Shown here: positions 1-64,000 of the stretch, one piece after another
How the letters are laid out: each line of letters begins with the position of its first letter
How positions within the stretch are numbered: position 1 is the stretch's first letter
Assembly (NCBI GenBank): GCA_963811105.1
Contig: CAWEPZ010000011.1
Location: 1,280,001-1,344,000, forward strand
Source of the DNA: Candidatus Bathyarchaeota archaeon
GTDB lineage: Archaea > Thermoproteota > Bathyarchaeia > Bathyarchaeales > Bathycorpusculaceae
Reading direction: 5' to 3'
Length of the DNA stretch: 64,000 bases
Program-made: the position numbers and the translations under genes
The notes under the pieces: model-generated
What the model saw: the letters and a program-made list of their open reading frames with translations, nothing else
Told to the model about the DNA's origin: nothing
The model's database searches: none

Positions 1-1092
1 CGTTCCATCGAAAAAGCCAGCTTTTCCTTCAGGTATAAGTTCCATTGAAAGTGAAAGCATCATTATGTAATACATTGCATAAACGAAGCCTATGCATACC
101 AAAAGAATGCAAGTTATGATTGTGGGTGCAATAGCAAGCGAAATAGCCGCAACCAAAGTGAAAACAAGAAGGCTTCGTAAAAGAATGAATCTGGGCATTT
201 GTTTTCTTATATCCATTGAGTTTGCTCGCTCACGAATCAAGAAGTAACCTGCTGTTGCACCAACAGAGTTGAGAATGTATGCCAAATACACAAATTGTTC
301 TTGTCCGCTAAAAACGTCTTTAAGATAAATTGGCAGAGGCGTAAAAAACAAGCTTGTGGCGAGAGCAAACAAAACTATTGCCAAAGCAAATCCTCGAAAG
401 CTGTCTTCTTTGAGGGAGCCATTCCAACGCAATCCGTCCATAAGTCTAGAAGAACCTTCAACCCCACGATGCATATTGTCCAGCTTCCTTTCTATGCCTA
501 CCAAGCGTCTTTCAAAAACTATCAATGGATCAGCTATGAGTGCTAATGCCAGAACGAATGCAACTACGCTTAAGGCGCTACAAAGATAGAAAGAATAGTT
601 TGACAAAACAGCAAAGCTGAGAGATGATGCAAACAAGAACATGCCTGCAGCTAAACCAATAATAAAACCAATTTCAGTAAGCCCCTCATAAAACCCGAAA
701 GATTTCTCCCAGTCATTGCGACTATAGTGCTCTGTTACAAGCACGTTTTTGGGTGATTCATGCGCCACATGTAGCATCTGCATAACAACATACAACGCAA
801 CAAAAACGATTAGATTCTGGGCAAACGGAAGTGTCATAAGGAAAAGAAACACAGCCATTGAGGCGAAAGAAAGAAGAATAAATGCTTTGTAGTGGCGTGT
901 TTTGTCGCAGAGGTATCCCCAAAGAAAAGAAGCAGGGATAGAGCAGAATATAGCTATGGAAGTCATAACACCTAAGGCAAGAAGGGGCCCACCTAAGATG
1001 TTGGTGTTATTGAAAACTACCACGTACAATGGTATGAAAACCGTTAGCAACCCGAACGCCATGTCGTGGAAGAAGAACCCTAGCCGCCACAT
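1..1092 (-). CDS. MFS transporter (3' end runs off the window)
   Basis: Manual translation from ATG at 1092: MWRLGFFFHDMAFGLLTVFIPLYVV...SFLWGYLCDKTRHYK; contains an MFS motif-A-like G-x-L-x-D-K/R and many hydrophobic helices. Confidence 0.8.
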   Translation of the reverse strand, partial: MWRLGFFFHDMAFGLLTVFIPLYVVVFNNTNILGGPLLALGVMTSIAIFCSIPASFLWGYLCDKTRHYKAFILLSFASMAVFLFLMTLPFAQNLIVFVALYVVMQMLHVAHESPKNVLVTEHYSRNDWEKSFGFYEGLTEIGFIIGLAAGMFLFASSLSFAVLSNYSFYLCSALSVVAFVLALALIADPLIVFERRLVGIERKLDNMHRGVEGSSRLMDGLRWNGSLKEDSFRGFALAIVLFALATSLFFTPLPIYLKDVFSGQEQFVYLAYILNSVGATAGYFLIRERANSMDIRKQMPRFILLRSLLVFTLVAAISLAIAPTIITCILLVCIGFVYAMYYIMMLSLSMELIPEGKAGFFDGT

Positions 1093-1238
1093 AGGCAAAG
1101 GAGCACTTCAAAGTTAAATTAAAACTTTTACCTGAATTATCTTAGTTTAGAAAAATGTGCATAGAACAGAATATTTTTCATAAATCCTTAATAGAGAGAG
1201 CAGCCAATTTCATTCTCCGCTGGAGAGTTAGTCAGCAA

Positions 1239-1634
1239 ATGGCAAAATTTAAAGTAATAGTTTCAGACCCAGAAGCAGGAACGTCTAAAGTTGTCGAGCT
1301 TGAAGAAGCACGCGCAGCCCCATTTATCGGTAGAAGACTTGGAGAAATAATAGACGGCACAGTGGTAGACTTACCAGCTCATAAAGTGCAAATATTGGGC
1401 GGTTCTGACAAAGACGGCGTTCCCATGAGGGGAAACGTTCACGGTGGTGTCCGCAGAAGGGTTGTGCTTAGTGGCGGAGCAGGCTTTAGCCCAAAGAAGA
1501 AGGGTGAAAGAAGACGCAAAACCGTGCGTGGGAGCACAATAACAGATGAGATTGCACAAATTAACATGAAAATCGTTGAAAAACCATTGGGCGTAAAAGC
1601 CCCTGAAGCTAAACCTCAACAACCCACGACATAA
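1239..1634 (+). CDS. rps6e: 30S ribosomal protein S6e
   Basis: MAKFKVIVSDP...GGSDKDGVPMR...GERRRKTVRG; start placed at the internal ATG. Confidence 0.97.
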   Translation: MAKFKVIVSDPEAGTSKVVELEEARAAPFIGRRLGEIIDGTVVDLPAHKVQILGGSDKDGVPMRGNVHGGVRRRVVLSGGAGFSPKKKGERRRKTVRGSTITDEIAQINMKIVEKPLGVKAPEAKPQQPTT

Positions 1635-1711
1635 GCACCAAGTTTGGCAGAGTTCATGCTTAAAACTTATAAACTGCCAAAGTTTATTCTTTCACAATTC
1701 ATCAGGTTTAT

Positions 1712-2971
1712 GTGAATAACATGAGTAGCACGAACAAAGCCTTGCCTAAGCAGCCAGAAGTCAATATTGGCACTATAGGTCACGTTGATCATGGAAAAAC
1801 AACCTTGGTGCAAGCATTAACCGGAGTCTGGGCATCGCGACATAGTGAGGAACTCAAAAGAGGCATCACCATAAAGCTTGGTTATGCAGACATGCCTATT
1901 TACAAATGCCCAAAATGTGAACCGCCAAAAAACTACACCATAAAGCCTTACTGTGAAACCTGCAATTCAGAGGCAGAATTTGTTCGAGCCATAAGTTTTG
2001 TCGACGCACCAGGTCACGAAGCATTAATGGCCACCATGCTTTCTGGCGCCGCTATTATGGACGGGGCAATACTAGTTATAGCAGCCGATGAACCGTGTCC
2101 TCAACCACAGACCCGGGAGCACCTTGCGGCTGCAGAAGTTAGCGGCATTAAGAATATTATTATTGTCCAGAACAAGATCGACATTGTCGATGGAAAAAGA
2201 GCTCAGGAAAGTTACAAGGAAATTAAGAACTTTATTAAGGGAACAGTTGCAGAAAAGGCACCAATTATTCCAATCTCAGCCCAGCGTGGAATAAACATTG
2301 ACATCTTGCTCACAGCTATTCAAACAATTATTCCGACACCCCAAAGGGACGAAACCAAGCCACCGCTAATGTACATTATACGTTCTTTTGACGTTAACAA
2401 GCCTGGAACCACCATTGAGAATCTTGAAGGCGGTATAATAGGCGGAACCATCGCTCAAGGAAAATTTGTTGTAGGAGAAGAAATAGAAATTCGCCCGGGC
2501 ATCAGCATCGAAAGAGAAGGCAAAACCGTTTACGACCCATTAATCACCGAAATAGTAAGTCTGAATGCTGGCGAACAAAGCGTCAAAGAAGCCACTTGTG
2601 GAGGATTGATTGGAGTTGGAACTTGTCTTGATCCTTCCTATTCAAAGGCAGACGGTTTAACAGGCAGCATCGCTGGAAAAGCAGGAATGCTTCCGCAAAC
2701 ATTAACAGAGCTAACTTTAGAAACACACGTTTTAGAGAGAGCCGTAGGAACAAAGGAGCTTTTAAAGGTTGAAAAATTCAATCCTGAAGAAGTTCTGTTG
2801 CTTCACGTAGGCGCTGCGGTTAACGTTGGAAAAATATTGGCAATAAAACAGAATGTGATTAAAGTTAAGTTGACTAGGCCAATTTGTGCAATGCCTGGTT
2901 CCAGAGTTGCCATCAGCAGAAAAATTACTGCCCGTTGGAGACTTATTGGGTATGGGCTAATAGTAAAATAA
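1712..2971 (+). CDS. eif2g: Translation initiation factor 2 gamma subunit
   Basis: GHVDHGKTT, RGITIKLGY, DAPGHE, QNKID and Zn-knuckle Cys pairs; the true start may be ATG 1721. Confidence 0.97.
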   Translation: MNNMSSTNKALPKQPEVNIGTIGHVDHGKTTLVQALTGVWASRHSEELKRGITIKLGYADMPIYKCPKCEPPKNYTIKPYCETCNSEAEFVRAISFVDAPGHEALMATMLSGAAIMDGAILVIAADEPCPQPQTREHLAAAEVSGIKNIIIVQNKIDIVDGKRAQESYKEIKNFIKGTVAEKAPIIPISAQRGINIDILLTAIQTIIPTPQRDETKPPLMYIIRSFDVNKPGTTIENLEGGIIGGTIAQGKFVVGEEIEIRPGISIEREGKTVYDPLITEIVSLNAGEQSVKEATCGGLIGVGTCLDPSYSKADGLTGSIAGKAGMLPQTLTELTLETHVLERAVGTKELLKVEKFNPEEVLLLHVGAAVNVGKILAIKQNVIKVKLTRPICAMPGSRVAISRKITARWRLIGYGLIVK

Positions 2972-2976
2972 GCAAC

Positions 2977-3414
2977 TTATTCTACGGGTTTTATTATTCC
3001 ATTTTTCTTTAGAAAATCTTGAGCTTTTTGAAGCGTATCCTTAGCATTTTTGAAAGTCAATTTTTCCATGGCGTGCTGATAGTCAAGCCAAATATAACCT
3101 ACGTGTTCAAAAGATAGCTCAACTTTGTTAGTGTTTGCTTCCATTAAGTAGAAAACGACTTCTTTGTGAACTTTTGAACCTTGCCTGCGGTAAAAATAAG
3201 TAATTGCTTCCCTAAAGCCATCTATAAATTTGGCATCGGTTATGCTTGTTTCCTCTTTTAGTTCCCTTACAACCGTTTCTTTTTCTTTTTCATTAGGTTC
3301 AACATTGCCCTTCACAAAATCCCAATGCCCCGCAGCATAGTTAAGAAGAAGATAGTTTGTCAAGTCACCTTTTTTTATGAATACTACTGCCCCGCAAGAT
3401 TTTTCATTAATCAT
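2977..3414 (-). CDS. NUDIX hydrolase (Ap4A hydrolase-like)
   Basis: HWDFVKGNVE...VRELKEET Nudix box, LSFEH. Confidence 0.9.
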   Translation of the reverse strand: MINEKSCGAVVFIKKGDLTNYLLLNYAAGHWDFVKGNVEPNEKEKETVVRELKEETSITDAKFIDGFREAITYFYRRQGSKVHKEVVFYLMEANTNKVELSFEHVGYIWLDYQHAMEKLTFKNAKDTLQKAQDFLKKNGIIKPVE

Positions 3415-3547
3415 ACATTCACCTGACTGCTTGTCAATTCATTTACTCAACGTATTTAAAGCCTAGTAATTTTAAGGCTATACATTGCGAGACTCTATGA
3501 AATATCTTAAGCCTGCAAACAGGTTTACCAGAATAGGAGCATACCAA

Positions 3548-3970
3548 ATGTTGGCTTCACCCCAAAAAAGTGAACGGTTAAAAGTTATCTTAGATTCAAA
3601 CGCATTGTTTATTCCGCTTGAGTTTAAACTTGACATTTTTGCTGAAGTTCAACATTTGTTGAATCGGAACGTTGATTTTGTTTTGCTATCGCCAGTTAAA
3701 CATGAACTTGAATTATTATCCACTAAGGATTCGCCTAAAACCCGAAGAGAAGCTAGTTTCGCATTAAAGCTTGGCGAAAAATGCAAATATGTTAAAATTG
3801 AAAACTATGGACAGACGACCACTGATGATATTATAGTTAAAGTTGCTAAGGAGTGGAATTCTCCCGTGTTTACTAACGACAGTCAACTACGGAGGAGGCT
3901 AAGAGATATAAGTGTGCCAGTGATTTATGTGAGACAAAAATCTCGTTTAGAGATTGACGGATTGATATAA
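3548..3970 (+). CDS. PIN-domain protein (Fcf1/Utp24-like)
   Basis: VILDSNAL...TDDII...FTNDSQLRRR; usual position upstream of rpoE1. Confidence 0.88.
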   Translation: MLASPQKSERLKVILDSNALFIPLEFKLDIFAEVQHLLNRNVDFVLLSPVKHELELLSTKDSPKTRREASFALKLGEKCKYVKIENYGQTTTDDIIVKVAKEWNSPVFTNDSQLRRRLRDISVPVIYVRQKSRLEIDGLI

Positions 3971-3972
3971 CT

Positions 3973-4554
3973 ATGTTTAAGCTCATAACGCTGCAGGATA
4001 CTATCCGCATTCCTCCTGAGACTTTTGGTAACCCATTAGAGAAAGTTGGTCGGGAACAGGTTAAGCAGAAATATGAAGGAGTTGTAGATGAGGAATTAGG
4101 ATATGTAATTGCAGTCACAAGTATAGAAGTTAGCCCCATAGGTAAGATAATTCCAGGTGACGGAGCTACTTTCCATAAAGTTTCATTTTCCTTGTTAACG
4201 TTCTATCCGATAATTCAGGAAGTTGTCGAAGGAGACGTAGTTGAAATTGCAGACTTCGGCGCTTTCGTACGAATAGGACCAGTAGACGCTCTGCTTCATG
4301 TGTCACAACTTATGGATGACTACATCTCTTATGACGAAAAGCAAGGAGTACTGCTTGGAAAAGAGACTAAACGTAAACTCACAACGGGCGACCAAGTACG
4401 AGTTAGAATAACAGCGGTTTCGCTTGGCAGAGCTGGAAGCTCGGGAAAAATTGGCGTTACAGCAAGGCAACCATTTCTAGGTAAACTGGATTGGTTAAAG
4501 GAGATACCTGTTGCGCCTGAAAAGAAGTCAGTGGAAGGCAAAGAAAAATCATAG
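3973..4554 (+). CDS. rpoE1: RNA polymerase subunit E' (Rpo7)
   Basis: IRIPPETFG, S1 domain FGAFVRIGPVDALLHVSQ, RQPFLGK. Confidence 0.97.
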   Translation: MFKLITLQDTIRIPPETFGNPLEKVGREQVKQKYEGVVDEELGYVIAVTSIEVSPIGKIIPGDGATFHKVSFSLLTFYPIIQEVVEGDVVEIADFGAFVRIGPVDALLHVSQLMDDYISYDEKQGVLLGKETKRKLTTGDQVRVRITAVSLGRAGSSGKIGVTARQPFLGKLDWLKEIPVAPEKKSVEGKEKS

Positions 4555-4573
4555 TAAACAGGAGTGAATTGGA

Positions 4574-4759
4574 ATGAGTGAGAAATCGTGTTCTAACTGT
4601 CATTTTATAACTAAAGAAAATGTTTGCTCAAAGTGCAGGTCTACAAGTTTTAGCGAAGATTATAGCGGCTTAGTCGTTATGTTTGATCCGGATACCTCAG
4701 TTATTGCAAAAGCCATGAACATAAAAGAGAAAGGAAGATACGCGCTAAAAGTACGCTAA
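4574..4759 (+). CDS. spt4: Transcription elongation factor Spt4 (RpoE'')
   Basis: CxxC...CxxC, ends GRYALKVR; follows rpoE1. Confidence 0.95.
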   Translation: MSEKSCSNCHFITKENVCSKCRSTSFSEDYSGLVVMFDPDTSVIAKAMNIKEKGRYALKVR

Positions 4760-4823
4760 TCCTTTAGACATTGCATAATAACTCTATATAGAGCTAAAAT
4801 AGAGGAGCAGTAAAGTTGAAAAA

Positions 4824-5372
4824 ATGACCGTAGTTTACACTATAACATCTGCTCTTCGAACGAAATTCAAAGAACCTTTTGGCACCTTAATTCAAGGCTC
4901 ATTTGACCAAACAATGGCTAAATTGGAAACCCTAATAAAAAAAGAGAAGCCGTCGAGGGTAATTTCAGTGGGAGACGTGGTTTCCAACAATTTGCATAAA
5001 CATAGCATAAACCCACAATTGACGATTATTGATAACAAATTTTTGAGAAAACAAGTCATACCGGAAAAAGTTTCTCTTGAGAAAACAATCCAGGTGAAGA
5101 ACCCTCAAGGAACAATTACCCAGGAAGCGATTATAGCGGTTAAGCAAGCATTAGAAGAAAATGAGCATATTCATATTGTTGTAGATGGCGAGGAAGACTT
5201 ACTCACACTTATAGCTGTTTTGTACGCTCCAGAGAACGCTGTGGTAATTTATGGACAGCCATATTCAGGCATAGTTGTTGTAAAAGTTACGACGCAAAAA
5301 AGGGCTGAGGCGGAAAACTTCCTGGAAGCAATGAAACCCTTCGAAAAGCTAAATAGGAAGAAAACTGTTTGA
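4824..5372 (+). CDS. GTP-dependent dephospho-CoA kinase (DUF359)
   Basis: VGDVVS, NPQGTIT, VDGEEDLL, YGQP motifs; conserved synteny. Confidence 0.9.
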   Translation: MTVVYTITSALRTKFKEPFGTLIQGSFDQTMAKLETLIKKEKPSRVISVGDVVSNNLHKHSINPQLTIIDNKFLRKQVIPEKVSLEKTIQVKNPQGTITQEAIIAVKQALEENEHIHIVVDGEEDLLTLIAVLYAPENAVVIYGQPYSGIVVVKVTTQKRAEAENFLEAMKPFEKLNRKKTV

Positions 5373-5395
5373 AATTACGCCTTAAGTGAATATTA

Positions 5396-5707
5396 ATGCA
5401 AATCAAAATAGAAACAACCAAGAACAACCCGCTTCTAAAGCGCAAAGAAGTAGGCTTCACCATTTTTCAAGGTCCTAAGGAGAAAACTCCTCCAAGGTTA
5501 GAAGTCAAAAAAGCCATTGCCATTGAAATGAAAATTGCTGATGAAGTAGTTTTTGTTAAGAGAATGCATACAAAAACCGGAACAAGCATCACACAAGGAG
5601 AGGCTAACGTCTACCAAACAGTTGAACAGGCAAAACTAGTTGAGCCTGAATACATCAGGAAACGCAACAGCCCACCTGAAAAACCTAAGGAAGAGGCTGC
5701 AGCTTAA
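5396..5707 (+). CDS. rps24e: 30S ribosomal protein S24e
   Basis: NPLLKRKEV, TPPRLEV, EPEYIRKRN. Confidence 0.95.
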   Translation: MQIKIETTKNNPLLKRKEVGFTIFQGPKEKTPPRLEVKKAIAIEMKIADEVVFVKRMHTKTGTSITQGEANVYQTVEQAKLVEPEYIRKRNSPPEKPKEEAAA

Positions 5708-5991
5708 TGTCTAAAAAACCACCAGTAGCAAAGAAAGAAGAACCTCCCGTTGCGCCAGCAACAACAGCGGGATCAGGAGCGGCGCCAGCACCAAAAAAAA
5801 TAGAGAAGGGAAAGAGGGAAAAGAAACACAAAGAGGAAAAAGGAGTTCGCGCCATGTACAAAAATGAAGGCGAAAAAGTTACCAGGGCGCGTCCAACTTG
5901 CGAGCGATGTGGACCTGGATACTTTATGGCAGACCACCATGACAGGTATACTTGCGGTCACTGTGGTTTTACTCGTTACAAGCAGAAATAA
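5707..5991 (+). CDS. rps27ae: 30S ribosomal protein S27ae with N-terminal extension
   Basis: CERCGPGYFMADHHDRYTCGHCG; start overlaps the rps24e stop. Confidence 0.93.
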   Translation: MSKKPPVAKKEEPPVAPATTAGSGAAPAPKKIEKGKREKKHKEEKGVRAMYKNEGEKVTRARPTCERCGPGYFMADHHDRYTCGHCGFTRYKQK

Positions 5992-6037
5992 ACAGTTTTA
6001 AATTCTCCCTTGTGCGATTAGGTTCTGATGACCACTA

Positions 6038-6466
6038 ATGCTTAGGGTAAATGTAGTAATAACCAACATATCAGCCGAACGCTTCTGGGACGTAAGAAAA
6101 CCGATTCCGCCCATTCAGATAAACACTAACATTAATGTTGTGGGTATGGAGAAGAAGCAGGATGAATCTTTGGAAGTTCCTTTTGTTTTGTCAATTGGGT
6201 TTAATCCATCTATCGCTCAAATGAACCTAAAAGGAATGGCTTACGTTAACGGCGAGCGAAACGAAGTTGATAAAGCGCTCAAAGACTACGAACAGAAGAA
6301 GCCGCCGCCACAAATAGTTATTCAATCAATATCAAATGTGGTCTTCATTGAAGCAGTACTAATATCTAGAATACTTAATATTCCACCGCCGATTCCGCTA
6401 CCGCAGATTCCTGAAACAGGCAAACAGCCAAGTTCCAAGCCTGAAGGAAGAGACTACTCCGCGTAG
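6038..6466 (+). CDS. Conserved archaeal hypothetical protein
   Basis: 142-aa ORF continuing the operon, with C-terminal LNIPPPIPLP. Confidence 0.75.
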   Translation: MLRVNVVITNISAERFWDVRKPIPPIQINTNINVVGMEKKQDESLEVPFVLSIGFNPSIAQMNLKGMAYVNGERNEVDKALKDYEQKKPPPQIVIQSISNVVFIEAVLISRILNIPPPIPLPQIPETGKQPSSKPEGRDYSA

Positions 6467-6580
6467 GAATGGCTGACTTGGTCGTTAGTGAGCTTAATTT
6501 TTGAATCCCCAATTCCATTGTTCACGTTTGGAGTACTAAAAATCCATCGTAGCGAAATCATAAAATCACATTGAATGTGT

Positions 6581-6640
6581 TAGACTTTTTTAGACCTTTT
6601 CAGTCTTCTCCAGACCTTTCCAGACGTTTCTAGACCTTTT
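6581..6640. repeat. Six tandem degenerate 10-mers, consensus YAGACCTTTY
   Basis: TAGACTTTTT TAGACCTTTT CAGTCTTCTC CAGACCTTTC CAGACGTTTC TAGACCTTTT. Confidence 0.8.
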
Positions 6641-6756
6641 AGGACTCAACCTACAACTGAATCAAGTTTTGAATCAAAAAAGCAACTCAAATTAAACTGA
6701 ACTAAAAATGAAAAAAAAGACTGTTGTCTGTTCTTCTTGAGACTGAAAATACACTC

Positions 6757-8256
6757 CTACTGAAACCCTTTGAATTTCCTTGCTGCCGCATCAGCAATTC
6801 TTAATTCGATTGGGAATCCGAAATATCGGTGTTTCCACCGGTACTTTGCGATTCGATTCAATAAACTATATGCGATTTTGTAAGCAAGGTCGTGCTCCAT
6901 TATTCTTGATTGAGGATAGAAGGCACATCGTGTAACTGCGGAAATCGTATGCAACTTATCAACACGCTCTTTGTCATGCCATGGCGGGTCAAAATGAAAA
7001 ACTTGTATGCTTCCCCATTCTACGAGTGATTGTGGCGCTTCGAATTGTGGTGGCAAAAATTGCATAACTGTACTTGGAAATGGTGTGTAAACAAATATGC
7101 CATAATGTTGGGTTTTAGGATTTACCTGTCGCATTTTGTCCATTAAATTAAAAGTTTGATTCAAATCTTCATCTGTTTCGCCAGGAAGACCACTCATCCA
7201 TGATACGAAGGGTTCGATGGAAGGTGCCCAGCGCCGTAGATTTTCAACCGATTGCATCATTTGTTCTGCTGTAACATCTTTGCAAATTAGTCGTTGTAGC
7301 CGGTCTGAACCTGATTCTCCCCCAAAATCTAACTCAACGCACCCAGCTTTCTCTAAAAGCTCAAGAAAATCTTTGTCGTAGGTGGATAAGTAATCAAACC
7401 GACAATTGCCGCGCCATTGAATGGCTAGTTTTCGTTCTAAGATTCCTCGGCAGATTTCCTCAACGCGTTTTTTGTCGACAAAAACATTATCATCTATTGG
7501 GTCAATTATCTTTATGTTTGGAAACTTGCTAAGTATATACTCTATTTCATCTACTACGTGCTTAGCACTTTTGCCTCTCCATTTATTTTTGTTGAAAATG
7601 GTATTGTAACAGAAACCGCATCTGTGTGGGCACCCACGGCTTGTCTGAATATGAAAACGGCCGGATTTTACCGACGGATACTTATCCATTTGTAGTAAAT
7701 CGTAAGGCAAATCTATTGGTTGAGCATCCAAATCCATCACTTTGCCGTCTGGGTTGCTTTTGAGTAACCCGTCAGAATTGTAAGTTATTCCTGCAACTTT
7801 TTCGAGTGGTTCGTTTGAAGTGAGTGCATTTGCCAAATCTTTAATGATTAGCTCACCTTCTCCACGAACAACAATATCCACAAAGTCGTTGCGGGCTGTT
7901 TGTTCAGGTAATAAAGTTGGGTGTACCCCTCCCCAAACAATTGGGCATCGAGGACTTTGAGTTCTTACGTAACGTGCAAACTCCAAGGCATATTTAATTT
8001 GTAGTCCAGTCATGCAACTTATCCCTACAAAAACAGGATTACCCACTGCATAGTTGCGATAATCTTGAAGTCTCATGTCAAGAATGCGTACTGCAAAACC
8101 TTCTTCCTGCAGTGAAGCAGCTATGTACAAAAGCGAAAGAGGAACCTGCGGATCGGGAGCTTTAAATTTCCCTGGATATACTAGCAAGACATCTTTCCCA
8201 TTGGTACCAGTGTAGATATTGCAAAAATGGGTCAGACATGTCTGTTGACTAAACAA
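6757..8256 (-). CDS. B12-binding radical SAM protein
   Basis: PLSLLYIAA, VWGGVHPT, RGEGE, SRGCPHRCGFC, GLPGET; start uncertain. Confidence 0.92.
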   Translation of the reverse strand: MFSQQTCLTHFCNIYTGTNGKDVLLVYPGKFKAPDPQVPLSLLYIAASLQEEGFAVRILDMRLQDYRNYAVGNPVFVGISCMTGLQIKYALEFARYVRTQSPRCPIVWGGVHPTLLPEQTARNDFVDIVVRGEGELIIKDLANALTSNEPLEKVAGITYNSDGLLKSNPDGKVMDLDAQPIDLPYDLLQMDKYPSVKSGRFHIQTSRGCPHRCGFCYNTIFNKNKWRGKSAKHVVDEIEYILSKFPNIKIIDPIDDNVFVDKKRVEEICRGILERKLAIQWRGNCRFDYLSTYDKDFLELLEKAGCVELDFGGESGSDRLQRLICKDVTAEQMMQSVENLRRWAPSIEPFVSWMSGLPGETDEDLNQTFNLMDKMRQVNPKTQHYGIFVYTPFPSTVMQFLPPQFEAPQSLVEWGSIQVFHFDPPWHDKERVDKLHTISAVTRCAFYPQSRIMEHDLAYKIAYSLLNRIAKYRWKHRYFGFPIELRIADAAARKFKGFQ

Positions 8257-8383
8257 TCCGAAGAAACCTCATTAGTGAATTATCTGGAATAGTTTTTAAT
8301 CTTTCGTAATTTCATAGAATGAATTTTAGAAAAAGAAAACGCTAAGAATTGTGTATGGAAAAAAGAAACAAATCAAGGAAAGG

Positions 8384-8788
8384 TTATTTCAATGGCACGT
8401 ACATTGATGAGCGCGATGCGCCTATACCTGGAGTACCATGCCTAACAGGCTTGTTAGTAATTGCAAATTCCCCAAGGTAATGCCCAATCATTTCAGGTTT
8501 CATTTCGACTGCAACGAATTCCTTGCCGTTGTGGATTTGGATTTTTACTCCAACCATCTCGGGCAGGATGATAAGGTCGCGTACGTGAGTTTTAAGGTTG
8601 ACTTCTTGGCCTTGTTTTTGGGCTTCTTTAGTTTCCCGCAGTTTCTCCAGCAGTATGCGTTGTTCAGGGGTTAAGCCACGTTGCAGGCTTCTTCTTTGTC
8701 GTGATGGAAGCAGATTTATGAATTCGTCCATAGACATGCCTATCAAACTATTCAAGCTGTGTCCGCGGTAACTAAATTCTTTGGGCAT
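8384..8788 (-). CDS. rps19: 30S ribosomal protein S19
   Basis: [30 protein letters not shown]. Confidence 0.97.
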
Positions 8789-8842
8789 TTTTCATCTTCA
8801 CCTTAAACTCATTCTTAAACGCTATAAACCTTCTGTCAATTC

Positions 8843-9583
8843 TTAGCGAATTGCGCGCTTCTTTTTCTGTCCTGGGCCTCTTGCGGCGATCAATCCGACT
8901 TTCTGTCCTGGTGGAGCACCGTGTGAAGTTGTCGTGCATCTGCGTGCGCTTCGTTTGCTGCTACCGTATGGGTGGCAAGCTGGAACCATTTTGCGGCCGC
9001 TTGTTCTCGGGTATTTGTGTCCTTTAGCTTTCATTAAATGGAACATCGAGCCTGCTTTTAGGAAAGGCTTATCAATTCTTCCAGCTGCGGAGACTACGCC
9101 GACAGTTGTTAAGCAGTAATCATCAACGTATCTTGTTCGTCCAGATGGCAAGCGTATCATTGTGCCTTGTGGGGTGTGACCGACAACGGTAGCATATGTG
9201 CCTGAGGACTTTGCCATTTTTCCTCCATCACCTGGACGGAGTTCTAAATCGCAGACTATGGTTCCTTCAGGTACTTTTCCTAAAGGAAGAATGTTGCCTA
9301 TTTCAGCTGGAGCTTTTCCGCCGTAGCAAATTTGTTGTCCAATGAAGACTCCTTCAGGGGTAACGGTGTAGCATGATAGACCATTTTCAAATTTAATCAG
9401 AGATATTGGTGAACCGCTACCAGGATTATGCATAAGATTTTCTATTTTGCCTGACAAAGATGCGTCGAAAGATTGTTTGGGCGCTATAGTAGGGTACTTT
9501 GCAGGAGCAACTCGTTTGTGAGTCGAAGCCCGCCAGTTTTGGCCACCGCGACCACGTCTTTGTACACGAATTCGTTTTCCCAT
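8843..9583 (-). CDS. rpl2: 50S ribosomal protein L2
   Basis: MGKRIRVQRRGRG, GNILPL, APPGQKVGLIAAR; synteny. Confidence 0.95.
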   Translation of the reverse strand: MGKRIRVQRRGRGGQNWRASTHKRVAPAKYPTIAPKQSFDASLSGKIENLMHNPGSGSPISLIKFENGLSCYTVTPEGVFIGQQICYGGKAPAEIGNILPLGKVPEGTIVCDLELRPGDGGKMAKSSGTYATVVGHTPQGTMIRLPSGRTRYVDDYCLTTVGVVSAAGRIDKPFLKAGSMFHLMKAKGHKYPRTSGRKMVPACHPYGSSKRSARRCTTTSHGAPPGQKVGLIAARGPGQKKKRAIR

Positions 9584-9603
9584 AAGTCATGCCTTCTAAT
9601 AAT

Positions 9604-9864
9604 TTAGAGTATTCCTAGTTTGATTGCGACATCAGAGGCTCTGAATTCAGGAGTAAGCTTGACAAAGGCTTTTTTCACGCCTTGAGGGGTAATAAGCAAG
9701 TTGACTTTGCTTACTTTAACTTCGTAGAGTTCTTCAACCGCTTTTCTTACATCGCTTTTGCCAGCTTTCAAGCTGACTATGAATATGAGTTTGTTGTCTC
9801 GTTCAACCATTAAGCTTGCGGATTCTGTCATTAATGGGTAAGAAATAACTTCATTCGAGTCCAT
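9604..9864 (-). CDS. rpl23: 50S ribosomal protein L23
   Basis: YPLMTE, KVNLL, KKAFVKL. Confidence 0.96.
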   Translation of the reverse strand: MDSNEVISYPLMTESASLMVERDNKLIFIVSLKAGKSDVRKAVEELYEVKVSKVNLLITPQGVKKAFVKLTPEFRASDVAIKLGIL

Positions 9865-10655
9865 TATTCAGTTTCTCCTTTGCTGTATAGTTTACCTAAG
9901 GATTCAATTGCTCCATTTGTCCAAAGTGTTAAACGTCCTGGATGAGTCCCTGGCGCTAACATTTCAGTGTTAAGGTTAGTGACCGTAGTGACTTCAACTC
10001 CTGGAACGTTGCTTGCAGCATTGGCTAGACTTTTACTCTCAACTACAACAATTAGTGGTCCAACAGCTTGCTTCATTTTTCTGCCTCGATGCTTGCCTTT
10101 GCCCGCACGGACATTTCGGCTATCTCGCACTCGGGTAATATCTTGTATGACACCTAAGCGTGTAAAAGCTTCCTCAACTTCTTTAGCCTTGGTTAAACCC
10201 TCTATCGCATTGTCAATTATCAACGGTATCTGAAGAACATCAGCAATTCTGTGACCACGCGAAGCTACTGTATCTTTCTGTGCAGTAGCTGCAATCGCTG
10301 AAAATAACGCCAATTTAGCTTCTTTCTTTGGGATGCTTCTGAGAATTTTCTTTTCGGCTCTTGGCGGATGAGGCTGTCTTCCCTTAACTGTGCTTGGTGC
10401 AAAAGCTGCTCGACCGCTGCCGCCTTTTATGCGGGGAACTCTTGCTATCGCCATGCCTGTTCCACGTGATTCTGCGGTTGTTCTTTTTCCAGCCATGGGG
10501 TCTCTTCCTTGCGGTTGAATTCTACTGGATTGGATGGCTAAGACTGCACGCTTTATGACGTCTGGTCTTAGCGGTGTGGAGAACACGCGGGGAAGATTGA
10601 TTTTTCCTGTTGGTTCTCCTTGTAAATCGAAAATTTCTGCTGTTTTTGATGCCAT
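9864..10655 (-). CDS. rpl4: 50S ribosomal protein L4
   Basis: RPDVIKRAV, RAGKGK, LAPGTHPGRLTLWT. Confidence 0.97.
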   Translation of the reverse strand: MASKTAEIFDLQGEPTGKINLPRVFSTPLRPDVIKRAVLAIQSSRIQPQGRDPMAGKRTTAESRGTGMAIARVPRIKGGSGRAAFAPSTVKGRQPHPPRAEKKILRSIPKKEAKLALFSAIAATAQKDTVASRGHRIADVLQIPLIIDNAIEGLTKAKEVEEAFTRLGVIQDITRVRDSRNVRAGKGKHRGRKMKQAVGPLIVVVESKSLANAASNVPGVEVTTVTNLNTEMLAPGTHPGRLTLWTNGAIESLGKLYSKGETE

Positions 10656-10666
10656 GGCTATTCAAC

Positions 10667-11680
10667 CTATTTTCCTTGTGGAGATTCTAGCGACACATAA
10701 GTAACTTGTGGCGCTGCCTCTGGGATTTCCGTTGGTGGACGTGCAGGAACACGCAAACGAATTTGGCGTTTTTCTGTTCCTGGAATACTGCCTTCCATCA
10801 GTATATATGGGCCTTTTACTTCGCCATATCGGATGTATCCGCCTTTAACGGTCACTTCTTTGCCGTTTTTACCGATTTTTAGTATGCGTTTATTGAATTC
10901 TATGCGTTGGTGATAACCCATTTGTCCAGCTCTTGGGATAGAGTACATGAGGTGGTGCGGGTTCCATGGTCCCAAGGTGGCGATCCCTCGTTTTGTTTTT
11001 CTTCCCTTATGCTGTAGGCAGGTTACTCCCCAACGTTTAACTGGACCTTGGAAACCTTTGCCCACCGTAATTCCTCCTATGTCAATGTATTGGCCATCTT
11101 TGAAGACTTCTTCAGGCGTCACGGTTTTTCCTAAAAGTTGTTTAGCATATTCGAATTGCTGCACTATTGTTCCGCCGCCTAGCTGGATTTCGCATGCTTC
11201 AGGCTTCTTCTTTGAAAGACTGGTTTGCGATGGTTGGGTGGCGGTGATAACTCGAACTACATTTGTTTGTTCGAGGTTTTGCTGCAATTTTTCAAGCATG
11301 GCTTCAGTGTTAAAGGCATCGGGCAAAACCAGAAGTCGACCAAGTATGGCTGGTGGATCTTTCATCCATGCTTCTGATATGTCTTTAAGCCCATATGGCG
11401 TTTTAGTGTATGTTCTAATGCCACAAACAATGATAGGTGGCGTTTCTAGTATAGTTGCTGCTCGCATTACTTCTTTACCAAAATTAGGTGAACGTCTACG
11501 GTCTTCGATTGTAAACACATAGGTCATTCCTGCTTTGTACGCTGAAAAACCTAAAAGCTTTGGAGAATCTGACTTGATTTCTGGCCAATATCGGATTCGG
11601 GCTGTTGGTTTTTTAGCGCGATGCCTAGGTAAGTAGGCTAATGAACCATGTTTTGGAGCATGAGTTTTACGATGTCCCAT
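10667..11680 (-). CDS. rpl3: 50S ribosomal protein L3
   Basis: HGSLAYLPR, YKAGMT, GKGFQGPVKRWG, RAGQMGYHQR. Confidence 0.97.
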   Translation of the reverse strand: MGHRKTHAPKHGSLAYLPRHRAKKPTARIRYWPEIKSDSPKLLGFSAYKAGMTYVFTIEDRRRSPNFGKEVMRAATILETPPIIVCGIRTYTKTPYGLKDISEAWMKDPPAILGRLLVLPDAFNTEAMLEKLQQNLEQTNVVRVITATQPSQTSLSKKKPEACEIQLGGGTIVQQFEYAKQLLGKTVTPEEVFKDGQYIDIGGITVGKGFQGPVKRWGVTCLQHKGRKTKRGIATLGPWNPHHLMYSIPRAGQMGYHQRIEFNKRILKIGKNGKEVTVKGGYIRYGEVKGPYILMEGSIPGTEKRQIRLRVPARPPTEIPEAAPQVTYVSLESPQGK

Positions 11681-12050
11681 TGTACTTCAGCTTCGCGCCT
11701 TTAGCAAATATAAAAAGGAGTTATAAACGTTACCATCAGAAATGAGAAAGCGAGTGCCATTGCTATCTGAATGATGTTTGAGCCTTTATCTATTCAGGTT
11801 AAACCAATATCTTGTGTGCCCTTATGCTTTGCGGTCGAAATTTTTAAGATTAGAATTATGGATGTAAAAGTTGCGACTTTCCTTTGAAATTTTTTTTCCA
11901 GATGCTCACTATTACTTTTGATTAGTCAATTTTTGGAGCCTAACTTAATTATCTTAATTTGTATTGGGCTAATGACACTGCAGTCCAATATCGCCTGTTC
12001 TCTTTGGCTGGAAATCTTTTTTACTCTGCTAAGGCAATGGTTCTATTCAA

Positions 12051-12174
12051 GCCGGGGTGGCGGAGTGGTTATCGCGCCAGCCTCGAGAATTGTAAAAAAG
12101 AGGGCTAAGACCGAAAGGCAAGATAGCTGGTGGGCTTAGTGCTCGCAGGGGTTCGAATCCCTTCCCCGGCGCCA
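12051..12174 (+). tRNA. tRNA-Ser(CGA) with 37-nt intron at 37/38 (12088-12124) and encoded CCA
   Basis: Acceptor GCCGGGG/CCCCGGC, G discriminator, anticodon stem CCAGC/GCTGG with loop CT-CGA-G^A, long variable arm, GGTTCGAATCC T-arm. Confidence 0.9.
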
Positions 12175-12401
12175 TTTTACCATTTAGAGCCAGGATGAAC
12201 TTGTTATACCAAAATAACCTATATGCTGCCTTATTTACTTATTGCCTTAACACTTTCAATGGCACTCGCGCTATCTGAATTCCCTTCAAATAAGCAAATT
12301 TTATATAAAGGCACAGTCTAAAAAGGAAGATAGATAAACCCCGAAAATCGGGTAGAAAAAAATTTTTCTAAACAAAGTTGTATCCTATTGAAGGTTAAGC
12401 C

Positions 12402-12836
12402 ATGATCTCGGACATTTCCAAAGGAACAGGAACAAAACTCTCCAGAAACGCCATTATACTTGCTATAATGATGATTGCGAACGTCGTGATAATCATCCTC
12501 TTAACTCCAATCGGCTTTGAGACCCGCCCGATATCCTCCTTGAAGACGCTCGGCTACATCGCGATTACTACCATTTTTGTCGGTCTCGCACTGGATCTGA
12601 CGTCAATCGTCCTCCTTCTCTTCAAGAGAGTTAGAGTCAGGTTGGCTTCGAGTCTGACGATCATCAGCTCGGTCCTCTTCTTCCTGATCATTTCGGTAGA
12701 TCGAACCGGTTCTTTCTTCTCGGTACCAACCCCTCCTGCAATTAACACCCTCGAATACCTCTTCACTGCCATACTAATCATAACTGTCTTCATAGCGTCA
12801 TTGGTTTACAGATGGAGTAAGACCTCTTCAAGCTAA
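12402..12836 (+). CDS. Hypothetical membrane protein (~4 TM)
   Basis: 144-aa ORF with four hydrophobic segments. Confidence 0.7.
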   Translation: MISDISKGTGTKLSRNAIILAIMMIANVVIIILLTPIGFETRPISSLKTLGYIAITTIFVGLALDLTSIVLLLFKRVRVRLASSLTIISSVLFFLIISVDRTGSFFSVPTPPAINTLEYLFTAILIITVFIASLVYRWSKTSSS

Positions 12837-12925
12837 TGACTTCAGTCGAACTCCAAACACAGAACACAGACAGGCCAGCATTTCGACAAATCGGACGGAA
12901 CGCTTTCTTGGATAGTCCTTGAACG

Positions 12926-13078
12926 CTCGATAGCCTCAACTTAGAGAAGCTCGGATTCAAGCATTCAGTACTCGCAGACACAGGCAGACCGTCTTATCAT
13001 CCCTCAGACCTTCTCAAGCTCTACGTTTACGGATACCTCAACCAGGTAAGATCAAGCCGGAAACTGAGAAAGAATTGA
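12926..13078 (+). pseudogene. IS1182-family transposase N-terminal fragment
   Basis: LDSLNLEKLGF...TGRPSYHPSDLLKLYVYGYLNQVRSSRKL resembles the DUF772 region; no start codon, ends next to the nikR stop. Confidence 0.8.
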
Positions 13079-13079
13079 T

Positions 13080-13499
13080 CTAAATTATTTCTGATTCATC
13101 TGTTGTCATAACAGAAAATTTAATTTGTTTGACTGGTTTGTTGGCCTTCAGCCCATCAATCAATTCCTTTAATCGGCTGGTCGGGCCTTTAATTACCATA
13201 ACCTCAAGACAACTAGTATCAGTCAGATGAGAATGAAGATAAGCCGTAATCATATCGCTGAATTCGTGTTGAAGTCTAAACAGTTCCTCGTTCTTTTCTT
13301 CTTTATTATAAAGAACCGAGATAGTGGCGATTACATTGCCTTTTTGTTCATCGAGCTTTTTGTATTCGGTTAAGTAACTTCGGAGCGCTTGTCTGAGGAC
13401 TTCGGATCTAGTTGCAGATTTTTGCTCTCCTAGCACTGCATCTAATTCTTCAAGCAACTCCGTAGGCAATGAAAGACTGATAATGCTCATTTTTGTCAC
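13080..13499 (-). CDS. nikR: NikR-family metal-responsive regulator (RHH + ACT)
   Basis: IISLSLP...RSEVLRQALR; metal ligands retained in LQHEF...HSHL...SCLEV. Confidence 0.88.
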   Translation of the reverse strand: MTKMSIISLSLPTELLEELDAVLGEQKSATRSEVLRQALRSYLTEYKKLDEQKGNVIATISVLYNKEEKNEELFRLQHEFSDMITAYLHSHLTDTSCLEVMVIKGPTSRLKELIDGLKANKPVKQIKFSVMTTDESEII

Positions 13500-13625
13500 C
13501 TTTCATTATGTTTTATTGTTCCAGTTTAATAAATTGCTCAGCTAAGATGCGTTTATGTCTCGAGGTATTCACTGGTAATTATTATCAGAGGGCTGTTAAA
13601 TCTCAGTTCCTCAGAAAAAACGCTT

Positions 13626-13657
13626 AGTTATTAAAAAAATGGCAAAACTTAATAACT
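13626..13657. promoter_or_regulatory. Putative NikR operator
   Basis: Perfect inverted repeat AGTTATTAA-N14-TTAATAACT, i.e. TTATTA-N16-TAATAA, the half-site spacing of the E. coli NikR operator; ends 37 bp upstream of the ABC operon. Confidence 0.7.
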
Positions 13658-13694
13658 TCTCAAGGCTATGGGCTTTTAGGAAGGAAGTGTTTTC

Positions 13695-14633
13695 ATGAGG
13701 AAAAGAACTTACGTAATAGTCGTAGTTTTGGTAGCAATAATCCTCGCAGGAACTGCTTTAACGTTATATTTTTCAAATAGTACAACGCCCGGCACAAGTT
13801 CAAAATTAAAAGTTGTTGCAACATTTTATCCATTGTATGATTTTGCACAAAATGTAGGGGGCAACAGAACTGACGTCTCAATCCTTGTTCCTGAAACTGT
13901 TGATGTGCATGCTTTTGAACCAACGCCATCTTCAATAGCAGAGGTCTCAAGTGCAGACGTGTTAATTTACGACGGAGCTGGACTAGAACCATGGATTCAA
14001 GACGTAATTAGTGCAGCTGGAAACACAAAACTTATCCAAGTAGACTCAAGCCAAGGAATCAACCTCCTTCCAGTACCATCACAATTTCAAAGAGGTAACC
14101 AAACAATTGACCCTCACATCTGGCTTGATCCCTTAAACGCAAAACAACAAGTAAACAATATTCTTCGAGGATTAATCAAGGCTGACCCTGCTGACAGCCA
14201 GTATTTCACCCAAAATGCACAAGCTTATGACGCTAAATTCGACAACTTGAACTCTTTAGCAATAAACGCCACTACAGACACAGCAACAAAATACTTTGTA
14301 ACCTTCCATGAAGCCTTCGCCTACTTCGCACATCAATATAACGTTACACAGCTTGCGATTTCAGGCCCATTCGAGGAAGAACCAACACCCACTGATATCC
14401 AGAACGTAATTAATGCAATTAACCAATATCACCTAAGATATGTAGGCTATGAATCGCTTGAAAACCAAGCAATATCCCAATCTATCAGCAGCCAAACAAA
14501 CGCGACTCTCATCAACATGAACCCCATCGAAGGGCTGACAACACAAGAAAAAGATAGAGGAGACAACTACATAACTCTCATGCAACAGAACATAAATAAT
14601 ATTCATTTGGCGTTGACTAATGTCGGAACCTAA
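13695..14633 (+). CDS. Metal ABC transporter substrate-binding protein (ZnuA/TroA family)
   Basis: VVATFYPLY, DVHAFEP, DPHIWLDP, TFHEAFAYF; N-terminal anchor. Confidence 0.93.
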   Translation: MRKRTYVIVVVLVAIILAGTALTLYFSNSTTPGTSSKLKVVATFYPLYDFAQNVGGNRTDVSILVPETVDVHAFEPTPSSIAEVSSADVLIYDGAGLEPWIQDVISAAGNTKLIQVDSSQGINLLPVPSQFQRGNQTIDPHIWLDPLNAKQQVNNILRGLIKADPADSQYFTQNAQAYDAKFDNLNSLAINATTDTATKYFVTFHEAFAYFAHQYNVTQLAISGPFEEEPTPTDIQNVINAINQYHLRYVGYESLENQAISQSISSQTNATLINMNPIEGLTTQEKDRGDNYITLMQQNINNIHLALTNVGT

Positions 14634-15381
14634 ACCAATCGTCGAAATACGCGATCTAAGCGTCAAATATCCAAACGGAGTTATGGCTCTCGAAGGCATA
14701 AACTTAGACGTAAATCAGAAAGACCTGATTGCGCTCATAGGACCTAATGGCGCTGGAAAATCAACACTCCTAAAAGTCATTTTGGGATTAACAAAAGCTA
14801 CAAGCGGCTCAATCAAACTTTTCGGGAGCCCGGACTTAGGTAAAAATCTAAAATATGTCGGTTATGTGCCGCAAAGTGCGCAAGCAAGAGACCCAAACTT
14901 GCCCTTTAGTGTTTATGAGACAGTTATGCTTGGAAGAACTCCAGTTGCAGGGTTATTTCATGGAATGGGCGATAAAGACAGGCAAAAGGTTGAGGAAACG
15001 CTCAAACTCTTTGGAATATATGAGCTTAAAGATAGAAAAATTGGTCAACTCTCAGGTGGTCAATCACAACGTGTTTTCCTGGCAAAAGCGATGGTTGCGG
15101 AGCCCAAATTGCTTTTGCTTGATGAGCCAACTAGCGGGGTAGATACGTCTTCGAAAAAAGAGTTCTATAATATTCTGGATCGCTTAAACAAGGAGCGTGG
15201 GATAACTGTTATTTTATCTTCTCATGACATAGGTGTAATAACAAAGATAGCAAACAGAGTTCTTTGTGTAAACAAGTCACAGTTCTTCTGTGGAGAAAAC
15301 GAAGACTTCTCTGCAAACGTTGAGATTCATAAAATGTACGATCACCCTGTGGAGATTATGGATCATCATGACCATCCTTGA
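14620..15381 (+). CDS. Metal ABC transporter ATPase (ZnuC-like)
   Basis: GPNGAGKS, LSGGQ, LLLDEP, SSHD, His-rich C-terminus. Confidence 0.93.
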   Translation: MSEPKPIVEIRDLSVKYPNGVMALEGINLDVNQKDLIALIGPNGAGKSTLLKVILGLTKATSGSIKLFGSPDLGKNLKYVGYVPQSAQARDPNLPFSVYETVMLGRTPVAGLFHGMGDKDRQKVEETLKLFGIYELKDRKIGQLSGGQSQRVFLAKAMVAEPKLLLLDEPTSGVDTSSKKEFYNILDRLNKERGITVILSSHDIGVITKIANRVLCVNKSQFFCGENEDFSANVEIHKMYDHPVEIMDHHDHP

Positions 15382-16207
15382 TGTCCTTTCTTTGCTTCAA
15401 GCACCTTTTATACAACGTGCATTCATCATAAGTATAATTATTGCTATTCTCAGCTCTATCCTAAGCATTTTTATTGTTTTAAAGAAAATCTCATTGATAG
15501 GTGATGGGCTGTCTCACACAGCCTTTGGAGGATTAGCCCTTGGATACTACCTCAGTGTTTTTCCTATTTGGATAGCGGGAATTGTTGTGGTGTTAGGGTC
15601 TATTGGGATCAATAAGGCTTTACGTTCGACAAAGATTTCAGGTGACGCTGCAGTTGCTGTTTTTCTTCAACTTGGTCTTGCAGGAGGCATAACCTTGTTG
15701 AGCCTTGCAAGGGGCTTTGGCGTTAACCTTGAGAGCCTGCTTTTTGGAAGCATCCTGATAGTAAATATGGACCAAATTATAACGGCGGCGGTTGTTGCAG
15801 CAATAGCCCTTGGCATAATTTTTGTATTCTTCAAAGAAATGGTTTACATTACTTTTGATGAAACTCAGGCCCGAGCTGCAGGAATCAAGACATGGGTTTT
15901 TGACTATCTTCTGAGCATTCTCGCCGGTGTGGTTGTAATTATTGCTATACCGATAGTTGGTGTACTCTTAATTTCAGCATTACTTGTGTTACCTGCTTTA
16001 ATAAGCACTCAAATCACAAAATCTTTTAAGCAAACTGTCATCCTTGCACCAATAATTGGCCTTATCACGGTGATATTCGGCATATTGGCATCCGTAATTT
16101 TAGACGCAGCTCCTGGAGGAACAATTGTCCTTGTTGGCTTAGCGATTCTTGCAATAGTTTTTGTGGCAAAAAGAATCCAGAGTGCTATGAATAATCCAGA
16201 AAAATGA
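15368..16207 (+). CDS. Metal ABC transporter permease (ZnuB-like)
   Basis: GDGLSHTAFGG, LFGSIL, TFDETQARAAG; start at the ATG overlapping the ATPase end. Confidence 0.92.
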   Translation: MTILDVLSLLQAPFIQRAFIISIIIAILSSILSIFIVLKKISLIGDGLSHTAFGGLALGYYLSVFPIWIAGIVVVLGSIGINKALRSTKISGDAAVAVFLQLGLAGGITLLSLARGFGVNLESLLFGSILIVNMDQIITAAVVAAIALGIIFVFFKEMVYITFDETQARAAGIKTWVFDYLLSILAGVVVIIAIPIVGVLLISALLVLPALISTQITKSFKQTVILAPIIGLITVIFGILASVILDAAPGGTIVLVGLAILAIVFVAKRIQSAMNNPEK

Positions 16208-16311
16208 GGCTGAATGTAGTAGAAGAATCTTAAAAATTAACAAACACTTAGAAAAAAAGTATGGAGAACACACTGCTGAAAAAAAGCGGTTTCGAACCTT
16301 AGACAGTGTGA

Positions 16312-16450
16312 GTCTCTACCGGGCTCATCCCCAACCAAGCATTTTCCTTATTTTCAAAGCGGCTTACTAGTAAATTGGGGTTCGAATCTCTTCCCCGGCG
16401 CCATTTTTTAGAGCTGATTTCAAGGCTATTTTTTAGAATCAAGTATAATT
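16312..16450 (+). repeat. 139-bp att-junction repeat, copy 1 (65-bp arm + 27-bp tRNA core + 47-bp arm)
   Basis: Aligns ungapped with 18518-18656, 8 mismatches by manual count. Confidence 0.92.
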
Positions 16451-16601
16451 TAACCCTATTTAGCATTTCTTTCAAAACAATCCAAATTTGAGAAGGATTT
16501 CTTAATAGTAAAAATTCGCGAATTCGCAACTTAGTTCAATTTAAGGCAAGATCGTTCGATTAGAATTTAGTCGGTGAAGCCGCTGGGTCCCAGACCCAAA
16601 T

Positions 16602-16731
16602 GAGAGTGTATAAAAACTCAAATTAAGTTTTTGAAATTGCGTCTATATCTGAAAACACACCATGAAGCTCCCACCAAATCACAATAAACTTAGTAATTTT
16701 CTGAAGTTGAAATCAGTTTTTACACAGTCTC
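16602..16731. mobile_element. 130-bp MITE-like element with IS1182-like terminal inverted repeats
   Basis: Left end GAGAGTGTATAAAAACT; right end reverse complement GAGACTGTGTAAAAACT (15/17); no coding capacity. Confidence 0.65.
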
Positions 16732-16909
16732 AAAAGGGTTCGAAACCTTTCAAGATTAGTTGGCACGCTGTTATATTTTTTGCCCTGCTATTTTCTTGAT
16801 TAAAATTTAATAAAACCCAAACCAAAATTTTTCATGTAATTCTGTATATATATATTGGATAAGGGTATTATTTAGTTAAATAAGGTTTATTTTTTATAAG
16901 GTTAAAGTT

Positions 16910-18461
16910 ATGCCCGTTAACCCAAATAATTCTAAAGTTTCAAAAGAGCCCACCAAAGCAGCCGTTGTGCATAAGAGCTTGCTTGGAATTAAGAAAAAGT
17001 ATGATGCTCTTTTTAACCAAAACATTAACGGATTGGCTTACTGCAAAACAATATTCGATGACAGCAATCAGCCCATTGATTATGTTTTTCTTGAAGTTAA
17101 CAATGCATTTGAGAAGCAAACGGGTCTAAAAAAAGAAAACGTTGTGGGTAAACACGCAACCCAAATAATTCCAAACATCAAAAATTCAGCTTTCGATTTT
17201 ATAAACATCTACGGTAAAGTTGTGCTTACTGGAGAACCAGTTGAAACCTACCAAGAAGACCTAAAACGTTGGCACTCTGTCTATGTTGTCAGCCCAAAAA
17301 AGACCTTTTTCCTCTCTCTGTTTACAGATATAACAAACCGCAAGCAAGCTGAAGAAACATTAGCTTATCAGGCTGATTTATTGTCAAAGGTTCATGAAGC
17401 GCTTGTTGGCATTGATGCAAACTACATAATTACGTATTGGAATAGTGCTGCTGAAGAAATATTTGGCTGGACAAAAGAAGAAGTACTTGGAAAAAACTCT
17501 GAAGAATTACTGCAAACAAAAATTGAAGGCTCCTCACGCGATGAAGGAATAACTAAGTTGCTGGCGCCGGGTCATTATGAAGGCGAAGTGCAGTATTTAC
17601 GCAAGGATGGTACATACTTTTTTGCTGATGTTAATGCCGTCACCATAAAAGACGCTAATGGGAAACTGCAGGGCATTATGACTGTTGCTCGAGACATTAC
17701 TGAACGTAAGCAGATGGAAGCTAAACTTGAAAGATATAGCAGGCACTTGGAGGATTTGGTTGAGGAGCGAACTAAACAGCTCAGTGATGGTGAACGGTTA
17801 GCTGCTATCGGTCAAACTGCGGGCATGGTTGGACATGACATACGCAATCCTTTGCAGGCTATCACCAGCGATGTCTACTTGGCTAAAACAGAGTTGGCTT
17901 CGACATCTGAAAGTGAAGAGAAAAAAGAACGCATTGGAAAGCTTGGATGAGGTTGAAAAGAACGTAGAGTACATCAACAAGATTGTGGCGGACCTACAAG
18001 ACTATGCGAGATCCATCAAGCCAATGGTACAGGAAACTGACCTGGAGGCGATCATTGAAAATTTGCTGCTAAAGAATGACGCCCCCAAGAACATCAAAGT
18101 CTCTTCCAGCGTAGAGAATGACTCAAAGAAAATCGTGGCTGACCCTGATTTGTTAAAACGGATTCTGTACAACTTGATGACGAATGCTGTGCAGGCTATG
18201 CCGGAAGGCGGAAAGCTAAGCGTCCACGCTTACAGAGACGGCGGCGACTATGTCATAACGGTGAAGGATACAGGTATGGGCATACCAAAAGAAGCGAAAA
18301 GCAAGTTGTTCACGCCGCTGTTCACCACTAAAGCTAAGGGTCAAGGCCTCGGCTTAGCTGTCGTTAAACGGATGACTGAAGCGATAGGCGGCACAGTATC
18401 ATTTGAGAGTCAAGAAGGCAAAGGAACAACTTTCACAGTACGTTTGCCGACTTTGAATTGA
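16910..18461 (+). pseudogene. PAS-PAS histidine kinase, frameshifted in the A6 run at 17921-17926
   Basis: PAS domains and H-box GHDIRNPL in ORF 16910-17950; N, G1, F and G2 boxes (NAVQA, DTGMG, FTPLFTTK, GQGLGL) in the +1 frame to 18461. Confidence 0.85.
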
Positions 18462-18517
18462 CATTCAAACTTAGAAAACTGTTTTTGCTTAGTAGACTCG
18501 AACTCGAAACGGTTAGG

Positions 18518-18656
18518 GTCTCTACCGGGCTCATCCCCAACCAAGTATTTTCCTTATTTTCAAAGCGGCTTACTAGTAAATTGGGGCTCGAATCCCTTCC
18601 CCGGCGCCATTTTTTAGAGCTAATTTAAAGGTTATTTTATATAATCAAGTATAATT
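18518..18656 (+). repeat. 139-bp att-junction repeat, copy 2
   Basis: Near-identical to 16312-16450; tRNA core at 18583-18609. Confidence 0.92.
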
Positions 18657-18770
18657 CTGCCGCCAAGTCTATCTGTGAGAGTGAAGGGAGTAAGAGGTCC
18701 TGTGGCGGATGGAGAACTGCCAAAATGTAAAGAATTTGGAATAAGGATAGCAAATCAACTAAATCCCTAA
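18657..18770 (+). pseudogene. Flavodoxin-like C-terminal remnant
   Basis: LPPSLSVRVKGVRGPVADGELPKCKEFGIRIANQLNP*; begins exactly where the repeat arm ends. Confidence 0.55.
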
Positions 18771-18824
18771 ATCCAAATCATAGAAAAAGAGATAATTTAG
18801 GACTTATTAGAATTGACGGTCTCT

Positions 18825-18911
18825 ATGATTCTAGACGTTGTTTGTGGTATGGAAATTGATCAGAAAAACTCAAAACGGGAAACAGAGCATAAAAATAAAG
18901 TTATCGAATGA
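18825..18911 (+). pseudogene. Truncated YHS/TRASH-domain protein
   Basis: MILDVVCGMEIDQKNSKRETEHKNKVIE*; DxVCGM motif present, YYFCS half missing. Confidence 0.6.
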
Positions 18912-19069
18912 ATCGCCCGATCAGTACGGCTGTTTTTTTGTTTGGATTTCTCCTAATTCTTTTTTTAATATCCTGTACATTTTTTAAGCATATTCTAAAT
19001 TATTAGGTTAAGACAAAAAAAATTGAAAAATGGAAAGAAAATGGCGATTTCTTAACTTTAGTAGTCGAG

Positions 19070-20695
19070 TTATTTCATTATTGCTTTGAGGTCTTCGTCT
19101 GCTGTTTTAATCGGCATGATGTTGAACTTCTCAACCAGTACCTTTAGTATGTTTGGCGTTATGAATGCGGGCAAGCTTGGTCCTAACCGAATGTCTTTGA
19201 TGCCGAGATACAGCAAGGACAGCAAAATAGCAACCGCCTTCTGTTCATACCACGAGATCACCAGTGAGAGAGGCAAATCGTTGACACCAACTCCGAAAGC
19301 GTCTGCCAAAGCCTGCGCAATTTTTACGGCTGAGTACGCGTCATTGCATTGTCCGACGTCGAGTAACCGTGGGATGTCATCGATTGTGCCTAAGTCTTTG
19401 TCGAAAAAACGGAATTTGCCGCATGCCAACGTTAGGATGATGGTGTTGCTTGGTGCTTTCTCCACGAATTCTGTGAAGTAGCTGCGTCCAGGTTTTGCAC
19501 CGTCACATCCACCCACTAAAAGGAAGCGTTTAATATGCCCGCTTTTGACGGATTCAATGACTTTGCCTGCTACACTTAAAACAGCGTTTCTACCGAATCC
19601 GACCAGAACGGTTTTGCCTTCTACGTCGTCTGTGAAGCCTGGCATCGCTAATGCTTTGTTAATGACTGGTGAGAAGTCTTTGCCTTCGATGTGTGGTACG
19701 CCTGGGTAACCGACCGGTCCAGTTGTGAAGATGTTGCCTTTGTAGCTTTCGACGGGTCGTTGGATGCAGTTGGTTGTCATGAGTATGGCGCCTGGGAACT
19801 GGGCGAATTCTTTCTGTTGGTTTTGCCATGCGGTGCCGTAATGACCGTAGAAATTAGAGTACTTCTTGAGTCCGGGGTAACCATGGGTAGGAAGCATTTC
19901 GCCGTGAGTGTAGATGGTGATGCCTTTGCCCTGCGTTTGCTTTAGAATCTCTTCTAAGTCGATTAGGTCGTGTCCTGAAACAACGATAGCTTTGCCCTTT
20001 TTGTGTCCCAACGGCACTTTTGTGGGAACTGGATGTCCATAGGTTTCCGTGTTGCCTGCATCGAGAAGTTCCATGGCACGGATGTTGATTTCACCGCACT
20101 TCAAAACTAAACCCACAAAATCGTTTACTCCAAGCGATTTGTCAAATGGAGCCACTAATCCTTGATGGATGAAATCGAAGACTTTCGGGTCTTTTTTGCC
20201 TAAAAGATACGCATGGTAAGAGTAAGCTGCAACTCCTTTTAACCCATAAGTTAGAAGCCACTGCAACGAATGAAGGTCCGGGTCAATTGTCGTGTCGGAG
20301 TTTATTCCGTGTTGTTTGCCCTGTGCAACTAAGTCTGCCATGGTGTTTTCCAACGGCAAATAAGTTGCTTTGACGCCTAATTTTTTATGCAGTTGGTCGT
20401 GTAGTTCAGCGGTTTTTTTGATGTAGGCAATGATTGCTTCTGGATCAAAATTCACGTTAGTTAAGGTTACGAAGAGTGCTTCAGCGGTGAAGACGTTGAT
20501 TTTTTCGTCTTTGAAGCCAGCTTCGTCTGCTTTTATAACAAGTTGGCTTAGTTCCCTTAGCTTGTAAACTAAGAGGTCTTGAAGGTTCGCAACGTTGGCT
20601 GTTTTGCCGCAGACCCCAGCGATTGTGCAGCCTGTGCCTTTGGCTGTTTGTTCGCATTGGTAACAGAACATTTGATTCTGACTCATACTTTTCAC
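19070..20695 (-). CDS. hcp: Hybrid cluster protein (hydroxylamine reductase)
   Basis: MFCYQCEQT...CT..GVCGK, SGHDL, HGEMLP, TTNC, GGCDG, LACGK, GQCND, WYEQKA. Confidence 0.97.
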   Translation of the reverse strand: MKSMSQNQMFCYQCEQTAKGTGCTIAGVCGKTANVANLQDLLVYKLRELSQLVIKADEAGFKDEKINVFTAEALFVTLTNVNFDPEAIIAYIKKTAELHDQLHKKLGVKATYLPLENTMADLVAQGKQHGINSDTTIDPDLHSLQWLLTYGLKGVAAYSYHAYLLGKKDPKVFDFIHQGLVAPFDKSLGVNDFVGLVLKCGEINIRAMELLDAGNTETYGHPVPTKVPLGHKKGKAIVVSGHDLIDLEEILKQTQGKGITIYTHGEMLPTHGYPGLKKYSNFYGHYGTAWQNQQKEFAQFPGAILMTTNCIQRPVESYKGNIFTTGPVGYPGVPHIEGKDFSPVINKALAMPGFTDDVEGKTVLVGFGRNAVLSVAGKVIESVKSGHIKRFLLVGGCDGAKPGRSYFTEFVEKAPSNTIILTLACGKFRFFDKDLGTIDDIPRLLDVGQCNDAYSAVKIAQALADAFGVGVNDLPLSLVISWYEQKAVAILLSLLYLGIKDIRLGPSLPAFITPNILKVLVEKFNIMPIKTADEDLKAIMK

Positions 20696-20780
20696 CTTGG
20701 TTAACTATAATGGCTTCAATGCAGATAGGGTTTACCCCGAACATGCGAGGGATTACAGAAAAACATTCACAGATGCCGGG

Positions 20781-21407
20781 TTAGATTTCCCGTTTAAAAT
20801 AATGCTCCAGCAACCTGCGCATACCCCGCCGCATAGTCTCAGAAAGCGTCGAGGTGCTAATTCTAAGCTTCGTCGCAAGCTCCTCCATACCAATTTGCCG
20901 CGGATAATCAAAAAACCCACTCTTCAGAGCTAACCAAAAAATCCTCTCCTGGTTCTCGGTTAAGACACCGATTTGCTGCTCAAACTTGCCGATTTTACGC
21001 ACGTTAACTTTGTGCCCAGCTTTTTCTAAGTCATCTATTATGCCTTTGTAGGCTTCAAAAGTCGGCACCATGAAGCTGTAGGTTATGATGTTCTCGTGCA
21101 TGCTTTTGCCCGACACCAAAAAAGCGTCGTGTGCCAAAATTGTGTTGCAGACTTCGCAGCCTTCGCTCTCCAGCCAAACCGCTGATTTGCCTTCCACATG
21201 GCCTTTAGCTGCCAGTTCTTTGGGGACTTTGTGGGCTTGGTCTTCGCCGACATCCATTAGGTGCCGCACGCAGCCGCCGCTTGAGCTGCGCACGTCAACA
21301 ACTTTTAGGTGGCTAAACCCCAAGGAAGCAAGTTTCTTTACCATTTTACACTGCTTATTTTCAACTTCAATTACAACATGATAAGGTTCACGCCAAGCAT
21401 CGACCAA
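20781..21407 (-). CDS. Bat-type HTH_10 transcriptional regulator with Cys-containing sensor domain
   Basis: LTENQERIFWLALKSGFFDYPRQIGMEELA...STLSETMRRG; CxxC in the N-terminal domain. Confidence 0.85.
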   Translation of the reverse strand: MVDAWREPYHVVIEVENKQCKMVKKLASLGFSHLKVVDVRSSSGGCVRHLMDVGEDQAHKVPKELAAKGHVEGKSAVWLESEGCEVCNTILAHDAFLVSGKSMHENIITYSFMVPTFEAYKGIIDDLEKAGHKVNVRKIGKFEQQIGVLTENQERIFWLALKSGFFDYPRQIGMEELATKLRISTSTLSETMRRGMRRLLEHYFKREI

Positions 21408-21871
21408 ACCAATCAGCCTCGTCTGTCTAAACTCAAAAACAAGCAGTTAAACATACGTCTATTCGACCAACCATAAATTGGTTTTCTGATAGTTTTTTTA
21501 CAAAGAAAAACTGGAGCTTGAACTGCTACTTAATCCAAAAGGTAATTGGTAATTAGATTAACATATTGTCTATGGGTTGGTAGATCTATAGTGTAATTTT
21601 GTGACGAGTTTAACCCGAAACTTTTGCATCAACTCTTAGGAGAATACTGGTAATGATGATTAAAGCTGTTGAACGTGAGACTTTCTTAATTAGCGTCTTC
21701 TGAACTTCAGATGTGAATTTTGCCGGTTCTGCACTTAAACTGCGTAAGTCTCTATGGTTCTGTATTCAAAGGGTTCAAGACCTATATACCCTCAAGCGAT
21801 TAAAGCAAACTCACAGAAGAAACCCCCTGTAAGAAGAGGAGTCGGTATGTTTACTTCAAAATAATCCCGGG

Positions 21872-21912
21872 TTTACTAGTAAATTGGGGTTCGAATCCCT
21901 TCCCCGGCGCCA
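21872..21912 (+). repeat. Fourth tRNA-Ser core preceded by the palindrome TTTACTAGTAAA
   Basis: TTTACTAGTAAATT followed by the exact 27-bp core at 21886-21912. Confidence 0.92.
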
Positions 21913-21947
21913 TCAACTTACTTTTGGACAAATCCCCGGCTAGCGGG

Positions 21948-22740
21948 TTATTTGGGCTTTTTGAAGATTTTGCTCTTGTCGTAATCGCAAACGTATTGGA
22001 ATCCTGCTTCTAGCAGTTTGCGTGCCTCTTCAAGTGTTCAAGCGACTTTGACAACATAATCCTGATCGCCGAAGTCTATCAATTGGGTATATCGCATCGT
22101 ATTCTTGATGTTCTTGTGACCAAGCGTTCGCATAAAGTGAAGGATATCTTTAGTTCTGTGGTTCTCCATAGTGGCTTTCCAGTGTCGCATAGTATGAAAA
22201 GTTATTCTTAACAGTCGCGGGTTTTTACTTTTATCGGCAGCTATTTTTCTGTTGCGCTCGAAAAGTCGAGCTGTTGTCGCTAGTTTGCTCCTCCAAAGAC
22301 GAACTTGTTTCTCTTTGGCAGGTCTTCTATTCGTTCCAGTAGTGTGAGGTTCTTAGGATTCTGGGATTGCTATGTTTTTCGGGTGTTATCCTTACGGTTC
22401 TTTTTTCAGCATCGATGTCTGTCCATTCTATTTGCCAGCCTTCGCCTCGCCTTGCACCTGTTTCTTTCAGCAGCTGGGTAGATGTGCCTGTCTATTTTCC
22501 TAATGAGGCGATTAAGTAGTCGATTTCACTTTCTGTCGGTATGAAAGATAGCTTTTCGACGGCTTTGATTCTGGGTGGATTCCATGTTCCGCCTAGTGAA
22601 TTGAGGGTTCTTAGGAATCTTCTTAGGCACTGAGCGTATTGAACCAGACTTTCTACGGGTGTGAAGAATAAGACGAAGTCAGAGTTTAGAAAGCGGATGA
22701 TGATTTCGATGTTAACCTTGGAACAGTGAAATTTTCGCAT
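21948..22740 (-). pseudogene. Tyrosine recombinase/integrase, disrupted
   Basis: Manual translation: KETGARRGE (catalytic R), TFHTMRHWKAT (HxxR), LGHKNIKNTMRY (H, Y); in-frame stops and frameshifts; its stop lies 35 bp from the att core. Confidence 0.88.
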
Positions 22741-22820
22741 CCATCACAGGCCTAACCGGAATTATTATCGGGCTATTTGTAGGGAAAAACCTTGATTCTT
22801 ACCAGGTGGAACCAAGCTTA

Positions 22821-23138
22821 ATGGCGAGGGGCAAACCTTGTACAGTTGAAGATGAAAGGCAACTTCGACAATTCTTAACAGAAAAAAAGTCTAGGCGTTC
22901 TATTGCAAAGATTCTGGGCAAATCCCTGACTTCTGTGCAGATGAAAACATCGCGCTTAGGCTTAGTAGTTGTTGATGGCGTGTTTTTTTCACTCCCATCA
23001 ACAACTACCTTTGATAAGTTAATTTTGCCAATTGAGTTACCTTCAATTGAGCAAGAACTAAAGATCTTGGTTGCAGCTTTGAAATATCTTGAAACGCCGA
23101 ATTTAGATAAAACTGATGTTTTGCGTTTACGCGGCATA
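22821..23138 (+). pseudogene. HTH/Myb-like protein N-terminal part, fused in frame to the DUF3800 remnant
   Basis: MARGKPCTVEDERQLRQF...SIAKILGKSLTSVQMKTSRLGL; divergent from the integrase. Confidence 0.55.
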
Positions 23139-23766
23139 GACCTCGGTTTTTCTGAAAAAGCAACAAAATATTTTATAGTAGCTTACGTAGAATGCGAGAC
23201 ACCGGTAAGACTCCGAACAGAGCTAAGACGCCTTCTAAAACGTCTACACCAAAAAGAAAGATACTCTAAGAGCCGAAACGAGCTCAAATTCTCAAGAATG
23301 GATGAATATTGCAGAAAAAGCGCCCTAACAAAAAATAATCGAGTGTGACGCTTCACTAGGCGCCGTCGTTTTAGAGAAGGCACGTGTAAAAGACGAACTA
23401 AGGAAAGATCCGCCAATTCTCTACAACTGGTTTCTAGTCCACAACATAATGCTCTCGCTTATTCCCCAAATCACCGCTGGAAACAAAATACAGATAAACT
23501 TCGACAAAAGCCTCCCAATGTAGAGAATAAACCAATTCAATTCATACGTAACAAACAAGGCCAGCTACCTCTTATATGAAACAGGAAACAGCCCCCCACC
23601 CAACTGTATTTTATTAAATCACGTAGCTTCTGAAAAAAAAGAATTCTGCCTGCAAGCAGCCGACGCAATAGCAGGAGCATACTTCCAAAAATATGAAAAA
23701 CAAAACGATGAATATGTCAAAATCATTGAGCATAAAGTTGGTTACTTCAAATATCTCTGGAAATAA
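23139..23766 (+). pseudogene. DUF3800-family protein, disrupted
   Basis: DLGFSEKATKYFIVA (preceding DESG lost), ELKFS, FDKS, C-terminal LQAADAIAGA; several frameshifts and stops. Confidence 0.7.
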
Positions 23767-23773
23767 CAGAAAC

Positions 23774-23843
23774 GCGACCCCTATCCTAATACTCCAATCC
23801 CACAAACGCGCAGGCATCATTGCCTCGGATAGGACTTACTCGC
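23774..23843 (+). ncRNA. Candidate structured RNA downstream of the DUF3800 gene
   Basis: Nested pairings GCGA/TCGC and CCTATCC/GGATAGG, plus hairpin AGGCA-TCAT-TGCCT. Confidence 0.5.
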
Positions 23844-24104
23844 AATAAAACAATATTACCTTAAAATTATTTAAGCCTTATTCTTCATGAATCCACTTCC
23901 CCTTCTTCATTAATCTTAATCCTTTGGTAACCCCTAAGGTAACCCCTTCAAAGCTGAGGCTGTAAAATTCTGCAAACAAAAGCACAGATGCCACGCGAAC
24001 CCGCGTTTGAACCCTCGGATATAGAATAGTGAAATTACTTTGAGGGTTCTTAAGCTTCAATGCCTTTACTGTCTATAATATGAAATAGTAAAAAGAGGAA
24101 TAAT

Positions 24105-24353
24105 ATGAGTAAATCAAGGCAAGGTGGCAGTTACGAGGGAAAACGTGGTCATGGCAAGGGTTTTAAACGTTGTCCAGTCGAGTTGGGAGAAGAATTAGAA
24201 GCAGAAATTACGGAATTGAGCTCAAAAGGGGAAGGCATAGCTAGAAATCAAGGCTTTCCAATTTATGTTGCCGACGCAAAACCTGGAGACCGAGTAAAAA
24301 TAAAGATAACCAGAATAACCGACAAAGCAGCAAACGCACAAGTAGTCAAATAG
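24105..24353 (+). CDS. Stand-alone TRAM-domain protein (RNA chaperone-like)
   Basis: PVELGEELEAEI...KGEGIARNQGFPIYVADAKPGDRVKIKI. Confidence 0.9.
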   Translation: MSKSRQGGSYEGKRGHGKGFKRCPVELGEELEAEITELSSKGEGIARNQGFPIYVADAKPGDRVKIKITRITDKAANAQVVK

Positions 24354-24651
24354 ATCGCGCTCAGCAAAAACGCGAACTAACATTTTTGAAAAATCAACGT
24401 GTACAGTTTAAAACTAAATAGTTAGTTAGAAATCGCGTTGCAATTTCTAAACGGGTTTAAATCCCTGTTTGACCATATCTACATTACAGAGCGAGCGGTT
24501 TTAGAACAGTAGAAAATGTTTAGTCTCCAGTCTCTTACTGTTCAAATCATCTTATTCAACGTGACTGAGATTTGGGCATTTCCTGCGAATCACAAAAACG
24601 CTTACTATGCTAAAAAAGACTATTAATGAATAAAATTATGGAGAGAATAAC

Positions 24652-26292
24652 TTGGCATATTTAACTCAAACCCAAAGTGGTCAACCTGTACTCATTCTGA
24701 AGGAGGGGACCTCTCGAAGCAGAGGGAAAGAAGCCCAGAGAAACAATATAATGGCCGCACGAGTAATTGGCGAAGTACTCAAAACAACCTTAGGCCCAAA
24801 GGGCATGGACAAAATGCTCATCGACAGCCTAGGCGACATAACAATAACAAACGACGGCGCTGCAATCCTAAAAGAAATAGACGTCGAGCACCCAGCAGCA
24901 AAAATGATGGTTGAAATCGCCAAGACACAAGACGACATGGTGGGCGACGGAACAACAACCGCCGTGGTGTTGGCCAGTGAACTTCTCAAGAAAGCTGAAG
25001 AATTATTGGATCAGAACATTCACCCAATCATACTTGTCAGTGGATACCGCAAGGCATCTCAAAAAGCAATCGAAATCATAGAGAAAATCGCGGTGCCCAT
25101 CGACGTGGAAGATCAAAAAACAATGATGAAAGTCGCCTTGACGTCCATGGGAAGTAAAGCCGTGGGTGGTGCTAAAGAGCACTTTGCAGAAATCGCCATA
25201 GAAGCTGTAAAGCAGATATCCGAGAAACGTGGAGACAAGACAATAGCAGACATAGATAACATACAGCTGGTGAAGAAGACGGGAAAAAGCCTCATCGAGA
25301 CGCAACTCGTCAGAGGCATAATCGTTGACAAAGAAGTCGTCCATCCAGCGATGCCCCGAAAAAAAGAAAACGCGAAAATCGCACTTTTAGATTCTGCATT
25401 GGAAATTGAGAAAACCGAAATGAGCGCCGAAATACGCATACGCGATCCGAACCAAATGAAAGCTTTCCTCGACCAAGAGGACAGCATGCTCAAAGACATG
25501 GTGACCAAGATCAAAGCTTCAGGCGCCGCTGTTGTGTTCTGCCAGAAAGGATTAGACGACATGGTTCAACACTACCTATCTAAAGAAGGAATAATGGCTG
25601 CCAGACGTCTCAAGGAGTCAGACATGGAGAAACTCGCAAGAGCAACAGGCGGAAGAGTTACCTCCAATTTGAACGATTTGAAGACGACAGACTTAGGTTT
25701 TGCCGGCTTGGTCGAAGAGCGCAAGATCGGCGACGACAAAATGATCTTCGTTGAAAAATGCAAAGATCCTCACTCAGTAGCCATACTGATACGAGCAGGG
25801 CTTGAACGAATGGTGGATGAAGCTGAAAGAGCAATTATCGACGCGCTTTCAGTTGTTTCAGATGTTGTTGAAAACAGCAAAATCGTCGCAGGCGGAGGAG
25901 CCGCAGAAATCGAAGTTGCAAAAGAACTGCGCAAATACGCCAACAAAGTCGGCGGAAGAGAACAATTAGCCGTTGAAGCATTCGCAGATGCAATGGAAGT
26001 AATCCCACGTACACTCGCAGAAAACGCTGGGCTAGATCCAATAGATGTACTAGCGGAACTAAGATCAGCACACGACAAAGAAACCGGCAAATACATGGGC
26101 ATAAACGTTTTCACGGGAAAAGTGCAGAACAGCATCGACAACGGCGTAATCGAACCAATCGCCGTTAAAGAACAAGCAATCAAATCCGCAGCAGAATCAG
26201 CAGCCATGATACTACGCATTGACGATGTCATAACATCCAAAGCGCCAAAAGGCGGACCAGCCGGTCGGAATGCCCGGCGGTCCCGAAGGTGA
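24652..26292 (+). CDS. ths: Thermosome (group II chaperonin) subunit; tail apparently frameshifted
   Basis: [35 protein letters not shown]; TTG start. Confidence 0.95.
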
Positions 26293-26454
26293 AGAATAAA
26301 AATCGCCCAATTCTTTAAAAAATAACCGTTGTGCGTGTTTAAAAAGATCTAGCCCTGTTTAGGGGCTATGGATGAAAAAGTTACCTTGAATATTAACCCA
26401 GTTAATAGTGGTTTTTTTTGAAAGTAGGATCTTTGTAATTGTTGTTAAGGGGTG

Positions 26455-28122
26455 TTAATATTCTGGTGGCATGCCGCCGTAGCCACCGCCTGGCATTCCG
26501 CCAGGAGGCATGCGTGGAGCTTTCATCTTTCCAGAGGCGATGACATCATCGATCCTCAGTATCATTGTGGCCGCTTCGTTGGCTGACTTGATTGTCTGTT
26601 TCTTAACAGCTAAGGGTTCGTAGACTTCTAGGTCTTTCATATCTCTGATTTTTCCTTCCAAAACGTTGACACCTGCCCATTTTTCGCCCTTCTCATGGCG
26701 GGTTCTGAGCTCTAATAGAAAATCTATAGGGTCAAGGCCTGCGTTTTCGCCCAATGTTAATGGCACAATTTCCATGGCTTCGCCGAAGCTTCGGATGGCA
26801 AGTTGTTCTCTGCCTGGTAGCGTTTCAGCATAGCTTCTTAGTGCTTTAGCGATTTCCATTTCTGGAGCTCCCCCTCCCGCAACGATCTTGGGTTCCTGAA
26901 CTACGTCTCGGACTACGCATAAAGCATCGTGAAGTGATCGTTCAGCCTCATCAACAAAGCGTTTATCCGCACCTCGTATGAGAATAGCTACTGCATGGGG
27001 GTTTTTGCATCCTTCGATGAAGACCATCTTGTCGTTGCCGATCTTCCTCTCCTCAACGATTTCTGCAAAGCCTAGGTCGCTTTTTAAGAGGCTTTCTATG
27101 TTAATAACAGGCTTTCCGCCGGTGGCTTTTGATAGTTTCTTCATATCCGACTCTTTGACTCGTTGTACGGCTAAGACTCCTTTCCTAGCCAAGAAGTGCT
27201 TGACCATGTCATCTATGCCTTTCTGGCACATAACGACGTTGGCACTTGAGGAAACTATCTTTTCAACCATTGTCTTAAGCATTTTCTCTTCTTCTTGTAG
27301 GAAAGATTGTATCTGTTCTGGACGTTCAATGTTGATTTTAGCGTCGAACTCGGTCTTTTCAATCTCAAGTGCACTTTCCAATAATGCTATGTTTGCTTTT
27401 TCCACCCGTTTAGGCATGTCTGAGTGCACAACTTCCTTGTCAATAACTAATCCCTCGATGAGTTTGGTTTCAGTCATGGATTCGCCTGGCTTTTTCTCCA
27501 CCATAATATCGTCTAAGTCTACTGTGTAGTTTTCTCCAACTTTTTTGGCTACATGTAAAACGGCATTAACTACTATGTCTGCAAGTTGTTCTTTGTTCGT
27601 AGCCACCAGCTTACTGGCCATAGAGGTTGCCGCAATCTTTACCAAAAACTCTTTTCCTGTAGGTTTAACGGAAAACGCGATTTTTTCAAGGGTTTCAAGA
27701 GCTTTATCGGCTGCTTTGCTGTATCCTTCGACAATTAGGATGGGGTGTATGCCCTTGTTTATCAAGTCTTCAGCTTTTCCTAAGAGTTCGCCGGCAACTA
27801 TCACCGATGTGGTGGTTCCGTCTCCCACTTCCGCGTCTTGGGTCTTAGCTACTTCAACCATCATTTTAGCAGCTGGATGGTCAATATCCATCTTATCAAG
27901 GATAGTCCGTCCATCACTGGTAATGATTACATCGCCAGAACTATCCACCAACATCTTATCCATGCCTTTGGGGCCTAACGAACTTTTTATGGCTTCCGCG
28001 ATTGTTTTTGCTGCCATAATGTTGTTGCGTTGGACATCCCTGCCCTTAGATCGTCCAGATCCTTCCCTCATAATTAGAACAGGCACGCCACCTGTTTGCG
28101 AAGACAAAAAATATTCCTCCAT
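26455..28122 (-). CDS. ths: Thermosome (group II chaperonin) subunit, second paralog
   Basis: [25 protein letters not shown]-rich tail. Confidence 0.95.
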   Translation of the reverse strand: MEEYFLSSQTGGVPVLIMREGSGRSKGRDVQRNNIMAAKTIAEAIKSSLGPKGMDKMLVDSSGDVIITSDGRTILDKMDIDHPAAKMMVEVAKTQDAEVGDGTTTSVIVAGELLGKAEDLINKGIHPILIVEGYSKAADKALETLEKIAFSVKPTGKEFLVKIAATSMASKLVATNKEQLADIVVNAVLHVAKKVGENYTVDLDDIMVEKKPGESMTETKLIEGLVIDKEVVHSDMPKRVEKANIALLESALEIEKTEFDAKINIERPEQIQSFLQEEEKMLKTMVEKIVSSSANVVMCQKGIDDMVKHFLARKGVLAVQRVKESDMKKLSKATGGKPVINIESLLKSDLGFAEIVEERKIGNDKMVFIEGCKNPHAVAILIRGADKRFVDEAERSLHDALCVVRDVVQEPKIVAGGGAPEMEIAKALRSYAETLPGREQLAIRSFGEAMEIVPLTLGENAGLDPIDFLLELRTRHEKGEKWAGVNVLEGKIRDMKDLEVYEPLAVKKQTIKSANEAATMILRIDDVIASGKMKAPRMPPGGMPGGGYGGMPPEY

Positions 28123-28337
28123 ATATCACTACAAGCGTGATTCAGTTAAGGCTTTCCTAGTTTTGCTCCGAACCTAATTCTGCACTACTCTGAGTCTATT
28201 TCTAAACAACAAAGTTGCTTTCGCCATGCGTATCTTCCAGCTTTAGCAAGGCTTGACGCTGAAGTTGAAATACTGAAAATAGTTCTTGCATACGGACTTT
28301 CGCCCTAAATCAGGCTAGTAGCCTCTATTTCTCCTTC

Positions 28338-28520
28338 CTATTTTTTGGCAGGTGCTATATGATAGTTTTCGTATATTTCCGCTTGGGTAAGCCCGTAAAA
28401 CTCTGCGTATCCCTGCACGCGTGCTTTCTTGTTTTCAAGGCATTCAGGATTAATACAGATGTACTCGCCGCATACACCCTCTATTCGCTTAAGAATTTTA
28501 TCGCAAGCAGGACATTTCAT
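28338..28520 (-). CDS. Small Cys4 zinc-finger protein
   Basis: MKCPACDK...YICINPEC, 60 aa. Confidence 0.6.
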   Translation of the reverse strand: MKCPACDKILKRIEGVCGEYICINPECLENKKARVQGYAEFYGLTQAEIYENYHIAPAKK

Positions 28521-29066
28521 AATTACACCAAGGTTACTCCTATTCACAGTCATGTTGCCACGTCCATATATAGCAATTCACCAAAGTCATCGTCGGACCG
28601 TCACCATACCCGGGTGAAAACGCAGCCTAAAGCTGAAGAGCTTGCCCTACCTATTTTCCAGTGGTTTCTTGACTCTTGATGATTTTAGTTCTTAGACCCG
28701 ACCCCATTTCAGAGTGCATAAAACCTTGACTTTACAACAGAATTATGCTTGCGCTCAAATTCTTTTCTATCGGTTAGTCGCTATTTCTCACCTTTTTTCA
28801 TGCTTTCAGTACCCGTTCAATGATTGACATAACCAGTTTTCTAGGTAACTTACCCTTATCAAATAAGGGGCTATATGGACTACTTAGAATGTTTGTGATG
28901 ATTCTTTGTTACTTAGGAAAAACTGAAATGTTGATTGTGCATATTAGATAATCGGCGAGTTCTTAGTGAGTAAACCTAGACTTTTCAGCTTAGCACATGT
29001 GCACCTCGAAAGTTTAAGGTCGAAAGGAAAAATAAAAGATGAATTACAGATGGGGGAATAGAGGTT

Positions 29067-30245
29067 ATGAGTGCTTCCCAAGAGCTTGAGAAGAATGCAA
29101 CCAACTACGCGTTGGAAGCAGTACGCTTGGACAAGCAAGGCTCAAGGGGCATGGCAATAACCATGTACCAGAAATCCATAGAAAGCCTACTGCAACTTGT
29201 TAAACTCTATCCTGAATACGGCTTGAACAAAGTATACGTTCAAAAAGCGATCATCTACCAAGAACGCATAAAGGCGATACAAGGCGCCGTAGGTGTATTG
29301 CGTGATCAAACTCACGCAGAAGTTAGAAACGGCGGGAGTGAGGGTGAAACCAAAAAGAGTGGAGGCGGCAAGTCCAGTTACGAAGAACTGTTAGTCACAG
29401 AGAAGCTCAATGTGAAATGGGCGGAAGTCGTTGGACTGGACCCAGCAAAGAAGGCGGTGAAGGAGGCAATAATCTATCCTTTTCAGAGACCCGACCTGTT
29501 TCCATTAGGATGGCCACGGGGAATATTGTTCTTCGGGCCGCCAGGTTGCGGGAAAACATTGCTGGCAGCAGCTGTTGCTACGGAAATAGACGCTACTTTC
29601 GTCTCAATTGACGCGGCCTCTGTAATGTCAAAATGGCTGGGTGAAGCTGAACAGAATGTTGCACGCCTGTTTAGTCAAGTAAGAAAATCATCGTTGGAAG
29701 GAAAGCCTGCAATAGTCTTCGTCGATGAGGTTGACTCTTTGATGGGAAAACACGCAAATGAGGTAGGCGGCGAAATCCGTGTTCGCAACCAGTTCTTGAA
29801 AGAGATGGACGGTATCGTAGACAAGGGCAAGAATCTTCACGTGTACGTGATTGGAGCGACCAACAAGCCTTGGGATTTGGATTGGGCTTTTATAAGAAGA
29901 TTTCAGAAAAGAATTCTGGTCCCACTGCCTAACCGCGATACACGATTGATGATGTTCAAGCTCTATACTGCCAGTCTTCAACTTGCTCCAGATGTTAAGT
30001 TGCGGGAACTCGCGAGACTTTCAGAGGGATTCTCGGGAAGTGATATAAGGGATTTCAACCAGTCGGCACAGCTGAAACTCATCGGCGAGTTCTTTGAGTC
30101 AGGTAAAGCAAGCGACCGAAGGGTCAAGCCAAGGCCGTTGTCGATGGAGGATTTCAGGCAGATACTCGAGGAAAGAAAGCCCAGTGTATCCCCTGGCATG
30201 CTGGCGCTTTACGACAGATGGTTTGAAGCATTTAAGGCTCTCTAG
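29067..30245 (+). CDS. cdvC: MIT-domain AAA ATPase (Vps4/CdvC family)
   Basis: MIT helices (AVRLDKQG...AITMYQKSI), [32 protein letters not shown]. Confidence 0.9.
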   Translation: MSASQELEKNATNYALEAVRLDKQGSRGMAITMYQKSIESLLQLVKLYPEYGLNKVYVQKAIIYQERIKAIQGAVGVLRDQTHAEVRNGGSEGETKKSGGGKSSYEELLVTEKLNVKWAEVVGLDPAKKAVKEAIIYPFQRPDLFPLGWPRGILFFGPPGCGKTLLAAAVATEIDATFVSIDAASVMSKWLGEAEQNVARLFSQVRKSSLEGKPAIVFVDEVDSLMGKHANEVGGEIRVRNQFLKEMDGIVDKGKNLHVYVIGATNKPWDLDWAFIRRFQKRILVPLPNRDTRLMMFKLYTASLQLAPDVKLRELARLSEGFSGSDIRDFNQSAQLKLIGEFFESGKASDRRVKPRPLSMEDFRQILEERKPSVSPGMLALYDRWFEAFKAL

Positions 30246-30381
30246 AAGAAGGATGATGCTAAAAGAGTGTGTTGAAGTGTTGGGTGGATAGGTTTAGCTC
30301 GCTTCCACCAAAAGGGTTGATGCAACCTATTTTCATAAACGGAACAAATCCCAGATGAACACCCAAAACAACATCTAACGC

Positions 30382-30539
30382 AATGTAGATGCTGTTTTCC
30401 GCAATCTTGAAGAGCTGTTTGCGGAACTGGAAAAAAATTGAGCGAGAAAGACATCGCGTACTTCAAGAGCTTGAAAGAAAACGAAATAGTCAGATGCCTT
30501 AATACTCTGGGCAGGTGGATTCGCAATAATTGGGGATAA
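30382..30539 (+). pseudogene. Gene remnant (DUF6794-like)
   Basis: Frameshifted ...NLEELFAELEK/LSEKDIAYFKSL...LGRWIRNNWG*. Confidence 0.35.
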
Positions 30540-30623
30540 GGGTGAGGATCTCTTGATTTTTTTAATTTAAACCTTATAAGTGTAGTAACTATTACGATTT
30601 TTTAAAAGTGAGTTGAAAAGGAC

Positions 30624-30692
30624 ATGTTTGAGGAAGAGGAAGAAGGGGAAGAAGAGTTAACCGAAGAGGATTGGGAAGAAGAGGACTGGTAA
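30624..30692 (+). CDS. 22-aa hyper-acidic microprotein
   Basis: MFEEEEEGEEELTEEDWEEEDW*; TATA-like AAACCTTATAAG ~50 bp upstream. Confidence 0.5.
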   Translation: MFEEEEEGEEELTEEDWEEEDW

Positions 30693-31052
30693 ATATATGG
30701 AAACTATGATTGTTTGCATATTTCCATGCTTTATTTGTTCATGCCAAAATAGTCAAAAAGGCAGTTAGGCAAAAAATACATTATAAAAAGCTAATGATGC
30801 TATAGCGGTGAATGATATTGGACACGAAATATTCTTTGACGCGACCGTCTCGTCGCTTAACGTCTTCTCTTTAGTCGTTGTAGAATGGAAATCGCTGCTA
30901 AAGCTTGTTTATCCCCCTAAGAAGCCTTCTTCAAGCCAATTTTATGTATCAGAGAAAAATAGGGAACGTACGGGAAGCTTCCCTATACTGGTAACGTAAG
31001 GCTTTTGTGAAGGGTATTTAGGCATCTGCTACATTATAGGAAGAGATGTTTA

Positions 31053-31613
31053 ATGCCGAAGACTAAAGCCATAATTAAGATTCAGAACATTGTTGGCTCG
31101 GCCACTTTAAATCAGAAAGTTGACTTAAACGCGGTTGTGAATAGTTATCCAACCGCAGAATATCGTCCGGACCGGTTTCCCGGATTAGTATTTAGGCTTA
31201 AGAGACCGAAGACAGCCACGCTGATTTTTAGCTCTGGTAAAATGATTTGTACAGGAGCAAAATCAGGACAGGAATTCCGCAAAGCAATCATGAAAGTTAT
31301 TAAAGAACTGAAAATGGGCGGAATAATCATTGTTAGCAAGCCGGACTTGAAGGTTGTGAACATCGTTGCTTCTGCAAGTCTAGGCGGACAGATAGATTTG
31401 GAGAAGACAGTTTCCACGCTAAGAAAAACGATGTATGAACCAGAGCAGTTTCCAGGCTTGATCTACAGGATGGACGAGCCTAAGGTGGTCATACTGATAT
31501 TCGCAACCGGGAGCCTTGTTTGTACCGGGGCGAAGAAAGAACAAGACGTTTATGACGCAGTGCATAAGCTTCATATAATATTAGAGGAACAAAACCTCAT
31601 ATTCTACGAATAA
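31053..31613 (+). CDS. tbp: TATA-box-binding protein
   Basis: Two TBP repeats: YRPDRFPGLVFRL..LIFSSGKMICTGAK and YEPEQFPGLIYRM..LIFATGSLVCTGAK. Confidence 0.97.
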   Translation: MPKTKAIIKIQNIVGSATLNQKVDLNAVVNSYPTAEYRPDRFPGLVFRLKRPKTATLIFSSGKMICTGAKSGQEFRKAIMKVIKELKMGGIIIVSKPDLKVVNIVASASLGGQIDLEKTVSTLRKTMYEPEQFPGLIYRMDEPKVVILIFATGSLVCTGAKKEQDVYDAVHKLHIILEEQNLIFYE

Positions 31614-31734
31614 AACTTCATATGTCAATCGCCTATGGAAAACAAGGAATTATTATCTTTAATCGTTGAGTAAAATGATGTGGATAAAGCTGTTCATAAG
31701 TTTCTTGAATGTAAAAATTGTTGGGTAGAGTATT

Positions 31735-31914
31735 ATGGAAAACTTTGAGAGATTAAGTAATGAAATTCTCGTTAGAACCTGCTCCTGCGGCATCGTATTC
31801 GAAACGTATGATCCAAAAAAAGTGTACCATTCAAATAAATGTAGGGCAAGTTACGTTAGGAAAAGAAATGGAACCATGACAGCCCAAAGAAGGAAACTAA
31901 AGCAAAAGAAATAG
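31735..31914 (+). CDS. 59-aa basic Zn-finger-like microprotein
   Basis: ...RTCSCGIVFETYDPKKVYHSNKCRASYVRKR...; CxC..HxxxC pattern. Confidence 0.5.
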   Translation: MENFERLSNEILVRTCSCGIVFETYDPKKVYHSNKCRASYVRKRNGTMTAQRRKLKQKK

Positions 31915-31990
31915 AGGATAAAGTACTGGGCAAGGTTTAGCTGTTAATTTAGACCTTAGTTTACGCAATAACATAAGTTTAAATGAATTT

Positions 31991-32122
31991 ATGAGCAAAG
32001 GCAAAAGTGAACAGTTGAAATCTCAATACGAAAAAACCGAGGATAAAGGTTATGGCTGTAACGCATGGGCTAGTGAGACAGAGCAACCAAAAAGCCTAAA
32101 CCAAGTCACCGAGACAAACTAG
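31991..32122 (+). CDS. 43-aa hypothetical microprotein
   Basis: MSKGKSEQLKSQYEKTEDKGYGCNAWASETEQPKSLNQVTETN*. Confidence 0.3.
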   Translation: MSKGKSEQLKSQYEKTEDKGYGCNAWASETEQPKSLNQVTETN

Positions 32123-32259
32123 AATTTGAGTTTGACAAATATAGTGAATATTTAATATTAATTTATTGCTTAACTATTGCAAAAATAACAAACTTAGCTA
32201 AAAAAAAGCAATTAGTATAAACATACGAGCAATGAATATAAACATGAGAAAAGAGGTAA

Positions 32260-32400
32260 ATGAAAATGTGTCAATTAAGAGCAGGTTTAGTTAAAAACTG
32301 CCGCAGGTGCAAATCGTCTATTCGACTTAATTGTCCGATTAGAAAGAAAGTGAAAAAGAAAACTTACATAGACACCAAGAAGAAGGGCGAAAGTAAATAA
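32260..32400 (+). CDS. 46-aa basic Cys4 microprotein
   Basis: MKMCQLRAGLVKNCRRCKSSIRLNCPIRKKVKKK...; GAGGT just upstream. Confidence 0.5.
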   Translation: MKMCQLRAGLVKNCRRCKSSIRLNCPIRKKVKKKTYIDTKKKGESK

Positions 32401-32612
32401 CAACTAAGAGTGAAGCCAAATAACAACAGAGAAAAAACTGAATTAAACTAATCAGCGTATGCGCTGAAAACTAGCTTCACTTTCAGAAAATTGCCAAGTT
32501 TATATCTAAGAACGCGTCTTGACACCCTTACCGAATCACAATATGTTCTAATGATGTAGAGAGAACGGATTTACTGCTTCTATCCGAAATATGTTTAAAT
32601 GAGTGTTGAAAA

Positions 32613-34781
32613 TTGAACGAAGTTCAGCTGAAAGTTCTGGATTCCAGACAGAGAGATGTGGCAAGAGGAATCGCCAGAATAGACCAGATAACAATGCAGA
32701 AGTTAGGAGTTTTATCTGGAGACGTAATAGAGTTCTCAGGGAAGAAAAAAACGTCGGCGAGCGCTTGGCCAGCGTACTCTGAAGACCAGGATCCAAACGT
32801 TATGCGAATCGATGGGGTCTTACGTAAAAATGCTGGCGTATCAATAAACGATTTCGTTGTAGTTCGCAAGGCTGACGTTAAAAATGCCCTGAGCATAGTG
32901 CTTGCTCCTGTGGATATGCAATTGAAAGTTGACGAAGACTTTGCAAATTTTGTGAAGAACAGACTTATAGATAGGACTTTTGTTGAGGGAGACAAGACGT
33001 CCGTTATGATGCTTGGTCATTCTGTTCAGTTCACTGTTGCGAAGATGCAGCCCCAAGGAATAGTAAAGATGACCAACGATACTATATTGCAGATATTAAC
33101 TGACCCCGTTGCTGAAGCTGAAAGTGTGCCACGTATCACCTATGAGGACTTAGGAGGTTTGGAGGAGGAGATTCAACGCATAAGGGAGATGGTTGAACTT
33201 CCAATGCGGCATCCCGAGATTTTCCAGAGGCTTGGAATAGATCCTCCGAAAGGGGTTCTACTGCTTGGTCCACCCGGCTGCGGAAAGACACTCCTAGCTA
33301 GAGCAGTAGCGAATGAGTCTGACGCAAACTTCTTCTCAATAAACGGGCCTGAGATAATAAGTAAGTTCTATGGGGAGTCGGAGGCGAAGCTTCGAGAAAT
33401 ATTTCAACAGGCTCATAAAAGCGCTCCGAGCATCATACTCATAGATGAGTTGGACTCCATCGCGCCCAAACGTGAGGAGGTTACTGGTGAAGTGGAGAAA
33501 AGGGTTGTCGCTCAGCTTCTATCTCTCATGGACGGATTGACTGGTAGAGGAAATGTCATAGTAATAGGTGCAACAAACAGACCGAATGCTTTGGATCCAG
33601 CTCTCAGGAGGCCTGGGCGGTTTGACCGCGAGATAGAGATAGGGACCCCGGACAAGCGGGGGCGTCATGAAATATTGTTGATTCATAGCAGAGGTATGCC
33701 CTTAGCCCGTGATGTTGAGTTAAAGGTGCTTGCTGAGCGGACGCACGGTTACACGGGTGCTGACTTGGCTGCCCTGTGTAGAGAGGCAGCTATGAAAGCT
33801 CTACTTAGGTATCTTCCCGAGATAAATCTGAAGGAAGAGCGAATACCTCCCTGCGTCCTGGAGAAGATGGATGTTCGAATAGATGATTTCATGAGCGCCT
33901 TCAAGGAGATTACACCTACAGCTATGAGGGAGATTGCTGTGGAAGTTCCGGTTGTTCATTGGGATGAAGTGGGAGGCTTGGAGGAGGTTAAAGAGAAGTT
34001 AAAGGAGGCTGTTGAGTGGCCGCTGAAAAATCCTGAAGTCTTCAAGAGATTGGGGATTCAGCCGCCTAAAGGTATACTGTTAATAGGCCCGCCTGGGTGT
34101 GGGAAGACAATGCTGGCTAGGGCTGTTGCAACTGAGAGCGAGGCAAACTTCATTTCGATTAAGAGTCCGGAGGTTTTCTCTAAGTGGGTTGGCGAGTCTG
34201 AAAAGGCTATTCGAGAGATTTTCAGGAAGGCTAGAATGGCTTCGCCAGCGGTCATATTCTTCGATGAAGTTGACTCTCTTGTTCCAAGGAGGGAGCAGGG
34301 TTACGGTGACAACGGAGTAACTGAACGCGTCATCAGCCAGCTTTTGACAGAAATGGATGGAATAATGCCCTTAGAAGACATCATAGTTATAGCTGCGACA
34401 AATAGGCCCGATATTGTCGACTCAGCCATATTAAGGCCAGGCAGATTCGATCGGCTAATTTATGTTCCAGAACCCGACGAAGCGGCCAGGCTTGAAATCT
34501 TTAAGATTCATACGAAGAATATGCCACTACAAAATCTTGTGGACATCAAGGCGTATCGCATGACGAAAGGTTACTCTGGCGCCGATATATCATCCGTTTG
34601 CAGGGAGGCCGCCATGAACGCTTTGAGAAGAGACAGCAACGCAAAAGAGGTTGCCTTCAGCGATTTTGAGAAAGCTATACACGAAGTTCCGCCGAGCATA
34701 TCGCCAGAAATTGAGATTTGGTATAGGAGTTTTATGAATCAGGTTCGAAGGCTGCAGAAGCCTGCGCCTTTTGTAGTGTAA
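32613..34781 (+). CDS. cdc48: Cdc48/VAT AAA ATPase
   Basis: N-domain plus two AAA modules (GPPGCGKT x2, IDELD/FDEVD, RPGRFDR x2). Confidence 0.96.
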
Positions 34782-35237
34782 TTCCGGAAGGGACAGATAA
34801 ACGTGAATTTACGCTGTGAGTCGATTCAGCTTTATTAGGGTCTTCCCAAAGAAAGAGTGCGATGAATGGTTCCCCCAAATTTGGAACGCAACAGGAACCC
34901 GCCAAACAGAGAACCAGGTCGAAAGGAGAATTGCTTACTTCTCCCAGGAAATCGTAATTCGATTCGTGATGTTCTTCATTAAAAGGCGATAAAGCATTAG
35001 AAAGTAATAACCATAAGAAAGTGTAACGAACCGTGTTTTATCGGCAAAGAAATGAAATAATGTGTAAAAAAAGTTTATTAGAGCTGTACAGGTTGTGTGT
35101 ACGGCTCTTAAAAATTGGAGACTGTTTTTCGAGTTGGATGATTCAACATCAGAGGAAATCAAAAGTTCGAGAAGATCCGCATTCGAAAAGCACATTCACA
35201 CATGAATATCGTTTCGTAATTAAACTAACGGGGATAA

Positions 35238-38200
35238 ATGACTTTGACTGAAATTTCAAAAGAAGATATACATTTGTTGTTAAAATCTTTCTTCCACGAG
35301 AAAGGACTAGTTAGACAGCATCTGGATTCTTATAACGAGTTTATCGATCATGGATTGCAGGAGGTGGTGGATGAGGTTGGCGAAATCAATATTGAAGTTC
35401 CTGAATGTCCGTACAAGGTGAAGCTTGGGCAGGTTTGGGTGATAGATCCTCAATCAAGGATAACAGGGCCATACGTGGTAGAAGTAGATGGCGGTAAACA
35501 CGAAATTTACCCCATGGAAGCTAGACTCAGGAACCTTGCATACGCCGTGCCAGTGGCGCTTGAAATGACGCCCATAATAGATGGGAGAGAACAGGACACC
35601 GAACTTGTCTACATCGGCAACATTCCAGTCATGCTGAAATCGAAACTTTGCTTCTTATCCCAGCTTTCAACGGAGGAACTTATTGCTGCTGGAGAAGACC
35701 CTGATGACCAAGGCGGATACTTTGTTGTTAACGGGTCTGAACGCGTTATCATTGCCATGGAGGATCTGGCACCTAATCGCGTACTTGTTGACATTGACGA
35801 GAAAGGAACCTCACCAGTTTTTCAAGCAAAAATTTTCTCAACCACAGTCGGCTTCAGGGCTAGAATCGAACTTAAACTCAAATCGGACGATGCCATCTAC
35901 GTCACCATGCCAGGATTACCAACAGAAATCCCGTTCGTTGTCATAATGCGTGCGTTAAGCTTAGAAAAAGACAAAGATATTGCAGAAGCGGTCTCACTTG
36001 ATAGCGAAATGCAAAGCCACTTGGCCGCTTCATTTGAAAAAGCCATCGGTGTAGACACACCCGCTGACGCAATCCTATTCATTGGTAACCGTGTAGCTCA
36101 CGGGCAGGTTGAAGAATACCGCTTACTGAAAGCTGAGACTGCCCTTGACAAAAATTTCCTGCCCCACCTTGGCAGAAGCGACGCGAACCGAAAGGAAAAA
36201 GCAATTTTCCTAGGCGAAATGGCATACAGAGTTATACAGTTGAAAACAGGTAGACGGCAACCTGATGATAAAGATCATTTCAAGAATAAACGTTTGCGTC
36301 TCGGAGGTCCGCTTCTTGCAGACCTTTTCCGTGTCTCATTTAGAAACTTGACGAGAGACATGAAATACCAGCTTGAACGGATAGGCGTTAAAGGTCCAAT
36401 CATTAATGTTTCAGCGGCTGTTCGCTCTGGCATTATAACAGAACGTTTTCAGCATGCGTTGGCAACGGGCAACTGGGGAAGAGGCAGAGTCGGCATCACT
36501 CAGCTTTTAGACAGAACCAACTTCATCTCTACCCTAAGCCACTTACGCAGGCTTCAGTCGCCCCTGAGCAGAAGCCAACCTAACTTTGAAGCCAGAGACT
36601 TGCACCCAACCCATTGGGGACGCTTATGCCCTAACGAGACGCCTGAAGGCTCCAATTGTGGCTTAGTCAAAAACCTAGCATTGTCAGCTTCCATAGCAGT
36701 CGGTGTAAACCCTGACAAAATTAAGCAATTACTTTTTGAAATGGGTGCTGTTCCGGCAGGTGAAGCCAGCCGTGATTTACGTATTTCGGGAGCCAAAGTT
36801 TTCTTGGACGGAAACATCATTGCCTATTGCAATAACCCAATAGAAATTGTGAAGTCTTTCCGGGAAAAAAGGCGAGCTGGAGAAATCTCAACGGAGGCAA
36901 ACGTAACATATTTCTCAAAAATGCAAACTGAAACCGAAGAAGTTCATGCTAACTGTGACGAAGGCAGGGTAAGACGCCCACTCATAATTGTTGAGAATGG
37001 CGCTTCAAAACTTCAATCTAAACATTTTGAAAAGATTGGTTTAGGCGAGTGGACGTGGGAAGACGTGGTTAAGAACGGTTTGATTGAGTATTTAGACGCT
37101 GAAGAAGAGGAAAACGCTTTCATCGCCTTAACCTTCGACAAAATTGAGCCTCAAAACACTCATGTTGAAATAGCTACTTACACGATTCTCGGCATATGCG
37201 CTTCAACAATCCCCTATCCAGAACACAACCAGTCGCCTCGTAACTCGTACCAAGCAGCTATGGCTAAGCAAGCGTTGGGCGTTTATTGCACCAACTTCCA
37301 TCACCGAGTTGATTCACGCTCGCACATACTCCACTACCCGCAAGTCCCAATGGTTGAAACGGAATTAATGGAAGTCATGGGCTACAAGCAACGTCCTACA
37401 GGACAAAATTGCGTCGTCGCGGTGCTCAGCTTCGAAGGCTATAACATGGAAGACGCTCTAATATTCAATAAAGCATCAGTAGATCGTGGCTTAGCCAGAT
37501 CCACATTCTACCGCATTTACGAAGCTGAATGCCGCCAGTATCTAGGCGGATTAAAAGACAAGTTTACCGTTCCAGAACCTGGAACCCGTGGTTACCGCGG
37601 CGAACAATATTACAGGCTTTTGGAACCTGATGGAATAATCAGTTTAGAATCGCAAGTGGTCGGCGGAGATGTTTTAATCGGAAGAATTAGCCCGCCCAGA
37701 TTTCTTGAAGAATATAAAGAATTTGAAGTTAAAGGTCCCTCGATGCGTGATACTTCAGTTGACATGCGTCCCTCAGAAACAGGCGTCGTCGACAAGATCT
37801 TCATAACTCAGTCTGGAGGAGGAAGCAAACTCGTAAAGGTAAGAATCCGCGATCAACGTGTTCCAGAGTTAGGCGACAAGTTTGCCTCTAGACACGGTCA
37901 AAAAGGAGTAATCGGTCTAATCGTACCGCAAGAAGATTTGCCCTTCACGGATGAAGGAATTGTACCTGACCTAATAATCAATCCACATGCCATCCCCTCA
38001 AGAATGACCATCGGTCAATTCATCGAGTCACTCGCTGGAAAAGCTGCTTCGGCGAGAGGTAAACCAGCAAATGGTACACCATTTTCCAACGAAGGACCCG
38101 ACGAAATACGCAAGAGCCTTGTAAAACTCGGCTTTAGTCACACTGGAGGCGAAGTCTTCTATAGCGGTACAACAGGCGAAAAATTCGTTGCAGATGTATT

Positions 38201-38609
38201 CGTCGGCGTAGTTTACTACCAGAAACTTCACCACATGGTTGCGGACAAGATTCACGCAAGAGCCAGAGGTCAAGTACAGATGTTAACACGGCAACCAACT
38301 GAAGGCAGAGCTAGAGGTGGCGGTCTCAGGTTCGGAGAAATGGAGCGAGATTGCCTAATTGGACACGGCGCAGCCATGCTGCTCAGCGACAGAATGCTGG
38401 AAGAGTCAGACAAGTACACGCTTTACATCTGCGAGAACTGTGGGGAAATAGCCTACTATGATATGAAACAGAGGCGGTATGTGTGTAAAATCTGCGACGA
38501 AAAAGCCAAAGTTTCCCCAGTAATCGTCTCTTACGCTTTTAAGCTTCTGTTGCAGGAGCTCAAGAGTCTGTGTATAACTCCCAAATTAAGACTAAAGGAG
38601 AAGGCATAA
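35238..38609 (+). CDS. rpoB: RNA polymerase subunit B (Rpo2), full length
   Basis: QHLDSYN, ETPEGSNCGL, GYNMEDA, GDKFASRHGQKG, NPHAIPSRMT, KLHHMVADK, RFGEMERD, C-terminal Zn Cys4. Confidence 0.98.
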   Translation: MTLTEISKEDIHLLLKSFFHEKGLVRQHLDSYNEFIDHGLQEVVDEVGEINIEVPECPYKVKLGQVWVIDPQSRITGPYVVEVDGGKHEIYPMEARLRNLAYAVPVALEMTPIIDGREQDTELVYIGNIPVMLKSKLCFLSQLSTEELIAAGEDPDDQGGYFVVNGSERVIIAMEDLAPNRVLVDIDEKGTSPVFQAKIFSTTVGFRARIELKLKSDDAIYVTMPGLPTEIPFVVIMRALSLEKDKDIAEAVSLDSEMQSHLAASFEKAIGVDTPADAILFIGNRVAHGQVEEYRLLKAETALDKNFLPHLGRSDANRKEKAIFLGEMAYRVIQLKTGRRQPDDKDHFKNKRLRLGGPLLADLFRVSFRNLTRDMKYQLERIGVKGPIINVSAAVRSGIITERFQHALATGNWGRGRVGITQLLDRTNFISTLSHLRRLQSPLSRSQPNFEARDLHPTHWGRLCPNETPEGSNCGLVKNLALSASIAVGVNPDKIKQLLFEMGAVPAGEASRDLRISGAKVFLDGNIIAYCNNPIEIVKSFREKRRAGEISTEANVTYFSKMQTETEEVHANCDEGRVRRPLIIVENGASKLQSKHFEKIGLGEWTWEDVVKNGLIEYLDAEEEENAFIALTFDKIEPQNTHVEIATYTILGICASTIPYPEHNQSPRNSYQAAMAKQALGVYCTNFHHRVDSRSHILHYPQVPMVETELMEVMGYKQRPTGQNCVVAVLSFEGYNMEDALIFNKASVDRGLARSTFYRIYEAECRQYLGGLKDKFTVPEPGTRGYRGEQYYRLLEPDGIISLESQVVGGDVLIGRISPPRFLEEYKEFEVKGPSMRDTSVDMRPSETGVVDKIFITQSGGGSKLVKVRIRDQRVPELGDKFASRHGQKGVIGLIVPQEDLPFTDEGIVPDLIINPHAIPSRMTIGQFIESLAGKAASARGKPANGTPFSNEGPDEIRKSLVKLGFSHTGGEVFYSGTTGEKFVADVFVGVVYYQKLHHMVADKIHARARGQVQMLTRQPTEGRARGGGLRFGEMERDCLIGHGAAMLLSDRMLEESDKYTLYICENCGEIAYYDMKQRRYVCKICDEKAKVSPVIVSYAFKLLLQELKSLCITPKLRLKEKA

Positions 38610-38610
38610 A

Positions 38611-38715
38611 ATGGCTATAGATGAGATAACCCAGAGCTTTTGACGAAATCTCATTCGGTCTGATTTCATCGTAGACCTCCGCAAACAATCAGTCGTGGAA
38701 ATCCTAACACCCGAT
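38611..38715 (+). pseudogene. rpoA1: RNA polymerase subunit A' (Rpo1N) N-terminal stub
   Basis: Reads MAIDEITQ/AFDEISFGLIS/VDLRKQSVVEILTPD with two frameshifts; sits in the canonical position 1 bp after rpoB, then truncates. Confidence 0.8.
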
Positions 38716-38883
38716 AGGAGTATATTGCGCTTCCCCAAAAAAAGCGTTTGGGCCTGTCGTGGTTCTTAAAATTTGAGGTATCAGGAAAAACAAAAAGTGT
38801 CAAAAACTTGTTTTTCAGGCATTTAGAGGCCCAAAACACTTGGCGCCTTAATGTTTGCCTATTGCGTGTTTCGCAAAGTATTC

Positions 38884-39171
38884 CTACTCTTTTGTAAGCA
38901 TTATTTCAATTGTTGAAACCATTCGTGCTCTGGTTTCGCCTTCTCTTGGCGGCATCTCCTCTGTTCCTATCACGATTTTATGTACTTTCAGGTCTTTTAG
39001 GAATCGATTTCTCGTTATTTCAGCTGCGTCAACAGCTGTAGTTATTGATTTTCCTCTGGCCTTTAAGGTTATATCTTTAGCATCGCTCGCCGACAAGCCT
39101 GTAATAATCGCCAAAACATAGTCCATCGGCATCTTATTTCCAACGAAAACAATTCTTGATTTTTCCGACAT
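38884..39171 (-). CDS. albA: Alba DNA/RNA-binding protein
   Basis: VFVGNKMPMDYVLA, LKARGKSITTAVDAAE, VSTIEI. Confidence 0.93.
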   Translation of the reverse strand: MSEKSRIVFVGNKMPMDYVLAIITGLSASDAKDITLKARGKSITTAVDAAEITRNRFLKDLKVHKIVIGTEEMPPREGETRARMVSTIEIMLTKE

Positions 39172-39741
39172 TTTCCATCACCATTTAATCATAACGTTAC
39201 TGCCCTATACTACGCAACTGCCCTATAAAGCGATTAAACAACAGAGCAGTCTGAAGATGTTTCAGTGTGGCTCCCTTATCCCAAAAGGTCGCCAGCCCGA
39301 AACTGGTCCGACTTGCACTGGACACTGAACGTTTGCCCAACATGTTTTTCGATGTTTTCTTGACTGTGAACGATTTTCGAGCTGATGGTTTACAAGGATT
39401 TAATTAGACTAATGGAGCCGTTTCCAAAGATGACGTCCGCGTTTTGAAGTTAGGCTGCTCTTGATAGGGGATTTGCTTAATATTTTAAACACATCCCAAT
39501 AGAATAGTAAAAACAGAATAAAAACAAAAGAAGGTTATTTTGACAGTGAAAATTTAACCGACTAAGCGGTTATGCCTGTGATTTCACAGATTGAGGTGGG
39601 TCTGCGTATTTTTGGTGTGAGGATTTCCCATACTTTGCCTTTGGTATTCATGTCTTCATCTATGAAGTTGTTGACGGATACTTCTTGCTCGATTATTAAT
39701 CGTGCACGTTTTGTTAGCTTTTCTAAATATTGGTGTGTTCT

Positions 39742-39998
39742 TTGAAGCGTGAAGAAGCAATATTAGTTTTAAAAGAGCTTTTTGAAAAATGCACTTTTCT
39801 TGATGGACGTTATTTGGCATTAATGCCAGCGGAAGCCCTACCTTAATGTCTCAAAAGTATCAAATTCTGATTAAGACCTCTCTTGACGAAGAAACAAGAA
39901 ACTGTATGCAAGATATTCTGATAAAATATCTGCTTACCATTAAAATTAAAGAAGAAAATACATTCATCATTTATCGACCAATTCAAGATAAAGAATAA
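39742..39998 (+). pseudogene. Small hypothetical protein with one frameshift
   Basis: MKREEAILVLKELFEKC...MPAEA / TLMSQKYQILIKTSLDEETRNC...IIYRP. Confidence 0.45.
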
Positions 39999-40112
39999 AG
40001 GTTGAAGGCGAAAATATATGGAAAACTCTCCAAAATCCAAGCCACAGTAAACAATCTATAGAGCAAAGTTTCGTAGTAAAGCATTAAATATGACTAGAGA
40101 TAATCACAGGTT

Positions 40113-40220
40113 ATGACTGTTCTGGGTAGCAAGTGTTTCTGTGGAGGAAACGCTAATGTTTTCGAGGGCGGCGAGCAGTTCTGTAACGACTGTTACCTGA
40201 AGAAGAAGGGCAGACGTTAA
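40113..40220 (+). CDS. 35-aa Cys4 microprotein
   Basis: MTVLGSKCFCGGNANVFEGGEQFCNDCYLKKKGRR*. Confidence 0.55.
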   Translation: MTVLGSKCFCGGNANVFEGGEQFCNDCYLKKKGRR

Positions 40221-40275
40221 ACAACTTTGAATTTCTTAGGGCGTTCATCATACAGATTAGTTGGAGATAGAATTA

Positions 40276-40404
40276 ATGTCTAAAGAATTTGTAAAAGATT
40301 GTCCTTGTCCTTACTGTGGAAGTAGCAACATTGAAAACACAGACAAAGAAATAAAATGTCTTGATTGTGGAATGGGTAAATATAAAGTTGGCAAAGGTAA
40401 ATAA
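40276..40404 (+). CDS. 42-aa zinc-ribbon microprotein (TFB-ribbon-like)
   Basis: CPYCGSSNIENTDKEIKCLDCG; GGAG upstream. Confidence 0.6.
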   Translation: MSKEFVKDCPCPYCGSSNIENTDKEIKCLDCGMGKYKVGKGK

Positions 40405-40810
40405 ATAATAATTTTGAAATAGTTATTCTCAGTGCACTCAAAACTGAATAGCGTAAATGCCTTAAAGGGAATAGCTAACAGGTGGATACCTTATGTCATT
40501 CAACAACAGTTAAACGCTAAATCCGACGGAAAATCAGCGGTTTATTGGTTAGATGGCATTCCGAAATCCGATGATGCAGAACTTAAGGAAGGCGGGTTAA
40601 AGGCTTTTTCAGGTTCTGGTATACTATCTAGTGGTAGGCTAACTTTTTCTCCCTTTTACAATTCGGGTGATGATTGATTTTTACCAAAAGAATAAAAAAC
40701 TGTGAAAACCAAATAGTTTTTCTTGAGAGGTTTTTGGTGTGTACATAGCGCCATCATCATAGAAAGGCTTAAGCCTACTTTGGAAAATAGGATACTGAGG
40801 AGCTTATGAA

Positions 40811-41320
40811 ATGGTTAACGAAAGAATTAATGAGACTAAACAAAAAATTTTAGATTGGCTTAAAGAAGAAGCTTTTTCCGCAGAAGAAAAAGCTGACCCA
40901 AACGCATTTTTCAATATACAAGCAACTAGGAATAACATGGGGGTCAACATTATCCAGGCTATTCCTCGCAATGATAGTTTCTTTGTAGTAGCAAACATAA
41001 TCACAGCTGAAGAGGAACAAACTTTCTTGAAGGGTATGGGTTCTGAGAAAAGGCTAGATTTTATTTGGGATTTGCAAATGAACCTTCTTAAGAACAATGA
41101 ACTTGGCGATTTTGCTTTTAAACCAAAAGCTCCAGAGGAAATACAAATAATAACTATCACTTCAAGGGCAATTTTTTATGATGAGTTAACAAAAGCAAAA
41201 CTCCATTTCACAATACACGTTGTTCTAAAAGCTATGGTAATGACTATGTGGATGTTGCAAAAATATGCAGGAATAGCCCTTCCGAAGATAAACCAGAAAA
41301 AGCAAGACTATTCTATGTAG
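40811..41320 (+). CDS. DUF2299-like protein
   Basis: KILDWLKEE..., FIWDLQMNLL, IFYDELTK. Confidence 0.7.
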   Translation: MVNERINETKQKILDWLKEEAFSAEEKADPNAFFNIQATRNNMGVNIIQAIPRNDSFFVVANIITAEEEQTFLKGMGSEKRLDFIWDLQMNLLKNNELGDFAFKPKAPEEIQIITITSRAIFYDELTKAKLHFTIHVVLKAMVMTMWMLQKYAGIALPKINQKKQDYSM

Positions 41321-41659
41321 TAACTTCCAGTTTTGTTTACTTTTTTCTTCTAAGGTATTGACGTGAGTTACACAGGTCGTTCAAAGGGTTCTTATGGGCT
41401 TATAATGTTTCAGCGTTTTCATGCTTAAAGTGAATCTTCGGGGAACACAGTAAAGTGATACAACATAGTCACCGAATTGCTCTTTAAGGCATCCATTTAC
41501 AAGCAAAAGACGCCGAAAATGAAGGCTTCATTGTTACGTGGAACCTTCCCTGGTGCTTTCACGGGGTTTTCGAACTTAAGCAAATTGTGCTTTTAGAATT
41601 AGCGTCTGAAATGGGTATATAAAGTCATTTTACCTTTTTAATATGACAGGTTGAATGTT

Positions 41660-41884
41660 ATGCCGAAATGTCCAAATTGTACAGCTCATATGAAAGAACC
41701 AGATAAAGAATGGAACTTTGGGCAATTTCGAGTAAAGATGTATAAGTGCACTAAATGCGGAAATCAATTTAGAGAATACTTCAAAGAAAACACTTTGAAA
41801 TTTACTTTGAGCGCACACAACGGTGGCTTGGGAAAGACCAGAGTGAGCAAAGAAACAACGGATAGACACAAGTTCTATCAATAA
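41660..41884 (+). CDS. Cren7-like zinc-ribbon protein
   Basis: MPKCPNC...PDKEWNFGQFRVKMYKCTKCGNQFREY; P-x-K-x-W and G-x-x-F-R recall Cren7. Confidence 0.6.
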   Translation: MPKCPNCTAHMKEPDKEWNFGQFRVKMYKCTKCGNQFREYFKENTLKFTLSAHNGGLGKTRVSKETTDRHKFYQ

Positions 41885-42187
41885 CTCTTCTCTCTCGCGA
41901 ATATTGGTTCTTTCTCATTTGCATCCCTGATTTTTGTCACGTTTAGGTGCTTGTAACTAGCGCGCATGGCTGTTCCTAAATTAGTTTGCGAAGTATCGTA
42001 TGCTTCTTTATTTGCCTATTTTGTGCGTGTCTTTATAAGAGCTCGAGACTACTCATGATATGGCAGCGTTTAGCGGGTTTTACAGTGTTGAATCCTCTTT
42101 TTCCATGAATTCGCTGCAATATGGGCGCGGGCTAAGATCTGCTAGATGCTGCTTATAGAAGAAGGATGAAAAATACAAGAAGGAGAG

Positions 42188-42859
42188 GTGAAAAAAGTTT
42201 TGAAATATAAGTATCCTTTCGAGTATGAATTGGATCCTACGGAGATAGAGAAGGGAACTAACTGGGTAACCTTGAAACTAAAAAACATAGGAAATGAAAC
42301 TCTCAGAGACCTTGACGCACAATTGCACTCAAGGGACACATATAACCTATCAATTTTTGGATCATGGTCGTATGGGGCTGGACAACTCATTACGGAGTTG
42401 GAACCGAATAAGGAGGTCAGATTGGTTTTCCGGGCTAATGCAATAGGATCAGCTAATGTATACGCTACCCTCAAAGGACGTAAGGATGGAAAATACTTCT
42501 GGTGGGAATCCAGTTGGACGAGTCTCCATTTAAGCGACGAAAAAGCAGAAATCGGTAGCCTACTAGTGCTTTCGCATCCGTATACGTCAATTGGAAAGAC
42601 CATCAGCGCCGAGGCAACCGTTAAGGGCTTGAGAAAAAATGGTGTATTGACGCTGGAGTTTTGGGTGGAGACCCCCTCTGGAAAGAATGAACAGCAGGCT
42701 AAAATGGATATAAAGGATCTTCCCGTTGGAGAGGAATCCCGTTACACGGCTGAGTTCACGCCCAAGGAAACGGGGTTTTATACGATATACGCGTATTTGT
42801 ACGATGGATATATGAGAATAGGTTACAAGACAGCGCATATCCATGCGGCGAAAACATAG
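42188..42859 (+). CDS. Hypothetical protein with two Ig/CARDB-like beta domains
   Basis: VTLKLKNIGNE..., FTPKETGFYTIYAYLY. Confidence 0.7.
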   Translation: MKKVLKYKYPFEYELDPTEIEKGTNWVTLKLKNIGNETLRDLDAQLHSRDTYNLSIFGSWSYGAGQLITELEPNKEVRLVFRANAIGSANVYATLKGRKDGKYFWWESSWTSLHLSDEKAEIGSLLVLSHPYTSIGKTISAEATVKGLRKNGVLTLEFWVETPSGKNEQQAKMDIKDLPVGEESRYTAEFTPKETGFYTIYAYLYDGYMRIGYKTAHIHAAKT

Positions 42860-42962
42860 CAATAACCAAGCCAACCAAGTCTCAAGCTCAGCCCCATTTA
42901 CGTAATTATGAAAGTTGAGAGTAAAGAAAAAGGGAGATAGTGGTTGTTTTGGCTTCCAAGTT

Positions 42963-45500
42963 TTATGGTCGTTTTCTTAGTATCAGCACAATGACTGCAC
43001 CTATGATTAGGACTGCAATTATTATGGCGATTACTCCGGCTATGATTGTCATTGTGTAATCAGGTACTGCTTGCGCTTGGGTTGGCGTTTGTGTTGGTTG
43101 TGCATTTGCCACGACTGCTGCTGTTTCTGCCCATGAACTGCCGTATCCGCCGTTGCCTGCAAAGGTTGCTGTAATCTGGTAAGTTCCTGCGATTGTTGGG
43201 GTCCAAGTGTAGTGGAATGTTCCGCTGATGTCGCTTGTTGTGTCTCCGAGGTGTTGTGGGTTTCCGTTAGGGTCAGTTGCATCGATTGATACTGGTACAC
43301 CTGTGATTGTTATGTTGTGGTATATTCCGTCAATCGGGTGCTGCATATGCAAATATTCCATGTATGTGCCCATTGAATCGTCAGAAACGCATGCTTTACC
43401 CATCTGTGCTGGAGATTGGTCTAAGACTGTTCCAGAAATAATAGCGTTTGTACCAGCTGTTACTTGTGTTTGTGGAGCTGAAACAGAGGTAGCGCTTTCT
43501 CCTTTACCGAAAACGTACATGTACCCGTCATAACTATTGGACGCAGTCAAATAGCCATCTGCAACTGCACCTGGAGTCATGGGTCCAGTTATATTCCATA
43601 TGCCTTCGCCTGTAGTAGCGTTAATGCAATGTAGTTTCCAACCTCTTGTAATTGGCTCAGTTGGTGTGTGCTCAGTGTTGTATGTGTATACTTTTCCGTC
43701 AGCAACGAGGGTTGAGCCGTAGAAGGAATAAACCGTTGAACCGCTTGCATCAATGTATGGAGTTTCGTACGGGTTTGCTGGAGCTTCGTACTTCCAAATT
43801 ATTTTTCCTGTATCCCAATCGAAAGCATAGACACCGGAGTATGCTGCACGGAATATCATACCATAGGCTGAGGCTATATCATAAGCTCCAAAACCGGGTG
43901 CATCCCAAGGATAATCCATTCTGTCACTTACCCAAGCTACTGTTCCAGTTTGTGCATTCCAAGCATGAAAACGTCCGTCATCCATTAACACGGCAACTTT
44001 TCCATGATCAGCAACGTCTGAGCCTGCATTAAACATAACTAATCCTGCAACGTAATTATCCCACAACTGCGTACCTGTTGTCAAGCTAGCGGCTCTTACG
44101 CGTGTGCCATTGTATGAAGTCCCTTGCCCTCCTGCTCTAACCCATGATACGTCAACGCATACGTCTGATTGGAAGTCTTGTAAGCCGTTGCCAAATCCAA
44201 GGTTTGCCCATGGCCACGTTATGTTATTCATTATTCTCGAATTAAAGTCAGTGCTTGTCCCAAGCGTAGTCCAGTTGATCAAACGGTAGTTGTTTGCAGT
44301 AGCGTTTACGGTCTGTAAAGTCAATGCGTATCCGTTCCTGTAGTAAGTTCCAGAAGTCAGCACACCAGTTGAGACGTTGGCAGTAACTGCACCTGTGTAT
44401 GGATTATATTTTATCAGTCTTCCATTACTAATCGCTAAGAGACTCACGGAAGCGCCAGCATTGCCTGTGTTATCTGTAGCTACATATTCAATCGCTGTAG
44501 GTGCTATAACATCGGTTAAATCCCAATAAACCTGTCCAGTTCTTAGATCGTAGCATTCCCAAACGGTTGTTGGCAATGTTCGATAAGTCCCATTAAGCAA
44601 CGTTAACATTGGTTTCGTTAGAGTCTGGTAACATCGACCATCAAAGATTATGTTTGGCGTACCGCCACCACTGCTTAAAGAGACAATTCCTTGGTCACCG
44701 CCTATGAGTCCGGCAATGGCACCTTGACGTTTCCAGAGTATATGTGCAGAATCTGGCGCTTGAACCCATGGAACAAAGCCATAACTGTCGCTAAAATAGG
44801 GGTTTGTGTTAGGATAGAGTGCATCCCATTGTGGGCCTCCTCCGCTTGGTCCGTGCCATGGATAGTTTCCTGAGATTGGCCACCACTCTCGGTTTTCTGG
44901 TGAAATTGGTCTTGTCCAGTAATCAGTAGGCAAAGGAGCAACAGGCCATGACGCGATTAGATTCTCCTGAACAGTCAGATTTTGTTCTGCAGTTGAAGCA
45001 GGGGTAAAGTAATGCGAGACTGGATAAACTGTGCCTGATGTGTTAGTTACTAGATAGCCATTGAAGTATCTCCCCGCTGGGAAATATACGCCGGGAAAGT
45101 CAAATTTAAGCTTCCATGTGCCAACTTGGTCTGGATTGAACTCAAACCAATAGGTTCCGTCATTAACTTGAGAATTTACGGGTCCAATGGTTTGTTTGGT
45201 TCCGTCAGGTTTTGTGATTGTCACCACGTAACCTAGTTGCATTCGATCTTGTGCTGGCGGAGTAGTTGTCCATATGTTGACAAGGACGACTTGTTTCAGT
45301 CCTATAGGATTTGGTCTAAAACTGAGGTAGGCGCTTGGAGTGTAGGTTTCAGTTGCGGCAACTCCTGTTGGTAGCGGTCCTGCGGTGGGTTGTTGGGCAG
45401 CAATCTGAGCGTTGACAGGTTGAAATGAAAATAGTAATGAGGGCGAAATCATTAGCAGTATTATCAGTGTTGCATTTGTTATGATTTTCATTTTTTTCAT
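42963..45500 (-). CDS. Surface PQQ-like beta-propeller repeat protein
   Basis: Signal peptide, LPTDYWTRPI, W-repeat blades, VADGKVY, C-terminal TM helix plus basic tail. Confidence 0.88.
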   Translation of the reverse strand: MKKMKIITNATLIILLMISPSLLFSFQPVNAQIAAQQPTAGPLPTGVAATETYTPSAYLSFRPNPIGLKQVVLVNIWTTTPPAQDRMQLGYVVTITKPDGTKQTIGPVNSQVNDGTYWFEFNPDQVGTWKLKFDFPGVYFPAGRYFNGYLVTNTSGTVYPVSHYFTPASTAEQNLTVQENLIASWPVAPLPTDYWTRPISPENREWWPISGNYPWHGPSGGGPQWDALYPNTNPYFSDSYGFVPWVQAPDSAHILWKRQGAIAGLIGGDQGIVSLSSGGGTPNIIFDGRCYQTLTKPMLTLLNGTYRTLPTTVWECYDLRTGQVYWDLTDVIAPTAIEYVATDNTGNAGASVSLLAISNGRLIKYNPYTGAVTANVSTGVLTSGTYYRNGYALTLQTVNATANNYRLINWTTLGTSTDFNSRIMNNITWPWANLGFGNGLQDFQSDVCVDVSWVRAGGQGTSYNGTRVRAASLTTGTQLWDNYVAGLVMFNAGSDVADHGKVAVLMDDGRFHAWNAQTGTVAWVSDRMDYPWDAPGFGAYDIASAYGMIFRAAYSGVYAFDWDTGKIIWKYEAPANPYETPYIDASGSTVYSFYGSTLVADGKVYTYNTEHTPTEPITRGWKLHCINATTGEGIWNITGPMTPGAVADGYLTASNSYDGYMYVFGKGESATSVSAPQTQVTAGTNAIISGTVLDQSPAQMGKACVSDDSMGTYMEYLHMQHPIDGIYHNITITGVPVSIDATDPNGNPQHLGDTTSDISGTFHYTWTPTIAGTYQITATFAGNGGYGSSWAETAAVVANAQPTQTPTQAQAVPDYTMTIIAGVIAIIIAVLIIGAVIVLILRKRP

Positions 45501-46179
45501 TTTTTTTCCTCTTAGTTTTTGTGAAGGATCATTTTTGTACTTCTTCTAAGGGACTATACTAAGAATTTAGCTTTAAAGTCATGTGGAAAGTGGATACTGA
45601 GTACACAGTGATAGTTGTTAATGGTGTTGAAAGAAACGACTCTGCTAGAAATCATGCTTTGAAGATTCCAAAGTTTAGAGATTCCTTAAACCGATTCAAC
45701 GATTGTGGAGTGAGCGGTTGCAAAAGGAATGTTGGATTTATTCAGATTTCTCATTGTTTTGTTTCTTCCTTTAGTTTTTCGAGAAAGAGTTTAAACAAAG
45801 AAAGCATTTTCTTCAAATCTAAACATTTTCTCTGATAGACAACTTTACGTTAACTAGCTTTTAAGACTGAGTGGACAGTACCCACTGGTAACAAAATAGC
45901 ACTAAAATGAATCCATAGTGAATAAATGGGTTCTTTATTAAGTAACAAAAAGATAAAGAAATTGAGCTATCTAAGACAAGACATAACAAAAAACAATTGC
46001 TATATTGAGGCATTAAGCAAACAAGACTTGTATTTAATTTAAACCCTAAGATGGTTTTACAAATTCCTTTCGAGGTTTACAATTAGAGATTCTGAAAGTT
46101 TGCTGTCATCAGATACTTGGGAAAGACTTTAAAATGAAACAACCGATAAATCAGCAGTTAAAATAAGGAGAATAGAAAA

Positions 46180-48792
46180 ATGAAAATTAAATTTTCAGCA
46201 AATCTAAAAACGACTACAGCGATCGCTATTATACTAATGTTTTCTATGCTAATATCAACATTATCCGTTCAGTCGGTTAATGCTCAAACTACATATACAA
46301 ATTTGCAAGACGGCTCTTCCATGCCGTTACCCACCGGCGTGACAGCCGATGAAACAGTCACCACAAGCGCACATCTAAGCTATAGGCCTAATCCTGTAGG
46401 ACTCAATCAACCTATCCTAGTAAATCTTTGGATGCAACCGCCAATTCACGTAACTCACTACTTTAAGAACGCATTCATGGTGACATTCACAAAACCAGAT
46501 GGAACCACAGAGCAAGTCGGTCCATTATCTTCGTACCAAGGCGACTCAACAGCTTGGTTTGAAAAGAAAATGGATCAAATGGGCACATGGACCATAAAGT
46601 TTGACTTCCTAGGTGCATACTTCCCCGCAGGTAATTATACAATCGTTGCTGGTACTTTTTCAGGTCAAGGCGGTGTTAGTACAAATGCAGTATTCCCAAA
46701 TTCAATTTACTATGCCCCTAGTTCAGATGGCCCATACAACATCACCGTCCAACAAGACTTGATAGCCTCTTGGCCAACGGCACCACTACCAACCGACTAT
46801 TGGACAAGACCTATAGAACCACAAAACAGAGAATGGTGGCCAATCGCAGGTAACTATCCAGCAACTGGCATACTTGGAGGAGGCACTGATTGGCCAGCGG
46901 ACACAAATACTTACATGAGTAACTATGGATTCATCCCTTACGTTCAAGCGCCTAACACAGCACACATAGTATGGAAGCGACAAGGAGCTACAGCCGGTTT
47001 AATCGGTGGCGAAGCAGGGCAATACAGTATAACTACTGGTCCAGGAACCCCAAGCCTGGTCTATGCTGGAAGAGCATATCAAACGCTCACAAAAATCCTA
47101 AACGGAGTACAAACAAGCGTTTGGGAATGCTACGATTTGCGTACAGGCGAAGTTTACTGGGACCAAACAGGAGTCACTCAAGTACCCACATTCATTGGAT
47201 ATGATCCTCAAGCATTGAGTACCACTATAGCAGGAGCTGAGGCATCTTCATCTTGGGTTGCAAGTCTTGTCTTTGTCGGCAGCGGAAGGCTAATCAAATA
47301 CAACCCATGGATTGGCAGCGCAACACTGAACATCTCAATCGCTCCATTAACAACAGCTACACCATATGCTTACCCAAACTTCTTAAGCATTCAGAATATC
47401 GGTAGTACTGCAAGTCCAAACTACCGCTTAATTACTTGGACAGTAGCAACCGGCGGACTTTCAACAACCCCCATAGTACAATTCACAAGCAACGTCTCCT
47501 ACCCATTCGCAAGCATAGGCACTGCAGACTACGAATCGATGATAGCCGTTACAACACAAGGTATACGCGACATTCCCGCATCTGGACAAGTCGCTTCTTG
47601 GGAACCAACAGCAGCCGTCAACTCAGGAGTATCCTATAGCTACCGCATAATAGGAGTTAGCCTCTCAACCGGGCAAGTGCAGTTCAATGTCACAACCAAT
47701 CAGGCATACGGAGGAGTTTTCAGCGGAAGCACCGCAGTAGCTGACCATGGAAAATTCGCCCTCAGAATGAACGATGGACATTGGCATGCTTGGGACTTAC
47801 ACACAGGAAACGAGTTATGGACAAGTGAGATGTCTAGTTGGCCATGGGGTTCTTTTGGGATTTATGGCGTGACTTCATACGGCGGTCTTATTATTTATCC
47901 ACAGTACGACGGAGTTGTAGCATATAACTGGACTAACGGAAAAGTAGCTTGGCGATACCAATACGAAACCCCATATCCTTACGAAACTCCATATGAAGGC
48001 AACTATCCTTTCTATAGCTCCGCGGTTGACATTGCCGATGGAAAGCTCTATACATCCAATACTGAACACACACCAAGTAACCCCATTACTAGAGGATGGA
48101 AACTACATTGCATGAACGTAACTACAGGCGAAGGCATATGGAATATCACAGGTTCTTTCAGTGCAGGCGCTGTTGCTGACGGCTACTTAACCGCTTCTGA
48201 TGGCTATGATGGCTACATGTATGTTTTCGGCAAAGGACTCAGTTCAACTACAGTCTCAGCACCGCAGAATCAAATAATTGCAGGACAGAATGCCGTCATA
48301 TCGGGAACCGTGTTAGATCAATCTCCAGCACAGACGGGCAAAGCATGCGTTTCAGACAGTTCAATGGCTACATGGATGGAATACCTACATATGCAAATGC
48401 CAATAGACGGATTATCCCACAAAGTAATCATTACTGGTGTTCCAGTTTCAATCGATGCAGTTGACCCTAACGGAAATACAATACACCTTGCAACAGTTAC
48501 AAGCGATGTAAGTGGAACATTTGCTTATACATGGACACCAAGCCTAGCAGGCGACTGGAGAATTACTGCAACTTTCGCAGGAAGCGGCTCTTACGGCAGC
48601 TCATACGCAGAAGCGCATGCAAACGTTGTAAACGCACCTACAACAACAGTAACGCCAACCACAATAAGTTCAGCATCAGTAACCTCAACAGACGTAATGA
48701 CCTACATCGTCATAGCTGCAATCGCCATCATAATTGCTGTAGCAATAGTTGGCGCACTAATCATAAGGACTATCGCAAGAAAGCATTCATAA
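46180..48792 (+). CDS. Surface PQQ-like beta-propeller repeat protein (paralog)
   Basis: Same architecture and shared blocks (LPTDYWTRPI, NTEHTP..PITRGWKLHC, GYMYVFGKG, MEYLHMQ). Confidence 0.88.
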   Translation: MKIKFSANLKTTTAIAIILMFSMLISTLSVQSVNAQTTYTNLQDGSSMPLPTGVTADETVTTSAHLSYRPNPVGLNQPILVNLWMQPPIHVTHYFKNAFMVTFTKPDGTTEQVGPLSSYQGDSTAWFEKKMDQMGTWTIKFDFLGAYFPAGNYTIVAGTFSGQGGVSTNAVFPNSIYYAPSSDGPYNITVQQDLIASWPTAPLPTDYWTRPIEPQNREWWPIAGNYPATGILGGGTDWPADTNTYMSNYGFIPYVQAPNTAHIVWKRQGATAGLIGGEAGQYSITTGPGTPSLVYAGRAYQTLTKILNGVQTSVWECYDLRTGEVYWDQTGVTQVPTFIGYDPQALSTTIAGAEASSSWVASLVFVGSGRLIKYNPWIGSATLNISIAPLTTATPYAYPNFLSIQNIGSTASPNYRLITWTVATGGLSTTPIVQFTSNVSYPFASIGTADYESMIAVTTQGIRDIPASGQVASWEPTAAVNSGVSYSYRIIGVSLSTGQVQFNVTTNQAYGGVFSGSTAVADHGKFALRMNDGHWHAWDLHTGNELWTSEMSSWPWGSFGIYGVTSYGGLIIYPQYDGVVAYNWTNGKVAWRYQYETPYPYETPYEGNYPFYSSAVDIADGKLYTSNTEHTPSNPITRGWKLHCMNVTTGEGIWNITGSFSAGAVADGYLTASDGYDGYMYVFGKGLSSTTVSAPQNQIIAGQNAVISGTVLDQSPAQTGKACVSDSSMATWMEYLHMQMPIDGLSHKVIITGVPVSIDAVDPNGNTIHLATVTSDVSGTFAYTWTPSLAGDWRITATFAGSGSYGSSYAEAHANVVNAPTTTVTPTTISSASVTSTDVMTYIVIAAIAIIIAVAIVGALIIRTIARKHS

Positions 48793-48854
48793 AAAGCGAA
48801 AACAAATTTCTTCTCTTTTTTCTTCTTTCTCATAAGACTGCAGCTAGTGGTTTC

Positions 48855-49049
48855 TTATTTTTCCAAATTCAAGAAAAAGGGACCTCCATAACCATTTCCT
48901 ACACCGCCGAGTGGTTCATCTTGAGCTTTGACTGGCAAGGGTATTAGTAACGAAGAGCTAAATAACAGTATCAAAATGACTGCAACTGTTAACGTCTTAG
49001 TATTCAAAGGAAAATTAGTCTTGTCTTTTAGTTCTTATAGAATTTTCAT
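48855..49049 (-). pseudogene. Remnant signal-peptide N-terminus of a secreted protein
   Basis: MKIL*ELKDK...TLTVAVILILLFSSSLLIPLPVKAQ...; GGAGA upstream. Confidence 0.4.
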
Positions 49050-49299
49050 TCTTGTATTCTCCTTAATTCTAAGGGTGTCACAATTTATGCGAGGGATGCC
49101 AATTTAAGACTTTGCGAAATACCGTTTTACCTTAAAGAGCATATATCAAAAATTAAGGATGATTCTTCTCAACAATAAATAGAAGAAAGGAGGGAGCGTC
49201 GCGTAAAGTAACATTAGAAACTTGACATGACAAAGACTAAAGTTTTCTAAGCCAAACTTTTTAATTGTCCTTAGTTATTTAATTAATTGGGATGTTTGA

Positions 49300-49533
49300 A
49301 TGCCGCAAGCTTATGTTCTATTTAATGTAGAGTCAGGCTCAGAAGACATCGTGTTAAAAAAACTTAGGAGTCTCAGCAATGTCCAAGAATCCTATGTTTC
49401 CTATGGAGTATACGACTTAATCGTGAGGATAAAAGCAGACACCATGGAAGAGTTAAAAGACTCAGTCACTCACAAAATTCGAACCATCAATCAAGTTCGG
49501 TCGACCTTAACTTTGATAATGATGGAAGAATAA
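49300..49533 (+). CDS. Stand-alone Lrp/AsnC ligand-binding (RAM) domain protein
   Basis: AYVLFNV...YGVYDLIVRI...IRTINQVRSTLTLI. Confidence 0.9.
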   Translation: MPQAYVLFNVESGSEDIVLKKLRSLSNVQESYVSYGVYDLIVRIKADTMEELKDSVTHKIRTINQVRSTLTLIMMEE

Positions 49534-49697
49534 AAAAAAGACTCATGAAATTCGATTATTACTATCTCTAAACCTAGGTCTTCCTGTCCGCATTCTTTCA
49601 CAGATGTTAAAATTCAAGCATCGCCAATTCGAAGGGTAATTAGGTTAATTTTATATTTGGTTCATAGAGTAATTTGTTGATGAGCGGATGTAGTAAA

Positions 49698-49889
49698 ATG
49701 GAAAAGATTGCTGAAGGCATTAGTGACTTTGGTGATTTTACAGCTATTTTGTTTAAAACCTCTGATGACCGTCATTTTGTTCGGTTCATGCCCTTGAATA
49801 GTAAAGAAAAACCACATGTCGAGTGGCTTTCCGGCGATGATCATTTAGAATGGCTCAGACGTTGGTTTCATGAGCCAACAATCGAATAA
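49698..49889 (+). CDS. Small hypothetical protein
   Basis: 63-aa ORF with protein-like composition. Confidence 0.45.
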   Translation: MEKIAEGISDFGDFTAILFKTSDDRHFVRFMPLNSKEKPHVEWLSGDDHLEWLRRWFHEPTIE

Positions 49890-49958
49890 TAAAAAACGAC
49901 TTTTGATTAAAAAAATGTAAATTGTTTAGACCTCCTCCGCCAACTGTCTGAATGCCGG

Positions 49959-49974
49959 GAGACTGTGTAGAAAC
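49959..49974. mobile_element. Isolated IS1182-like terminal repeat
   Basis: GAGACTGTGTAGAAAC matches the MITE right end (reverse complement GAGACTGTGTAAAAAC) at 15/16. Confidence 0.45.
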
Positions 49975-50009
49975 GTTATCACCCAAAGAACGCGGATCCA
50001 TGTCGCGGC

Positions 50010-51860
50010 TTATTCAGTCATGTATGCAATATCGTCCCAGGGATGTCTGTAGAGACCTTGTTTGAGTCGCTTCTGGTCCAGAACATGGGCCGTCATGCCG
50101 ATTGTTCTGCCAACAACGAACAATCCGTTTAGTGCACCTATCTGAATACATTCATCTGCTTCATTCTTCGGAATCTCACTTCTCAACATATCGACAAAGC
50201 AAATTCCGATGCAACCGTCAACGTTTAGGATAAGGTTGTCTTTCTTAGCCGTTGTGAGTTTCTCAACCTCAAGGGCATAATCCAGAAGGGGGGTGACCTT
50301 GAAGTGTTTCCTAGCATATTCCTTCAAAATTGTCACTCGCATATCAGGATTGTTGATATTTTTAACTAAGTGCCCTATTCCTTGGATGTTCTCACCTTTC
50401 GCTTTCATTTCCTCGACAAACTGTCCGGGAGTTAATCCCCTATCATAAGCATTAGAGAACATCTGCGCGGCACCGTCGATGGCACCTCCGAATCTAGGAC
50501 CTATAGTGAGCATTCCACTCGCGACTGAGGAGATCAAGTCTCTACCTGCCCTAGCCGCGACTATAGCGTTGTGTGCACCCGAAACTGCAGGTCCGTGATC
50601 AGCCGTCACCATTATGGCCATTTCTATGAATTTCGTTGCATATTCCGGAAATTGACGCTTGAACCAGAGGATACTGAGTACGCCACCGATTCCTATGTCT
50701 TTCTTGAATGCCTCGGAAATCGGCATTTTCCCATAAAGCAGTTCTTCACCCCGGTCATCAGAGATTGTGCATATGAAATTGGCTGGTTTCCTGATTAAGC
50801 CTTCCTTCACAGCCTTAGCGTAGTCCATCGGGACCCTTGGCACACAGGGTTCGGGCTTTGGTTTGATAATTCCCTTCGCAACAAGAAGCTCATAAGTCTC
50901 CCTTATCTTTTGGTCATAGTCATCATATGAGTTGGGAACTATAGCCCCAGCTTTCCTAAGTGCCGCGTTCTTTGCATCCGCAGTCTCCACCTCATTTCCT
51001 GCTTTCGCTCCAGCATGCCCAAACTGAACTTCAGTTTTGAATGCCTTCGAACAGGTTCCAGTAACCCAAATCACCAGAGGCTTTGTTATCTTCTTGTTTT
51101 TAAGCGCTTCGGCAATCTCGTACTCGCCGCTGCCGCCTACTTCACCCAAGCATACCAGCATCTTAATTTCAGGAATACTCTCAAACCTGAGAAGATGATC
51201 TAGTAGACTTGAACCAGGATATGTATCTCCTCCGATTGCTATACCCTCATAAAGACCATCAGTATTTCTGGCGAGAATATTATATGCTTCGTTGCTTAGC
51301 CCTCCCGACTTAGAGACGAATCCCACGGAACCAGGTCTGTGAAGTTTGGAATCTATAATGTTTTCAATCGTGCCGCCAGCGTTGCCAATTTTGAAGCAAC
51401 CGGCCTTTATTCCTCCCACAGTTGCAGGGCCAATTATTACTTTTCCAAGAGCTTTGGCCTTCGCTGTGAGCAGCTTCATCCGTCTCTCAGGCACTCCCTC
51501 CGCAATTATCACGATAGTCCTTATCTGCGGTATGGACAGCGTTTCCTCGGTTGAAGATGCTGCCGACCTGAATGATGCGAAGTTTATCAGCACATCAACG
51601 TTAGGATGCATCTTGGCGGCTTTCTCTATGGTTTTGTAAATAGGTATTAGGATTTCGCGTTTTCCGAAGAAGAACTTTGCAAAGCTATCAGCTCCAGTTG
51701 GGTTGATTATTGCGGCAACTGAAGGTGTCTCGCGACCTGAAGCATAGTCGAAGTCTAGCATTCTCTGTGTTGCAGCAACTTGGTTATTGTAGATGAATGA
51801 TTGAGTGCTTCTATCGAACAGTTCATTGGGGTTCTTTTTGGCGTAATCTGCCTTTGCCAT
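50010..51860 (-). CDS. aclA: ATP citrate lyase alpha subunit
   Basis: [34 protein letters not shown] (phospho-His), [24 protein letters not shown]. Confidence 0.95.
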
Positions 51861-51861
51861 G

Positions 51862-53175
51862 TTACTTTGCTCCGTTTAATGCCATGGAAACAATTCTCGT
51901 CATGTGAGTTTCTGGTCCGTACACTTCAATCGGCACGCCCAATTTCTCGCCTAGAGCTCTCATTTGACACAAACCTTCCTGATAGTTCGGGCCGCCTCTT
52001 CGAACATATATCTTTACCCTATGCTCCCGAAGATTCTTTTGATATTCTTTAAGCGCTTTGATTATCCCCTTGAAGGTGCTGGCAACGTCAGTAAAATTTG
52101 CTATTCCGCCGCCAATAATAAGGAATTTGCCTTTAGGGTTCATCTTCCTTGTCATTAGGTTAAGTATTGTTTTGGCATAAAGATACGTGAACTCTTCACT
52201 TGGATCCCCGGAATATTCTCCATAGTTTGCCAGCTCACTCATGTATCCAAGGTCAGTTATGGTGTCCGCATAAATGACTGACGCTCCACCCCCTGCCACC
52301 ATTGTCCAGACTCTTCCTTCTGGATTAAGCACAGTTAGCTTAAGAGAAGCCCCAGTCTTTGAGTCTAAATCTTCAATAAAAGCTTCTTCTTTGGTTGGCA
52401 TTCGACCAAATGGTGTTGGGAACTCTATGTTGCCCCATTTCCCACCACTCTCGAATTCGGCTGTGCTATCCAATTTAGCTGCGAAGTCAAGAGGAATAAC
52501 GGAATCATTCGTTATTACAATCGGGTTTATCTCTAAATACGTAAAGTTTAGGTCTGCGTAGAATTTGAACAAAGCTTCTATGAAGCCTGAAAGGAGCTTT
52601 TTGCGTTCACCTGCGATTTTGCACAGTAGTTTTTTTTCGATTTCTTCTGAAGTGGGGGATGTTCCGATGGGTACTTCTAATCGTTCCGCTTTGATATCCA
52701 CGTTCCCGACATTTACTCCGCCTATGTTGTAGAACATGATTGTGTCGCCGTCTTTAGTCGACATTATAGCAAGGTAACATTCGTCCGAATCCTTGTGGGG
52801 TATCATTGGCTCGATGATAAAGTGTGTCAATTGTCCAACCGTTCCTTTGTCCGCAGGTTTTCCGTTGGCATCAAATTTGCCGTAGACAGTTATCGGGCTC
52901 TTCGATTTTTCTTCTATCCATTTCTTAACTTGGTTGTAATCCGCGTCAACAAGTATGAGTTTGTTCTTTCCCCTACGCTTTATAAGCTGATCAGGTTTGA
53001 CAACCAACTTCTCAGTAGAAAGCCACTTATACTGATTAGGCAACTTGGCCAAGTCGGTATCTGGCCCGACAGAAACAATCTTATCTTGAATATAGTATTT
53101 TCCTTCCGAGTAGTCGTTGAAAAGACGGGCGAGCATGCGCTTGCCGTCGGCTTCTCTGATTGCTTTATGCGCCAT
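51862..53175 (-). CDS. aclB: ATP citrate lyase beta subunit
   Basis: [52 protein letters not shown]. Confidence 0.95.
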
Positions 53176-53188
53176 TCATATTTCTCCT

Positions 53189-54406
53189 CTACTCAATCTT
53201 CTTTCTGAGCCTTTTTGCCACTTCCGCAATGAATTCTTCAGTATAAGCCTTCTTATTTCTTGGGTCTGGTGAGACAACAGCCATCAAGTCACCCGTCATA
53301 ATCCCGCTTTCTACAGTCTCAAGAGCTGCATCTTCCAGCTTTTTCGCAAAGTCCACGACTTCTGATGTCTTATCCAGTTCGCCCCTTTTTCTTAAGCAAC
53401 CAGTCCAAGCAAATATCAAAGCCATTGAGTTGCTTGAAGTTTTTTCACCCTTCAAATACTTGTAATAATGCTTCTGAACTGTTCCATGAGAAGCTTCAAA
53501 CTCGTAGTAGCCTTGCGGGCTAACAAGTACGGAAGTCATCATTGCCAAGCTGCCATAAGCTGATCCTAGCATATCGCTCATAACGTCGCCATCATAGTTC
53601 TTGCATGCCCAGAGCAAACCGCCTTCTGTCTTCATGATTCTAGCTATGGCGTCATCGATAAGTGTAAAAAAGTAATCAAGTCCCGCGTCTTTGAATTTTG
53701 ATTTCCAGTTTTTCTCATATTCCTCTTCAAATATCTTGCGGAACTGTGCATCGTACGTCTTAGATATGGTATCCTTGGCACCAAACCACAAATGAATCTT
53801 CTGATCATACGCATAAGTAAAACACGCCTTCGCAAAACTCTCTATGGATTTATCGGTATTATGAATGCCTTGAATAATGCCCGACCCTTTGAAGTCCTGA
53901 ATGGTTCCACGCCAAAGCTCTTTGCCAGCGCTGTTTGTGAAAACCATCTCGGCTTTTCCAGCTTCCGGAACCCTGTACTCACAGTTTTTATAAACGTCAC
54001 CGTAAGCATGTCGGCCGATATGGATTGGTTTTTTCCAAGATTTGACGGATGGCGAAATGTTGTTAACCAAAATCGGCGCCCTAAAAACTGTGCCGTCAAG
54101 TGCTGCTCTGATGGTCGCATTGGGACTGCTCCATTCTTTTTTAAGGTTGTATTCTTTCACCCGGTCCTTGTTCGGCGTAATTGTGGCACATTTTACACCC
54201 ACACCGAATTTCTTTATGGCTTCCGCTGCTTCAAGGGTTATTTTATCATCTGTCGCATCCCTTCTCTTTAGCTGCAAGTCGTAGTAGGCAAGGTTCATAT
54301 CTAGGTAAGGCAAAAGCAGCTGATCCTTAACCATTTGCCACATCACTCGAGTCATTTCGTCGCCGTCTATTTCGACGATTGTTGTCTTTACTTTTATTTT
54401 ACTCAA
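53189..54406 (-). CDS. icd: Isocitrate dehydrogenase, NADP-dependent, type II (eukaryote-like)
   Basis: [39 protein letters not shown]. Confidence 0.95.
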
Positions 54407-54424
54407 TAAGATTCCTCTTTTTTA

Positions 54425-56356
54425 CTACTTGACCGTATACGGGAGAAGACCGCCAGCGAAGAGAATGTCTTTCTGTCTCTGGGAAAGATTGTATCCAAGC
54501 TCGATTTCCAGATTTTTGGTCTTGTTGACTAAGATGATAGGTTCATTGCTCTGCAGCTTTTTCTTTAGATTTGGAATTTCAATCTCATCGCTTTGCTCTA
54601 TCTTGTCATAGTCAGCCATGTTCTTGAATGATAAGGAGATTATGCCAAAGTTTACAAGATTGGCTTCATGAATTCTCTCCACTGATTTGGCTATGATTGC
54701 TTTGACTCCAAGGTACATCGGACATAGCGCAGCGTGTTCTCTGGAGCTTCCTTGGCCATACGACTCGCCTGCAACTATAACAGTGGCTAGACCTTTTTTC
54801 TTGGCTTCCATTGCTCTGTTTGGGAATGTTTTGTCAATCGGTTCGAAAACATATTTTGAGTATTCTGGCACATTAGAGCGGTACTTAAGTCTGGCTCCAG
54901 CAGGCATTATGTGATCAGTTGTAATTTTATCGCCGACTTTTATGCCGACAATACCTTTTATTTCTTCAGGCATTTTATCGTTGACTGGCGGCGTTCCAAT
55001 GTTCGGTCCTCTAACAATTTCAGTATTTCTGTCAGTATCCTTTGGGAAGATAAACATGGAGTCATCTATGAGGAATTTGGTTGGCGTTCTGATATTCGGG
55101 TACTTGATGTCTGTTTTTCTGGGATCGGTGAATTTTCCTGTGATTGCTGATACGGCAGCAACTTCTGGGCTTACAAGGTAAACCTGAGCATCCGATGTGC
55201 CGCTTCTTCCTTCGAAGTTTCTGTTGCTTGTTCTAAGGGATACGGCGTTGGTTTTTGGGCTTTGGCTGTTGCCTATACAAAATCCGCATGTTGCTTCGAG
55301 CAGTCTAGCGCCTGAATCTAGCAAATCAGAAAGGTAATCATCTTTTGCTATCATTTGCAGAACTTGTCTTGAACCTGGAGCAACGCCGAATGATACGTCA
55401 GGATGAACTTTTTTGCCCTTCATTATTTGGGCTACCGTGGCTATTTCTTTGTAAGAAGAATTGGTGCATGAGCCAATCATCACTTGATCAACCTTCAGGT
55501 CCTTCATATCACTGACTTTGACTGTGTTTCCTGGGCTATGTGGTGCCGCCGCAAGAGGTTCCAATGCGCAAAGATCAATGTCCTCAACCCTGTCGTACTC
55601 TGCATCGTCGTCAGCTTTCAGTTCAATCCAATCTGCCTCTCTATCCTGTGCCTTGAGAAACTTTCTTGTTTCTTCGTCTGAGGGAAATATGGAGGTTGTG
55701 ACACCCATCTCTGCACCCATGTTGGTGATTGTGGCTCTCTCAGGAACTGTGAGATTCTTTACGCCAGGCCCCGCGTATTCAATTATGACGCCGACATTGC
55801 CCTTAACTGTAAACAGCTCAAGCATCTTTAAAACAACATCTTTGGCGCTTACCCAAGGCTGAAGTCTGCCCTGCAGATTTATCTTGTAAACTTTTGGGCA
55901 TGTTAAATAGAATTCACCGCCTCCCATGGCAACAGCAACATCTAATCCTCCGGCGCCTATGGCTATCATGCCTATGCCGCCTCCAGTCGTTGTATGGCTG
56001 TCGGAGCCTAAGAGCGTCTTACCAGGTTTGCCGAACCTTTCCAAATGGACTTGATGACATATTCCATTTCCTGCCTTAGAGTAAACTATACCATATTTTG
56101 CGGCTACTGTCTGAAGGTATTTGTGATCGTCGGCGTTCTCGAAACCCACCTGGATGGTATTGTGATCTACATAACTAACAGAAAGCTCAGTTTTTACTTG
56201 CTTCAGGTCCATTGCCTCGAACTGCAGGTACGCCATCGTTCCTGTGGCATCCTGAGTTAAGGTTTGATCAATCTTTATACCTATCTCAGTACCTGGAACG
56301 TATTCACCCACTACCAGATGTTTTTCTAATATCTTTCGTGTAAGAGACTTGCCCAT
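54425..56356 (-). CDS. acn: Aconitate hydratase
   Basis: QDATGT, DHN, GICHQ, DSHT, IGSCTN, CGFCIG, NRNFEGR, GSSREHA. Confidence 0.95.
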   Translation of the reverse strand: MGKSLTRKILEKHLVVGEYVPGTEIGIKIDQTLTQDATGTMAYLQFEAMDLKQVKTELSVSYVDHNTIQVGFENADDHKYLQTVAAKYGIVYSKAGNGICHQVHLERFGKPGKTLLGSDSHTTTGGGIGMIAIGAGGLDVAVAMGGGEFYLTCPKVYKINLQGRLQPWVSAKDVVLKMLELFTVKGNVGVIIEYAGPGVKNLTVPERATITNMGAEMGVTTSIFPSDEETRKFLKAQDREADWIELKADDDAEYDRVEDIDLCALEPLAAAPHSPGNTVKVSDMKDLKVDQVMIGSCTNSSYKEIATVAQIMKGKKVHPDVSFGVAPGSRQVLQMIAKDDYLSDLLDSGARLLEATCGFCIGNSQSPKTNAVSLRTSNRNFEGRSGTSDAQVYLVSPEVAAVSAITGKFTDPRKTDIKYPNIRTPTKFLIDDSMFIFPKDTDRNTEIVRGPNIGTPPVNDKMPEEIKGIVGIKVGDKITTDHIMPAGARLKYRSNVPEYSKYVFEPIDKTFPNRAMEAKKKGLATVIVAGESYGQGSSREHAALCPMYLGVKAIIAKSVERIHEANLVNFGIISLSFKNMADYDKIEQSDEIEIPNLKKKLQSNEPIILVNKTKNLEIELGYNLSQRQKDILFAGGLLPYTVK

Positions 56357-57088
56357 AATCGTCCCGTCCTTTGGAAAGGATTTGTCTTTCTTTTGTACAT
56401 ATAAAGGTTGTCAATTTATAGAACCAAGGGCATGCGCCTATTTACTTAAAAAAAATATTAAGTTCAAATTCTTGAATCATAAAAGTAAAAAAAAGAAATG
56501 AAACTGTCTGCATGATTATTAATGTCAAGTAATTAATTCTGACCGATACGATTGTGCAATCGCATTAGACGAAAAAAGATACCTATTATTGCCAACAACC
56601 TTCCCCAGACATCCTGCCAGTAATCATACGGATTCGAGTGTTAATTCAAGGAAGTAAGCTTTAGGATCAGTTGTTTTTTGTTGTAGCGCAACTATAACAT
56701 AACCTGGGAACAGTTATGCGACCGTCCGGAAGCATAATGGCCAAAAAACTTTCCTGAAAACATAAATTAAATATTTTCAAATTAATCTTCAATAGTTGAG
56801 AAGCCGCAAGTTTGTAATGCCAACGAACCACTTTTCGCACTTAAAGCGATTTTGATTCTGCAATTGCACCTTATATGCAAGGCTTCGAGTTAATGGAAAA
56901 ACAAACCTTCTTTTTCAACCTTTTGCATACTTTTTTAGCCGAAACTGTACGGAATTGTTCGAATCTAGCCGAATCCAAATGAATTCATATGCAACCTACA
57001 AATAACTTAAGCTTTGCTGCAAAAGATCATCCCCAAAACACAAAGAAAAAAATGTGCCACGCGCACCAGAAACACCTAAGTACTAACT

Positions 57089-59023
57089 TTAACTTTCATA
57101 CATCTGCCTAAAGATTTGCAGAGGGCTATCATTTTGCCTCTTATTCTTGAAGTAAAGTATGGTTGAAACAAGGACTAAAAATAGAACAGTTGTCAAGGTA
57201 ACGTATGTTTCAAAGCAGTTGTTACCATCCTTTGTTTTTTCATCGCTGTTAGGCATTACAATTGCGTTGCTGAGGTTTTGAATTCTCAAGTTTTTCATAA
57301 TTACTGCGCTATTCACGTTATTTGCTACCAAAATTAGTATTTTATTGTTGGCTAGATTATAAGGAGTTGCCACGTTTTCTATTAGGGTACCATTTCTATT
57401 GTTTATTTCAGTTATTACTTGATTCTCGGAGATACGTTCTGTAATAGTGTACCAATTGTTAGCTTCGATGGTTTCCGAAGCATTCAAGAAAGCCGGATTG
57501 ACTGCGTTTCCTTCCGTTATATTAGAAATGTCATAACTATTTAGCGCTCTCATATCTAATGAGCAATTATTGGGACCGTTGTCCTGAAGGAGAAAACAAA
57601 ATTGATTGTTTATAGTTTGATTAATATCATCGGGTAAGGTTAGAGGTTGCATGTTCGGGGGCACCTCTGTTGGTACTGTCAGTGTTTCTTCAGGAATTTT
57701 GATTGTTTGTATTGGCCTGTTTCTTCCAATTCTTATTGTCTCCTGGCGGGCCGGAATTGTTATTGTTTGTGACGAAATGTTAGACGCGGTGTGACCCGTT
57801 GGCATTATGATAAAATCGTAGCTGAAAGAAATATTTGTACTCAAAGGAATACTGAGAAAATTATCAACTCCTTGCAATGGACGAATAATATGCGGTAAAA
57901 TAACTGCGGATCCAAAGAGGTAGTAAGCAAGGTTAGTTTGTGTCAGAATATAATTGTACTCAGGCGTTTGGAACTGGACAAATGATTCAGGACCAACAAA
58001 AACCGTGAGTGTTTCGCTGTCATCACCCTCGTAGTTGTAGGCGCCACTCCAACTTGTTGTAATATAATATGTGCCCGCTGACGCGAAGTTCCAACCCAAA
58101 GCATAATTGCCATCGATATCTGTAACTGTTTCGAAGTAGCTGCTACAGGAACTATTTTTGCAGTATACCGTGACCTTCTGCCCGGCCATTACGGGCGAAA
58201 TTGATCCTGAAATGATAAACCCCCGCGATGTATTTTGGATGCTTGTTGGTTTTTGGGATAGATCTCCTGTAATAGAGGAAGAGAGAAGTTGACTACCTAA
58301 GCTCGCTGAAATCTCTCCTGGTGTTGAATTCTCGCTACTTTCAAGTTGAGTAATGACTGATTTAGTATTTACCAGCATTTGGGACTGATCACCTACCTTC
58401 CAGTCTGTTTCGGGAGTAGCTTCCGCAGTCCAGTAGGTTTTATTATTGTAATCAAAACCAGTCGGCGGAGTCAGGATATTATGATAAACGGGTGTATGTG
58501 GTAGGTATACTCCCACATTGACGTGTCCTGGATTTATCCCTGTGTAGCTAATCAAGACAACTTCTAAACCTCCTGCCTTCATGATGGAAGCCGCTAGAAG
58601 AGACAGGCCAACGCAATCTCCAGAATTGTTCACAAGGGTTTCAACTGGATATTTTACTCCCGTAACAACGTATGGGATTTGATGGACCAATGTTAGTACG
58701 GCATCGGCGAACCGTTCCTCACTGTAAGGAAGGGTGTTAGTAACTTCTTGAATGCGTTCTGCGATAGGTTCTACGGCTAGAGGTGTTACAAATCGTGCGT
58801 AATCAGTTTCGCAATTGATTGTGTGACTCAGGTTATTGTAATAGTTGTATAAGGAAGGTTGTATTGAGACATACATTTTTTGGCTAAGCAACCCATATTG
58901 GAATTGAAAACTGTAGTTTTTTTCATAGTTAGTTGCAGATGATATAGGTATCATGAAGGTAAGTATCAACATACAAAATATAGAGAAGACTGGCTTTATG
59001 ATACTTAAAGTGCATGATGACAC
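57089..59023 (-). CDS. Secreted, membrane-anchored transglutaminase-like protein
   Basis: Signal peptide, YPVETL..GDC...GHVNVGV...AEAT, Ig-like segment, C-terminal TM. Confidence 0.72.
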   Translation of the reverse strand: MSSCTLSIIKPVFSIFCMLILTFMIPISSATNYEKNYSFQFQYGLLSQKMYVSIQPSLYNYYNNLSHTINCETDYARFVTPLAVEPIAERIQEVTNTLPYSEERFADAVLTLVHQIPYVVTGVKYPVETLVNNSGDCVGLSLLAASIMKAGGLEVVLISYTGINPGHVNVGVYLPHTPVYHNILTPPTGFDYNNKTYWTAEATPETDWKVGDQSQMLVNTKSVITQLESSENSTPGEISASLGSQLLSSSITGDLSQKPTSIQNTSRGFIISGSISPVMAGQKVTVYCKNSSCSSYFETVTDIDGNYALGWNFASAGTYYITTSWSGAYNYEGDDSETLTVFVGPESFVQFQTPEYNYILTQTNLAYYLFGSAVILPHIIRPLQGVDNFLSIPLSTNISFSYDFIIMPTGHTASNISSQTITIPARQETIRIGRNRPIQTIKIPEETLTVPTEVPPNMQPLTLPDDINQTINNQFCFLLQDNGPNNCSLDMRALNSYDISNITEGNAVNPAFLNASETIEANNWYTITERISENQVITEINNRNGTLIENVATPYNLANNKILILVANNVNSAVIMKNLRIQNLSNAIVMPNSDEKTKDGNNCFETYVTLTTVLFLVLVSTILYFKNKRQNDSPLQIFRQMYES

Positions 59024-59273
59024 TGTTCTTGACTCTTAAAGAGCTTGAATATTATCGTTATTATTGGTTATATTTCTTTGCTTGCCAGCAATTGTAGCTC
59101 ACGAGTAATGTCTGCTAAAACAGCACGATTCTCCAAAATATTTTTAGCTTGGAGGGACTAAAACAGGAATGTTCATTTCAGACTCTTGCCAAGCTAAAAA
59201 TAGAATATGTAGGCAGAAGTTTGAGGTGAACACCTGACTAAATTGCTTTATTAAATTGAAAATGGCTCAGCGT

Positions 59274-59573
59274 TTAACCCATTATTGTTGGGTTCGCCTC
59301 TTCTTCATTTATGTGATGCATAACGTGGACCGCGAGGCCTGTCGCGGCTCCTGCAGAGAGTCCCAATAGCAAATTATTAAGCCAATTAAATTGGCCAACC
59401 AACCCTAAAACTACCAACACATCAAAAACCAATGCGACCATCAAGTAACCTACACACCACATTTTAACACTCATGCCTCTCGGCTTGTTTATGCCAATTC
59501 CGCCAAGTACTCCAAGCATTACTAAAAAGCCTATTAACGCATAAATCCAATCTAAAGTCAAATTGCATTTCAC
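59274..59573 (-). CDS. Small membrane protein (~3 TM)
   Basis: Hydrophobic 99-aa ORF. Confidence 0.65.
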   Translation of the reverse strand: MKCNLTLDWIYALIGFLVMLGVLGGIGINKPRGMSVKMWCVGYLMVALVFDVLVVLGLVGQFNWLNNLLLGLSAGAATGLAVHVMHHINEEEANPTIMG

Positions 59574-59714
59574 CTATTTAGTGTGGCTATGTTCATATAG
59601 TGCTTAATTAGTTTATCGAAAACACGTCTGCTTTATAGATGCATTATCGTTCTTCAACGGATCTACCGTTAACTTTTTGTACTTTCGGCTAAGAGTCTTA
59701 CCTACTTCAAGGAC

Positions 59715-61808
59715 GTGGATGCATTAACAAAGTTCGACCAAAGACACTGCCATAAATGGGCACAACTTTTGCTTGCAAGGCAACAAAGACTCAATCAAGC
59801 TTTAACGGCCATTGCAGAAGAAGACTTTGATTTGGCAATACCACTGGTTTCTCAAATTTTTGCTGGAAACAATAAGCAAGGTGACCCTGGATTCGCTGGC
59901 TCACTTTTATACCATATGGCCATGGTAACGAAAATGGAATCTGAAACTCGAATGTTGATCGATGAGTTACATGTCCCCTTACCAGATGTATCATTAAAAC
60001 TTAACTCAATTTATGATGTTTTCCAATTAGACTCAAAAGAGATAGCTAAAGAAATTACGCTTTTTACATTAAGTTCAACCGAAATAGCAACAGGCAAATA
60101 TCCTGGAACGATTGAGAAAATCAAACTTTTCAAAAAATTGAGCGAAGAAGAGAAAGAAGTCGAAATTCTCTTAAACAGAAGGAGCCCAAAGTCGGGGGAC
60201 AAGTTAAGGGAAGTTTTCTGTAACTGGGCAAATCAGATTGTGAAAATGCGTTTAATCCAAGAGTTTGAAACAATAAAGGGATTACTAGTCTTGTCTGAAT
60301 TGACTAAAAGTATTGACTTATCAGTCCTTGAGAAAGCTATTGACAGGATAAAGAACAAATTCGGGGAAGAAACAGTTAACATAGCTCTTGATGTGACTCT
60401 TAAAGTTGGGATGCGAAGAGAAAAACTTCAATCAATCATGTTAAGTGACCATTTCATAAACTACACAATGAGTGCGGATACCTTAGATGGTCACATGGAA
60501 TTTCGTAATTGCCCAATTTTTGGATGCCACAAATACATCCAAGAAAAATATGGCATATCATCTGAAGTGTCTTCGCTTTTTTGCACCCATTTCTGTTTTG
60601 CTCATGCTAAAGCGATGCTTGATACAGTTCTTCCTTTTCCATTTACACTTTGGCAACCCAAAAGAATAGCGACGCATGGAATCTGCGAATTTTACTTAAA
60701 ATTGGCTTACTCACCGGTGGCAAAATCCTCTGAACAGTTTGTTCCTCTAGTTATGTCATGGAACGTCACACGAGAATGCAACATGAAATGCTCCCATTGC
60801 TACATTAACGCTTCAAACAAGAAACTCGATAACGAATTAACAACTCAAGAAGCCAAGAACTTAATGGATCAAATCTACCAAGTCAGCAGACCGCTGCTCA
60901 TACTTAGCGGTGGAGAACCGCTCTTGCGTCCAGACATTTTTGAACTCATCAGCTATGGCTCAAGGATAGGTTTGAAGATGGGTTTAGGAAGCAACGGAAG
61001 TCTAATTAATGACACAACAGCAAAAAAACTCAAAGATGCAGGCATAACTACAGTTTCAATCAGCTTAGATTCTAATATTCCCATGCAGCACGATGAGTTC
61101 AGAGGAGTAGCCGGCGCCTGGGAAAAAGCTGTCCAAGCCTGCATTGCATTGAGAAAAAACAATGTTCTGGTTCAAGTCAACACAACACTAACTCAGCAGA
61201 ACTACAATCAAATAGACGATATAATGTCTTTAGCTGAAAACATTGGTGTTGAGAACTTTCATCTATTCTTCCTTGTTCCAACAGGCCGCGGAACCAAGCT
61301 GACAGATATTTCCCCAGAAAAATATGAAGAAATGATAACAAAAACCTTCGCAAAAGCAGCAAACCACAAACTAAACGTGCGACCCTCCTGTGCGCCACAG
61401 TTTATGCGAATCGCCAAAGGTATGGGCTTAGACATGAGACAGTGGATTCGCGGCTGCATTGCAGGATTATACTATTGTCGCATTTACCCCAACGGTGACG
61501 TAACACCATGCCCCTACTTGCCAATAAAGCTGGGCAACGTTAGAGAAAAAAACTTCAGAGATATATGGGTTGAATCAAATGTCTTCAAAACTTTAAGAAC
61601 CCCCAATCTATTGAAAGGCAAATGCGGCGCTTGTGAATATCGCGTTTTGTGCGGTGGCTGCCGAGCACGGGCTTATGGTCTTTCTAATGATTTCATAGAT
61701 TATTGTGGAGATCTTCATGAACCCGGGGAAATAAAAAGTGACTACTTGACAGAAGACCCATGGTGTGTTTATCAACCAAAAAAATTCTCCTCACTGAAAG
61801 ATGAATAG
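59715..61808 (+). CDS. Radical SAM/SPASM protein (NirJ/Ahb-like) with ~340-aa N-terminal extension
   Basis: WNVTRECNMKCSHC, SGGEPLLR, GCIAG...GDVTPCPY, CGAC...CGGCRARAY. Confidence 0.88.
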   Translation: MDALTKFDQRHCHKWAQLLLARQQRLNQALTAIAEEDFDLAIPLVSQIFAGNNKQGDPGFAGSLLYHMAMVTKMESETRMLIDELHVPLPDVSLKLNSIYDVFQLDSKEIAKEITLFTLSSTEIATGKYPGTIEKIKLFKKLSEEEKEVEILLNRRSPKSGDKLREVFCNWANQIVKMRLIQEFETIKGLLVLSELTKSIDLSVLEKAIDRIKNKFGEETVNIALDVTLKVGMRREKLQSIMLSDHFINYTMSADTLDGHMEFRNCPIFGCHKYIQEKYGISSEVSSLFCTHFCFAHAKAMLDTVLPFPFTLWQPKRIATHGICEFYLKLAYSPVAKSSEQFVPLVMSWNVTRECNMKCSHCYINASNKKLDNELTTQEAKNLMDQIYQVSRPLLILSGGEPLLRPDIFELISYGSRIGLKMGLGSNGSLINDTTAKKLKDAGITTVSISLDSNIPMQHDEFRGVAGAWEKAVQACIALRKNNVLVQVNTTLTQQNYNQIDDIMSLAENIGVENFHLFFLVPTGRGTKLTDISPEKYEEMITKTFAKAANHKLNVRPSCAPQFMRIAKGMGLDMRQWIRGCIAGLYYCRIYPNGDVTPCPYLPIKLGNVREKNFRDIWVESNVFKTLRTPNLLKGKCGACEYRVLCGGCRARAYGLSNDFIDYCGDLHEPGEIKSDYLTEDPWCVYQPKKFSSLKDE

Positions 61809-62124
61809 AAACGTTATGTCCAGTTAGAAACGTTTTGTGCAAAAAACTCTCTGACAGAAACTATTTAAGACATGTGTGTCTTTCAAAAACTTTAGCAGGC
61901 AGTTAAAATGGCTTTGGGCAGCCCGCAAACAGGCGCTCGGTAACTGTGGATAGCCAAACAAGAATTGAGGCGGGGAAAAATGAGAACGGTCAACGATACA
62001 GCAAATGCAAAAAACTGGAAAACACCAACCGTTTTGTTGAATGTAACAGGAAAACACATTAATTTCAATCAGGCGTTAACCAGTAAACTTGCAAGAATAA
62101 CTCTAAAAAAGTATTTCTTATTTT

Positions 62125-63345
62125 TTGAATGTTAAGGAGGCAACCAGAATTTCGAATGGCCCCTCTGAGAAATTCTTGGGAATGTTCAGGCAAACAGCGA
62201 TAGCATATTTTTTTGACATATTCGGATTGCTAGCCGGCTTCCTAATTGTGTACCAACTTGACGTTTTTACGCGTACCCCTTGGGCCTTAGCTCTTTATCC
62301 GACGCTCATAACCATAAGAGTTATTAGCGGTTTACTTAGCGGACGATTAAGCACTGCCTTGCATCTGGGCACAATTTACCCGCGGTTTTTTGGAAACACA
62401 AAAAGCTTCTATAAATTAGTTGATTCGATAATAGTATTAACATTAGTAACAAGCTTGACAGTTAGCATAATTTCCCTTCTCTTCGGTTACCTACTATGGA
62501 GCATAACCATAGCTGATTTCTCAGCCATACTATCGGTAATGGTTTCAACTTTAGCAATAGGCCTGCTTTTCTCTATAGTAACCATCAAGATTGCTTTTGT
62601 CTCGTTCAAAAAAGGCCTGGACCCCGACATAATTGTCTATCCAATAATATCTACAGCCTCCAGCATTTTCACAACCTTATGCTACATAGCTGTTTTGGAC
62701 TTGTTTTTCTTTTCAACTTACTTTGGAAGGTTGGTAATTCTTGCCATAGGATTTACACATGTATTTTTGGTATTATACTTGCTAATTAAAAACAAGCGAG
62801 AACCGGAATTTATTAAAATAATACGAGAATCTTTGATGATGTTGATGGTTGTAGCTATTTTATTAACCTTAACGGGAACTATTTTCAAAGGAATCAGCAA
62901 CTTCGCACAAAACCGAAAAGAAATCTACACAATTTATCCAGCCTTAATTAACATGGTAAGCAACCTAGGGTCAGTTGTAGGCTCCACTACCAATACTAAA
63001 CTTGCTTTAGGTTTGCTTGCACCTAATTTCTCCTCAATAAAAAAACACACTAAGAACATTACAAGTGCATGGGTGGCCTCACTTTTGATTTTCACCATTT
63101 TAGCACTCATATCTCTAATAGTAAATCGTGTGTTTGCGCTATCACCAGTACTTAATTTCTTGGAAGTAATCTGGATTTCTAACGTAATTGCAGTCAGTGG
63201 TATGGTACTTCTTTCTTATGGAATCGCAGTACTAACCTTCAAAAGAGGCTTAAACCCGGAAAACTTTGTAATTCCAGTCGAAACATCCTTGGCAACCATT
63301 ATAACCTCGACAGCACTACTATTGGCATTACTTTTAATCGTATAG
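62125..63345 (+). CDS. Archaeal MgtE/SLC41-like divalent cation transporter
   Basis: Duplicated membrane halves: RLSTALHLG / KLALG and GLDPD / GLNPEN. Confidence 0.82.
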   Translation: MNVKEATRISNGPSEKFLGMFRQTAIAYFFDIFGLLAGFLIVYQLDVFTRTPWALALYPTLITIRVISGLLSGRLSTALHLGTIYPRFFGNTKSFYKLVDSIIVLTLVTSLTVSIISLLFGYLLWSITIADFSAILSVMVSTLAIGLLFSIVTIKIAFVSFKKGLDPDIIVYPIISTASSIFTTLCYIAVLDLFFFSTYFGRLVILAIGFTHVFLVLYLLIKNKREPEFIKIIRESLMMLMVVAILLTLTGTIFKGISNFAQNRKEIYTIYPALINMVSNLGSVVGSTTNTKLALGLLAPNFSSIKKHTKNITSAWVASLLIFTILALISLIVNRVFALSPVLNFLEVIWISNVIAVSGMVLLSYGIAVLTFKRGLNPENFVIPVETSLATIITSTALLLALLLIV

Positions 63346-63408
63346 TTAAAAGAGCACAATTAAAATAATTCAAATCGCTATTTACCTTTGGAGAGCGACC
63401 TCAACGAT

Positions 63409-64000
63409 ATGCCTAAATTTGAAAAGATAGAATACAAACCCATTCCGGTGAGAGAACTCCTGCTTGAAATGAAAAACTTATCTGAACTAATGATTGATTT
63501 GGCCTATTCCTCGGCTTTGTATAACGATAATGACCTCGCTGAAGATGTTCTTGCACTTGAAAGTCGAGTAGATACCCTGGCATACCTTTTAGAGATGGAA
63601 ATAATGGTTGCCTCAAGAGATCCCAAAGACGCAGAAGCATTAGTTGGCATTTCGAGAGTAGCATCCTCTACAAATAAAATTTCAGATGCCGCTGCAGACA
63701 TAGCAGCCATAGTAACACGGAAAATTGGAATCCATCCCATAGTTAGACAAATATTTGAACAAGTAGAAGAACGCCTAATCAAAGTGACAGTTAAAGCTAA
63801 CTCAGCGATTATCAAGAAAGAGATACGCGAACTCGATTTAGCAGCAAAAATGGGCGTTGATATTATAGCTATTCGTCGAAACAACGATTGGATACTTAAC
63901 CCTGAGAAAACGGAAAAGGTCTTACAAGGAGATACGTTGATTACTCGTGGAGCGCAATCGGGGATTGAAGAATTCAAAGATCTAGCTGAAGGAGTGCTTG
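63409..64000 (+). CDS. PhoU + TrkA-C domain protein (partial)
   Basis: MPKFEKIEYKPIPVRELLLEMKNLSELMIDLAYS...GVDIIAIRR...GDTLITRG; open to the window end. Confidence 0.85.
   Translation, partial: MPKFEKIEYKPIPVRELLLEMKNLSELMIDLAYSSALYNDNDLAEDVLALESRVDTLAYLLEMEIMVASRDPKDAEALVGISRVASSTNKISDAAADIAAIVTRKIGIHPIVRQIFEQVEERLIKVTVKANSAIIKKEIRELDLAAKMGVDIIAIRRNNDWILNPEKTEKVLQGDTLITRGAQSGIEEFKDLAEGVL

Follow-up and report, generated by a model that had tools for sequence, protein, structure and literature searches.

A genomic island at tRNA-Ser in a soil-dwelling member of the Bathyarchaeia, probably assembled by serial accretion of small integrase-less units

In a soil archaeon, a serine tRNA gene is followed by three to four small blocks of genes, and a copy of the end of that tRNA bounds each of them. 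How such blocks were brought together, and by what means they might move, is the question considered here. The Bathyarchaeia, to which this organism belongs, are abundant and uncultured, and gene exchange among them is poorly known. A sequence-only reading of the window (the whole stretch of 64,000 nucleotides that was analysed, in which all coordinates are given here) had proposed an integron-like array of gene cassettes using a tRNA as the insertion site. The account we favour, and consider probable, is a genomic island in which non-autonomous units accreted serially at tRNA-Ser(CGA), with a co-resident integrase recombining them, and which resembles the CIMEs and tycheposon islands of bacteria.

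The tRNA-Ser(CGA) gene (12051..12174, forward strand) contains a 37-nt intron and an encoded CCA. Its assignment is based on the sequence, on an Rfam match (RF00005, 47.6 bits at 12051-12171) and on ARAGORN, which makes no tRNA call with default settings but reports tRNA-Ser(cga) at 12051-12174 when introns are allowed. The last 27 bp of the gene, GGGGTTCGAATCCCTTCCCCGGCGCCA, constitute core copy 1 (12148-12174, forward strand, attL side). Recomputation confirmed the four direct copies previously described, all on the forward strand, with starts at 12148 (no mismatch), 16377 (one), 18583 (one) and 21886 (none) and successive spacings of 4229, 2206 and 3303. Dinucleotide-preserving shuffles, used as the control for chance repeats, fell far below this: a 14-mer with up to 2 mismatches gave a mean of 0.22 matches, while a 27-nt arm-plus-half-core pattern with up to 3 mismatches was observed 3 times, against 0.00 in the shuffles. 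No fifth, degenerate core or arm was found to the right of the integrase or elsewhere in the window, at up to 7 mismatches.

The sequences around the cores are shared as well. As originally noticed, TTACTAGTAAATT directly precedes all three non-tRNA copies, and a T-run with TAGAGC follows cores 1-3 (TTTTACCATTTAGAGCC, TTTTTTAGAGCT and TTTTTTAGAGCT, respectively). Junction 2 (16292..16450, forward strand) comprises an 85-nt right arm ending in TTACTAGTAAATT (16364-16376), core copy 2 (16377-16403, one mismatch) and the start of a left arm; junction 3 (18498..18656, forward strand) is built in the same way, with TTACTAGTAAATT at 18570-18582 and core copy 3 at 18583-18609 (one mismatch), and the two form a 159-nt repeat of 90% identity. 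At junction 4 (21873..21912, forward strand), TTACTAGTAAATT and an exact core copy 4 (21886-21912) are followed instead by an integrase-type flank, TCAACTTACTTTTGGACAAA. Each unit begins with a left arm consisting of a T-run and then TTTAGAGC-like sequence, and ends with a right arm whose palindrome-bearing motif TTTACTAGTAAATT adjoins the core copy. The arm motif recurs as a direct repeat immediately past the core at 12 of 120 junctions, compared with 6 in a control window, and this is at best a feature of a subset.

Repeats of this kind could in principle have misled an assembler into chaining unrelated pieces of a metagenome bin behind the tRNA. The assembly is incomplete (15 contigs, 4.3% estimated contamination), and the Logan contigs from four metagenome runs that cover 10000-26000 are short: among the pieces listed, none bridges a junction and none represents a circle or a joint that skips a unit, the one long skip (21396 to 25863) having only 23 nt on one side. 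Such an artefact is nevertheless very improbable, as the repeats are short and only 90-94% alike, arrays built in the same way are present in many independent assemblies, among them contigs of 1-2.7 Mb, and the junctions agree to the nucleotide with the occupied and empty sites of other species.

Between the cores lie unrelated cargoes, for which Pfam returns NikR, ZnuA, ABC_tran and ABC-3; PAS and HATPase_c; and Prismane (Hcp) and HTH_10. No recombinase or replication family was matched among the window cargo ORFs, in agreement with the original description of three units lacking both integrase and replication genes. A tblastn search with four integrases likewise gave no match inside units 2 and 3; because the right junction of unit 1 misfits the pattern used in that scan, the absence of an integrase from unit 1 is read from Pfam only. 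Unit 1 is in fact two units, 1a and 1b, fused at a truncated IS, with the junction between them missing. Unit 1a (12175..12925, forward strand) consists of a left arm (TTTTACCATTTAGAGCC...) and orf144, a gene for a 144-aa membrane protein (12402-12836). The IS fragment (12983..13072, forward strand) encodes a transposase N-terminus matching positions 1-30 of 74 of the DUF772 profile, and metagenome contigs from two runs have loose ends at 13066. The cargo of unit 1b (13080..16207, mixed strands) comprises, by Pfam, NikR (13080-13499, reverse strand), ZnuA (13695-14633), an ABC ATPase (14620-15381) and an ABC-3 permease (15290-16207). Unit 2 (16404..18582, forward strand) houses a 200-nt left arm (16404-16602), a small dispersed repeat (about 16573-16750), a PAS histidine kinase gene (16910-18461) split by a frameshift near 17921, and a right arm. 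In unit 3 (18610..21885), Pfam identifies genes for Hcp/prismane (19070-20695) and an HTH_10 regulator (20781-21407), both on the reverse strand, between non-coding arms of about 460 bp; homology of this unit to other genomes is confined to 19071-21406. Across the array, cargo genes lie on both strands and include their own regulators (NikR, HTH_10) and promoter-like sequences.

The only integrase at the locus is the broken tyrosine integrase recognised from the start. This pseudogene (21948..22740, reverse strand), with two in-frame stops, at least one frameshift and fragments that match PF00589, stops 35 bp past core 4. Beyond it, the stretch 22716..23848 is probably the decayed remainder of an integrase element. 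Its broken ORFs (22716-23766, forward strand) match no Pfam family at E up to 0.1, so that a DUF3800 assignment was discarded and only the Rfam match to DUF3800-X RNA (23772-23845, reverse strand) is retained; a right-end repeat of the integrase element was not found in the window. An intact relative of the window integrase is a 424-aa ORF with PF00589 that ends about 35 bp from the core. An SSV-type (class I) integrase element, in which the att site is within the integrase ORF and integration splits the gene, was rejected, since the core here sits 35 bp beyond the stop codon and not inside the ORF.

Of 20 tRNA-Ser(CGA) loci in the same genus, four have TCAACATACTTTTGGACAAA and an integrase 68-83% identical to the C-terminal fragment in the window immediately after the core, and three more keep the TCAACATACTTTTGGACAAA flank with no integrase match. 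One of the four integrases is the intact 424-aa ORF. Judged by these similarities, the window pseudogene is the remnant of the integrase-bearing element that adjoins the tRNA in relatives; with the integrase lying directly at the tRNA there, the units would therefore have been inserted between the two. The integrase-bearing elements at tRNA-Ser(CGA) have a right arm (five junctions) and a left arm that are both unlike those of the units, and if the integrase needs arm sites, its action on these units might fail. In this genome both copies of the closest integrase subfamily, in the window and on another contig (C1), are pseudogenes, so the array is probably frozen here; the four intact integrase paralogues have identities of only 30-39%, and three adjoin other tRNAs.

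Gain or loss of units can be read from occupied and empty sites, compared here across species only. In two species (genomes G252 and G204) the orf144 unit lies directly after tRNA-Ser(GGA), and homology to the window begins at the first base past the CCA of that tRNA; in G252 the unit is 0.96 kb and holds a single gene. The tRNA-Ser(GGA) site of the present genome is empty, matching G252 on both sides of the orf144 unit with the core alone duplicated, and its orf144 module sits at tRNA-Ser(CGA) instead. In three further species (G260, G274 and G297), tRNA-Ser(CGA) is joined directly to the 200 nt found here after core 2, with 82-89% identity. Units have been gained or lost exactly at tRNA core copies between species.

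Many relatives, most of them MAGs whose titles name Bathyarchaeota or Bathyarchaeia, have the same arm-plus-core junction with other cargo and in another order; it is also present on the ends of other Ser and Leu tRNAs. The arm-plus-T-arm motif was found in 16 of 201 family genomes, this one included, against none for a reversed-pattern control; at least 116 exact-match stretches occur in genome contigs, and 58 of the 80 listed are titled Bathyarchaeota or Bathyarchaeia. In five of 17 further genus contigs, tRNA-Ser(CGA) is followed by one or more junctions. A scan of viral contigs yielded two matches to the junction pattern, which have no tRNA, no integrase match and no tRNA-like core and were taken as chance. 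The family to which the units belong is found widely among Bathyarchaeia, at class II tRNA genes (Ser, Leu). The sequence-only reading had suggested cataloguing the same arms with different cargo or order, and had supposed that integrase-less segments with standard arms form a family; both the recurrence of the arms and the contents of the units bear this out, and the outcome that it named as refuting, arms that never reappear with different cargo, was not observed.

If the units were instead remnants of tandem prophage-like or plasmid-like elements, once autonomous with integrases of their own, the arms would be old attL and attR flanks. Archaeal integrated elements that lack an integrase are usually explained by its loss after integration (PMC8371274), and tandem reuse of one site is on record (PMC6563490). 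Decay is also visible at the present locus, in the IS fragment, the integrase pseudogene and the frameshifted kinase. Yet 21 of the 22 units for which both cores are known show no integrase match, the remaining one, at a tRNA-Leu, holding an integrase remnant, and the units on the 17 further genus contigs gave no match either. The smallest units measure 0.67-1.5 kb. The orf144 unit (0.96 kb) is found at two tRNA genes, with the core marking the exact limit between occupied and empty sites, and the integrase-bearing elements at tRNA-Ser(CGA) carry other arms. Conservation of the left arms moreover extends as far as the core, a pattern that separate deletions of a core-adjoining integrase gene would not leave behind. 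Decay of formerly autonomous elements consequently seems rather unlikely as a general origin, and descent from a large integrase-bearing element, set out at the beginning as the outcome that would count against a family of small units, holds for a single paired unit.

The cargo consists of ordinary chromosomal gene blocks that are also present without arms in sister species. The NikR-ZnuABC block forms the third unit of an array in G222, whereas it is free of junctions in four of six other-species loci and in a paralogue on contig C2 of the present genome, the arm motif being nearby at two loci. A shared left arm accompanies other cargo in G260, G274, G297 and G284, and right arms differ for the same cargo (NikR-Znu in G222 and the window; orf144 in G252 and G204); therefore cargo and arms are not always inherited together. 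Identity between genomes is 96% for the PAS kinase compared with 75-77% for its flanks, 91% for NikR-Znu compared with 74-79%, and 85% for Hcp-HTH_10 compared with 77-80%, and these values, well above those of the flanks, indicate transfer between species.

Such ordinary cargo also allows the view that dispersed pseudo-tRNA 3' halves are secondary integrase sites at which deletions, inversions and translocations shuffle the chromosome, with no dedicated class of mobile unit. In keeping with this, the cargo genes occur without arms in several chromosomal contexts of sister species, and in G214 two core copies in inverted orientation, 39 kb from each other, share a flank. Junction-bounded units of relatives hold genes of housekeeping type, namely ATP-citrate lyase, IDH and aconitase of the rTCA cycle, and CDC48 with TBP; in this genome the rTCA and CDC48-TBP genes lie downstream of the array without junctions, and therefore some "units" may be plain chromosome between scars. 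About ten junction-like arm-plus-T-arm sites are also scattered over the 3.49 Mb of this genome. That number is too small for a MITE-like dispersed repeat, which has many copies with terminal inverted repeats and target-site duplications and was ruled out on this ground and because the arm motif alone is no commoner than its reversed control (145 compared with 195) and every junction examined carries a tRNA-like core. Against scars as the whole explanation, the arm motif and left-arm features are conserved across genera and tRNA cores, as expected of a selected site and not a random one; the insertions are small and precise; and the excess of cargo identity over flank identity points to transfer between species. 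We regard scars alone as distinctly unlikely.

The serial accretion favoured here would have begun with the integrase-bearing element directly behind tRNA-Ser(CGA), where it still lies in relatives. Four integrase-less units, carrying orf144, NikR-ZnuABC, the PAS kinase and Hcp-HTH_10, would then have been added serially in the space separating the tRNA from the integrase, each at a copy of the tRNA 3' core, and a later IS-linked deletion would have fused the first two. From their gene content the units appear non-autonomous, and the tyrosine integrase of a co-resident, core-sharing element presumably recombines them, its substrate being either a lone unit in the form of a small circle or a unit linked to the integrase element, the latter being the accretion-mobilisation proposed for CIMEs. 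A bolder proposal, which we hold to be doubtful, is that the class II tRNA genes (Ser, Leu) of Bathyarchaeia act as a dedicated platform for gene shuffling: any DNA with the TTTACTAGTAAATT palindrome arm and a T-arm/acceptor core would be moved as a cassette, an arm-recognising recombinase and not the tRNA-specific integrases of the elements would serve all these tRNAs, and left arms would be former downstream flanks of tRNAs. Were it true, it would explain how chromosomal blocks, even those with central-metabolism or transcription genes, become mobile between species.

Comparison with known systems shows where the integron analogy ends. Like an integron, the locus has an array of short cargo units, a repeated recombination site and one tyrosine recombinase gene at one end. 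Integron attC sites, however, are imperfect inverted repeats forming hairpins in single-stranded DNA, while at all six junctions tested here the fold was no better than in 200 shuffles each (z -0.57 to +1.18). An integron integrase lies beside attI, with a promoter into mostly promoterless, co-oriented cassettes; here there is no attI or Pc, the site is a tRNA 3' end, the cargo lies on mixed strands and includes regulators of its own, and the integrase, an ordinary one carried by an element, is tRNA-distal in the window, at the tRNA in relatives, convergent with it and accompanied by another right arm. As a mechanism, the integron analogue was accordingly abandoned.

CIMEs, which occur with ICEs in streptococci, are att-flanked, recombinase-less segments in tandem with a core-sharing integrase element, and their mobility is proposed to depend on the integrase of that neighbour. 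The present units are similar in that the same 27-bp core bounds them and adjoins the integrase, and in having no recombinase or transfer genes inside. Compared with CIMEs as generally understood, they differ in being archaeal, with no conjugation module anywhere, in keeping conserved arms of their own that are unlike the arms of the integrase element, and in being stacked three to four deep at several class II tRNA genes.

The tycheposon islands of Prochlorococcus, as outlined in the portion of the preprint drawn on here (bioRxiv 10.1101/2020.12.28.424599), lie beside tRNA genes, contain scattered partial tRNAs and grow by newer insertions that push older ones outward; their material is mostly transferred cargo, for example metal and nutrient uptake genes, and not the integrase-bearing element, and the preprint suggests that elements, when excised, leave cargo behind. 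A tRNA-adjacent island, partial tRNA repeats and transferred cargo all occur at the present locus. Tycheposons are bacterial and encode an integrase and replication genes, whereas the present units are archaeal and integrase-less, and in the same portion of the preprint a conserved arm motif on integrase-less blocks was not found described. Among archaeal tyrosine integrase elements, with class names as used in PMC8371274, the one here fits class II (pNOB8-type, non-partitioning): the integrase belongs to PF00589, is a whole gene in a relative and is convergent to the tRNA 3' end, which is duplicated. Unlike in class II elements, integrase-less units here separate the integrase element from the tRNA. 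In literature searched by title, abstract opening and passage, a description of such arm-bounded units was not found, only bacterial analogues and general statements on archaea.

For the Bathyarchaeia, integrase-less units with standard arms, gained and lost at tRNA ends, offer a testable route by which adaptive genes could pass from one species to another with no phage or plasmid genes involved. Among the cargo seen so far are genes for metal uptake, nitrosative stress, sensor kinases, surface proteins and a cbb3 oxidase, and possibly for central metabolism. The 13-nt arm and the 27-bp core provide defined sequences for recombination assays and for searches of metagenomes.

The tRNA-Ser(CGA) gene, of archaeal type, lies at 12051-12174 on the forward strand of the window, contains an intron of 37 nt and encodes its CCA end (Rfam tRNA model, 47.6 bits). 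ARAGORN at its default settings overlooked this intron-bearing gene and, with introns enabled, reported it as tRNA-Ser(cga). The last 27 bp of the gene, the core, which starts at 12148, recur in direct orientation at 16377 (one mismatch), 18583 (one mismatch) and 21886 (exact), giving core-to-core spacings of 4229, 2206 and 3303; the expectation by chance, estimated from shuffles, was 0.22 for a 14-mer and 0.00 for a 27-nt pattern of arm plus half-core. All three non-tRNA copies are preceded by TTACTAGTAAATT, a palindromic arm occupying the place where a class II tRNA would have its variable arm, and cores 1-3 are followed directly on the 3' side by a T-run and TAGAGC. Junctions 2 and 3 have 159 nt in common at 90% identity, extending 85 nt to the left of the core and 47 nt to its right. 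With up to 7 mismatches allowed, the rest of the window yielded no fifth core or arm. The neighbouring genes mark the host as an archaeon: upstream are those for ribosomal proteins L3, L4 and L2, downstream one for a thermosome (Pfam).

The segments between successive cores, units 1-3, carry NikR, ZnuA, an ABC ATPase and an ABC-3 permease (unit 1), PAS plus HATPase_c (unit 2) and Hcp/prismane plus HTH_10 (unit 3), as assigned by Pfam, and none of their ORFs gave a Pfam match to recombinase or replication families. Unit 1 has an extra gene, orf144 (12402-12836), for a 144-aa membrane protein, and between orf144 and NikR the truncated N-terminus of an IS transposase (DUF772 profile positions 1-30 of 74, E 1.3e-7). 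The PAS histidine kinase of unit 2 is broken into two overlapping ORFs; one base at 17921, absent from the contigs of three of four metagenome runs, would if removed reunite the reading frame, and is due to a genuine frameshift or to an error in the assembly. Short repeats occur in two of the left arms, the sequences that follow a core. That of unit 2 (16573-16750) is a MITE-like element of about 130-175 bp, repeated several times within each of many genus genomes, with three to four places each in G229, G222, G268, G296 and G304 among the matches listed; that of unit 3 (18655-18893; about 100-240 nt) is likewise found in many genus genomes and again in the window's own genome, at 552367-552467 of contig C11 (76%).

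Beyond core 4 lies a tyrosine integrase pseudogene (21948-22740, reverse strand) that is interrupted by a frameshift and two in-frame stops; a distance of 35 bp separates its stop codon from the core, and its fragments match PF00589 at profile positions 28-71 and 124-168. The in-frame TGA at 22035-22037 (reverse strand; VKVA*TLEEA) corresponds to W in a paralogous remnant on contig C1 of the same genome (VKVAWTLEEA). The broken ORFs to its right match no Pfam family and are adjoined by a DUF3800-X RNA match at 23772-23845 on the reverse strand (Rfam, 60.9 bits, E 6.9e-11). The arrangement described in the sequence-only reading, of core repeats, arms, integrase-free cargo and a broken integrase past core 4, is confirmed by these results.

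In a comparison set of 20 same-genus tRNA-Ser(CGA) loci, the L3 gene is kept just upstream in 14, and the TRAM and thermosome genes of the window are missing within 17 kb at all 20. At four loci (genomes G210, G207, G016 and G191) the core is followed by TCAACATACTTTTGGACAAA and then an integrase, with nothing between; these integrases are 68-83% identical to the C-terminal fragment of the window integrase, and that of G191, an intact ORF of 424 aa with PF00589, precedes ORFs that belong to no family. The TCAACATACTTTTGGACAAA flank is present without an integrase match at three further loci. The convergent integrase thus adjoins the tRNA in these four genomes, whereas in the window three units separate the two, which is the expected product of repeated insertion at the tRNA-proximal site. 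The integrase-bearing elements at the Ser(CGA) core have another right arm, ...GAGAAAC...CTCTTTCWCT, found at four junctions in relatives and at position 110606 of C1. Paralogous integrases are numerous in the window's genome, and each lies next to the 3' end of a different tRNA. The window integrase and its nearest paralogue, on C1, are both broken; four apparently intact paralogues are only 30-39% identical, and three of the four adjoin other tRNAs. On contig C8 of G214 (loci L119 and L120), inverted Ser(CGA) cores at 207988 and 247226, 39 kb apart, have an identical flank after each, which would fit an integrase-mediated inversion. The 37-kb contig C14 of G000, possibly an integrated or free element, bears two apparently intact integrase paralogues (6221-7498 and 12902-14239), one of them beside a tRNA-Asp.

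Comparisons across species indicate that integrase-less units are gained and lost at the core. In G260, G274 and G297 the orthologous tRNA-Ser(CGA) continues at once with the 200 nt found after core 2 of the window (82-89% identity with 16377-16602). Compared with them, the window thus has 4,229 bp inserted, made up of unit 1 and a core copy; past those 200 nt all four differ in cargo. The tRNA-Ser(GGA) locus of the window's genome matches that of G252 at 84.6% up to the core and at 83.2% over 232 nt from the second core onward. Since the double match is limited to the core region, the 0.96-kb orf144 unit of G252 is absent from the window's genome precisely between cores. The orf144 module lies behind tRNA-Ser(GGA) in G252 and G204 and behind tRNA-Ser(CGA) in the window, and the alignment of the three loci begins at the first base past CCA, the tRNAs upstream being different; the unit ends in G252 and G204 with TTTACTGGTAAAYT plus a Ser(GGA)-type core, and three other species have the gene without that left arm. 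NikR-ZnuABC forms the third unit of the array in G222 (79-96% protein identity), with a right arm that differs from the window's.

The sequence-only reading had proposed a search for the same arms with different cargo, and the arms do recur in this way. On C1 a core with two mismatches, a single 870-aa surface-protein gene, TTTACTAGTAAATT plus core, and an integrase remnant follow in that order. The arm plus T-arm (up to 3 mismatches) was found in 16 of a sample of 201 family genomes, the window's included, and in 9 of 70 genera; a reversed control pattern was found in none of the 201. An exact degenerate junction pattern matched at least 116 stretches in assembled genome contigs; among the 80 matches listed, 58 are titled Bathyarchaeota or Bathyarchaeia, and the remainder are mostly other archaea, with six chance-like bacterial matches. 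The consensus of 120 junctions is TT-TTACTgGTAAATT-GGGGTTcGAATCCC, a C-rich acceptor strand and a T-run, and the arm occurs next to cores of Ser(CGA), Ser(GGA), Ser(GCT), one more Ser and Leu, all from class II tRNAs. At a tRNA-Leu (locus L153, 299-338 and 2663) the arm motif and a second core come right after CCA, leaving merely a 15-nt arm between two cores, in appearance an 'empty' unit.

Among 127 distinct junctions in all sequence examined, 22 are paired, their own core being repeated upstream in direct orientation. Twenty-one of these paired units (0.67-7.5 kb) gave no tblastn match with four integrases as queries; the remaining unit, at a tRNA-Leu, contains an integrase remnant. Five of 17 further genus contigs have tRNA-Ser(CGA) followed by at least one junction, with units of 2 to 21.6 kb, and the sole integrase match on the 17 lies past a junction, outside any unit. 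Cargo in relatives includes surface proteins, a cbb3 oxidase operon with a cytochrome c assembly gene, a DUF998 gene as sole gene, toxin-antitoxin and methyltransferase genes, TrmB, VWA and Ig-like proteins, SPFH, PQQ and EamA, ATP-citrate lyase with IDH and aconitase, and CDC48 with TBP. The existence of a non-autonomous unit family with standard arms has good support.

Gene blocks like those in each of the three units are widespread in the genus, with a match to some part of them in 114 of 120 genomes, and they mostly lack arms. No core or arm lies within about 5 kb of any of five Hcp-HTH_10 loci; NikR-Znu lacks both at four of six loci in other species, and likewise in a paralogue on contig C2 of the window's genome, while an arm motif is nearby at the other two, once in opposite orientation. 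The PAS kinase is 96% identical to its counterpart in G230 against 75-77% for the flanks, NikR-Znu 91% against 74-79% (G229) and Hcp-HTH_10 85% against 77-80% (G279); homology does not reach beyond the gene blocks into the arms. Hcp-HTH_10 occupies at least two different chromosomal contexts, of which that of G279 and G286 is contiguous and empty on contig C3 of the window's genome. In G304 two arm-plus-core junctions, about 5 kb from the tRNA, bound an rTCA block (ATP-citrate lyase, isocitrate dehydrogenase, aconitase) whose counterpart at 49644-56416 in the window (78.8%) is without junctions. In G274 the first unit that junctions delimit after tRNA-Ser(CGA) contains CDC48-TBP, and the counterpart at 30671-34835 in the window, again without junctions, is 93.6% identical against 76-80% for the flanks; with more distant paralogues elsewhere in the window's genome (68% and 70%), the window's copy looks like a transferred extra one. 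What lies downstream of the array may represent either earlier accretions or ordinary chromosome.

An integron proper is ruled out by the lack of an attC-like fold, the mixed gene orientation, cargo with its own regulators and an element-borne integrase. On the same grounds the integron analogue first proposed survives as a structural likeness only, while the underlying idea of a non-autonomous unit family with standard arms stands. The core lies outside the integrase ORF, which points to the non-partitioning archaeal type. The closest counterparts are CIMEs and the tycheposon-shaped islands of Prochlorococcus, the latter described as having partial tRNAs, older insertions pushed outward and mostly non-element cargo (bioRxiv 10.1101/2020.12.28.424599). 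In archaea, integrase-less integrated elements have been ascribed to integrase loss, with tandem integration noted (PMC8371274), and arrays that arose by reuse of a site have been noted as well (PMC6563490). A limited literature search, which is no proof of absence, found no publication that describes such arms or units for Bathyarchaeia. The units at tRNA-Ser are a new form of an already known kind of system.

Direct repeats of the tRNA 3' core, conserved arms, integrase-free units, a same-core integrase element at the far end and precise presence or absence of units across species are established. The units are likely mobilised in trans: an integrase from a co-resident element would recombine them at the core, acting either on the unit alone or on the unit joined to the integrase element, the latter being accretion-mobilisation, a mode known for CIMEs. 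In the acceptor strand, junction cores agree with the local tRNA, and their variation lies in the T-loop, so the crossover probably falls in the 3' part of the core; the last 10 nt of Ser(CGA) and Ser(GGA) are identical. Left arms start with a T-run, and at least one is the sequence that other species have immediately after the tRNA, so that left arms may be former tRNA flanks. If they are, this would provide a route by which chromosomal blocks become units.

Follow-up and report, generated by a model that had tools for sequence, protein, structure and literature searches.

On balance, the two near-identical repeats at positions 16312-16450 (J1) and 18518-18656 (J2) of the 64,000-nucleotide stretch of Bathyarchaeia DNA analysed here (the window) are best read as composite att junctions, made by site-specific recombination as CIME-like segments accreted in tandem at the 3' end of a tRNA-Ser(CGA) gene. 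Bathyarchaeia are abundant and uncultured, and their routes of gene gain are little known. Here, one tRNA locus in the genus gathers accessory blocks, in this genome for metal uptake, a sensor kinase and a hybrid-cluster protein, and the junction module that bounds the blocks is recognisable from sequence alone. The array would be a variant of the known tRNA-island and CIME kind.

An array of unrelated blocks behind tRNA-Ser(CGA)

In an ungapped comparison, J1 and J2 differ at 8 of 139 positions (16340, 16381, 16389, 16416, 16421, 16426, 16433 and 16436), which is the number that the first-pass annotation had given. One mismatch lies in the left 65 nt, two in the 27-nt core (16377-16403) and five in the right 47 nt. 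BLAST aligns the pair over 139 nt at 94%, and the repeat search of the window returns it (as D1) over 159 nt at 90%. The division into 65 bp, a 27-bp core and 47 bp, followed by a loss of identity, also holds: successive 20-mers beyond the repeat match at 12, 8 and 5 of 20 positions leftward and at 6, 4 and 4 of 20 rightward. A weak leftward extension of ~20 nt (16292-16311) has TCGAAC in common.

All parts of J1 lie on the forward strand. The left arm (16312-16376, 64/65 identical to J2) is of the P type and holds the palindrome TTACTAGTAA at 16364-16373. The core, which belongs to repeat family D2 and is also found by BLAST, copies the T arm, acceptor 3' strand and CCA of a tRNA, with no 5' half upstream. 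The right arm (16404-16450, 42/47 identical to J2) consists of a T run, TTAGAGC and the GGCTATTTT box. In J2, the repeat search and the ungapped comparison place the left arm at 18518-18582, the core at 18583-18609 and the right arm at 18610-18656, on the same strand. A third junction from the repeat search, J3 (21872-21913, forward strand), comprises the 12-bp palindrome TTTACTAGTAAA, TT and a 27-bp core that matches the tRNA throughout; neither its left nor its right arm is like those of J1 and J2.

The array is anchored, on its attL side, by an intact tRNA-Ser(CGA) gene with an intron in the anticodon loop (12051-12174, forward strand). Rfam matches it as a tRNA at 47.6 bits with a 41-nt insertion, and ARAGORN -i reports Ser(cga) with an intron; default ARAGORN misses the gene. 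Its variable arm is GC-rich (GGGCTTAGTGCTC). The junction core corresponds to the 3' end of this tRNA, from the T arm to CCA. The copies at J1 (16377), J2 (18583) and J3 (21887) lie on the same strand as the tRNA, lack 5' halves and hold 27-44 nt of its 3' end each, and the J3 core matches at 27/27 positions. An intact tRNA at one end and same-strand displaced repeats of the tRNA end, two marks of a tandem genomic island, are both present.

Next to the tRNA, a one-gene block (12175-12926, forward strand) comprises a right arm (TTTTACCATTTAGAGCC...) and orf144 (12402-12836), the only ORF of this ~0.95-kb unit. The gene is predicted to encode a membrane protein with four helices, for which Pfam and NCBIfam give no family. 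An N-terminal coding remnant of an IS transposase (12929-13075), whose copies on contigs C9 and C11 (76-84%) continue as a longer coding sequence, occupies the expected place of a junction between this block and the NikR-Znu block. The latter, the cargo of segment A (13080-16207), comprises NikR on the reverse strand followed by ZnuA, an ABC ATPase and an ABC-3 permease on the forward strand; a second NikR-Znu copy, 86% identical, lies without junctions on contig C2 of the source genome. Segment B (16451-18517, forward strand) encodes a PAS/HisKA/HATPase histidine kinase as two overlapping ORFs (16910-17950 and 17829-18461). Segment C (18657-21869, reverse strand) encodes a hybrid-cluster protein (19070-20695) and an HTH_10 regulator (20781-21407).

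By Pfam, a metal-uptake operon, a PAS histidine kinase, and a hybrid-cluster protein with an HTH_10 regulator make up the three cargoes, which are unrelated, and BLAST finds no similarity among the segments outside the junctions, which bears out the earlier claim that the arms are alike despite unrelated cargo. Pfam also detects no recombinase domain in 12175-21869, and the one-integrase-per-element pattern of a tandem island is absent. The definition of a CIME in Guedon et al. 2017 (PMC5704250), in which attL and attR are kept and the genes for integration and transfer are lost, describes the segments well: junctions flank A, B and C, and no recombinase lies inside them.

Across the genus, tRNA-Ser(CGA) is intact at 12/12 loci compared, with rpL3/L4/L2 upstream at 8/12. 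Within 16 kb downstream of the tRNA, NikR, ZnuA, the kinase, Hcp, HTH_10 and thermosome genes are present at 0/12 of these loci, and the DNA found there maps to scattered places of the source genome. Judged by these comparisons, the locus is an insertion hot spot in the genus. For segments B and C, the evidence for an empty site is indirect, namely this different downstream content at 12/12 loci.

J1 and J2 might instead come from one duplication event, in which homologous recombination or unequal crossing-over copied a junction and no dedicated system took part. The restriction of the full 139 nt to J1 and J2 within the source genome (BLAST) fits such an origin, but the DNA flanking the two copies is unrelated, the palindrome and right arm occur in many genomes, and similarly built arrays exist elsewhere. 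This cross-genome conservation already contradicts a one-off duplication, which we regard as scarcely credible.

The palindrome and the arms in other genomes

The palindrome had been quoted as the 12-mer TTTACTAGTAAA adjacent to the core. This 12-mer is absent from J1 and J2 and stands at J3 (21872-21883). In J1 and J2 the corresponding 12-mer reads CTTACTAGTAAA, so that the perfect palindrome there is only 10 bp. With one mismatch allowed, the motif TTTACYRGTAAANTGG has three matches in the window against 0.03 expected (100 shuffles), and the palindrome TTTACYRGTAAA lies 2 nt upstream of the core. It occurs in 0/23 intact tRNA-Ser(CGA) genes (11 and 12 in two sets). At that position, intact genes carry the GC-rich variable arm, so the palindrome does not belong to the tRNA.

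In genome contigs, the palindrome pattern is present at at least 124 loci, mostly in Bathyarchaeia, also in Thermoplasmatota and others, and always adjoining tRNA 3' fragments. Statistics were drawn from 80 of these loci, with taxa taken from record titles: 45 Bathyarchaeia or Bathyarchaeota, 14 with names in Thermoplasmat-, 11 Nitrososphaerota/Thaumarchaeota/Conexivisphaerales, 2 Hadesarchaea, one each of Archaeoglobi, Micrarchaeota and Thermoproteota, 2 archaea and 3 labelled bacterial. ARAGORN places a tRNA over the motif at 0/80 loci, and Rfam finds a tRNA at 0/20 sampled. The acceptor part beside the palindrome varies (CCCCGGC-G at 21 loci, CCCCTGC-A at 11, others at the remainder); the palindrome stays constant while the adjoining acceptor sequence follows the host tRNA. 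Its two free central bases are Y-R at 77/80 loci (TA 43, TG 14, CG 13, CA 7). Extra copies of the motif lie to the right of the core at 6, 3 and 8 of 80 loci in three 50-nt windows, as compared to 0, 2 and 2 of 80 and 1 of 77 in windows to the left. A search of 2.9 million viral contigs gave 0 matches to the palindrome, and no free attP form was found there.

Absent from intact tRNA-Ser(CGA) and constant beside changing acceptor ends, the palindrome is, by all appearances, an element-borne feature and not a tRNA-derived one. The same two properties strengthen its earlier proposal as a candidate protein site, most likely one bound by the arm-binding part of an integrase or by a bending accessory protein. 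As it is conserved while the tRNA ends beside it change, this binding-site prediction is concrete and testable.

The outer left arm behaves otherwise. A looser scan of metagenome contigs for Ser-core junctions gave 38 loci, and the outer part of the J1/J2 left arm, GAGTCTCTACCGGGCTCATCCC, recurs at one of them (L236) and at 0/80 genome loci; an exact 24-mer of this left arm has 0 matches in metagenome contigs. By this measure, the arm to the left of the palindrome is specific to one junction class, and the full 65 + 27 + 47 nt does not hold up as the minimal cis element that it had been taken to define. Candidate readings of the left arm as a split, permuted or minus-strand tRNA yielded no Rfam matches, and its similarity over 12-13 nt to a tRNA-Asn D arm (E 0.011) and a tRNA-Gln end (E 0.68) is too short to use.

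The right arm recurs 3' of intact tRNA-Ser genes and 3' of fragments in the other genomes aligned. Allowing two mismatches, the right-arm box GGCTTATTTT is found at 18/38 metagenome Ser-core loci versus 1/23 control windows, and at 17/80 genome loci versus 7/78 controls. In the form GCTTATTTTGGC, the box lies 24-30 nt after CCA in junctions other than J3. The first-pass annotation had conceded that its proposal would fail if arm conservation were limited to the two copies. This is not so: the palindrome has its at least 124 loci, and the right arm occurs elsewhere too. The box was also considered as a general tRNA trailer feature and rejected as such (2/43 source-genome tRNAs versus a background of 211/5000).

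Alternatively, such tRNA-like pieces would be RNA genes that encode either the 3' half of a split tRNA or a small RNA resembling a tRNA half; the palindrome would then form a leader hairpin. A T run follows CCA, and AT-rich, TATA-like stretches precede many palindromes in our reading of the letters, both of which would suit transcription units of this kind. However, a 5' half is missing upstream, and BLAST on both strands finds nothing in the genome that is complementary to the left arm, two features that would mark a split tRNA. The anchor tRNA is complete, and Rfam, searched with both strands of 16150-16900 and with 20 other loci, gives no match. Folding energies calculated with DNA parameters are no better than those of shuffles (z +0.96, +0.22, +0.95 and -0.09). 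RNA genes are therefore a highly improbable explanation of the junctions.

Integrase remnants and exchange of blocks

Beyond J3, a broken tyrosine-recombinase (integrase) gene reads towards the junction (21948-22743, reverse strand). Its ORF pieces, two of which match PF00589, occupy three frames, a TGA stands in frame at 22038-22040, and the gene's original stop lies 35 nt from the J3 CCA. Over its final 29 residues, the encoded protein aligns at 52% (E 1e-8) with the C-terminal end of a 427-aa paralogue that is intact and lies at C14:6224-7504 of the source genome. The gene scores under the XerA and integron-integrase cut-offs and is a broken member of a Zn-ribbon tyrosine-recombinase family. 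A dispersed repeat of ~420 bp (22718-23137), with ~30 further places in the source genome at 72-88%, overlaps its upstream end. Intact paralogues in the source genome lie beside tRNA-Asp and tRNA-Gly.

The layout of palindrome, core and integrase end also occurs at C1:113874 of the source genome and in locus L081 of genome G406. The integrases seen beside Ser cores are all remnants: those at J3 and C1, two in G406 and one in G277. Using five queries and E values up to 0.01, tblastn finds no integrase homologue around such arrays in 48 context loci (~750 kb), and in five genomes palindrome junctions have no PF00589 match within 20 kb. An integrase lies within 400 nt at 1/80 palindrome loci.

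These remnants are what would be expected if the segments were leftovers of full-size integrated elements whose integrases, once next to the tRNA, had been deleted, with arms alike by descent, functionless and immobile. Consistent with such decay, an IS remnant stands in place of one missing junction, and the stop region of the J3 integrase, GGTTATTTGGGC (35 nt after CCA), resembles the box GCTTATTTTGGC (24-30 nt) in both sequence and distance. By this reading of ours, the box could preserve the final codons of an integrase gene that was deleted. However, blastx of 60 right flanks against 125 integrases returned nothing below E 0.003 except J3 itself, and nothing convincing as an integrase C-terminal relic in the right arm, so that the relic idea is only a lead. 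In two genomes, the 0.95-kb block stands at different tRNA-Ser genes with 90% identity, which points to movement after any decay, and the J1 and J2 left arms differ at 1/65 positions while their cargo is unrelated. Overall, we hold immobile leftovers to be a rather unlikely account of the array.

The reading as junctions of an accretion array instead draws on the exchange of blocks, as the junctions separate segments that other genomes contain as units, either differently ordered or at a different tRNA-Ser. Window positions 12125-12926 are 90% identical over 804 nt to 5396-6199 of locus L054 in genome G383. The order there is tRNA-Ser(GGA), an orf144-type block, TTTTTTACTGGTAAATT, the core and native flank. 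The ~75 nt of flank after the core are homologous to the DNA directly 3' of tRNA-Ser(GGA) in the source genome, and the repeat ATCCCCCTCCCGGCGCCATTTTAC is common to both ends of the G383 block. At tRNA-Ser(GGA), the site is thus occupied by an orf144-type block in G383 and empty in the source genome.

The NikR-ZnuABC block matches positions 10685-13805 of locus L041 in genome G399 at 84% over 3128 nt. In G399 it comes third behind the tRNA, in the window first, and in both it ends 160-190 nt ahead of a palindrome and core. Similarly built arrays are found in G399, G403 (a tRNA and four junctions in 24 kb), G404 and G407, and window positions 16377-16602 are 83% identical to the G404 tRNA plus flank. 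At the tRNA locus of another genome, ATP-citrate lyase with aconitase and isocitrate dehydrogenase forms an accessory block.

The source genome also has orphan junctions far from a matching tRNA (C2:429k, C11:147k and C11:974k), of which C11:147k adjoins an IS copy in a variable region. In the Thermoplasmatales genome G401, two junctions and tRNA-Leu(CAA) lie ~14 kb apart, and the DNA between the junctions contains the only PheRS alpha gene of that genome and other housekeeping genes; relatives of G401 are too diverged and fragmented for this site to be set beside theirs. Not all inter-junction segments can therefore be dispensable mobile cargo. If the module of ~100-150 bp (palindrome, tRNA-like piece and box) were itself a small dispersed mobile repeat landing intergenically, the cassettes would be the chromosome between its copies. 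Both the G401 genes and the orphan modules would follow from this, as would the match of the C11:147k module region to several places in genus genomes (75-82% over ~100 nt). It fits less well that the core is the host's own tRNA 3' end (27/27 in J3; Leu-type in Thermoplasmatales), in the same orientation and downstream of it, that G383 and the source genome differ by insertion of a whole block and not of a module, and that genomes share blocks bearing junctions at their ends. A self-moving module is distinctly unlikely.

Proposed mechanism and related systems

If the array was built by site-specific recombination, each insertion would regenerate the tRNA from the incoming core copy and push the older core downstream along with the left (P) arm of the newcomer. 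A junction inside the array would then comprise the left neighbour's P arm, a core and the right neighbour's P' arm, making it formally attP-like. The earlier description of the junctions as attP-like agrees with their make-up (element-type left arm, tRNA 3' core and right arm); the lack of an integrase in the three segments counts against it. With a full core and both arms at every internal junction, any two could recombine, excising or re-inserting a circle, which would explain the same blocks in another order, or at tRNA-Ser(GGA), in relatives. Segments A, B and C may be CIME-like satellites or decayed elements, dependent on a tyrosine integrase in trans. Such an enzyme would be the acting recombinase, with a putative strand-crossing point in each junction, and the array may be, or may have been, mobile in this strain.

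A broader and more doubtful proposal, offered tentatively, is a tRNA-anchored gene-cassette system in several archaeal phyla, in which a tyrosine recombinase in trans would insert, excise and reshuffle integrase-less blocks at tRNA-Ser and tRNA-Leu genes. Each block would end in the palindrome TTTACYRGTAAA and a copy of a class II (Ser/Leu) tRNA 3' end, and the smallest blocks would hold one gene. Were this true, it would be an integron-like gene-capture platform by function, working on tRNA att sites and double-stranded recombination. Active junctions would provide a simple rule to delimit horizontally moved blocks in archaeal metagenome bins and, for first recombination assays of a Bathyarchaeia integrase, a defined substrate of 139 bp, and could serve as a site-specific insertion tool in archaea.

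Integrons hold a cargo array in which each block ends in a palindrome-bearing recombination site (attC), with one integrase at the array end and attI as the anchor. Here, too, blocks are arrayed with palindrome-bearing recombination-site modules, and one integrase gene lies at one end. In contrast to integrons, the anchor is a tRNA gene, the blocks are operons on either strand, and the integrase sits at the end far from the tRNA. Single-stranded DNA folding of the 139 nt on both strands gives no attC-type hairpin (z +0.96, +0.22 and +0.95 versus shuffles), and the integrase is not of the IntI type (TIGR02249 28.8-39.9 bits versus a cut-off of 265; NF040815 79.6 versus 220). Integrons have been reported in Archaea (Ghaly et al. 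2022, bioRxiv 10.1101/2022.02.06.479319; PMC9668308).

For tandem islands in tRNA genes, the Islander logic (Hudson et al. 2015, PMC4383910) is that a regenerated tRNA and displaced fragments mark the island ends, and Krupovic et al. 2019 (PMC6563490) mention archaeal arrays of tyrosine-recombinase elements. The present locus resembles such islands in its intact tRNA at one end, same-strand 3'-end repeats between and after the inserts, variable region and tyrosine-integrase relic. It differs in having three consecutive segments, including a 0.95-kb one-gene block, without an integrase, and a 12-bp palindrome common to Ser- and Leu-type junctions across several archaeal lineages. In streptococci, CIMEs and their site-specific accretion (Guedon et al.) similarly stack recombinase-less, att-flanked segments at a tRNA 3' end beside an integrase-bearing element. 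Unlike those, the host here is archaeal, no conjugative partner is seen, and the blocks stand in different order between genomes.

Integration of the SSV type in archaeal chromosomes was reportedly described by She and co-workers in 2001. In Badel et al. 2020 (PMC7253208), which treats 'suicidal' integrases of this type and the capture of genes in chromosomes of archaea, elements are likewise trapped behind tRNA genes with dead integrase genes. Unlike in the SSV type, the att core here lies 35 nt beyond the integrase stop and not inside the ORF, and it was frameshifts, a stop and the insertion of a repeat, rather than integration, that broke the J3 integrase gene. The orphan junctions may be explained by the kind of scattering of tRNA fragments by a mobile element that part of Sugahara et al. 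2012 (PMC3293823) recounts for Caldiarchaeum. In contrast to the present case, what is scattered there is a 5' tRNA-Thr fragment, the element is 1.8 kb long and encodes a recombinase, and that part of the account describes no palindrome module.

Over 11800-22800, the contigs of four public runs (three DNA, one RNA), which are broken at repeats, contain no joint across segment B or skipping any segment; coming from contigs, this weighs only lightly against mobile segments. In run X1, contigs cover B and C and leave 13268-16203 uncovered, which is no gauge of absence. At 17921, in the kinase of segment B, one base is missing in the contigs of the four runs.

Layout of the tRNA-Ser(CGA) array

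The window comes from an archaeal chromosome, with genes for ribosomal proteins L2, L4 and L3, for thermosome (two) and for a Vps4-type ATPase. The tRNA-Ser(CGA) at 12051-12174 is intact; its anticodon loop contains an intron, and ARAGORN overlooks the gene at default settings. Its T arm, acceptor 3' strand and CCA form a 27-bp core that recurs, on the tRNA's strand and always without the 5' half, at three junctions: J1 (16377), J2 (18583) and J3 (21887). Three segments lie between them: A, from tRNA to J1, with orf144 (a small membrane protein), an IS remnant, NikR, ZnuA, an ABC ATPase and an ABC-3 permease; B, from J1 to J2, with a PAS histidine kinase; and C, from J2 to J3, with a hybrid-cluster protein and an HTH_10 regulator. 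Segments A, B and C encode no recombinase. The kinase consists of two overlapping ORFs at 17921; one base of an A run is missing there in the contigs of four public runs, so either a strain-specific change or a mistake in assembly may have caused the frameshift.

Tandem site-specific accretion at tRNA-Ser is the best-supported explanation, favored with moderate confidence. J1 and J2 would be internal attP-like junctions of the array; segments A-C would be blocks resembling CIMEs (cis-mobilizable elements, att-flanked and lacking a recombinase), moved by a tyrosine integrase in trans; and the palindrome, a short inverted motif 2 nt upstream of the core, would be an element-borne candidate protein site. 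Tandem islands at tRNA genes (PMC4383910; PMC6563490) and CIME accretion (PMC5704250) are already known. Integrons, archaeal ones included, differ from the array in site, integrase and anchor. In the open-access text searched, passages of PMC10848311 among it, neither the palindrome module nor Bathyarchaeia arrays lacking an integrase were found described.

The 139-nt repeat at J1 and J2 (16312-16450 and 18518-18656) differs, ungapped, at 8/139 positions, as the first-pass annotation had counted. Of these, 1 is in the left 65 nt, 2 are in the 27-nt core and 5 in the right 47 nt. Repeat search and BLAST recovered it in agreement. Its abrupt ends and unrelated surrounding cargo, also claimed there, are borne out: successive 20-mers agree at 12/20, 8/20 and 5/20 to the left and at 6/20, 4/20 and 4/20 to the right, and the DNA flanking the two copies is without relation. 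The palindrome as originally written, TTTACTAGTAAA, stands at J3; J1 and J2 read CTTACTAGTAAA instead, so the perfect palindrome there is only 10 bp. The window has 3 copies of the motif, where 0.03 would be expected.

Junction arms and the palindrome across archaea

When 22 right flanks are aligned (those of J1 and J2, of nine intact tRNA-Ser genes and of eleven fragments), one sees a T run, (ACCAG)TTAGAGC and, 22-30 nt past CCA, a box around GGCTATTTT. The box is found in 18/38 Ser-core metagenome loci vs 1/23 control windows, and in 17/80 genome loci vs 7/78. It was rejected as a general tRNA trailer, lying behind only 2/43 tRNA genes of the window's own genome, which is the background level.

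On the left side, only TT and the palindrome are general and the remainder is class-specific; the 65-nt left arm, earlier included in the minimal cis element, is therefore a class feature and not universal. One class carries an inverted copy of the tRNA-Gln 3' end, 28/28 to genes of the own genome (4/80 genome and 8/38 metagenome loci). Such arms (L226, L240, L246, L248, L250, L252, L256, L117 and L132) create two tRNA 3' fragments facing apart, with the palindrome in the middle. A second class carries GGATTTGAACCCA (3/80 genome and 7/38 metagenome loci). The J1/J2 type has one other member (L236), and ~95 nt of the left arm at C1:113874 of the own genome are common to two other genomes.

The palindrome occupies the position of the tRNA variable arm. 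It is absent from intact tRNA-Ser(CGA) genes in two sets (0/11 and 0/12), all of which have a GC-rich arm. A scan for TTACNNGTAAANTGGNGNTNNANTCCC in one genome per species returned at least 124 loci, with a handful of chance matches by rough estimate (19 fixed bases, ~1.2e12 positions). For 80 of the at least 124 loci, grouped by record title, the taxonomy is: Bathyarchaeia/-ota, 45; Thermoplasmat-, 14; Nitrososphaerota/Thaumarchaeota/Conexivisphaerales, 11; Hadesarchaea, 2; Archaeoglobi, Micrarchaeota and Thermoproteota, 1 each; archaea without group name, 2; and labelled bacterial, 3. The flanks of the bacterial-labelled bins (L104, L106 and L108: Krumholzibacteriaceae, Methylomirabilota and Spirochaetales) resemble archaeal ones, making mis-binning likely. 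A one-off duplication would account for the near identity of J1 and J2; set beside these loci, it is the least probable reading. ARAGORN placed a tRNA over the motif at 0/80 loci, and Rfam found one at 0/20 sampled. That the junctions, built around a tRNA end, are RNA genes is highly improbable.

The bases after the T arm vary by locus. The top acceptor strands are CCCCGGC with discriminator G (21/80), verified as tRNA-Ser(CGA), and CCCCTGC with A (11/80), verified as tRNA-Leu(CAA) in one Thermoplasmatales genome; by our reading rather than a census, both are class II tRNAs. The two free central bases of the palindrome are Y-R in 77/80 loci; its outer bases are fixed by the search pattern, and covariation of the halves is not readable from these 80 loci. 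Extra motif copies are commoner within 150 nt on the right of the core (17 in 240 windows) than on its left (5 in 317). At L133, in genome contigs, two tRNA-end cores lie 15 nt apart with only TT, palindrome and TT between them, as if an array unit had lost its content. A T-loop-like, nearly palindromic motif, GTCTC...AAGGGTTCRARACC, precedes several palindromes by 90-130 nt and also stands once within segment B (16729-16751 and 21748-21790 in the window, ~1390-1440 in L004, and ~429100 on contig C2 of the own genome). It could represent either one more arm site or a scar left by a different junction.

Block exchange between genomes

The tRNA-Ser(CGA) locus is an insertion hot spot, and three comparisons (the orf144 block, the NikR-ZnuABC block and the start of segment B) identify its segments as modules. 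At 12 same-genus loci the tRNA is intact (12/12) and L3/L4/L2 lie upstream in 8/12; the window's cargo genes were found within 16 kb downstream in 0/12, and the downstream DNA maps to scattered places in the own genome.

The orf144 block (12125-12926) has a counterpart of 90% identity over 804 nt in G383 (L054 5396-6199), placed there behind tRNA-Ser(GGA). About 170 nt further come TTTTTTACTGGTAAATT and a GGA-type core, then ~75 nt homologous to the DNA directly behind tRNA-Ser(GGA) of the own genome. G383 is the occupied site and the own genome the empty one. The inserted block, with ATCCCCCTCCCGGCGCCATTTTAC at both ends, is ~0.95 kb and holds a single small membrane-protein gene. In the window, an IS transposase N-terminal fragment (12929-13075), whose copies on C9 and C11 extend into longer ORFs, sits exactly at the missing junction between the orf144 and NikR-Znu blocks.

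The NikR-ZnuABC block shares 84% identity over 3128 nt with its counterpart in G399, third behind the tRNA there; in both genomes, palindrome and core follow 160-190 nt beyond the permease gene. A second operon in the own genome (C2:418162-421252; 86% DNA identity) has no flanking junctions, and the copy in the array appears to have been acquired as a duplicate. At the start of segment B, 16377-16602 (J1 core, right arm and 150 nt more) is 83% identical to tRNA-Ser(CGA) and its flank in G404. Similarly built arrays occur in G399, G403 (tRNA and four junctions), G404 and G407.

One alternative would be a small mobile junction module, spreading independently of the blocks. Orphan junctions exist, and tRNA fragments scattered by mobile elements are described for Caldiarchaeum (PMC3293823). 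In G401 (Thermoplasmatales; C1:489740-517773; L203, L216-L218), tRNA-Leu(CAA) and two palindrome junctions are spaced ~14 kb apart on one strand, and the DNA between the two junctions has housekeeping genes: the genome's only PheRS alpha gene, Nop, dihydroorotate dehydrogenase and others. Alongside the blocks exchanged with their junctions, this alternative appears rather improbable.

Integrases near the arrays

Tandem accretion calls for an integrase in trans. Several results speak against an active, integrase-driven cassette system, the orphan junctions and the genes between the G401 junctions among them. In 48 context loci (~750 kb) surrounding arrays of this kind, no integrase homologue turned up; PF00589 matches lie >20 kb from junctions in five genomes; an integrase lies within 400 nt at 1/80 palindrome loci; and those adjoining Ser cores are all remnants. 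Viral contigs lacked the palindrome pattern, and no contig of four public runs joins across segment B. The array in the window's strain may well be frozen today.

Right of J3 lies a minus-strand tyrosine-recombinase gene pointing to J3, broken into pieces in three frames. Beyond an in-frame TGA the frame runs on for 29 residues that match the C-terminal end of an intact paralogue of 427 aa (52%, E 1e-8), ending 35 nt from the CCA of J3. With such a remnant present, the segments could be scars of decayed full-size elements; given a block 90% identical behind different tRNA-Ser genes in two genomes, this is unlikely, though a reading to be taken seriously.

The own genome has several paralogues, the intact ones adjoining tRNA-Asp and tRNA-Gly. 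They combine PF00589 with an N-terminal zinc ribbon, and their scores reach neither the XerA nor the integron-integrase curated cut-offs. Both the integrase relatives and the matching public records bear the names Bathyarchaeia or Bathyarchaeota. The upstream end of the remnant merges into a dispersed repeat (22718-23137) of ~420 bp, with ~30 other copies (72-88%) over nine contigs of the own genome; it includes an inner inverted piece of 42-44 nt (22965-23008) and forms a tandem run at C9:7354-7804. An Rfam DUF3800-X RNA (23772-23845, minus strand; 60.9 bits) adjoins broken DUF3800-like frames at 23329-23766. A second, non-palindromic left-arm type (…GACATCGCCTCTTTCACT and core) is common to C1:110605 of the own genome and G406 C22:6251 (L221), where an integrase end follows; this type could be the integrase-bearing element's own distal arm.

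Follow-up and report, generated by a model that had tools for sequence, protein, structure and literature searches.

Six conserved families of Cys-rich microproteins at a locus with TBP, Cdc48 and Alba paralogues in the Bathyarchaeia

In Haloferax volcanii, the C(P)XCG zinc-finger micro-proteins (up to 70 aa) are described (PMC6562870, PMC10716476, PMC11241148) as single-domain proteins with two Cys pairs, which occur many per genome and whose function is mostly uncharacterised; c1-c6, the six small ORFs analysed here, resemble them in these respects. Brz, a small zinc-finger regulator of bop in Halobacterium, is encoded beside its target gene (PMC2253796) and is the model behind the idea in an earlier note on this DNA that such small proteins could be accessory regulators of the neighbouring TBP and RNA polymerase. 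For Cren7, Kaur et al. 2018 (PMC5906684) give a derivation from a zinc ribbon, Cys-bearing orthologues in Bathyarchaeota, the host lineage of our locus, and a 'Cren7Znr' family that carries a C-terminal extension.

The Cys-rich small ORFs (c1-c6, 35-74 aa) lie within 28338..41884 of the window, by which we mean the whole 64,000-nt stretch of DNA that was analysed; the coordinates of c1 include the stop codon. The host is an archaeon of peat soil (Bathyarchaeia), and its genome (G000) is a MAG whose contamination is estimated at 4.3%. The ORFs, and the genes between c5 and c6, are:

28338..28520, minus strand: c1, 60 aa, in which a C4 zinc ribbon (CPxC...CxNxxC) precedes a conserved helix motif, AEFYGxTQxEI(N/Y)
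31735..31914, plus strand: c2, a 59-aa protein with a CxC...HxxxC knuckle and a long basic C-terminal helix
32260..32400, plus strand: c3, 46 aa, very basic, whose conserved core is GLVKNCRRCKSS; its family has two paralogues, of which this is the one in the island
40113..40220, plus strand: c4, a 35-aa CxC...CxxC protein with a basic C-terminal tail; the first of the c4-c5 pair
40261..40404, plus strand: c5, a CxxC...CxxC zinc ribbon with a basic tail, some 40-55 nt 3' of c4
40432..41320, plus strand: orf81 (no family) and a DUF2299 protein
41660..41884, plus strand: c6, a 74-aa putative Cren7-like zinc ribbon (CPxC...PxKxW...YxCxxCGxxFRE) with a conserved 30-aa C-terminal extension

Compared with the Haloferax volcanii proteins, c1, c5 and c6 share the CPxC/CxxCG-type knuckles, whereas c2, c3 and c4 have CxC or Cys3 patterns, and c1-c6 differ in clustering together and with paralogues of information-processing genes. 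No sequence relationship to these families was found: HVO_2753-type models matched a 56-aa relative of c6 only, far below cut-off. Brz showed no sequence similarity either, its models reaching E 0.014-0.05 with the same 56-aa relative only and over the knuckles only.

The earlier note had listed at least six small ORFs with putative Zn ligands, and all six were found where it had placed them, with their ligands conserved. Homologues of each, with intact frames and kept Cys/His ligands, were recovered from related Bathyarchaeia, including 2 (c1), 6 (c2), 17 (c3), 2 (c4), 14 (c5) and 21 (c6) of the 24 congeneric genomes, and the dN/dS values were mostly 0.06-0.5, all ranges being below 1 across species. 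The ORFs are short (four are below 60 aa), the genome has 709 small ORFs of comparable Cys pattern, most of them within longer genes, and one apparent hot spot of the pattern is a repeat artefact, all of which would suit some or all of the six being chance open frames in AT-rich intergenic DNA. Such an origin is scarcely credible, since frame, length, ligands and dN/dS below 1 are kept across species in all six and no conserved gene was seen antisense to the homologous frames; because of this conservation, chance frames were rejected for all six. The ORFs are genuine genes under purifying selection. They form six different families, none above the cut-off in Pfam or NCBIfam, which are limited to Bathyarchaeia as far as searched.

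Several details of the gene models were refined. Four Zn ligands had been proposed for each protein, which holds in full for c1, c4, c5 and c6 (invariant) and nearly so for c2 (among 38 sequences, H32 and C36 never vary and 90% or more keep C16 and C18), but in c3 only three ligands are strictly invariant (C14, C17 and C25 in 36 sequences; the first Cys in 30/36), the six sequences that lack the first Cys starting at a later Met. Basic tails, noted for several ORFs, are seen in c2, c3, c4 and c5. Ribosome-binding-like motifs (GGTG, GAGGT or AGGT-like, 2-11 nt 5' of the start) were found for c1, c3, c4, c5 and c6; for c2 no clear motif was seen. Among the corrected models, c1 has 60 and not 71 aa because its homologues begin at the internal ATG at 28520 (MKCPAC...). 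The single RNA run found had contigs over large genes only.

The ligands of c1 (C3, C6, C22, C27) are present in 27/27 sequences, while a fifth Cys (C17) is not conserved. Homologues of 75-87% identity occur in two congeneric genomes (G003, G021) and a paralogue on G000:C2; dN/dS is 0.17-0.40, and the family comprises 44 representative clusters, nearly all of 50-73 aa. The C4 domain of NAD-dependent DNA ligase (PF03119, DNA_ligase_ZBD) gives weak matches to 19/27 family members, the best at E 2.8e-5 and none shown to pass the cut-off, c1 and 18 others over the whole finger, CPxC-x(13-16)-CxNxxC; c1 itself, however, scores 13.2 bits against a cut-off of 25.8 and is a stand-alone protein of 60 aa without ligase domains, to which the AEFYGxTQxEIN motif is added. 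By this likeness c1 would use a finger of the DNA-ligase type.

c4 and c5 form a conserved pair. c4 was found in 22 metagenome loci besides the congeneric genomes, at 58-94% identity, with C8, C10, C24 and C27 kept in 3/3 genome and 22/22 metagenome copies and a dN/dS of 0.13-0.40 (13 usable comparisons), and in the 10 closest loci c5 comes after it 9 times. c5 starts at TTG 40261 or ATG 40276 (47 or 42 aa); its 14 congeneric genomes were counted at E<=0.01 (8 at E<=1e-8), its four Cys are invariant in 9 sequences, and dN/dS is 0.16-0.81. On metagenome contig L247 orf81 follows c5, at 91% identity, and the DUF2299 assignment has a Pfam E of 3.1e-20. Like c3, both c4 and c5 are knuckles or ribbons specific to the lineage.

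c2 (107 database clusters, dN/dS 0.24-0.54) has an AF2 model of pLDDT 82.5 with strands at 12-15 and 21-24 and a helix at 34-58; c2 would act by way of its knuckle plus basic helix. The CxCG...F...YHSxxC spacing resembles, as we take it, the Cys-x-Cys...(C/H)-x3-Cys fingers of the FCS/TRASH/NinG type, but there is no Pfam match to them and the structural scores are all at noise level: comparison with PDB structures gave no significant match (best Z 3.3), and the FCS finger of L3MBTL2 reached a Z of 2.6 over 39 residues at 26% identity, which is within noise. By language-model features (Atlas), c2 comes closest to small proteins that carry the label Uroviricota (score 0.91), and NinG is a lead.

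c6 starts at ATG 41660, 1.3 kb beyond c4-c5. It has full-length homologues of 69-87% identity in 6 congeneric genomes, its database clusters number 93, C4, C7, C30 and C33 are invariant in 8 sequences, and dN/dS is 0.06-0.16. In the Pfam search c6 itself had no Cren7 hit, and its profile against canonical zinc-less Cren7 reached a probability of 2.7%. The connection runs through intermediates: no protein of the genome matches Pfam Cren7 better than the 56-aa relative, zinc-ribbon proteins of 47-63 aa from other Thermoproteota pass the Pfam Cren7 cut-off, and in hhalign these ribbons aligned with c6 at a probability of 97.3% (E 2.8e-11) and with the 56-aa relative at one of 99.5%, the latter two aligning with each other at 98.1% probability; part of these high scores reflects shared CPxC knuckles, so that the link rests on the intermediates. 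CPxC...PxKxW...(F/Y)xCxxCGxxFR is common to c6, the 56-aa relative and the Cren7-passing proteins, and the C-terminal extension of c6 recalls Cren7Znr, a match to the published description only (PMC5906684); c6 differs in lying below every Cren7 threshold and in lacking some 11 residues of the central loop. On sequence grounds, c6 appears to be a C-terminally extended relative of the zinc-ribbon Cren7-like chromatin proteins, and would most likely bind DNA as these do, with its invariant Trp on the binding sheet.

c1, c2 and c3 lie in an island, with c4-c5 in its right flank:

28217..39870, no strand: replaceable island of 11.65 kb with c1, a Vps4/CdvC-like ATPase, a third TBP, c2, c3, a Cdc48 paralogue, an extra rpoB and an Alba paralogue
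31053..31613, plus strand: TBP, third accessory paralogue, directly 5' of c2
35238..38714, plus strand: extra stand-alone rpoB (1123 aa), with some 105 nt matching the spacer and 5' start of rpoA'
38884..39171, minus strand: Alba paralogue (Pfam Alba E 8.4e-13)

Its junctions are those assembled in the MAG. Metagenome contigs L246 and L247 match the window at 27601/27887-28216 and 39871-40315/40675 with 92-97% identity and carry 1.6 kb of other DNA in place of the island. The genome encodes 3 TBP, 3 Cdc48, 2 Vps4, 5 Alba, 6 thermosome and 2 rpoB copies. The third TBP has matches of at least 86% identity in only 2 of the 24 congeneric genomes; TBPs of the remaining genomes are of types about 69-77% and 61-65% identical to it. 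The extra rpoB is 93% (aa) and 82% (nt) identical to the canonical one on C1. The canonical gene is followed by the only rpoA' in the genome, and it is to the intergenic spacer and 5' start of this rpoA' that the 105 nt beside the extra copy correspond.

Archaeal viruses and plasmids commonly encode small zinc-ribbon proteins, and the microproteins might thus be cargo of a mobile element or provirus, with the island as the integrated element. Their patchy presence (2-21 of 24 congeners), the several copies per genome, the replacement of the segment in relatives, the Uroviricota-labelled look-alikes of c2 and a match of c6 to phrog_10675 (E 5.5e-6) would fit this. Yet IMG/VR holds no relative of c6 (0/57 candidates) or c2 (0/14) and, for c5, weak partial ribbon matches (23/210, at 34-61% identity); the 64,000-nt window has no tRNA gene, no repeats of 12 nt or more flank the island, no integrase, transposase or capsid family was found among the Pfam-scanned ORFs, and the large island genes have close paralogues among the housekeeping genes of the host. 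We consider such an origin improbable.

The microprotein genes are not randomly scattered. With a loose pattern (C-x(1-4)-C...[CH]-x(1-4)-C, outside long ORFs, counted per 13.5 kb), five of the six ORFs fit within one such span, where the genome averages 0.81, and only 0.79% of 3,295 spans reach five; the top-scoring spans (9-11 pattern ORFs) were discarded as artificial, since they come from antisense frames that run through a tandem repeat. Pairs of different families in the same genome lay within 5 kb in 9/52 cases, against 0.23 expected at random. Elsewhere the families adjoin each other in several arrangements, with extra Alba, TBP, Cdc48 and Vps4 paralogues: the order vps4-tbp-c2-c3-cdc48-c5-c1-alba, or most of it, was seen at 6 loci and tight c3-c5(-c2) runs at 8 further ones, counts that overstate independence because the related genomes are kin, in a locus set centred on c3 and biased towards its contexts. 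The most recurrent neighbours of the microproteins are one another and, among larger genes, an Alba paralogue, which at about 80-95% identity lies no more than 3 kb from microprotein genes in G021, G012, G013, G024, G019, G000:C2 and nine c3 loci.

If the microproteins served the TBP and RNA polymerase next to them as dedicated accessory regulators, c2/c3 might modulate the third TBP, and a c5-type ribbon might dock on RNAP like the N-terminal ribbon of TFB. Gene order does tie c2-c3, and also a c6 relative, to TBP: the run TBP-c2-c3-Cdc48 is found again, in unchanged order, in 6 further genomes, a full TBP lies just 5' in 8 of 13 c2-bearing loci, and a c6-like 56-aa ribbon lies 5' of TBP on the same strand at 16 of 29 TBP loci across the order, four other families included, with a gap of about 105-125 nt in places. 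A TrmB/TFIIE-type winged helix is moreover fused to the C-terminus of c6 relatives P0069 and P0084. However, two rpoB copies occur in only 1 of 41 genomes searched, so that the adjacency to RNAP is a peculiarity of this genome; among the 37 TFIIB zinc-ribbon matches in the genome c5 comes 34th (E 0.84, 11.8 bits, cut-off 29) and was rejected as a TFB-like ribbon; c2 adjoins Alba without TBP in three cases (G021, G000:C2, G019); c2 and c3 are absent at the third-type TBP loci of G020 and G003; and in G000 an unannotated 224-aa ORF separates the 56-aa ribbon from the main TBP. The regulator idea of the earlier note therefore keeps the TBP gene order and loses the rpoB and TFB parts, and as a whole we regard it as unlikely.

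For c3 (42 database clusters, dN/dS 0.07-0.29; frames of 40-56 aa in the congeneric genomes, 46-49 aa save four matches), 134 genome stretches were retrieved, and 78 of 80 kept titles name Bathyarchaeota/Bathyarchaeia; its fold is poorly predicted (pLDDT 50). Of 59 clustered loci, 31 have aIF1A and 47 have L35Ae at a distance of about 0.7-1.2 kb from the core paralogue, and the parent context comprises L35Ae (47.6 bits), eIF-1A (81 bits) and an Ssb-like OB fold. c3 would derive from the core gene beside L35Ae/aIF1A, and its target may be RNA or the ribosome. Taken further, c3 might be a ribosome- or translation-associated small protein rather than a DNA or chromatin factor, the island copy being a spare, as its extreme basicity, length of 44-49 aa and strongly conserved core would also allow. 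No ribosomal protein family was matched, though, canonical L40e is present elsewhere in the genome, and gene order by itself is weak evidence; we hold this as a tentative option that is rather doubtful.

The explanation that we favour, as a probable one, is that c1-c6 are six unrelated families of genuine one-zinc-site microproteins, co-inherited as spare accessory copies for chromatin, transcription and translation, and not dedicated regulators of the adjacent TBP or rpoB. Each would be a ribbon or knuckle folded about a single zinc ion, whose small beta surface, with a basic tail or helix, would bind nucleic acid or a partner protein. The cluster would consist of spare copies of small accessory proteins duplicated along with their larger neighbours, the parent of c6 lying beside the main TBP and that of c3 beside aIF1A/L35Ae, and these spare copies would be kept as a co-inherited accessory set.

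The six small Cys-rich genes c1 to c6, which an earlier note had singled out between 28338 and 41884, are present as described there, in a source genome (G000) of 3.49 Mb in 15 contigs with a completeness of 96.65% and a contamination of 4.3%. The likely starts of c1 (ATG 28520, giving 60 aa), c6 (ATG 41660, giving 74 aa) and c5 (either TTG 40261 or ATG 40276) were fixed by homologues.

Setting of the six genes in the window, with dN/dS for each (pairwise Nei-Gojobori, window copy as reference; values are approximate because the alignments take in a few codons 5' of the starts).
G000:C11:1280001-1344000: the window on its contig
1-12 kb: ribosomal protein genes
24652-28122: two thermosome genes in divergent orientation, 57% identical
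28338-28553, minus strand: c1; dN/dS 0.17-0.40 (3 usable comparisons)
31735-31914, plus strand: c2; dN/dS 0.24-0.54 (6 usable comparisons)
32260-32400, plus strand: c3; dN/dS 0.07-0.29 (9 usable comparisons)
35238-38714: second rpoB, intact and stand-alone, 1123 aa
40113-40220, plus strand: c4; dN/dS 0.13-0.40 (13 usable comparisons)
40261-40404, plus strand: c5; dN/dS 0.16-0.81 (9 usable comparisons; the high values are pairs with 2-3.5 synonymous changes)
41651-41884, plus strand: c6; dN/dS 0.06-0.16 (6 usable comparisons)
Beyond the c1-c6 region: large beta-propeller proteins and an ATP-citrate-lyase/aconitase group

Homologues with a conserved Cys pattern were found for all six genes in six-frame searches of related genomes (24 congeneric ones and 16 from further genera within the order). 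Within the genus, matches were recovered for: c6 in 21 of the 24 genomes (full-length in six, with 69-87% identity, the others being distant paralogues), c3 in 17 (frames of 40-56 aa, often in two copies), c5 in 14 (eight at E<=1e-8), c2 in 6, c4 in 2 and c1 in 2, together with one c1 paralogue within G000 itself; a further match to c1 in genome G031 (E 0.006) was dropped, the motif being absent on inspection. Larger collections added 93 clusters for c6, 42 for c3, 107 for c2 and 44 representative clusters for c1 (nearly all of them stand-alone proteins of 50-73 aa), as well as 22 metagenome loci for c4 and 134 genome stretches for c3, where 78 of the 80 kept titles name Bathyarchaeota or Bathyarchaeia. 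The dN/dS comparisons exclude four fragments (L022_1587, L023_1560, L001_2 and L036_3039) and the TFB or other matches L034 and L033. From the homologues in relatives, the conservation of the zinc ligands and the dN/dS values taken together, we conclude that c1-c6 are all real protein-coding genes. Contigs from one metatranscriptome run (5% of sampled words in common), mostly 85-95% alike to the window, lie over vps4, TBP, Cdc48, rpoB and Alba and none over the microprotein genes, and such contigs cannot show absence.

The four putative zinc ligands ascribed to each gene are conserved in c1, c2, c4, c5 and c6, but c3 has three invariant Cys and the fourth in 30 of 36 members. As to the class of zinc-finger micro-proteins (one domain of at most 70 aa that carries two pairs of conserved zinc ligands), c1, c2, c4 and c5 fall within it and c6, at 74 aa, lies above the length limit. 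According to a Haloferax study (PMC11241148), several predicted zinc fingers bind no zinc. We also asked how dense such genes are by applying a loose two-pair Cys/His pattern to the genome's small ORFs of 30-100 aa: 709 of 27,041 match, of which 208 lie mostly outside ORFs of at least 150 aa, or 0.81 per 13.5 kb. The c1-c6 span holds five pattern ORFs (five and not six because c3 does not fit the pattern), a number reached in 0.79% of 3,295 spans. Elsewhere in the genome the highest scores arise artefactually from antisense reading of a tandem repeat. An apparently denser swarm at G000:C11:965422-967533 (965-967.5 kb) was rejected: its eight near-identical Cys-rich ORFs, 45 aa each and recurring every 219 nt, lie between two large predicted ORFs and are antisense frames over the repeat.

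All six stay below the curated cut-offs of Pfam and NCBIfam, where weak generic zinc-ribbon matches were obtained for c5 and c6 only, and PDB sequence searches with c6, c2, c5, c3 and c1 gave knuckle-level matches only (C2H2 fingers and similar). The c1 family has the consensus MKCPxCG...GE(Y/W)xCxNxxCPxNK...AEFYGxTQxEIN, and PF03119, the model for the C4 finger of NAD-dependent DNA ligase, matches 19 of the 27 members at E<=0.1 (best 2.8e-5), c1 itself scoring 13.2 bits, under the 25.8-bit cut-off. The c2 motif is CxCG-x13-HxxxC, followed by a variable basic tail; its AlphaFold model (pLDDT 82.5) has a beta-hairpin and a helix at residues 34-58, and structure searches with this model gave no significant neighbour (Foldseek best E 0.46, VIA wide best Z 3.3, the rows for YacG and the FCS finger lying within noise). 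Language-model look-alikes of c2 are small proteins labelled Uroviricota (0.91), with NinG as a lead and no firmer than a lead. The c3 proteins are very basic, of 44-49 aa, with the core GLVKNCRRCKSS; the fold prediction is unusable (pLDDT 50), and searches of Pfam, NCBIfam and the PDB gave neither a family match nor a structural one beyond knuckle level. A divergent L40e was considered for c3 and ruled out, as there is no match to PF01020 or another ribosomal family and a canonical L40e is encoded at G000:C2:63474. The family falls into two paralogue groups, the window copy standing outside the widespread one, which is 65-82% identical to it and adjoins L35Ae in 47 and aIF1A in 31 of 59 clustered loci; genes for a treble-clef finger and for an Ssb-like OB fold are also frequent neighbours. 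The c4 protein, invariably 35 aa long, has the pattern CxC...CxxC and ends in a basic stretch. For c5, a CxxC...CxxC ribbon, mimicry of the TFB ribbon was rejected: it scores 11.8 bits on the TFIIB ribbon model PF08271 (cut-off 29, E 0.84) and ranks 34th of 37 in G000, where the five true TFB genes score 59-67 bits.

The consensus of the c6 family comprises CPxC, PxKxW and YxCxxCGxxFRE, followed by a conserved 30-residue tail that is replaced in two database relatives by a TrmB/TFIIE-type winged helix. The Pfam Cren7 model (PF11520, cut-off 25 bits) gives no match to c6; its top match genome-wide in G000 is a 56-aa zinc-ribbon relative of c6 (G000:C2:375587-375757; 14.8 bits), and 13.3-17.1 bits were obtained for three orthologues of the latter from other genomes. 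Run on 81 Thermoproteota genomes, the same model retrieved canonical Cren7 and also, above the cut-off at 28-48 bits, proteins of 47-63 aa with CPKCG...CPSCG knuckles. In profile-profile comparison (hhalign) these zinc-ribbon proteins were linked to c6 with a probability of 97.3% (E 2.8e-11) and to the 56-aa relative with 99.5%, and the latter two to each other with 98.1%, versus only 2.7% for c6 and the zinc-less Cren7; homology of c6 to accepted Cren7 members is thus obtained via intermediates. K16, W18 and F37 of c6 are invariant and, in the alignment only, fall in the PxKxW and FR columns. According to Kaur et al. 2018 (PMC5906684), Cren7 goes back to a zinc ribbon, Bathyarchaeota have Cren7 orthologues that carry Cys, and a family named 'Cren7Znr' is extended at the C-terminus; a Cren7-like link of c6 in Bathyarchaeia agrees with this. 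On the profile links and this agreement we take c6 to be a divergent paralogue, with an extension, of Cren7-like proteins of the zinc-ribbon kind. Of 29 TBP loci, L175-L199 among them, 16 have the 56-aa ribbon gene upstream of the main-type TBP gene and in the same orientation, including loci from four other families of the order; the distance is in places about 105-125 nt, and elsewhere DNA intervenes, as in G000, where an unannotated ORF of 224 aa separates the two (G000:C2:374148-375757).

The microprotein families recur together in relatives. Among whole-genome matches at E<=1e-8, with G000 excluded, 52 cross-family pairs share a genome, and 9 of them are no more than 5 kb apart, as against 0.23 expected at random, a figure that is inflated by kinship. 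The arrangements differ: c2-c5-c1 in G021, c5-c1 and c5-c3 in G003, c6, c3 and c5 together in G013, and c3-c2 in G020. Of 79 loci fetched via c3, a sample therefore biased to c3 contexts, six have the order TBP-c2-c3-Cdc48, with Vps4 upstream wherever the locus extends far enough; five of the six run on to c5 and c1 on the opposite strand, and three of these five further to Alba. Tight c3-c5 runs occur in eight c3-fetched loci (with c2 next in two), c1 and Alba face c3-c5 in another, and c5 follows c4 in nine of the ten closest c4 loci. An Alba paralogue about 80-95% identical to that of the window adjoins microprotein genes in G021, G012, G013, G024, G019 and on contig C2 of G000. In one relative an RpoP-like gene (L109:4349-4555) lies between c5 and Alba, an end-to-end match to the RNA polymerase subunit P models at 28 bits that stays below the cut-off; G000 has an RpoP-like gene of its own at C11:1412683-1412832, 58% identical to it. 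The clusters of relatives also hold small Cys-rich families that do not occur in the window: a 59-aa CxxC...C..HH ORF (L102, L103 and L109), a 38-mer (L108:3839-3955, 38 aa) and a double zinc ribbon (L109:1401-1595, 64 aa).

The larger neighbours are spare copies, G000 having 3 TBP, 3 Cdc48, 2 Vps4, 5 Alba, 6 thermosome and 2 rpoB genes. In most congeners TBP comes in two types, about 69-77% and 61-65% identical to the window TBP, and a TBP at least 86% identical to it was found in just 2 of the 24 congeneric genomes. Between the window rpoB and its canonical counterpart on contig C1 the identity is 93% (aa) and 82% (nt); the canonical gene is followed by rpoA', the sole one of the genome, and the likeness extends about 105 nt beyond the stop, into the spacer and the start of rpoA'. 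A locus of a relative (L105) has a 25-residue rpoB remnant at the same place, between Cdc48 and Alba. A second stand-alone intact rpoB is unusual in archaea and may represent either an assembly error or a real subunit duplication. The other Vps4/CdvC-like gene (G000:C13:85295-86471) aligns in two pieces with an overlap of one base, which suggests a frameshift or a sequencing error; if the frameshift is real, the copy at window 29067-30245 would be the sole intact gene of its kind. These observations bear on the proposal of the earlier note that the microproteins could be accessory regulators of the adjacent TBP and RNAP: gene order lends some support to the part on TBP, but that on RNAP is lost, G000 being the only one of 41 genomes with two rpoB copies, and so is TFB mimicry, given the rank of c5.

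Two metagenome contigs (L246 and L247) align with the window as far as 28216 and resume at 39871, with 1.6 kb of unrelated genes between the junctions versus the 11.65 kb of the window (28217-39870). From the match of both flanks with other DNA between, c1, Vps4, TBP, c2, c3, Cdc48, rpoB and Alba would so form a replaceable island, as assembled, with a conserved right flank of c4-c5-orf81, DUF2299 and c6 outside it. Such an island is possibly an integrated mobile element or provirus, yet there are no direct repeats of at least 12 nt at 28216/39871, no tRNA gene in the window, no integrase, transposase or viral hallmark Pfam family among the scanned ORFs and no relative of c6 or c2 in IMG/VR. 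A viral origin was rejected, the IMG/VR scans being negative or weak; in PHROGs, c6 matched phrog_10675 and c2 gave a marginal match, with no others. Separately, 236 nt at 39459-39694 are 80.6% identical to G000:C2:654397-654628 with no open frame in common; the stretch begins with the TATA-like TTAATATTTTAAA, has no Rfam match (a scan of 27-43 kb gave one sub-threshold match and nothing else) and could represent a promoter or leader common to both sites, or else a small non-coding RNA.

The best reading of the gene families and their order is, in our view, that the microproteins are accessory proteins, duplicated and kept with their larger neighbours. They would bind nucleic acids or partners as small accessories of the apparatus for chromatin, transcription and translation, and their copies would have been duplicated jointly with the larger neighbours and then kept together with them as an accessory set. 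A bolder and rather unlikely version would have the microproteins, the Alba paralogue, the third TBP, Cdc48 and Vps4 form a transferable 'accessory information-processing cassette' that moves or recombines among peat Bathyarchaeia, with the small zinc proteins as its specificity parts. If that were true, the Cren7-like ribbon of the c6/56-aa lineage would act with TBP at promoters, c1, c2, c3 and c5 would be adaptors that set the nucleic-acid targets of Alba, Cdc48 or the alternative TBP, and these large-genome archaea would have a switchable second state of chromatin and transcription.

Archaea have small zinc-finger proteins in abundance, and to our knowledge a role is known for almost none of them. 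Nothing here upsets current understanding. With c6 and its TBP-adjacent 56-aa relative, the published idea on the evolution of Cren7 is extended to a testable gene pair. For the six families the selection evidence is clean, the ligands are defined and the genomic association, both mutual and with paralogues of Alba, TBP and Cdc48, is reproducible, which makes them concrete candidates for pull-down and for DNA- and RNA-binding tests in an uncultured, widespread soil lineage.

Follow-up and report, generated by a model that had tools for sequence, protein, structure and literature searches.

The window, a stretch of 64,000 nucleotides from a Candidatus Bathyarchaeota archaeon, carries on its forward strand a second, orphan rpoB gene, here named rpoB2 (35238..38609), whose stop codon TAA ends at 38609. 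An earlier note on this DNA had described an intact RpoB of 1123 aa, and the open frame, the Pfam matches and the alignment to the canonical copy bore this description of an RNA polymerase subunit B (Rpo2) paralog out. Seven Rpb2 Pfam families (PF04563, PF04561, PF04565, PF04566, PF04567, PF00562, and PF04560) match the protein end to end, PF00562 with E 5e-140 and all with full profile coverage except PF04567 (positions 1-35 of 66), and the Rpb2 domain set is complete, with protrusion, lobe, fork, external 1 and 2, hybrid-binding/wall, and anchor/clamp. In the alignment with the genome's canonical RpoB, the motif stretches GDKFASRHGQKG, NMEDA, and PSRMT, assigned to the catalytic centre, are identical, and all four cysteines of the CxxC...CxxC Zn ribbon are as in the canonical copy. 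Residues 2-1122 were aligned by phmmer with solved archaeal Rpo2 chains (E = 0). Judged by these matches, rpoB2 belongs to the RNA polymerase subunit B/Rpb2 family. The two RpoB proteins of the genome nevertheless differ and are not near-identical (93% aa and 82% nt identity).

Instead of being a member of an rpoB-rpoA operon, rpoB2 is followed by a frameshifted stub with 36 codons of rpoA homology, ~33 of which, from the first onward, lie in 38611..38710 (forward strand). One base after the rpoB2 stop, an ATG at 38611 opens MAIDEITQSF*, FDEISFGLISS* comes next in frame +1, and the first frame resumes with VDLRKQSVVEILTPD, the whole reading as rpoA codons 1-36 with two frameshifts. A stub of ~35 codons with two frameshifts had been reported in the earlier note and was found as described, 1 bp after rpoB2, but its label as rpoA' did not survive, as it is the 5' end of an rpoA that is unsplit in the lineage (1277 aa). 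The segment end given there, 38715, was right to within a few bases: the rpoA homology stops at ~38710, inside a short microhomology with the native conserved element next to alba, and the last few bases of the stub overlap this junction microhomology. This right end of the duplicated segment has an identical end point in all seven orphan loci of the genus, as well as in G264 and G505.

The native element itself (38711..38890) is a conserved non-coding sequence 3' of alba and constitutes the insertion target site, as it is found at empty sites, where element and alba are present without rpoB2 or stub (G420, G307, G308, G311, and G020). In the first four of these genomes, TBP or other unrelated sequence lies on the far side of the element, and in G020 it has TBP and alba together on one side. 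The element matched no Rfam family at threshold. The alba gene (38884..39171, reverse strand; PF01918) encodes an Alba-family chromatin protein and is convergent with rpoB2; its synteny extends to G095, G100, and G130 of the genus, and in G264 the gene is found close to the orphan copy.

On the other side, a gene for an accessory Cdc48-type AAA ATPase paralog (32613..34781, forward strand; CDC48_N, CDC48_2, and two AAA domains in Pfam) lies directly upstream of the inserted segment and outside the duplication. Of the 120 genomes of the genus, 19 have a copy of it at 91-96% nt identity and the remainder only a ~68% identical core copy; the genome under study has three Cdc48 genes and three TBP genes. 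The left end of the duplicated segment is a decayed fragment of an N6/N4 DNA methylase gene (34782..35015, forward strand), located by tblastn and blastn, whose parent is the methylase gene upstream of canonical rpoB. Methylase residues 187-264 were detected by tblastn between cdc48 and rpoB2 in five of seven orphan loci. The window has residues 210-258 at 34840-34983 (53-55% identity), interrupted by a frameshift, and 34849-34907 match the methylase gene of contig C1 at 77% in blastn; in other orphan loci the fragment has two in-frame stops.

Between the methylase fragment and the start codon lies a putative co-duplicated promoter with a leader of ~160 nt (35066..35237, forward strand), which aligns to the upstream region of canonical rpoB. 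It contains the TATA-like sequence AAGTTTATTAG, with TTTATTA at 35074-35080, and a conserved Shine-Dalgarno-like GGGGAT precedes the ATG of rpoB2. An alignment of 17 canonical and six orphan leaders has 42 invariant columns, the TATA-like motif among them, and we infer that this region acts as the promoter of rpoB2. Only a weak 8-bp stem was predicted in the leader (-3.2 kcal/mol, RNAalifold), and an Rfam search of 34700-39300 gave nothing above the gathering score. The window contains no tRNA gene, and the 31 ORFs scanned, out of 63 with 100 aa or more, matched no integrase or transposase family.

The canonical operon and the origin of rpoB2

The canonical locus, with the gene order rpoB-rpoA-L30e-NusA, is located on contig C1. 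The genome yielded only one Rpb1_2 match, so its single rpoA is the one beside canonical rpoB, and it has two rpoB genes for one partner rpoA; the earlier prediction that a functional rpoA with its own rpoB must lie elsewhere was correct. The absence of an upstream rpoH was also correctly observed, but it is no peculiarity of rpoB2, because the single rpoH match (C11:429.6 kb) is unlinked to canonical rpoB as well.

The orphan structure, with methylase fragment, promoter and leader, rpoB2, and rpoA stub, was present at seven loci in six of the 120 genomes of the genus, and an orphan copy with the same junction was present in two other genera of the family, G264 (g41) and G505 (g63). G264 shares the N-terminus, leader, stub, and junction with the orphan loci of the genus; G505 shares the stub and junction, and its rpoB2 is partial, cut by the contig start. 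The common architecture, junction, and stub end point show that rpoB2 had a single origin. Junction patterns on metagenome contigs were found in only two cases, both short, and a family-wide junction scan with 14 matches in 332 also catches the native empty site and gives no count of rpoB2 carriers. Two further genomes with two Rpb2_6 matches were rejected as carriers: in G293 one gene is split across two contigs, and in G153, a genome with 10% contamination, a long rpoA comes after the second copy.

An assembly or binning artefact, in which the contig is chimeric or the canonical operon derives from a contaminant, might be suspected from the 15 contigs of the assembly, its estimated contamination of 4.3%, and the location of the canonical operon on a separate contig of 115 kb. 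We consider this explanation highly improbable, given that identical junctions recur in independent assemblies (seven loci in six genomes of the genus) and in the two metagenome contigs, and that three genomes (G095 and G099 of the genus, and G264) have both rpoB copies on a single contig. The single rpoA of the genome, the similar relation of C1 and C11 to G124, and a tetranucleotide correlation of 0.988 between these two contigs also argue against it, and the concern about a chimeric contig raised in the earlier note is settled in favour of an authentic locus.

Considering this architecture, we propose that one event of illegitimate recombination copied a segment running from the 3' part of the methylase gene through the rpoB promoter, leader, and rpoB to the first 36 codons of rpoA. 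Under this proposal, the copied segment was inserted between TBP/cdc48 and alba, and the descendants of this single event are now present in three genera of one Bathyarchaeia family.

Gene conversion and selection in rpoB2

A paralog-specific 5' segment of rpoB2 that escaped homogenization was recognized by identity comparison (35238..35660, forward strand; ~codons 1-140, the first part of the protrusion domain). The first ~420 nt are 92-98% identical among orphan copies and 69-78% identical to any canonical copy, against which dS is saturated, and a switch to canonical-like sequence occurs at ~nt 400-450. The best tree built on nt 1-450 places the orphan clade as the sister group of all 40 canonical rows, with a nested position not rejected by the AU test (p 0.39), and the addition of G264 makes the tree of this segment unstable with long-branch problems. 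All loci compared and 5.8 billion proteins contained no donor of the 5' segment closer than ~78% nt or 92% aa.

Further downstream the relationships change. Over nt 1501-2550, orphan monophyly was rejected (AU p 4.6e-5), and the two copies of G095 are sisters (SH-aLRT 99) and 93-99% identical. In the window, the identity pattern points to a probable gene-conversion tract shared with the genome's own canonical rpoB (38088..38387, forward strand), where CDS nt 2851-3150 are 89-95% identical to the own canonical gene versus 83-85% to other orphan copies, with an identical run of 56 nt at nt 2929-2984. Taken together, the trees and identity patterns show that canonical rpoB episodically overwrote all but the first ~420 nt of rpoB2 (~2.9 kb) by gene conversion. 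Conversion of the 3' third in G000 and G074a from a G000-like canonical rpoB, suggested by the tree of nt 2551-3369, was dropped after the AU test favoured the constrained tree, and from the 3' third of G000 only the short tract at nt 2851-3150 was retained. The whole-gene tree, which places the orphan clade beside G003, G046, and G078, reflects the converted part only.

These tracts affect how the intactness of rpoB2 can be read. The earlier note had argued for selection from the contrast between 3.4 kb kept open and 105 bp decayed, an argument that is weakened now that ~2.9 kb are seen to have been refreshed by conversion. The contrast is weak for a second reason: comparison of the genus's orphan loci with one another gives differences of 0-19% for the stub and 1-10% for the leader (the C96 locus of G074, whose leader is replaced, being omitted from the latter), which puts both at about the divergence of the unconverted synonymous sites of rpoB2 (dS 0.04-0.27 in nt 1-450 among orphan copies). 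Over the same nucleotides, canonical pairs (G000 with G003 and G000 with G100) have dS 1.57-1.72, and whole-gene dS between the canonical copies of carrier genomes is 0.99-1.46; by this measure of synonymous divergence, rpoB2 is shown to have spread recently between species of the genus.

Selection was better assessed in the unconverted part. In nt 1-450 of the orphan clade, at least 35 synonymous and 22 non-synonymous changes give an omega of ~0.175, an estimate resting on 57 counted changes in a parsimony-like count and differing from omega = 1 with a binomial p of 1.3e-10. The canonical omega over the same nucleotides is 0.058 (7 rows; Fisher p 0.0028 versus the orphan value). The low omega of nt 451-3369 in the genus (0.045-0.053) is not independent evidence, because gene conversion imports canonical sequence, and the whole-gene omega of 0.031-0.058 over 21 orphan pairs was set aside since it includes this converted part. 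In G264, the orphan/canonical pair has dN 0.062, dS 1.92, and omega 0.032, and the orphan copy, which differs from its own canonical gene by 20% nt, runs through 1100 codons without a stop. It carries 72 derived residue changes versus 19 in the canonical copy, and at the protein level rpoB2 has evolved ~3-4 times faster than canonical RpoB. As measured by these substitution counts, the rpoB2 protein is shown to be under purifying but relaxed selection, looser than that on the canonical copy, so neutral evolution, which the earlier note had raised as a concern, does not describe it. Omega was below 1 wherever measured and there was no burst on the orphan stem; on these estimates, selection is relaxed rather than positive.

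Whether rpoB2 might nonetheless be a non-functional relic, a pseudogene-in-waiting held open by recent arrival and repeated repair through conversion, has to be weighed against these values. The demonstrated conversion tracts and the recent spread of the locus within the genus fit such a relic, as do its frequent deletions and two damaged loci: the G505 copy is broken by at least two in-frame stops, and the C96 locus of G074 has ATA in place of ATG together with its replaced leader. However, the seven orphan copies of the genus, each read along the reference frame, contain no stop, and their unconverted segment combines its significantly low omega with the absence of any stop or indel. The divergence of the G264 copy with its frame open means that conversion cannot account for its intactness, and invariant promoter and leader motifs persist on the deep orphan branch. 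We therefore regard a relic as improbable, and conclude that rpoB2 is a real, long-lived accessory paralog of Rpo2.

Single-base insertions occur in the rpoB2 of G099, G100, and G264. As canonical rpoB is likewise broken in many few-contig assemblies, these insertions are likely to be assembly errors.

Loss of rpoB2 and its possible roles

The distribution of the neighbouring genes points to repeated loss. Thirteen genomes have the cdc48 paralog without rpoB2, and in four of these 82-161 nt of the methylase fragment remain, ending at a different point in each; G049, which belongs to the four, has also kept the last ~92 nt of rpoB2 and the stub. These remnants show that rpoB2 has been repeatedly lost by deletion, in at least four related genomes. 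The picture of a gene simply retained by selection, as implied by the earlier note, does not agree with such deletions and with the broken copy in one genus.

Paralog-specific residues are few. T81A and a changed P397 are found in all eight orphan copies of two genera, and I183L in six of the eight; the 43-44 canonical rows do not vary at these sites. Orphan copies further share A104V and A393V, where the canonical majority residue is kept in 40 and 41 of 43 canonical rows, respectively.

A specialised second polymerase, in which the rpoB2 isoform has a distinct job (other promoters or factors, a stress state, or inhibitor resistance) through these protrusion and lobe residues, would explain why the first ~420 nt and the leader stayed distinct while the remainder was homogenized, and why T81A and the changed P397 are so constant although P397 lies inside the converted region. 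The putative promoter of rpoB2 and its long persistence in G264 agree with this idea. In contrast, the substitutions are conservative (I/V, T/A, S/A, and Q/K) and situated at a distance from the fork and the hybrid-binding region; in G264, the orphan-derived changes number none in the fork and 3.5 per 100 residues in the hybrid-binding/wall domain. The marker states E5, S7, S17, A103, and V106 are ordinary in other Bathyarchaeia RpoB, the unconverted 5' end could merely reflect too little homology, and the omega values, the frequent loss, and the decayed copy also speak against specialization, which we hold to be unlikely, although a distinct role for rpoB2 is possible. Of the second, exchangeable Rpo2 suggested in the earlier note, the constraint was confirmed, and such a subunit is plausible; the specialised polymerase drawn from it was not confirmed, given the small number and conservative nature of the differences and the relaxed selection.

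Considering all the above, we favour the reading that rpoB2 probably encodes a B subunit that works but can be dispensed with, a spare or an alternative to the canonical one. The gene would have retained a TATA-like promoter, a leader, and a ribosome-binding site of its own, and so could be expressed without rpoA. RNA sequencing runs were looked for over 35000-38800 and none was found, a result that speaks neither for nor against expression. Its product, with what appears to be every canonical catalytic and Zn-binding element, would be a rival of canonical RpoB for access to the single RpoA and the assembly platform, and a second polymerase isoform, distinct at a handful of residues in the protrusion and lobe, would result. 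At least part of the constraint on rpoB2 may reflect how costly a defective subunit would be if it poisoned the assembly of polymerase. A bolder version, which we put forward only tentatively, is that some Bathyarchaeia have two RNAP isoforms with a shared RpoA and a swapped Rpo2, the orphan form being conditional and its gene moving between species as an accessory trait. The orphan form would then have kept a promoter and leader of its own, together with a distinct surface of protrusion and lobe (including T81A, A104V, I183L, A393V, and the changed P397) conserved across genera despite conversion, and its role might, for example, lie in a different interplay with TBP, TFB, TFE, or Spt5 paralogs, or in insensitivity to a viral or competitor inhibitor that binds the polymerase.

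Comparison with other polymerase subunits

The Rpo2 of Pyrococcus furiosus (8CRO), Saccharolobus (2WAQ), and Thermococcus (4QIW) is, like rpoB2, full length, with seven Rpb2 domains encoded by an unsplit gene. Unlike canonical archaeal Rpo2, rpoB2 lies outside the operon, is followed by a dead stub, carries paralog-specific residues, and occurs in few genomes. Eukaryotic Rpa2/Rpb2/Rpc2 and plant NRPD2 (Pol IV/V), all matched by the rpoB2 query, are also duplicated Rpb2-type subunits and form the basis of polymerase diversification. These eukaryotic second-largest-subunit paralogs are ancient and deeply diverged, each with its own largest subunit, whereas here one RpoA serves copies that are 90-93% identical, and any division of labour is hypothetical.

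Two rpoB genes with one partner large subunit are likewise found in actinomycetes, as rpoB(S)/rpoB(R) and as the rpoB2 of Nocardia, an arrangement that implies two forms of polymerase. The second actinomycete gene reportedly has changes in the rifamycin-binding region and an effect on secondary metabolism. These pairs are bacterial, while the archaeal rpoB2 described here has an unchanged catalytic neighbourhood and is a mosaic held similar by gene conversion. The significance of the pairs in Nonomuraea gerenzanensis and Nocardia is called obscure in an excerpt of one report (PMC5431353). Our literature search returned rpoB paralogs only in bacteria, and an archaeal description may exist.

Archaea are stated, in excerpts of two sources, to transcribe all genes with a single RNAP (PMC7289017; PMC13257274), and an excerpt of the former reviews their TBP/TFB and TFS paralogs. 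Multiple TBP and TFB and the polymerase inhibitor TFS4 are, like rpoB2, lineage-specific paralogs of the basal machinery, but they are factors and not catalytic subunits, and the known diversity of archaeal transcription resides in such factors. The isoform reading, if true, would represent the first heterogeneity of an RNAP catalytic subunit in Archaea. An intact, constrained Rpo2 at dS ~1.9 from its partner, as in G264, would offer a natural experiment on the onset of polymerase-subunit paralogy. In rpoB2, one subunit is duplicated and its partner is not, and conversion keeps most of the protein in step while a small region is free to diverge, a step presumed to precede eukaryotic polymerase diversification. 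Against its importance, rpoB2 is rare, often deleted, and little diverged, and its hosts are uncultured. Because rpoB is used as a single-copy marker, genomes carrying rpoB2 would be scored as contaminated or mis-placed.

A second rpoB and the canonical operon

The orphan gene rpoB2 (window 35238-38609) encodes, in agreement with the earlier note, an RpoB of 1123 aa, whose frame is open throughout; all seven Rpb2 domains were matched in it. One base past its stop lies the ATG of an rpoA stub, of which codons 1-36 can be read with two frame changes, as the note had also described. Genes for a Vps4-like ATPase, TBP and Cdc48 lie on the 5' side, and a convergent alba gene is the 3' neighbour. The source genome, G000 (3.49 Mb, 15 contigs), contains two Rpb2_6 matches and one Rpb1_2 match among whole-genome Pfam domain hits. 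The functional rpoA predicted to lie elsewhere with its own rpoB was located on contig C1, in the order methylase, rpoB (1122 aa), rpoA (1277 aa), L30e and NusA. The expected rpoH-B-A'-A'' operon was thus recovered only as rpoB-rpoA: rpoH is located elsewhere, linked to neither rpoB copy, and rpoA is a single unsplit gene with all five Rpb1 domains (11173-15006 of the canonical locus L004), unlike the split A' and A'' of many archaea. C1 belongs to the same organism as the window's contig C11, because the two lie at similar distances from the nearest species, G124 (93-97% for C1, 92% for a core region of C11), and their tetranucleotide correlation is 0.988.

The two RpoB copies of G000 are not near-identical (93% in protein, 82% in DNA); the proteins have 74 differing positions, including 17 within residues 1-150, and the DNA homology of the two loci is limited to window 35255-38714 and a 59-nt patch of the methylase gene. 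Twelve positions split all orphan from all canonical copies of the genus, every change being conservative, and RpoB of other Bathyarchaeia commonly shows several of the orphan states.

Conversion and constraint of rpoB2

The rpoB tree comprised 50 rows (7 orphan, 40 canonical of the genus and 3 outgroups), these being loci returned by searches, with incomplete or interrupted rows (G022, G005 and G023 among them) excluded. In the whole-gene tree the orphan clade (100/100 support) was nested near the canonical copies of G003, G046 and G078, a position explained by the mosaic seen in sliding windows. From nt 1 to about 420, the orphan copies are 92-98% identical to one another and 69-78% to any canonical copy, and over the remainder of rpoB2 the canonical genes of G004, G003, G046 and G095 (87-93%) are as close as other orphan copies. 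In trees of nt 1-450 the orphan clade branched outside the 40 canonical rows as their sister group (97/96 and 99/97), a nested position being compatible with the data as well (AU p 0.39, 39-row subset). Over nt 1501-2550, orphan monophyly was rejected (p 4.6e-5) and the two copies of G095 were sisters (99); they are 93-99% identical over about nt 1200-3075. A short tract of the G000 rpoB2 (nt 2851-3150) is closer to its own canonical gene. Taken together, the segment trees, identity windows and tracts show that canonical rpoB has repeatedly overwritten rpoB2 except at its 5' end.

Whole-gene omega among orphan copies was 0.03-0.06, which is not a clean test because conversion imports canonical sequence. 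Within nt 1-450, the orphan clade accumulated at least 35 synonymous and 22 non-synonymous changes (omega about 0.175, p 1.3e-10 vs neutrality), against 104 and 22 in seven chosen canonical rows (omega 0.058; Fisher p 0.0028). In G264, of another genus (g41), dN is 0.062, dS 1.92 and omega 0.032 between the orphan and canonical copies, and the 1100 codons contain no stop. When the changes were polarised against the other rows, 72 were assigned to the orphan copy (31 of them at near-invariant sites) and 19 to the canonical copy, with another 19 ambiguous. Evolution of rpoB2 is therefore not neutral, and both comparisons show a protein under constraint, some 3-4 times weaker than that on canonical RpoB. 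Private residues numbered 8 in the G000 orphan, 8 and 9 in the two G074 loci and 0-4 in canonical rows.

Distribution, transfer and loss

rpoB2 is a real second gene with a single origin. In the genus survey (120 genomes, 110 with any rpoB match), an orphan-type copy occurred in six genomes: G000, G074 (two loci), G095, G099, G100 and G130. All seven loci have cdc48 upstream, a dead rpoA stub after rpoB2 and the identical base as stub end point; the methylase fragment, which bears stops and a frameshift, is kept in five, and four (G095, G100, G130 and the G074 locus on C96) have alba downstream, the window being a fifth. G000 has two frameshifts in the stub, G095 a 2-bp deletion, and the remainder an ATG to ATT change with a 40-bp insert. 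The orphan copy of G264 shares the N-terminus, leader, stub (ATG to ACG) and junction, and the partial copy in G505 (g63) is followed by that stub too. A chimeric contig, which had been considered, is contradicted by the recurrence of this junction and by the presence of both copies on a single contig in G095, G099 and G264. Among 371 genomes of the class, each at least 90% complete, seven had two Rpb2_6 matches, five being orphan-copy carriers (G000, G095, G099, G100 and G264). Two candidates were rejected: G293 has a single rpoB split over two contigs, and G153 (estimated contamination 10%) probably represents two strains or a contaminant. The latter, from another Bathyarchaeia family, has two rpoB-rpoA pairs (C78 and C28; L180, L182), one rpoB being frameshifted.

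The leader is homologous to that of canonical rpoB in six of the seven loci and includes AAGTTTATTAG, a TATA-like sequence that is invariant and lies about 160 nt upstream of the start. The rpoB leader as such (~160 nt; window 35066-35237 and L004:7627-7801) is strongly conserved where coding synonymous sites are saturated, with 42 invariant columns in 23 sequences, AAGTTTATTAG among them, and a possible 8-bp stem (TTCAARTT/AAGTTTGA); it may serve to regulate the rpoB-rpoA operon.

Sites adjoining alba without rpoB2 or stub (G420, G307, G308, G311 and G020) expose a conserved native element and microhomology at the junction. This non-coding element (~180 nt, window 38711-38890, 3' of alba) starts CCGATAGG..ATATTGCGCTTCGCAAAA, contains an A-rich/T-rich inverted repeat, matches no Rfam family at threshold and is conserved beside alba in at least four genera (g1, g21, g58 and g59); only its first ~40 nt are left in G264 and G505. 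The rpoB2 segment was inserted at this element.

Within the genus, the orphan loci differ little (dS 0.04-0.27 in the 5' segment, 1-10% in leaders with the replaced leader of the G074 C96 locus left out, 0-19% in stubs). Canonical genes are far more diverged, with dS 1.57-1.72 in nt 1-450 for the two pairs measured (G000 against G003 and against G100) and whole-gene dS 0.99-1.46 among four carrier genomes, which shows that the rpoB2 locus moved between species after their split. The neighbouring cdc48 paralog (window 32613-34781) is 91-96% identical in nucleotides across 19 of the 120 genomes, above the ~83-86% of canonical rpoB in those species, which suggests that the whole TBP-cdc48-alba neighbourhood spread recently between species; every species of the genus also has a core cdc48 copy, ~68% identical. 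Divergence of the orphan type from G264 is saturated, so the paralog as such is old.

In the 13 of these 19 genomes that lack rpoB2, the sequence just 3' of cdc48 was scanned, and in nine it was continuous with orphan loci beyond the cdc48 stop (blastn). G123, G047, G049 and G093 keep 82-161 nt of the clearly methylase-like part with four different end points; in G049, alba and the stub are also present, preceded by ~92 nt from the 3' end of rpoB2. In the other five the remnant is ~60-66 nt long and only possibly derived from the methylase gene, so that the independent deletions are counted as at least four. Damage is also seen in the G505 copy, where at least two stops interrupt the frame, and in the C96 locus of G074, from which start codon and leader are gone. 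Single 1-nt insertions in the G099, G100 and G264 orphan copies are probably assembly errors, because many few-contig assemblies of the genus have the same kind of break in their sole rpoB.

Possible role and neighbouring features

The earlier note argued for selection on a second Rpo2, which would imply a polymerase with an exchangeable large subunit; the constrained gene stands. A specialised isoform is possible, and its best support comes from the preserved 5' segment and the marker residues shared across genera. Five states are common to the genus's orphan copies and that of G264, unlike the canonical majority and G264's canonical copy. Three of them (T81A, I183L and a change of P397) occupy sites that do not vary among 43-44 canonical rows; the other two are A104V and A393V, where the majority residue occurs in 40 and 41 of 43 rows, respectively. 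All five lie in the protrusion or lobe, domains being named from Pfam rather than structure coordinates, and P397 falls inside the converted region. The orphan-derived changes of G264 are absent from the fork, and the hybrid-binding/wall domain has few of them (3.5 per 100). The simplest account is a redundant or conditionally useful B subunit; we infer that rpoB2 is expressed from its own promoter and that its product assembles with the single RpoA. Damage to the B subunit would be harmful, since the defective protein would still be incorporated into the polymerase, and deletion of the whole gene would be cheap. A single archaeal RNAP has been described (PMC7289017; PMC13257274), with no mention of an Rpo2 duplicate in the available passages of either paper, and rpoB paralogs were found by literature searches only in actinomycetes (PMC5431353).

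Several other features were observed. A ~270-bp stretch (window 28325-28593), overlapping a 106-aa ORF without a Pfam match, recurs at 84-94% identity close to alba or cdc48, with varying position and orientation, in G095, G098, G089, G110, G123, G101 and G264; it may be a small element that is mobile or promotes recombination. Between alba and DUF2299, in a stretch of low GC (0.37) with few other ORFs (window 40100-40400), lie two very small ORFs with paired, Zn-ribbon-like CxxC motifs, one near 40115-40220 and the other at 40261-40404; a Pfam scan of the latter gave no match. The G000 assembly ranks with the largest observed in the genus, one other, G048, being a rounded 3.5 Mb, and has many paralogs of chaperone and information-processing genes: 3 TBP, 3 Cdc48, 2 Vps4-like, 5 Alba and 6 thermosome subunit genes. 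The proteins of ~850 aa encoded at window 42963-45500 and 46180-48792, both with PQQ-like beta-propeller/Ig domains, belong to a family of roughly 70 full-length paralogs genome-wide, about 29-61% identical, which is a very large expansion of what are probably surface proteins.
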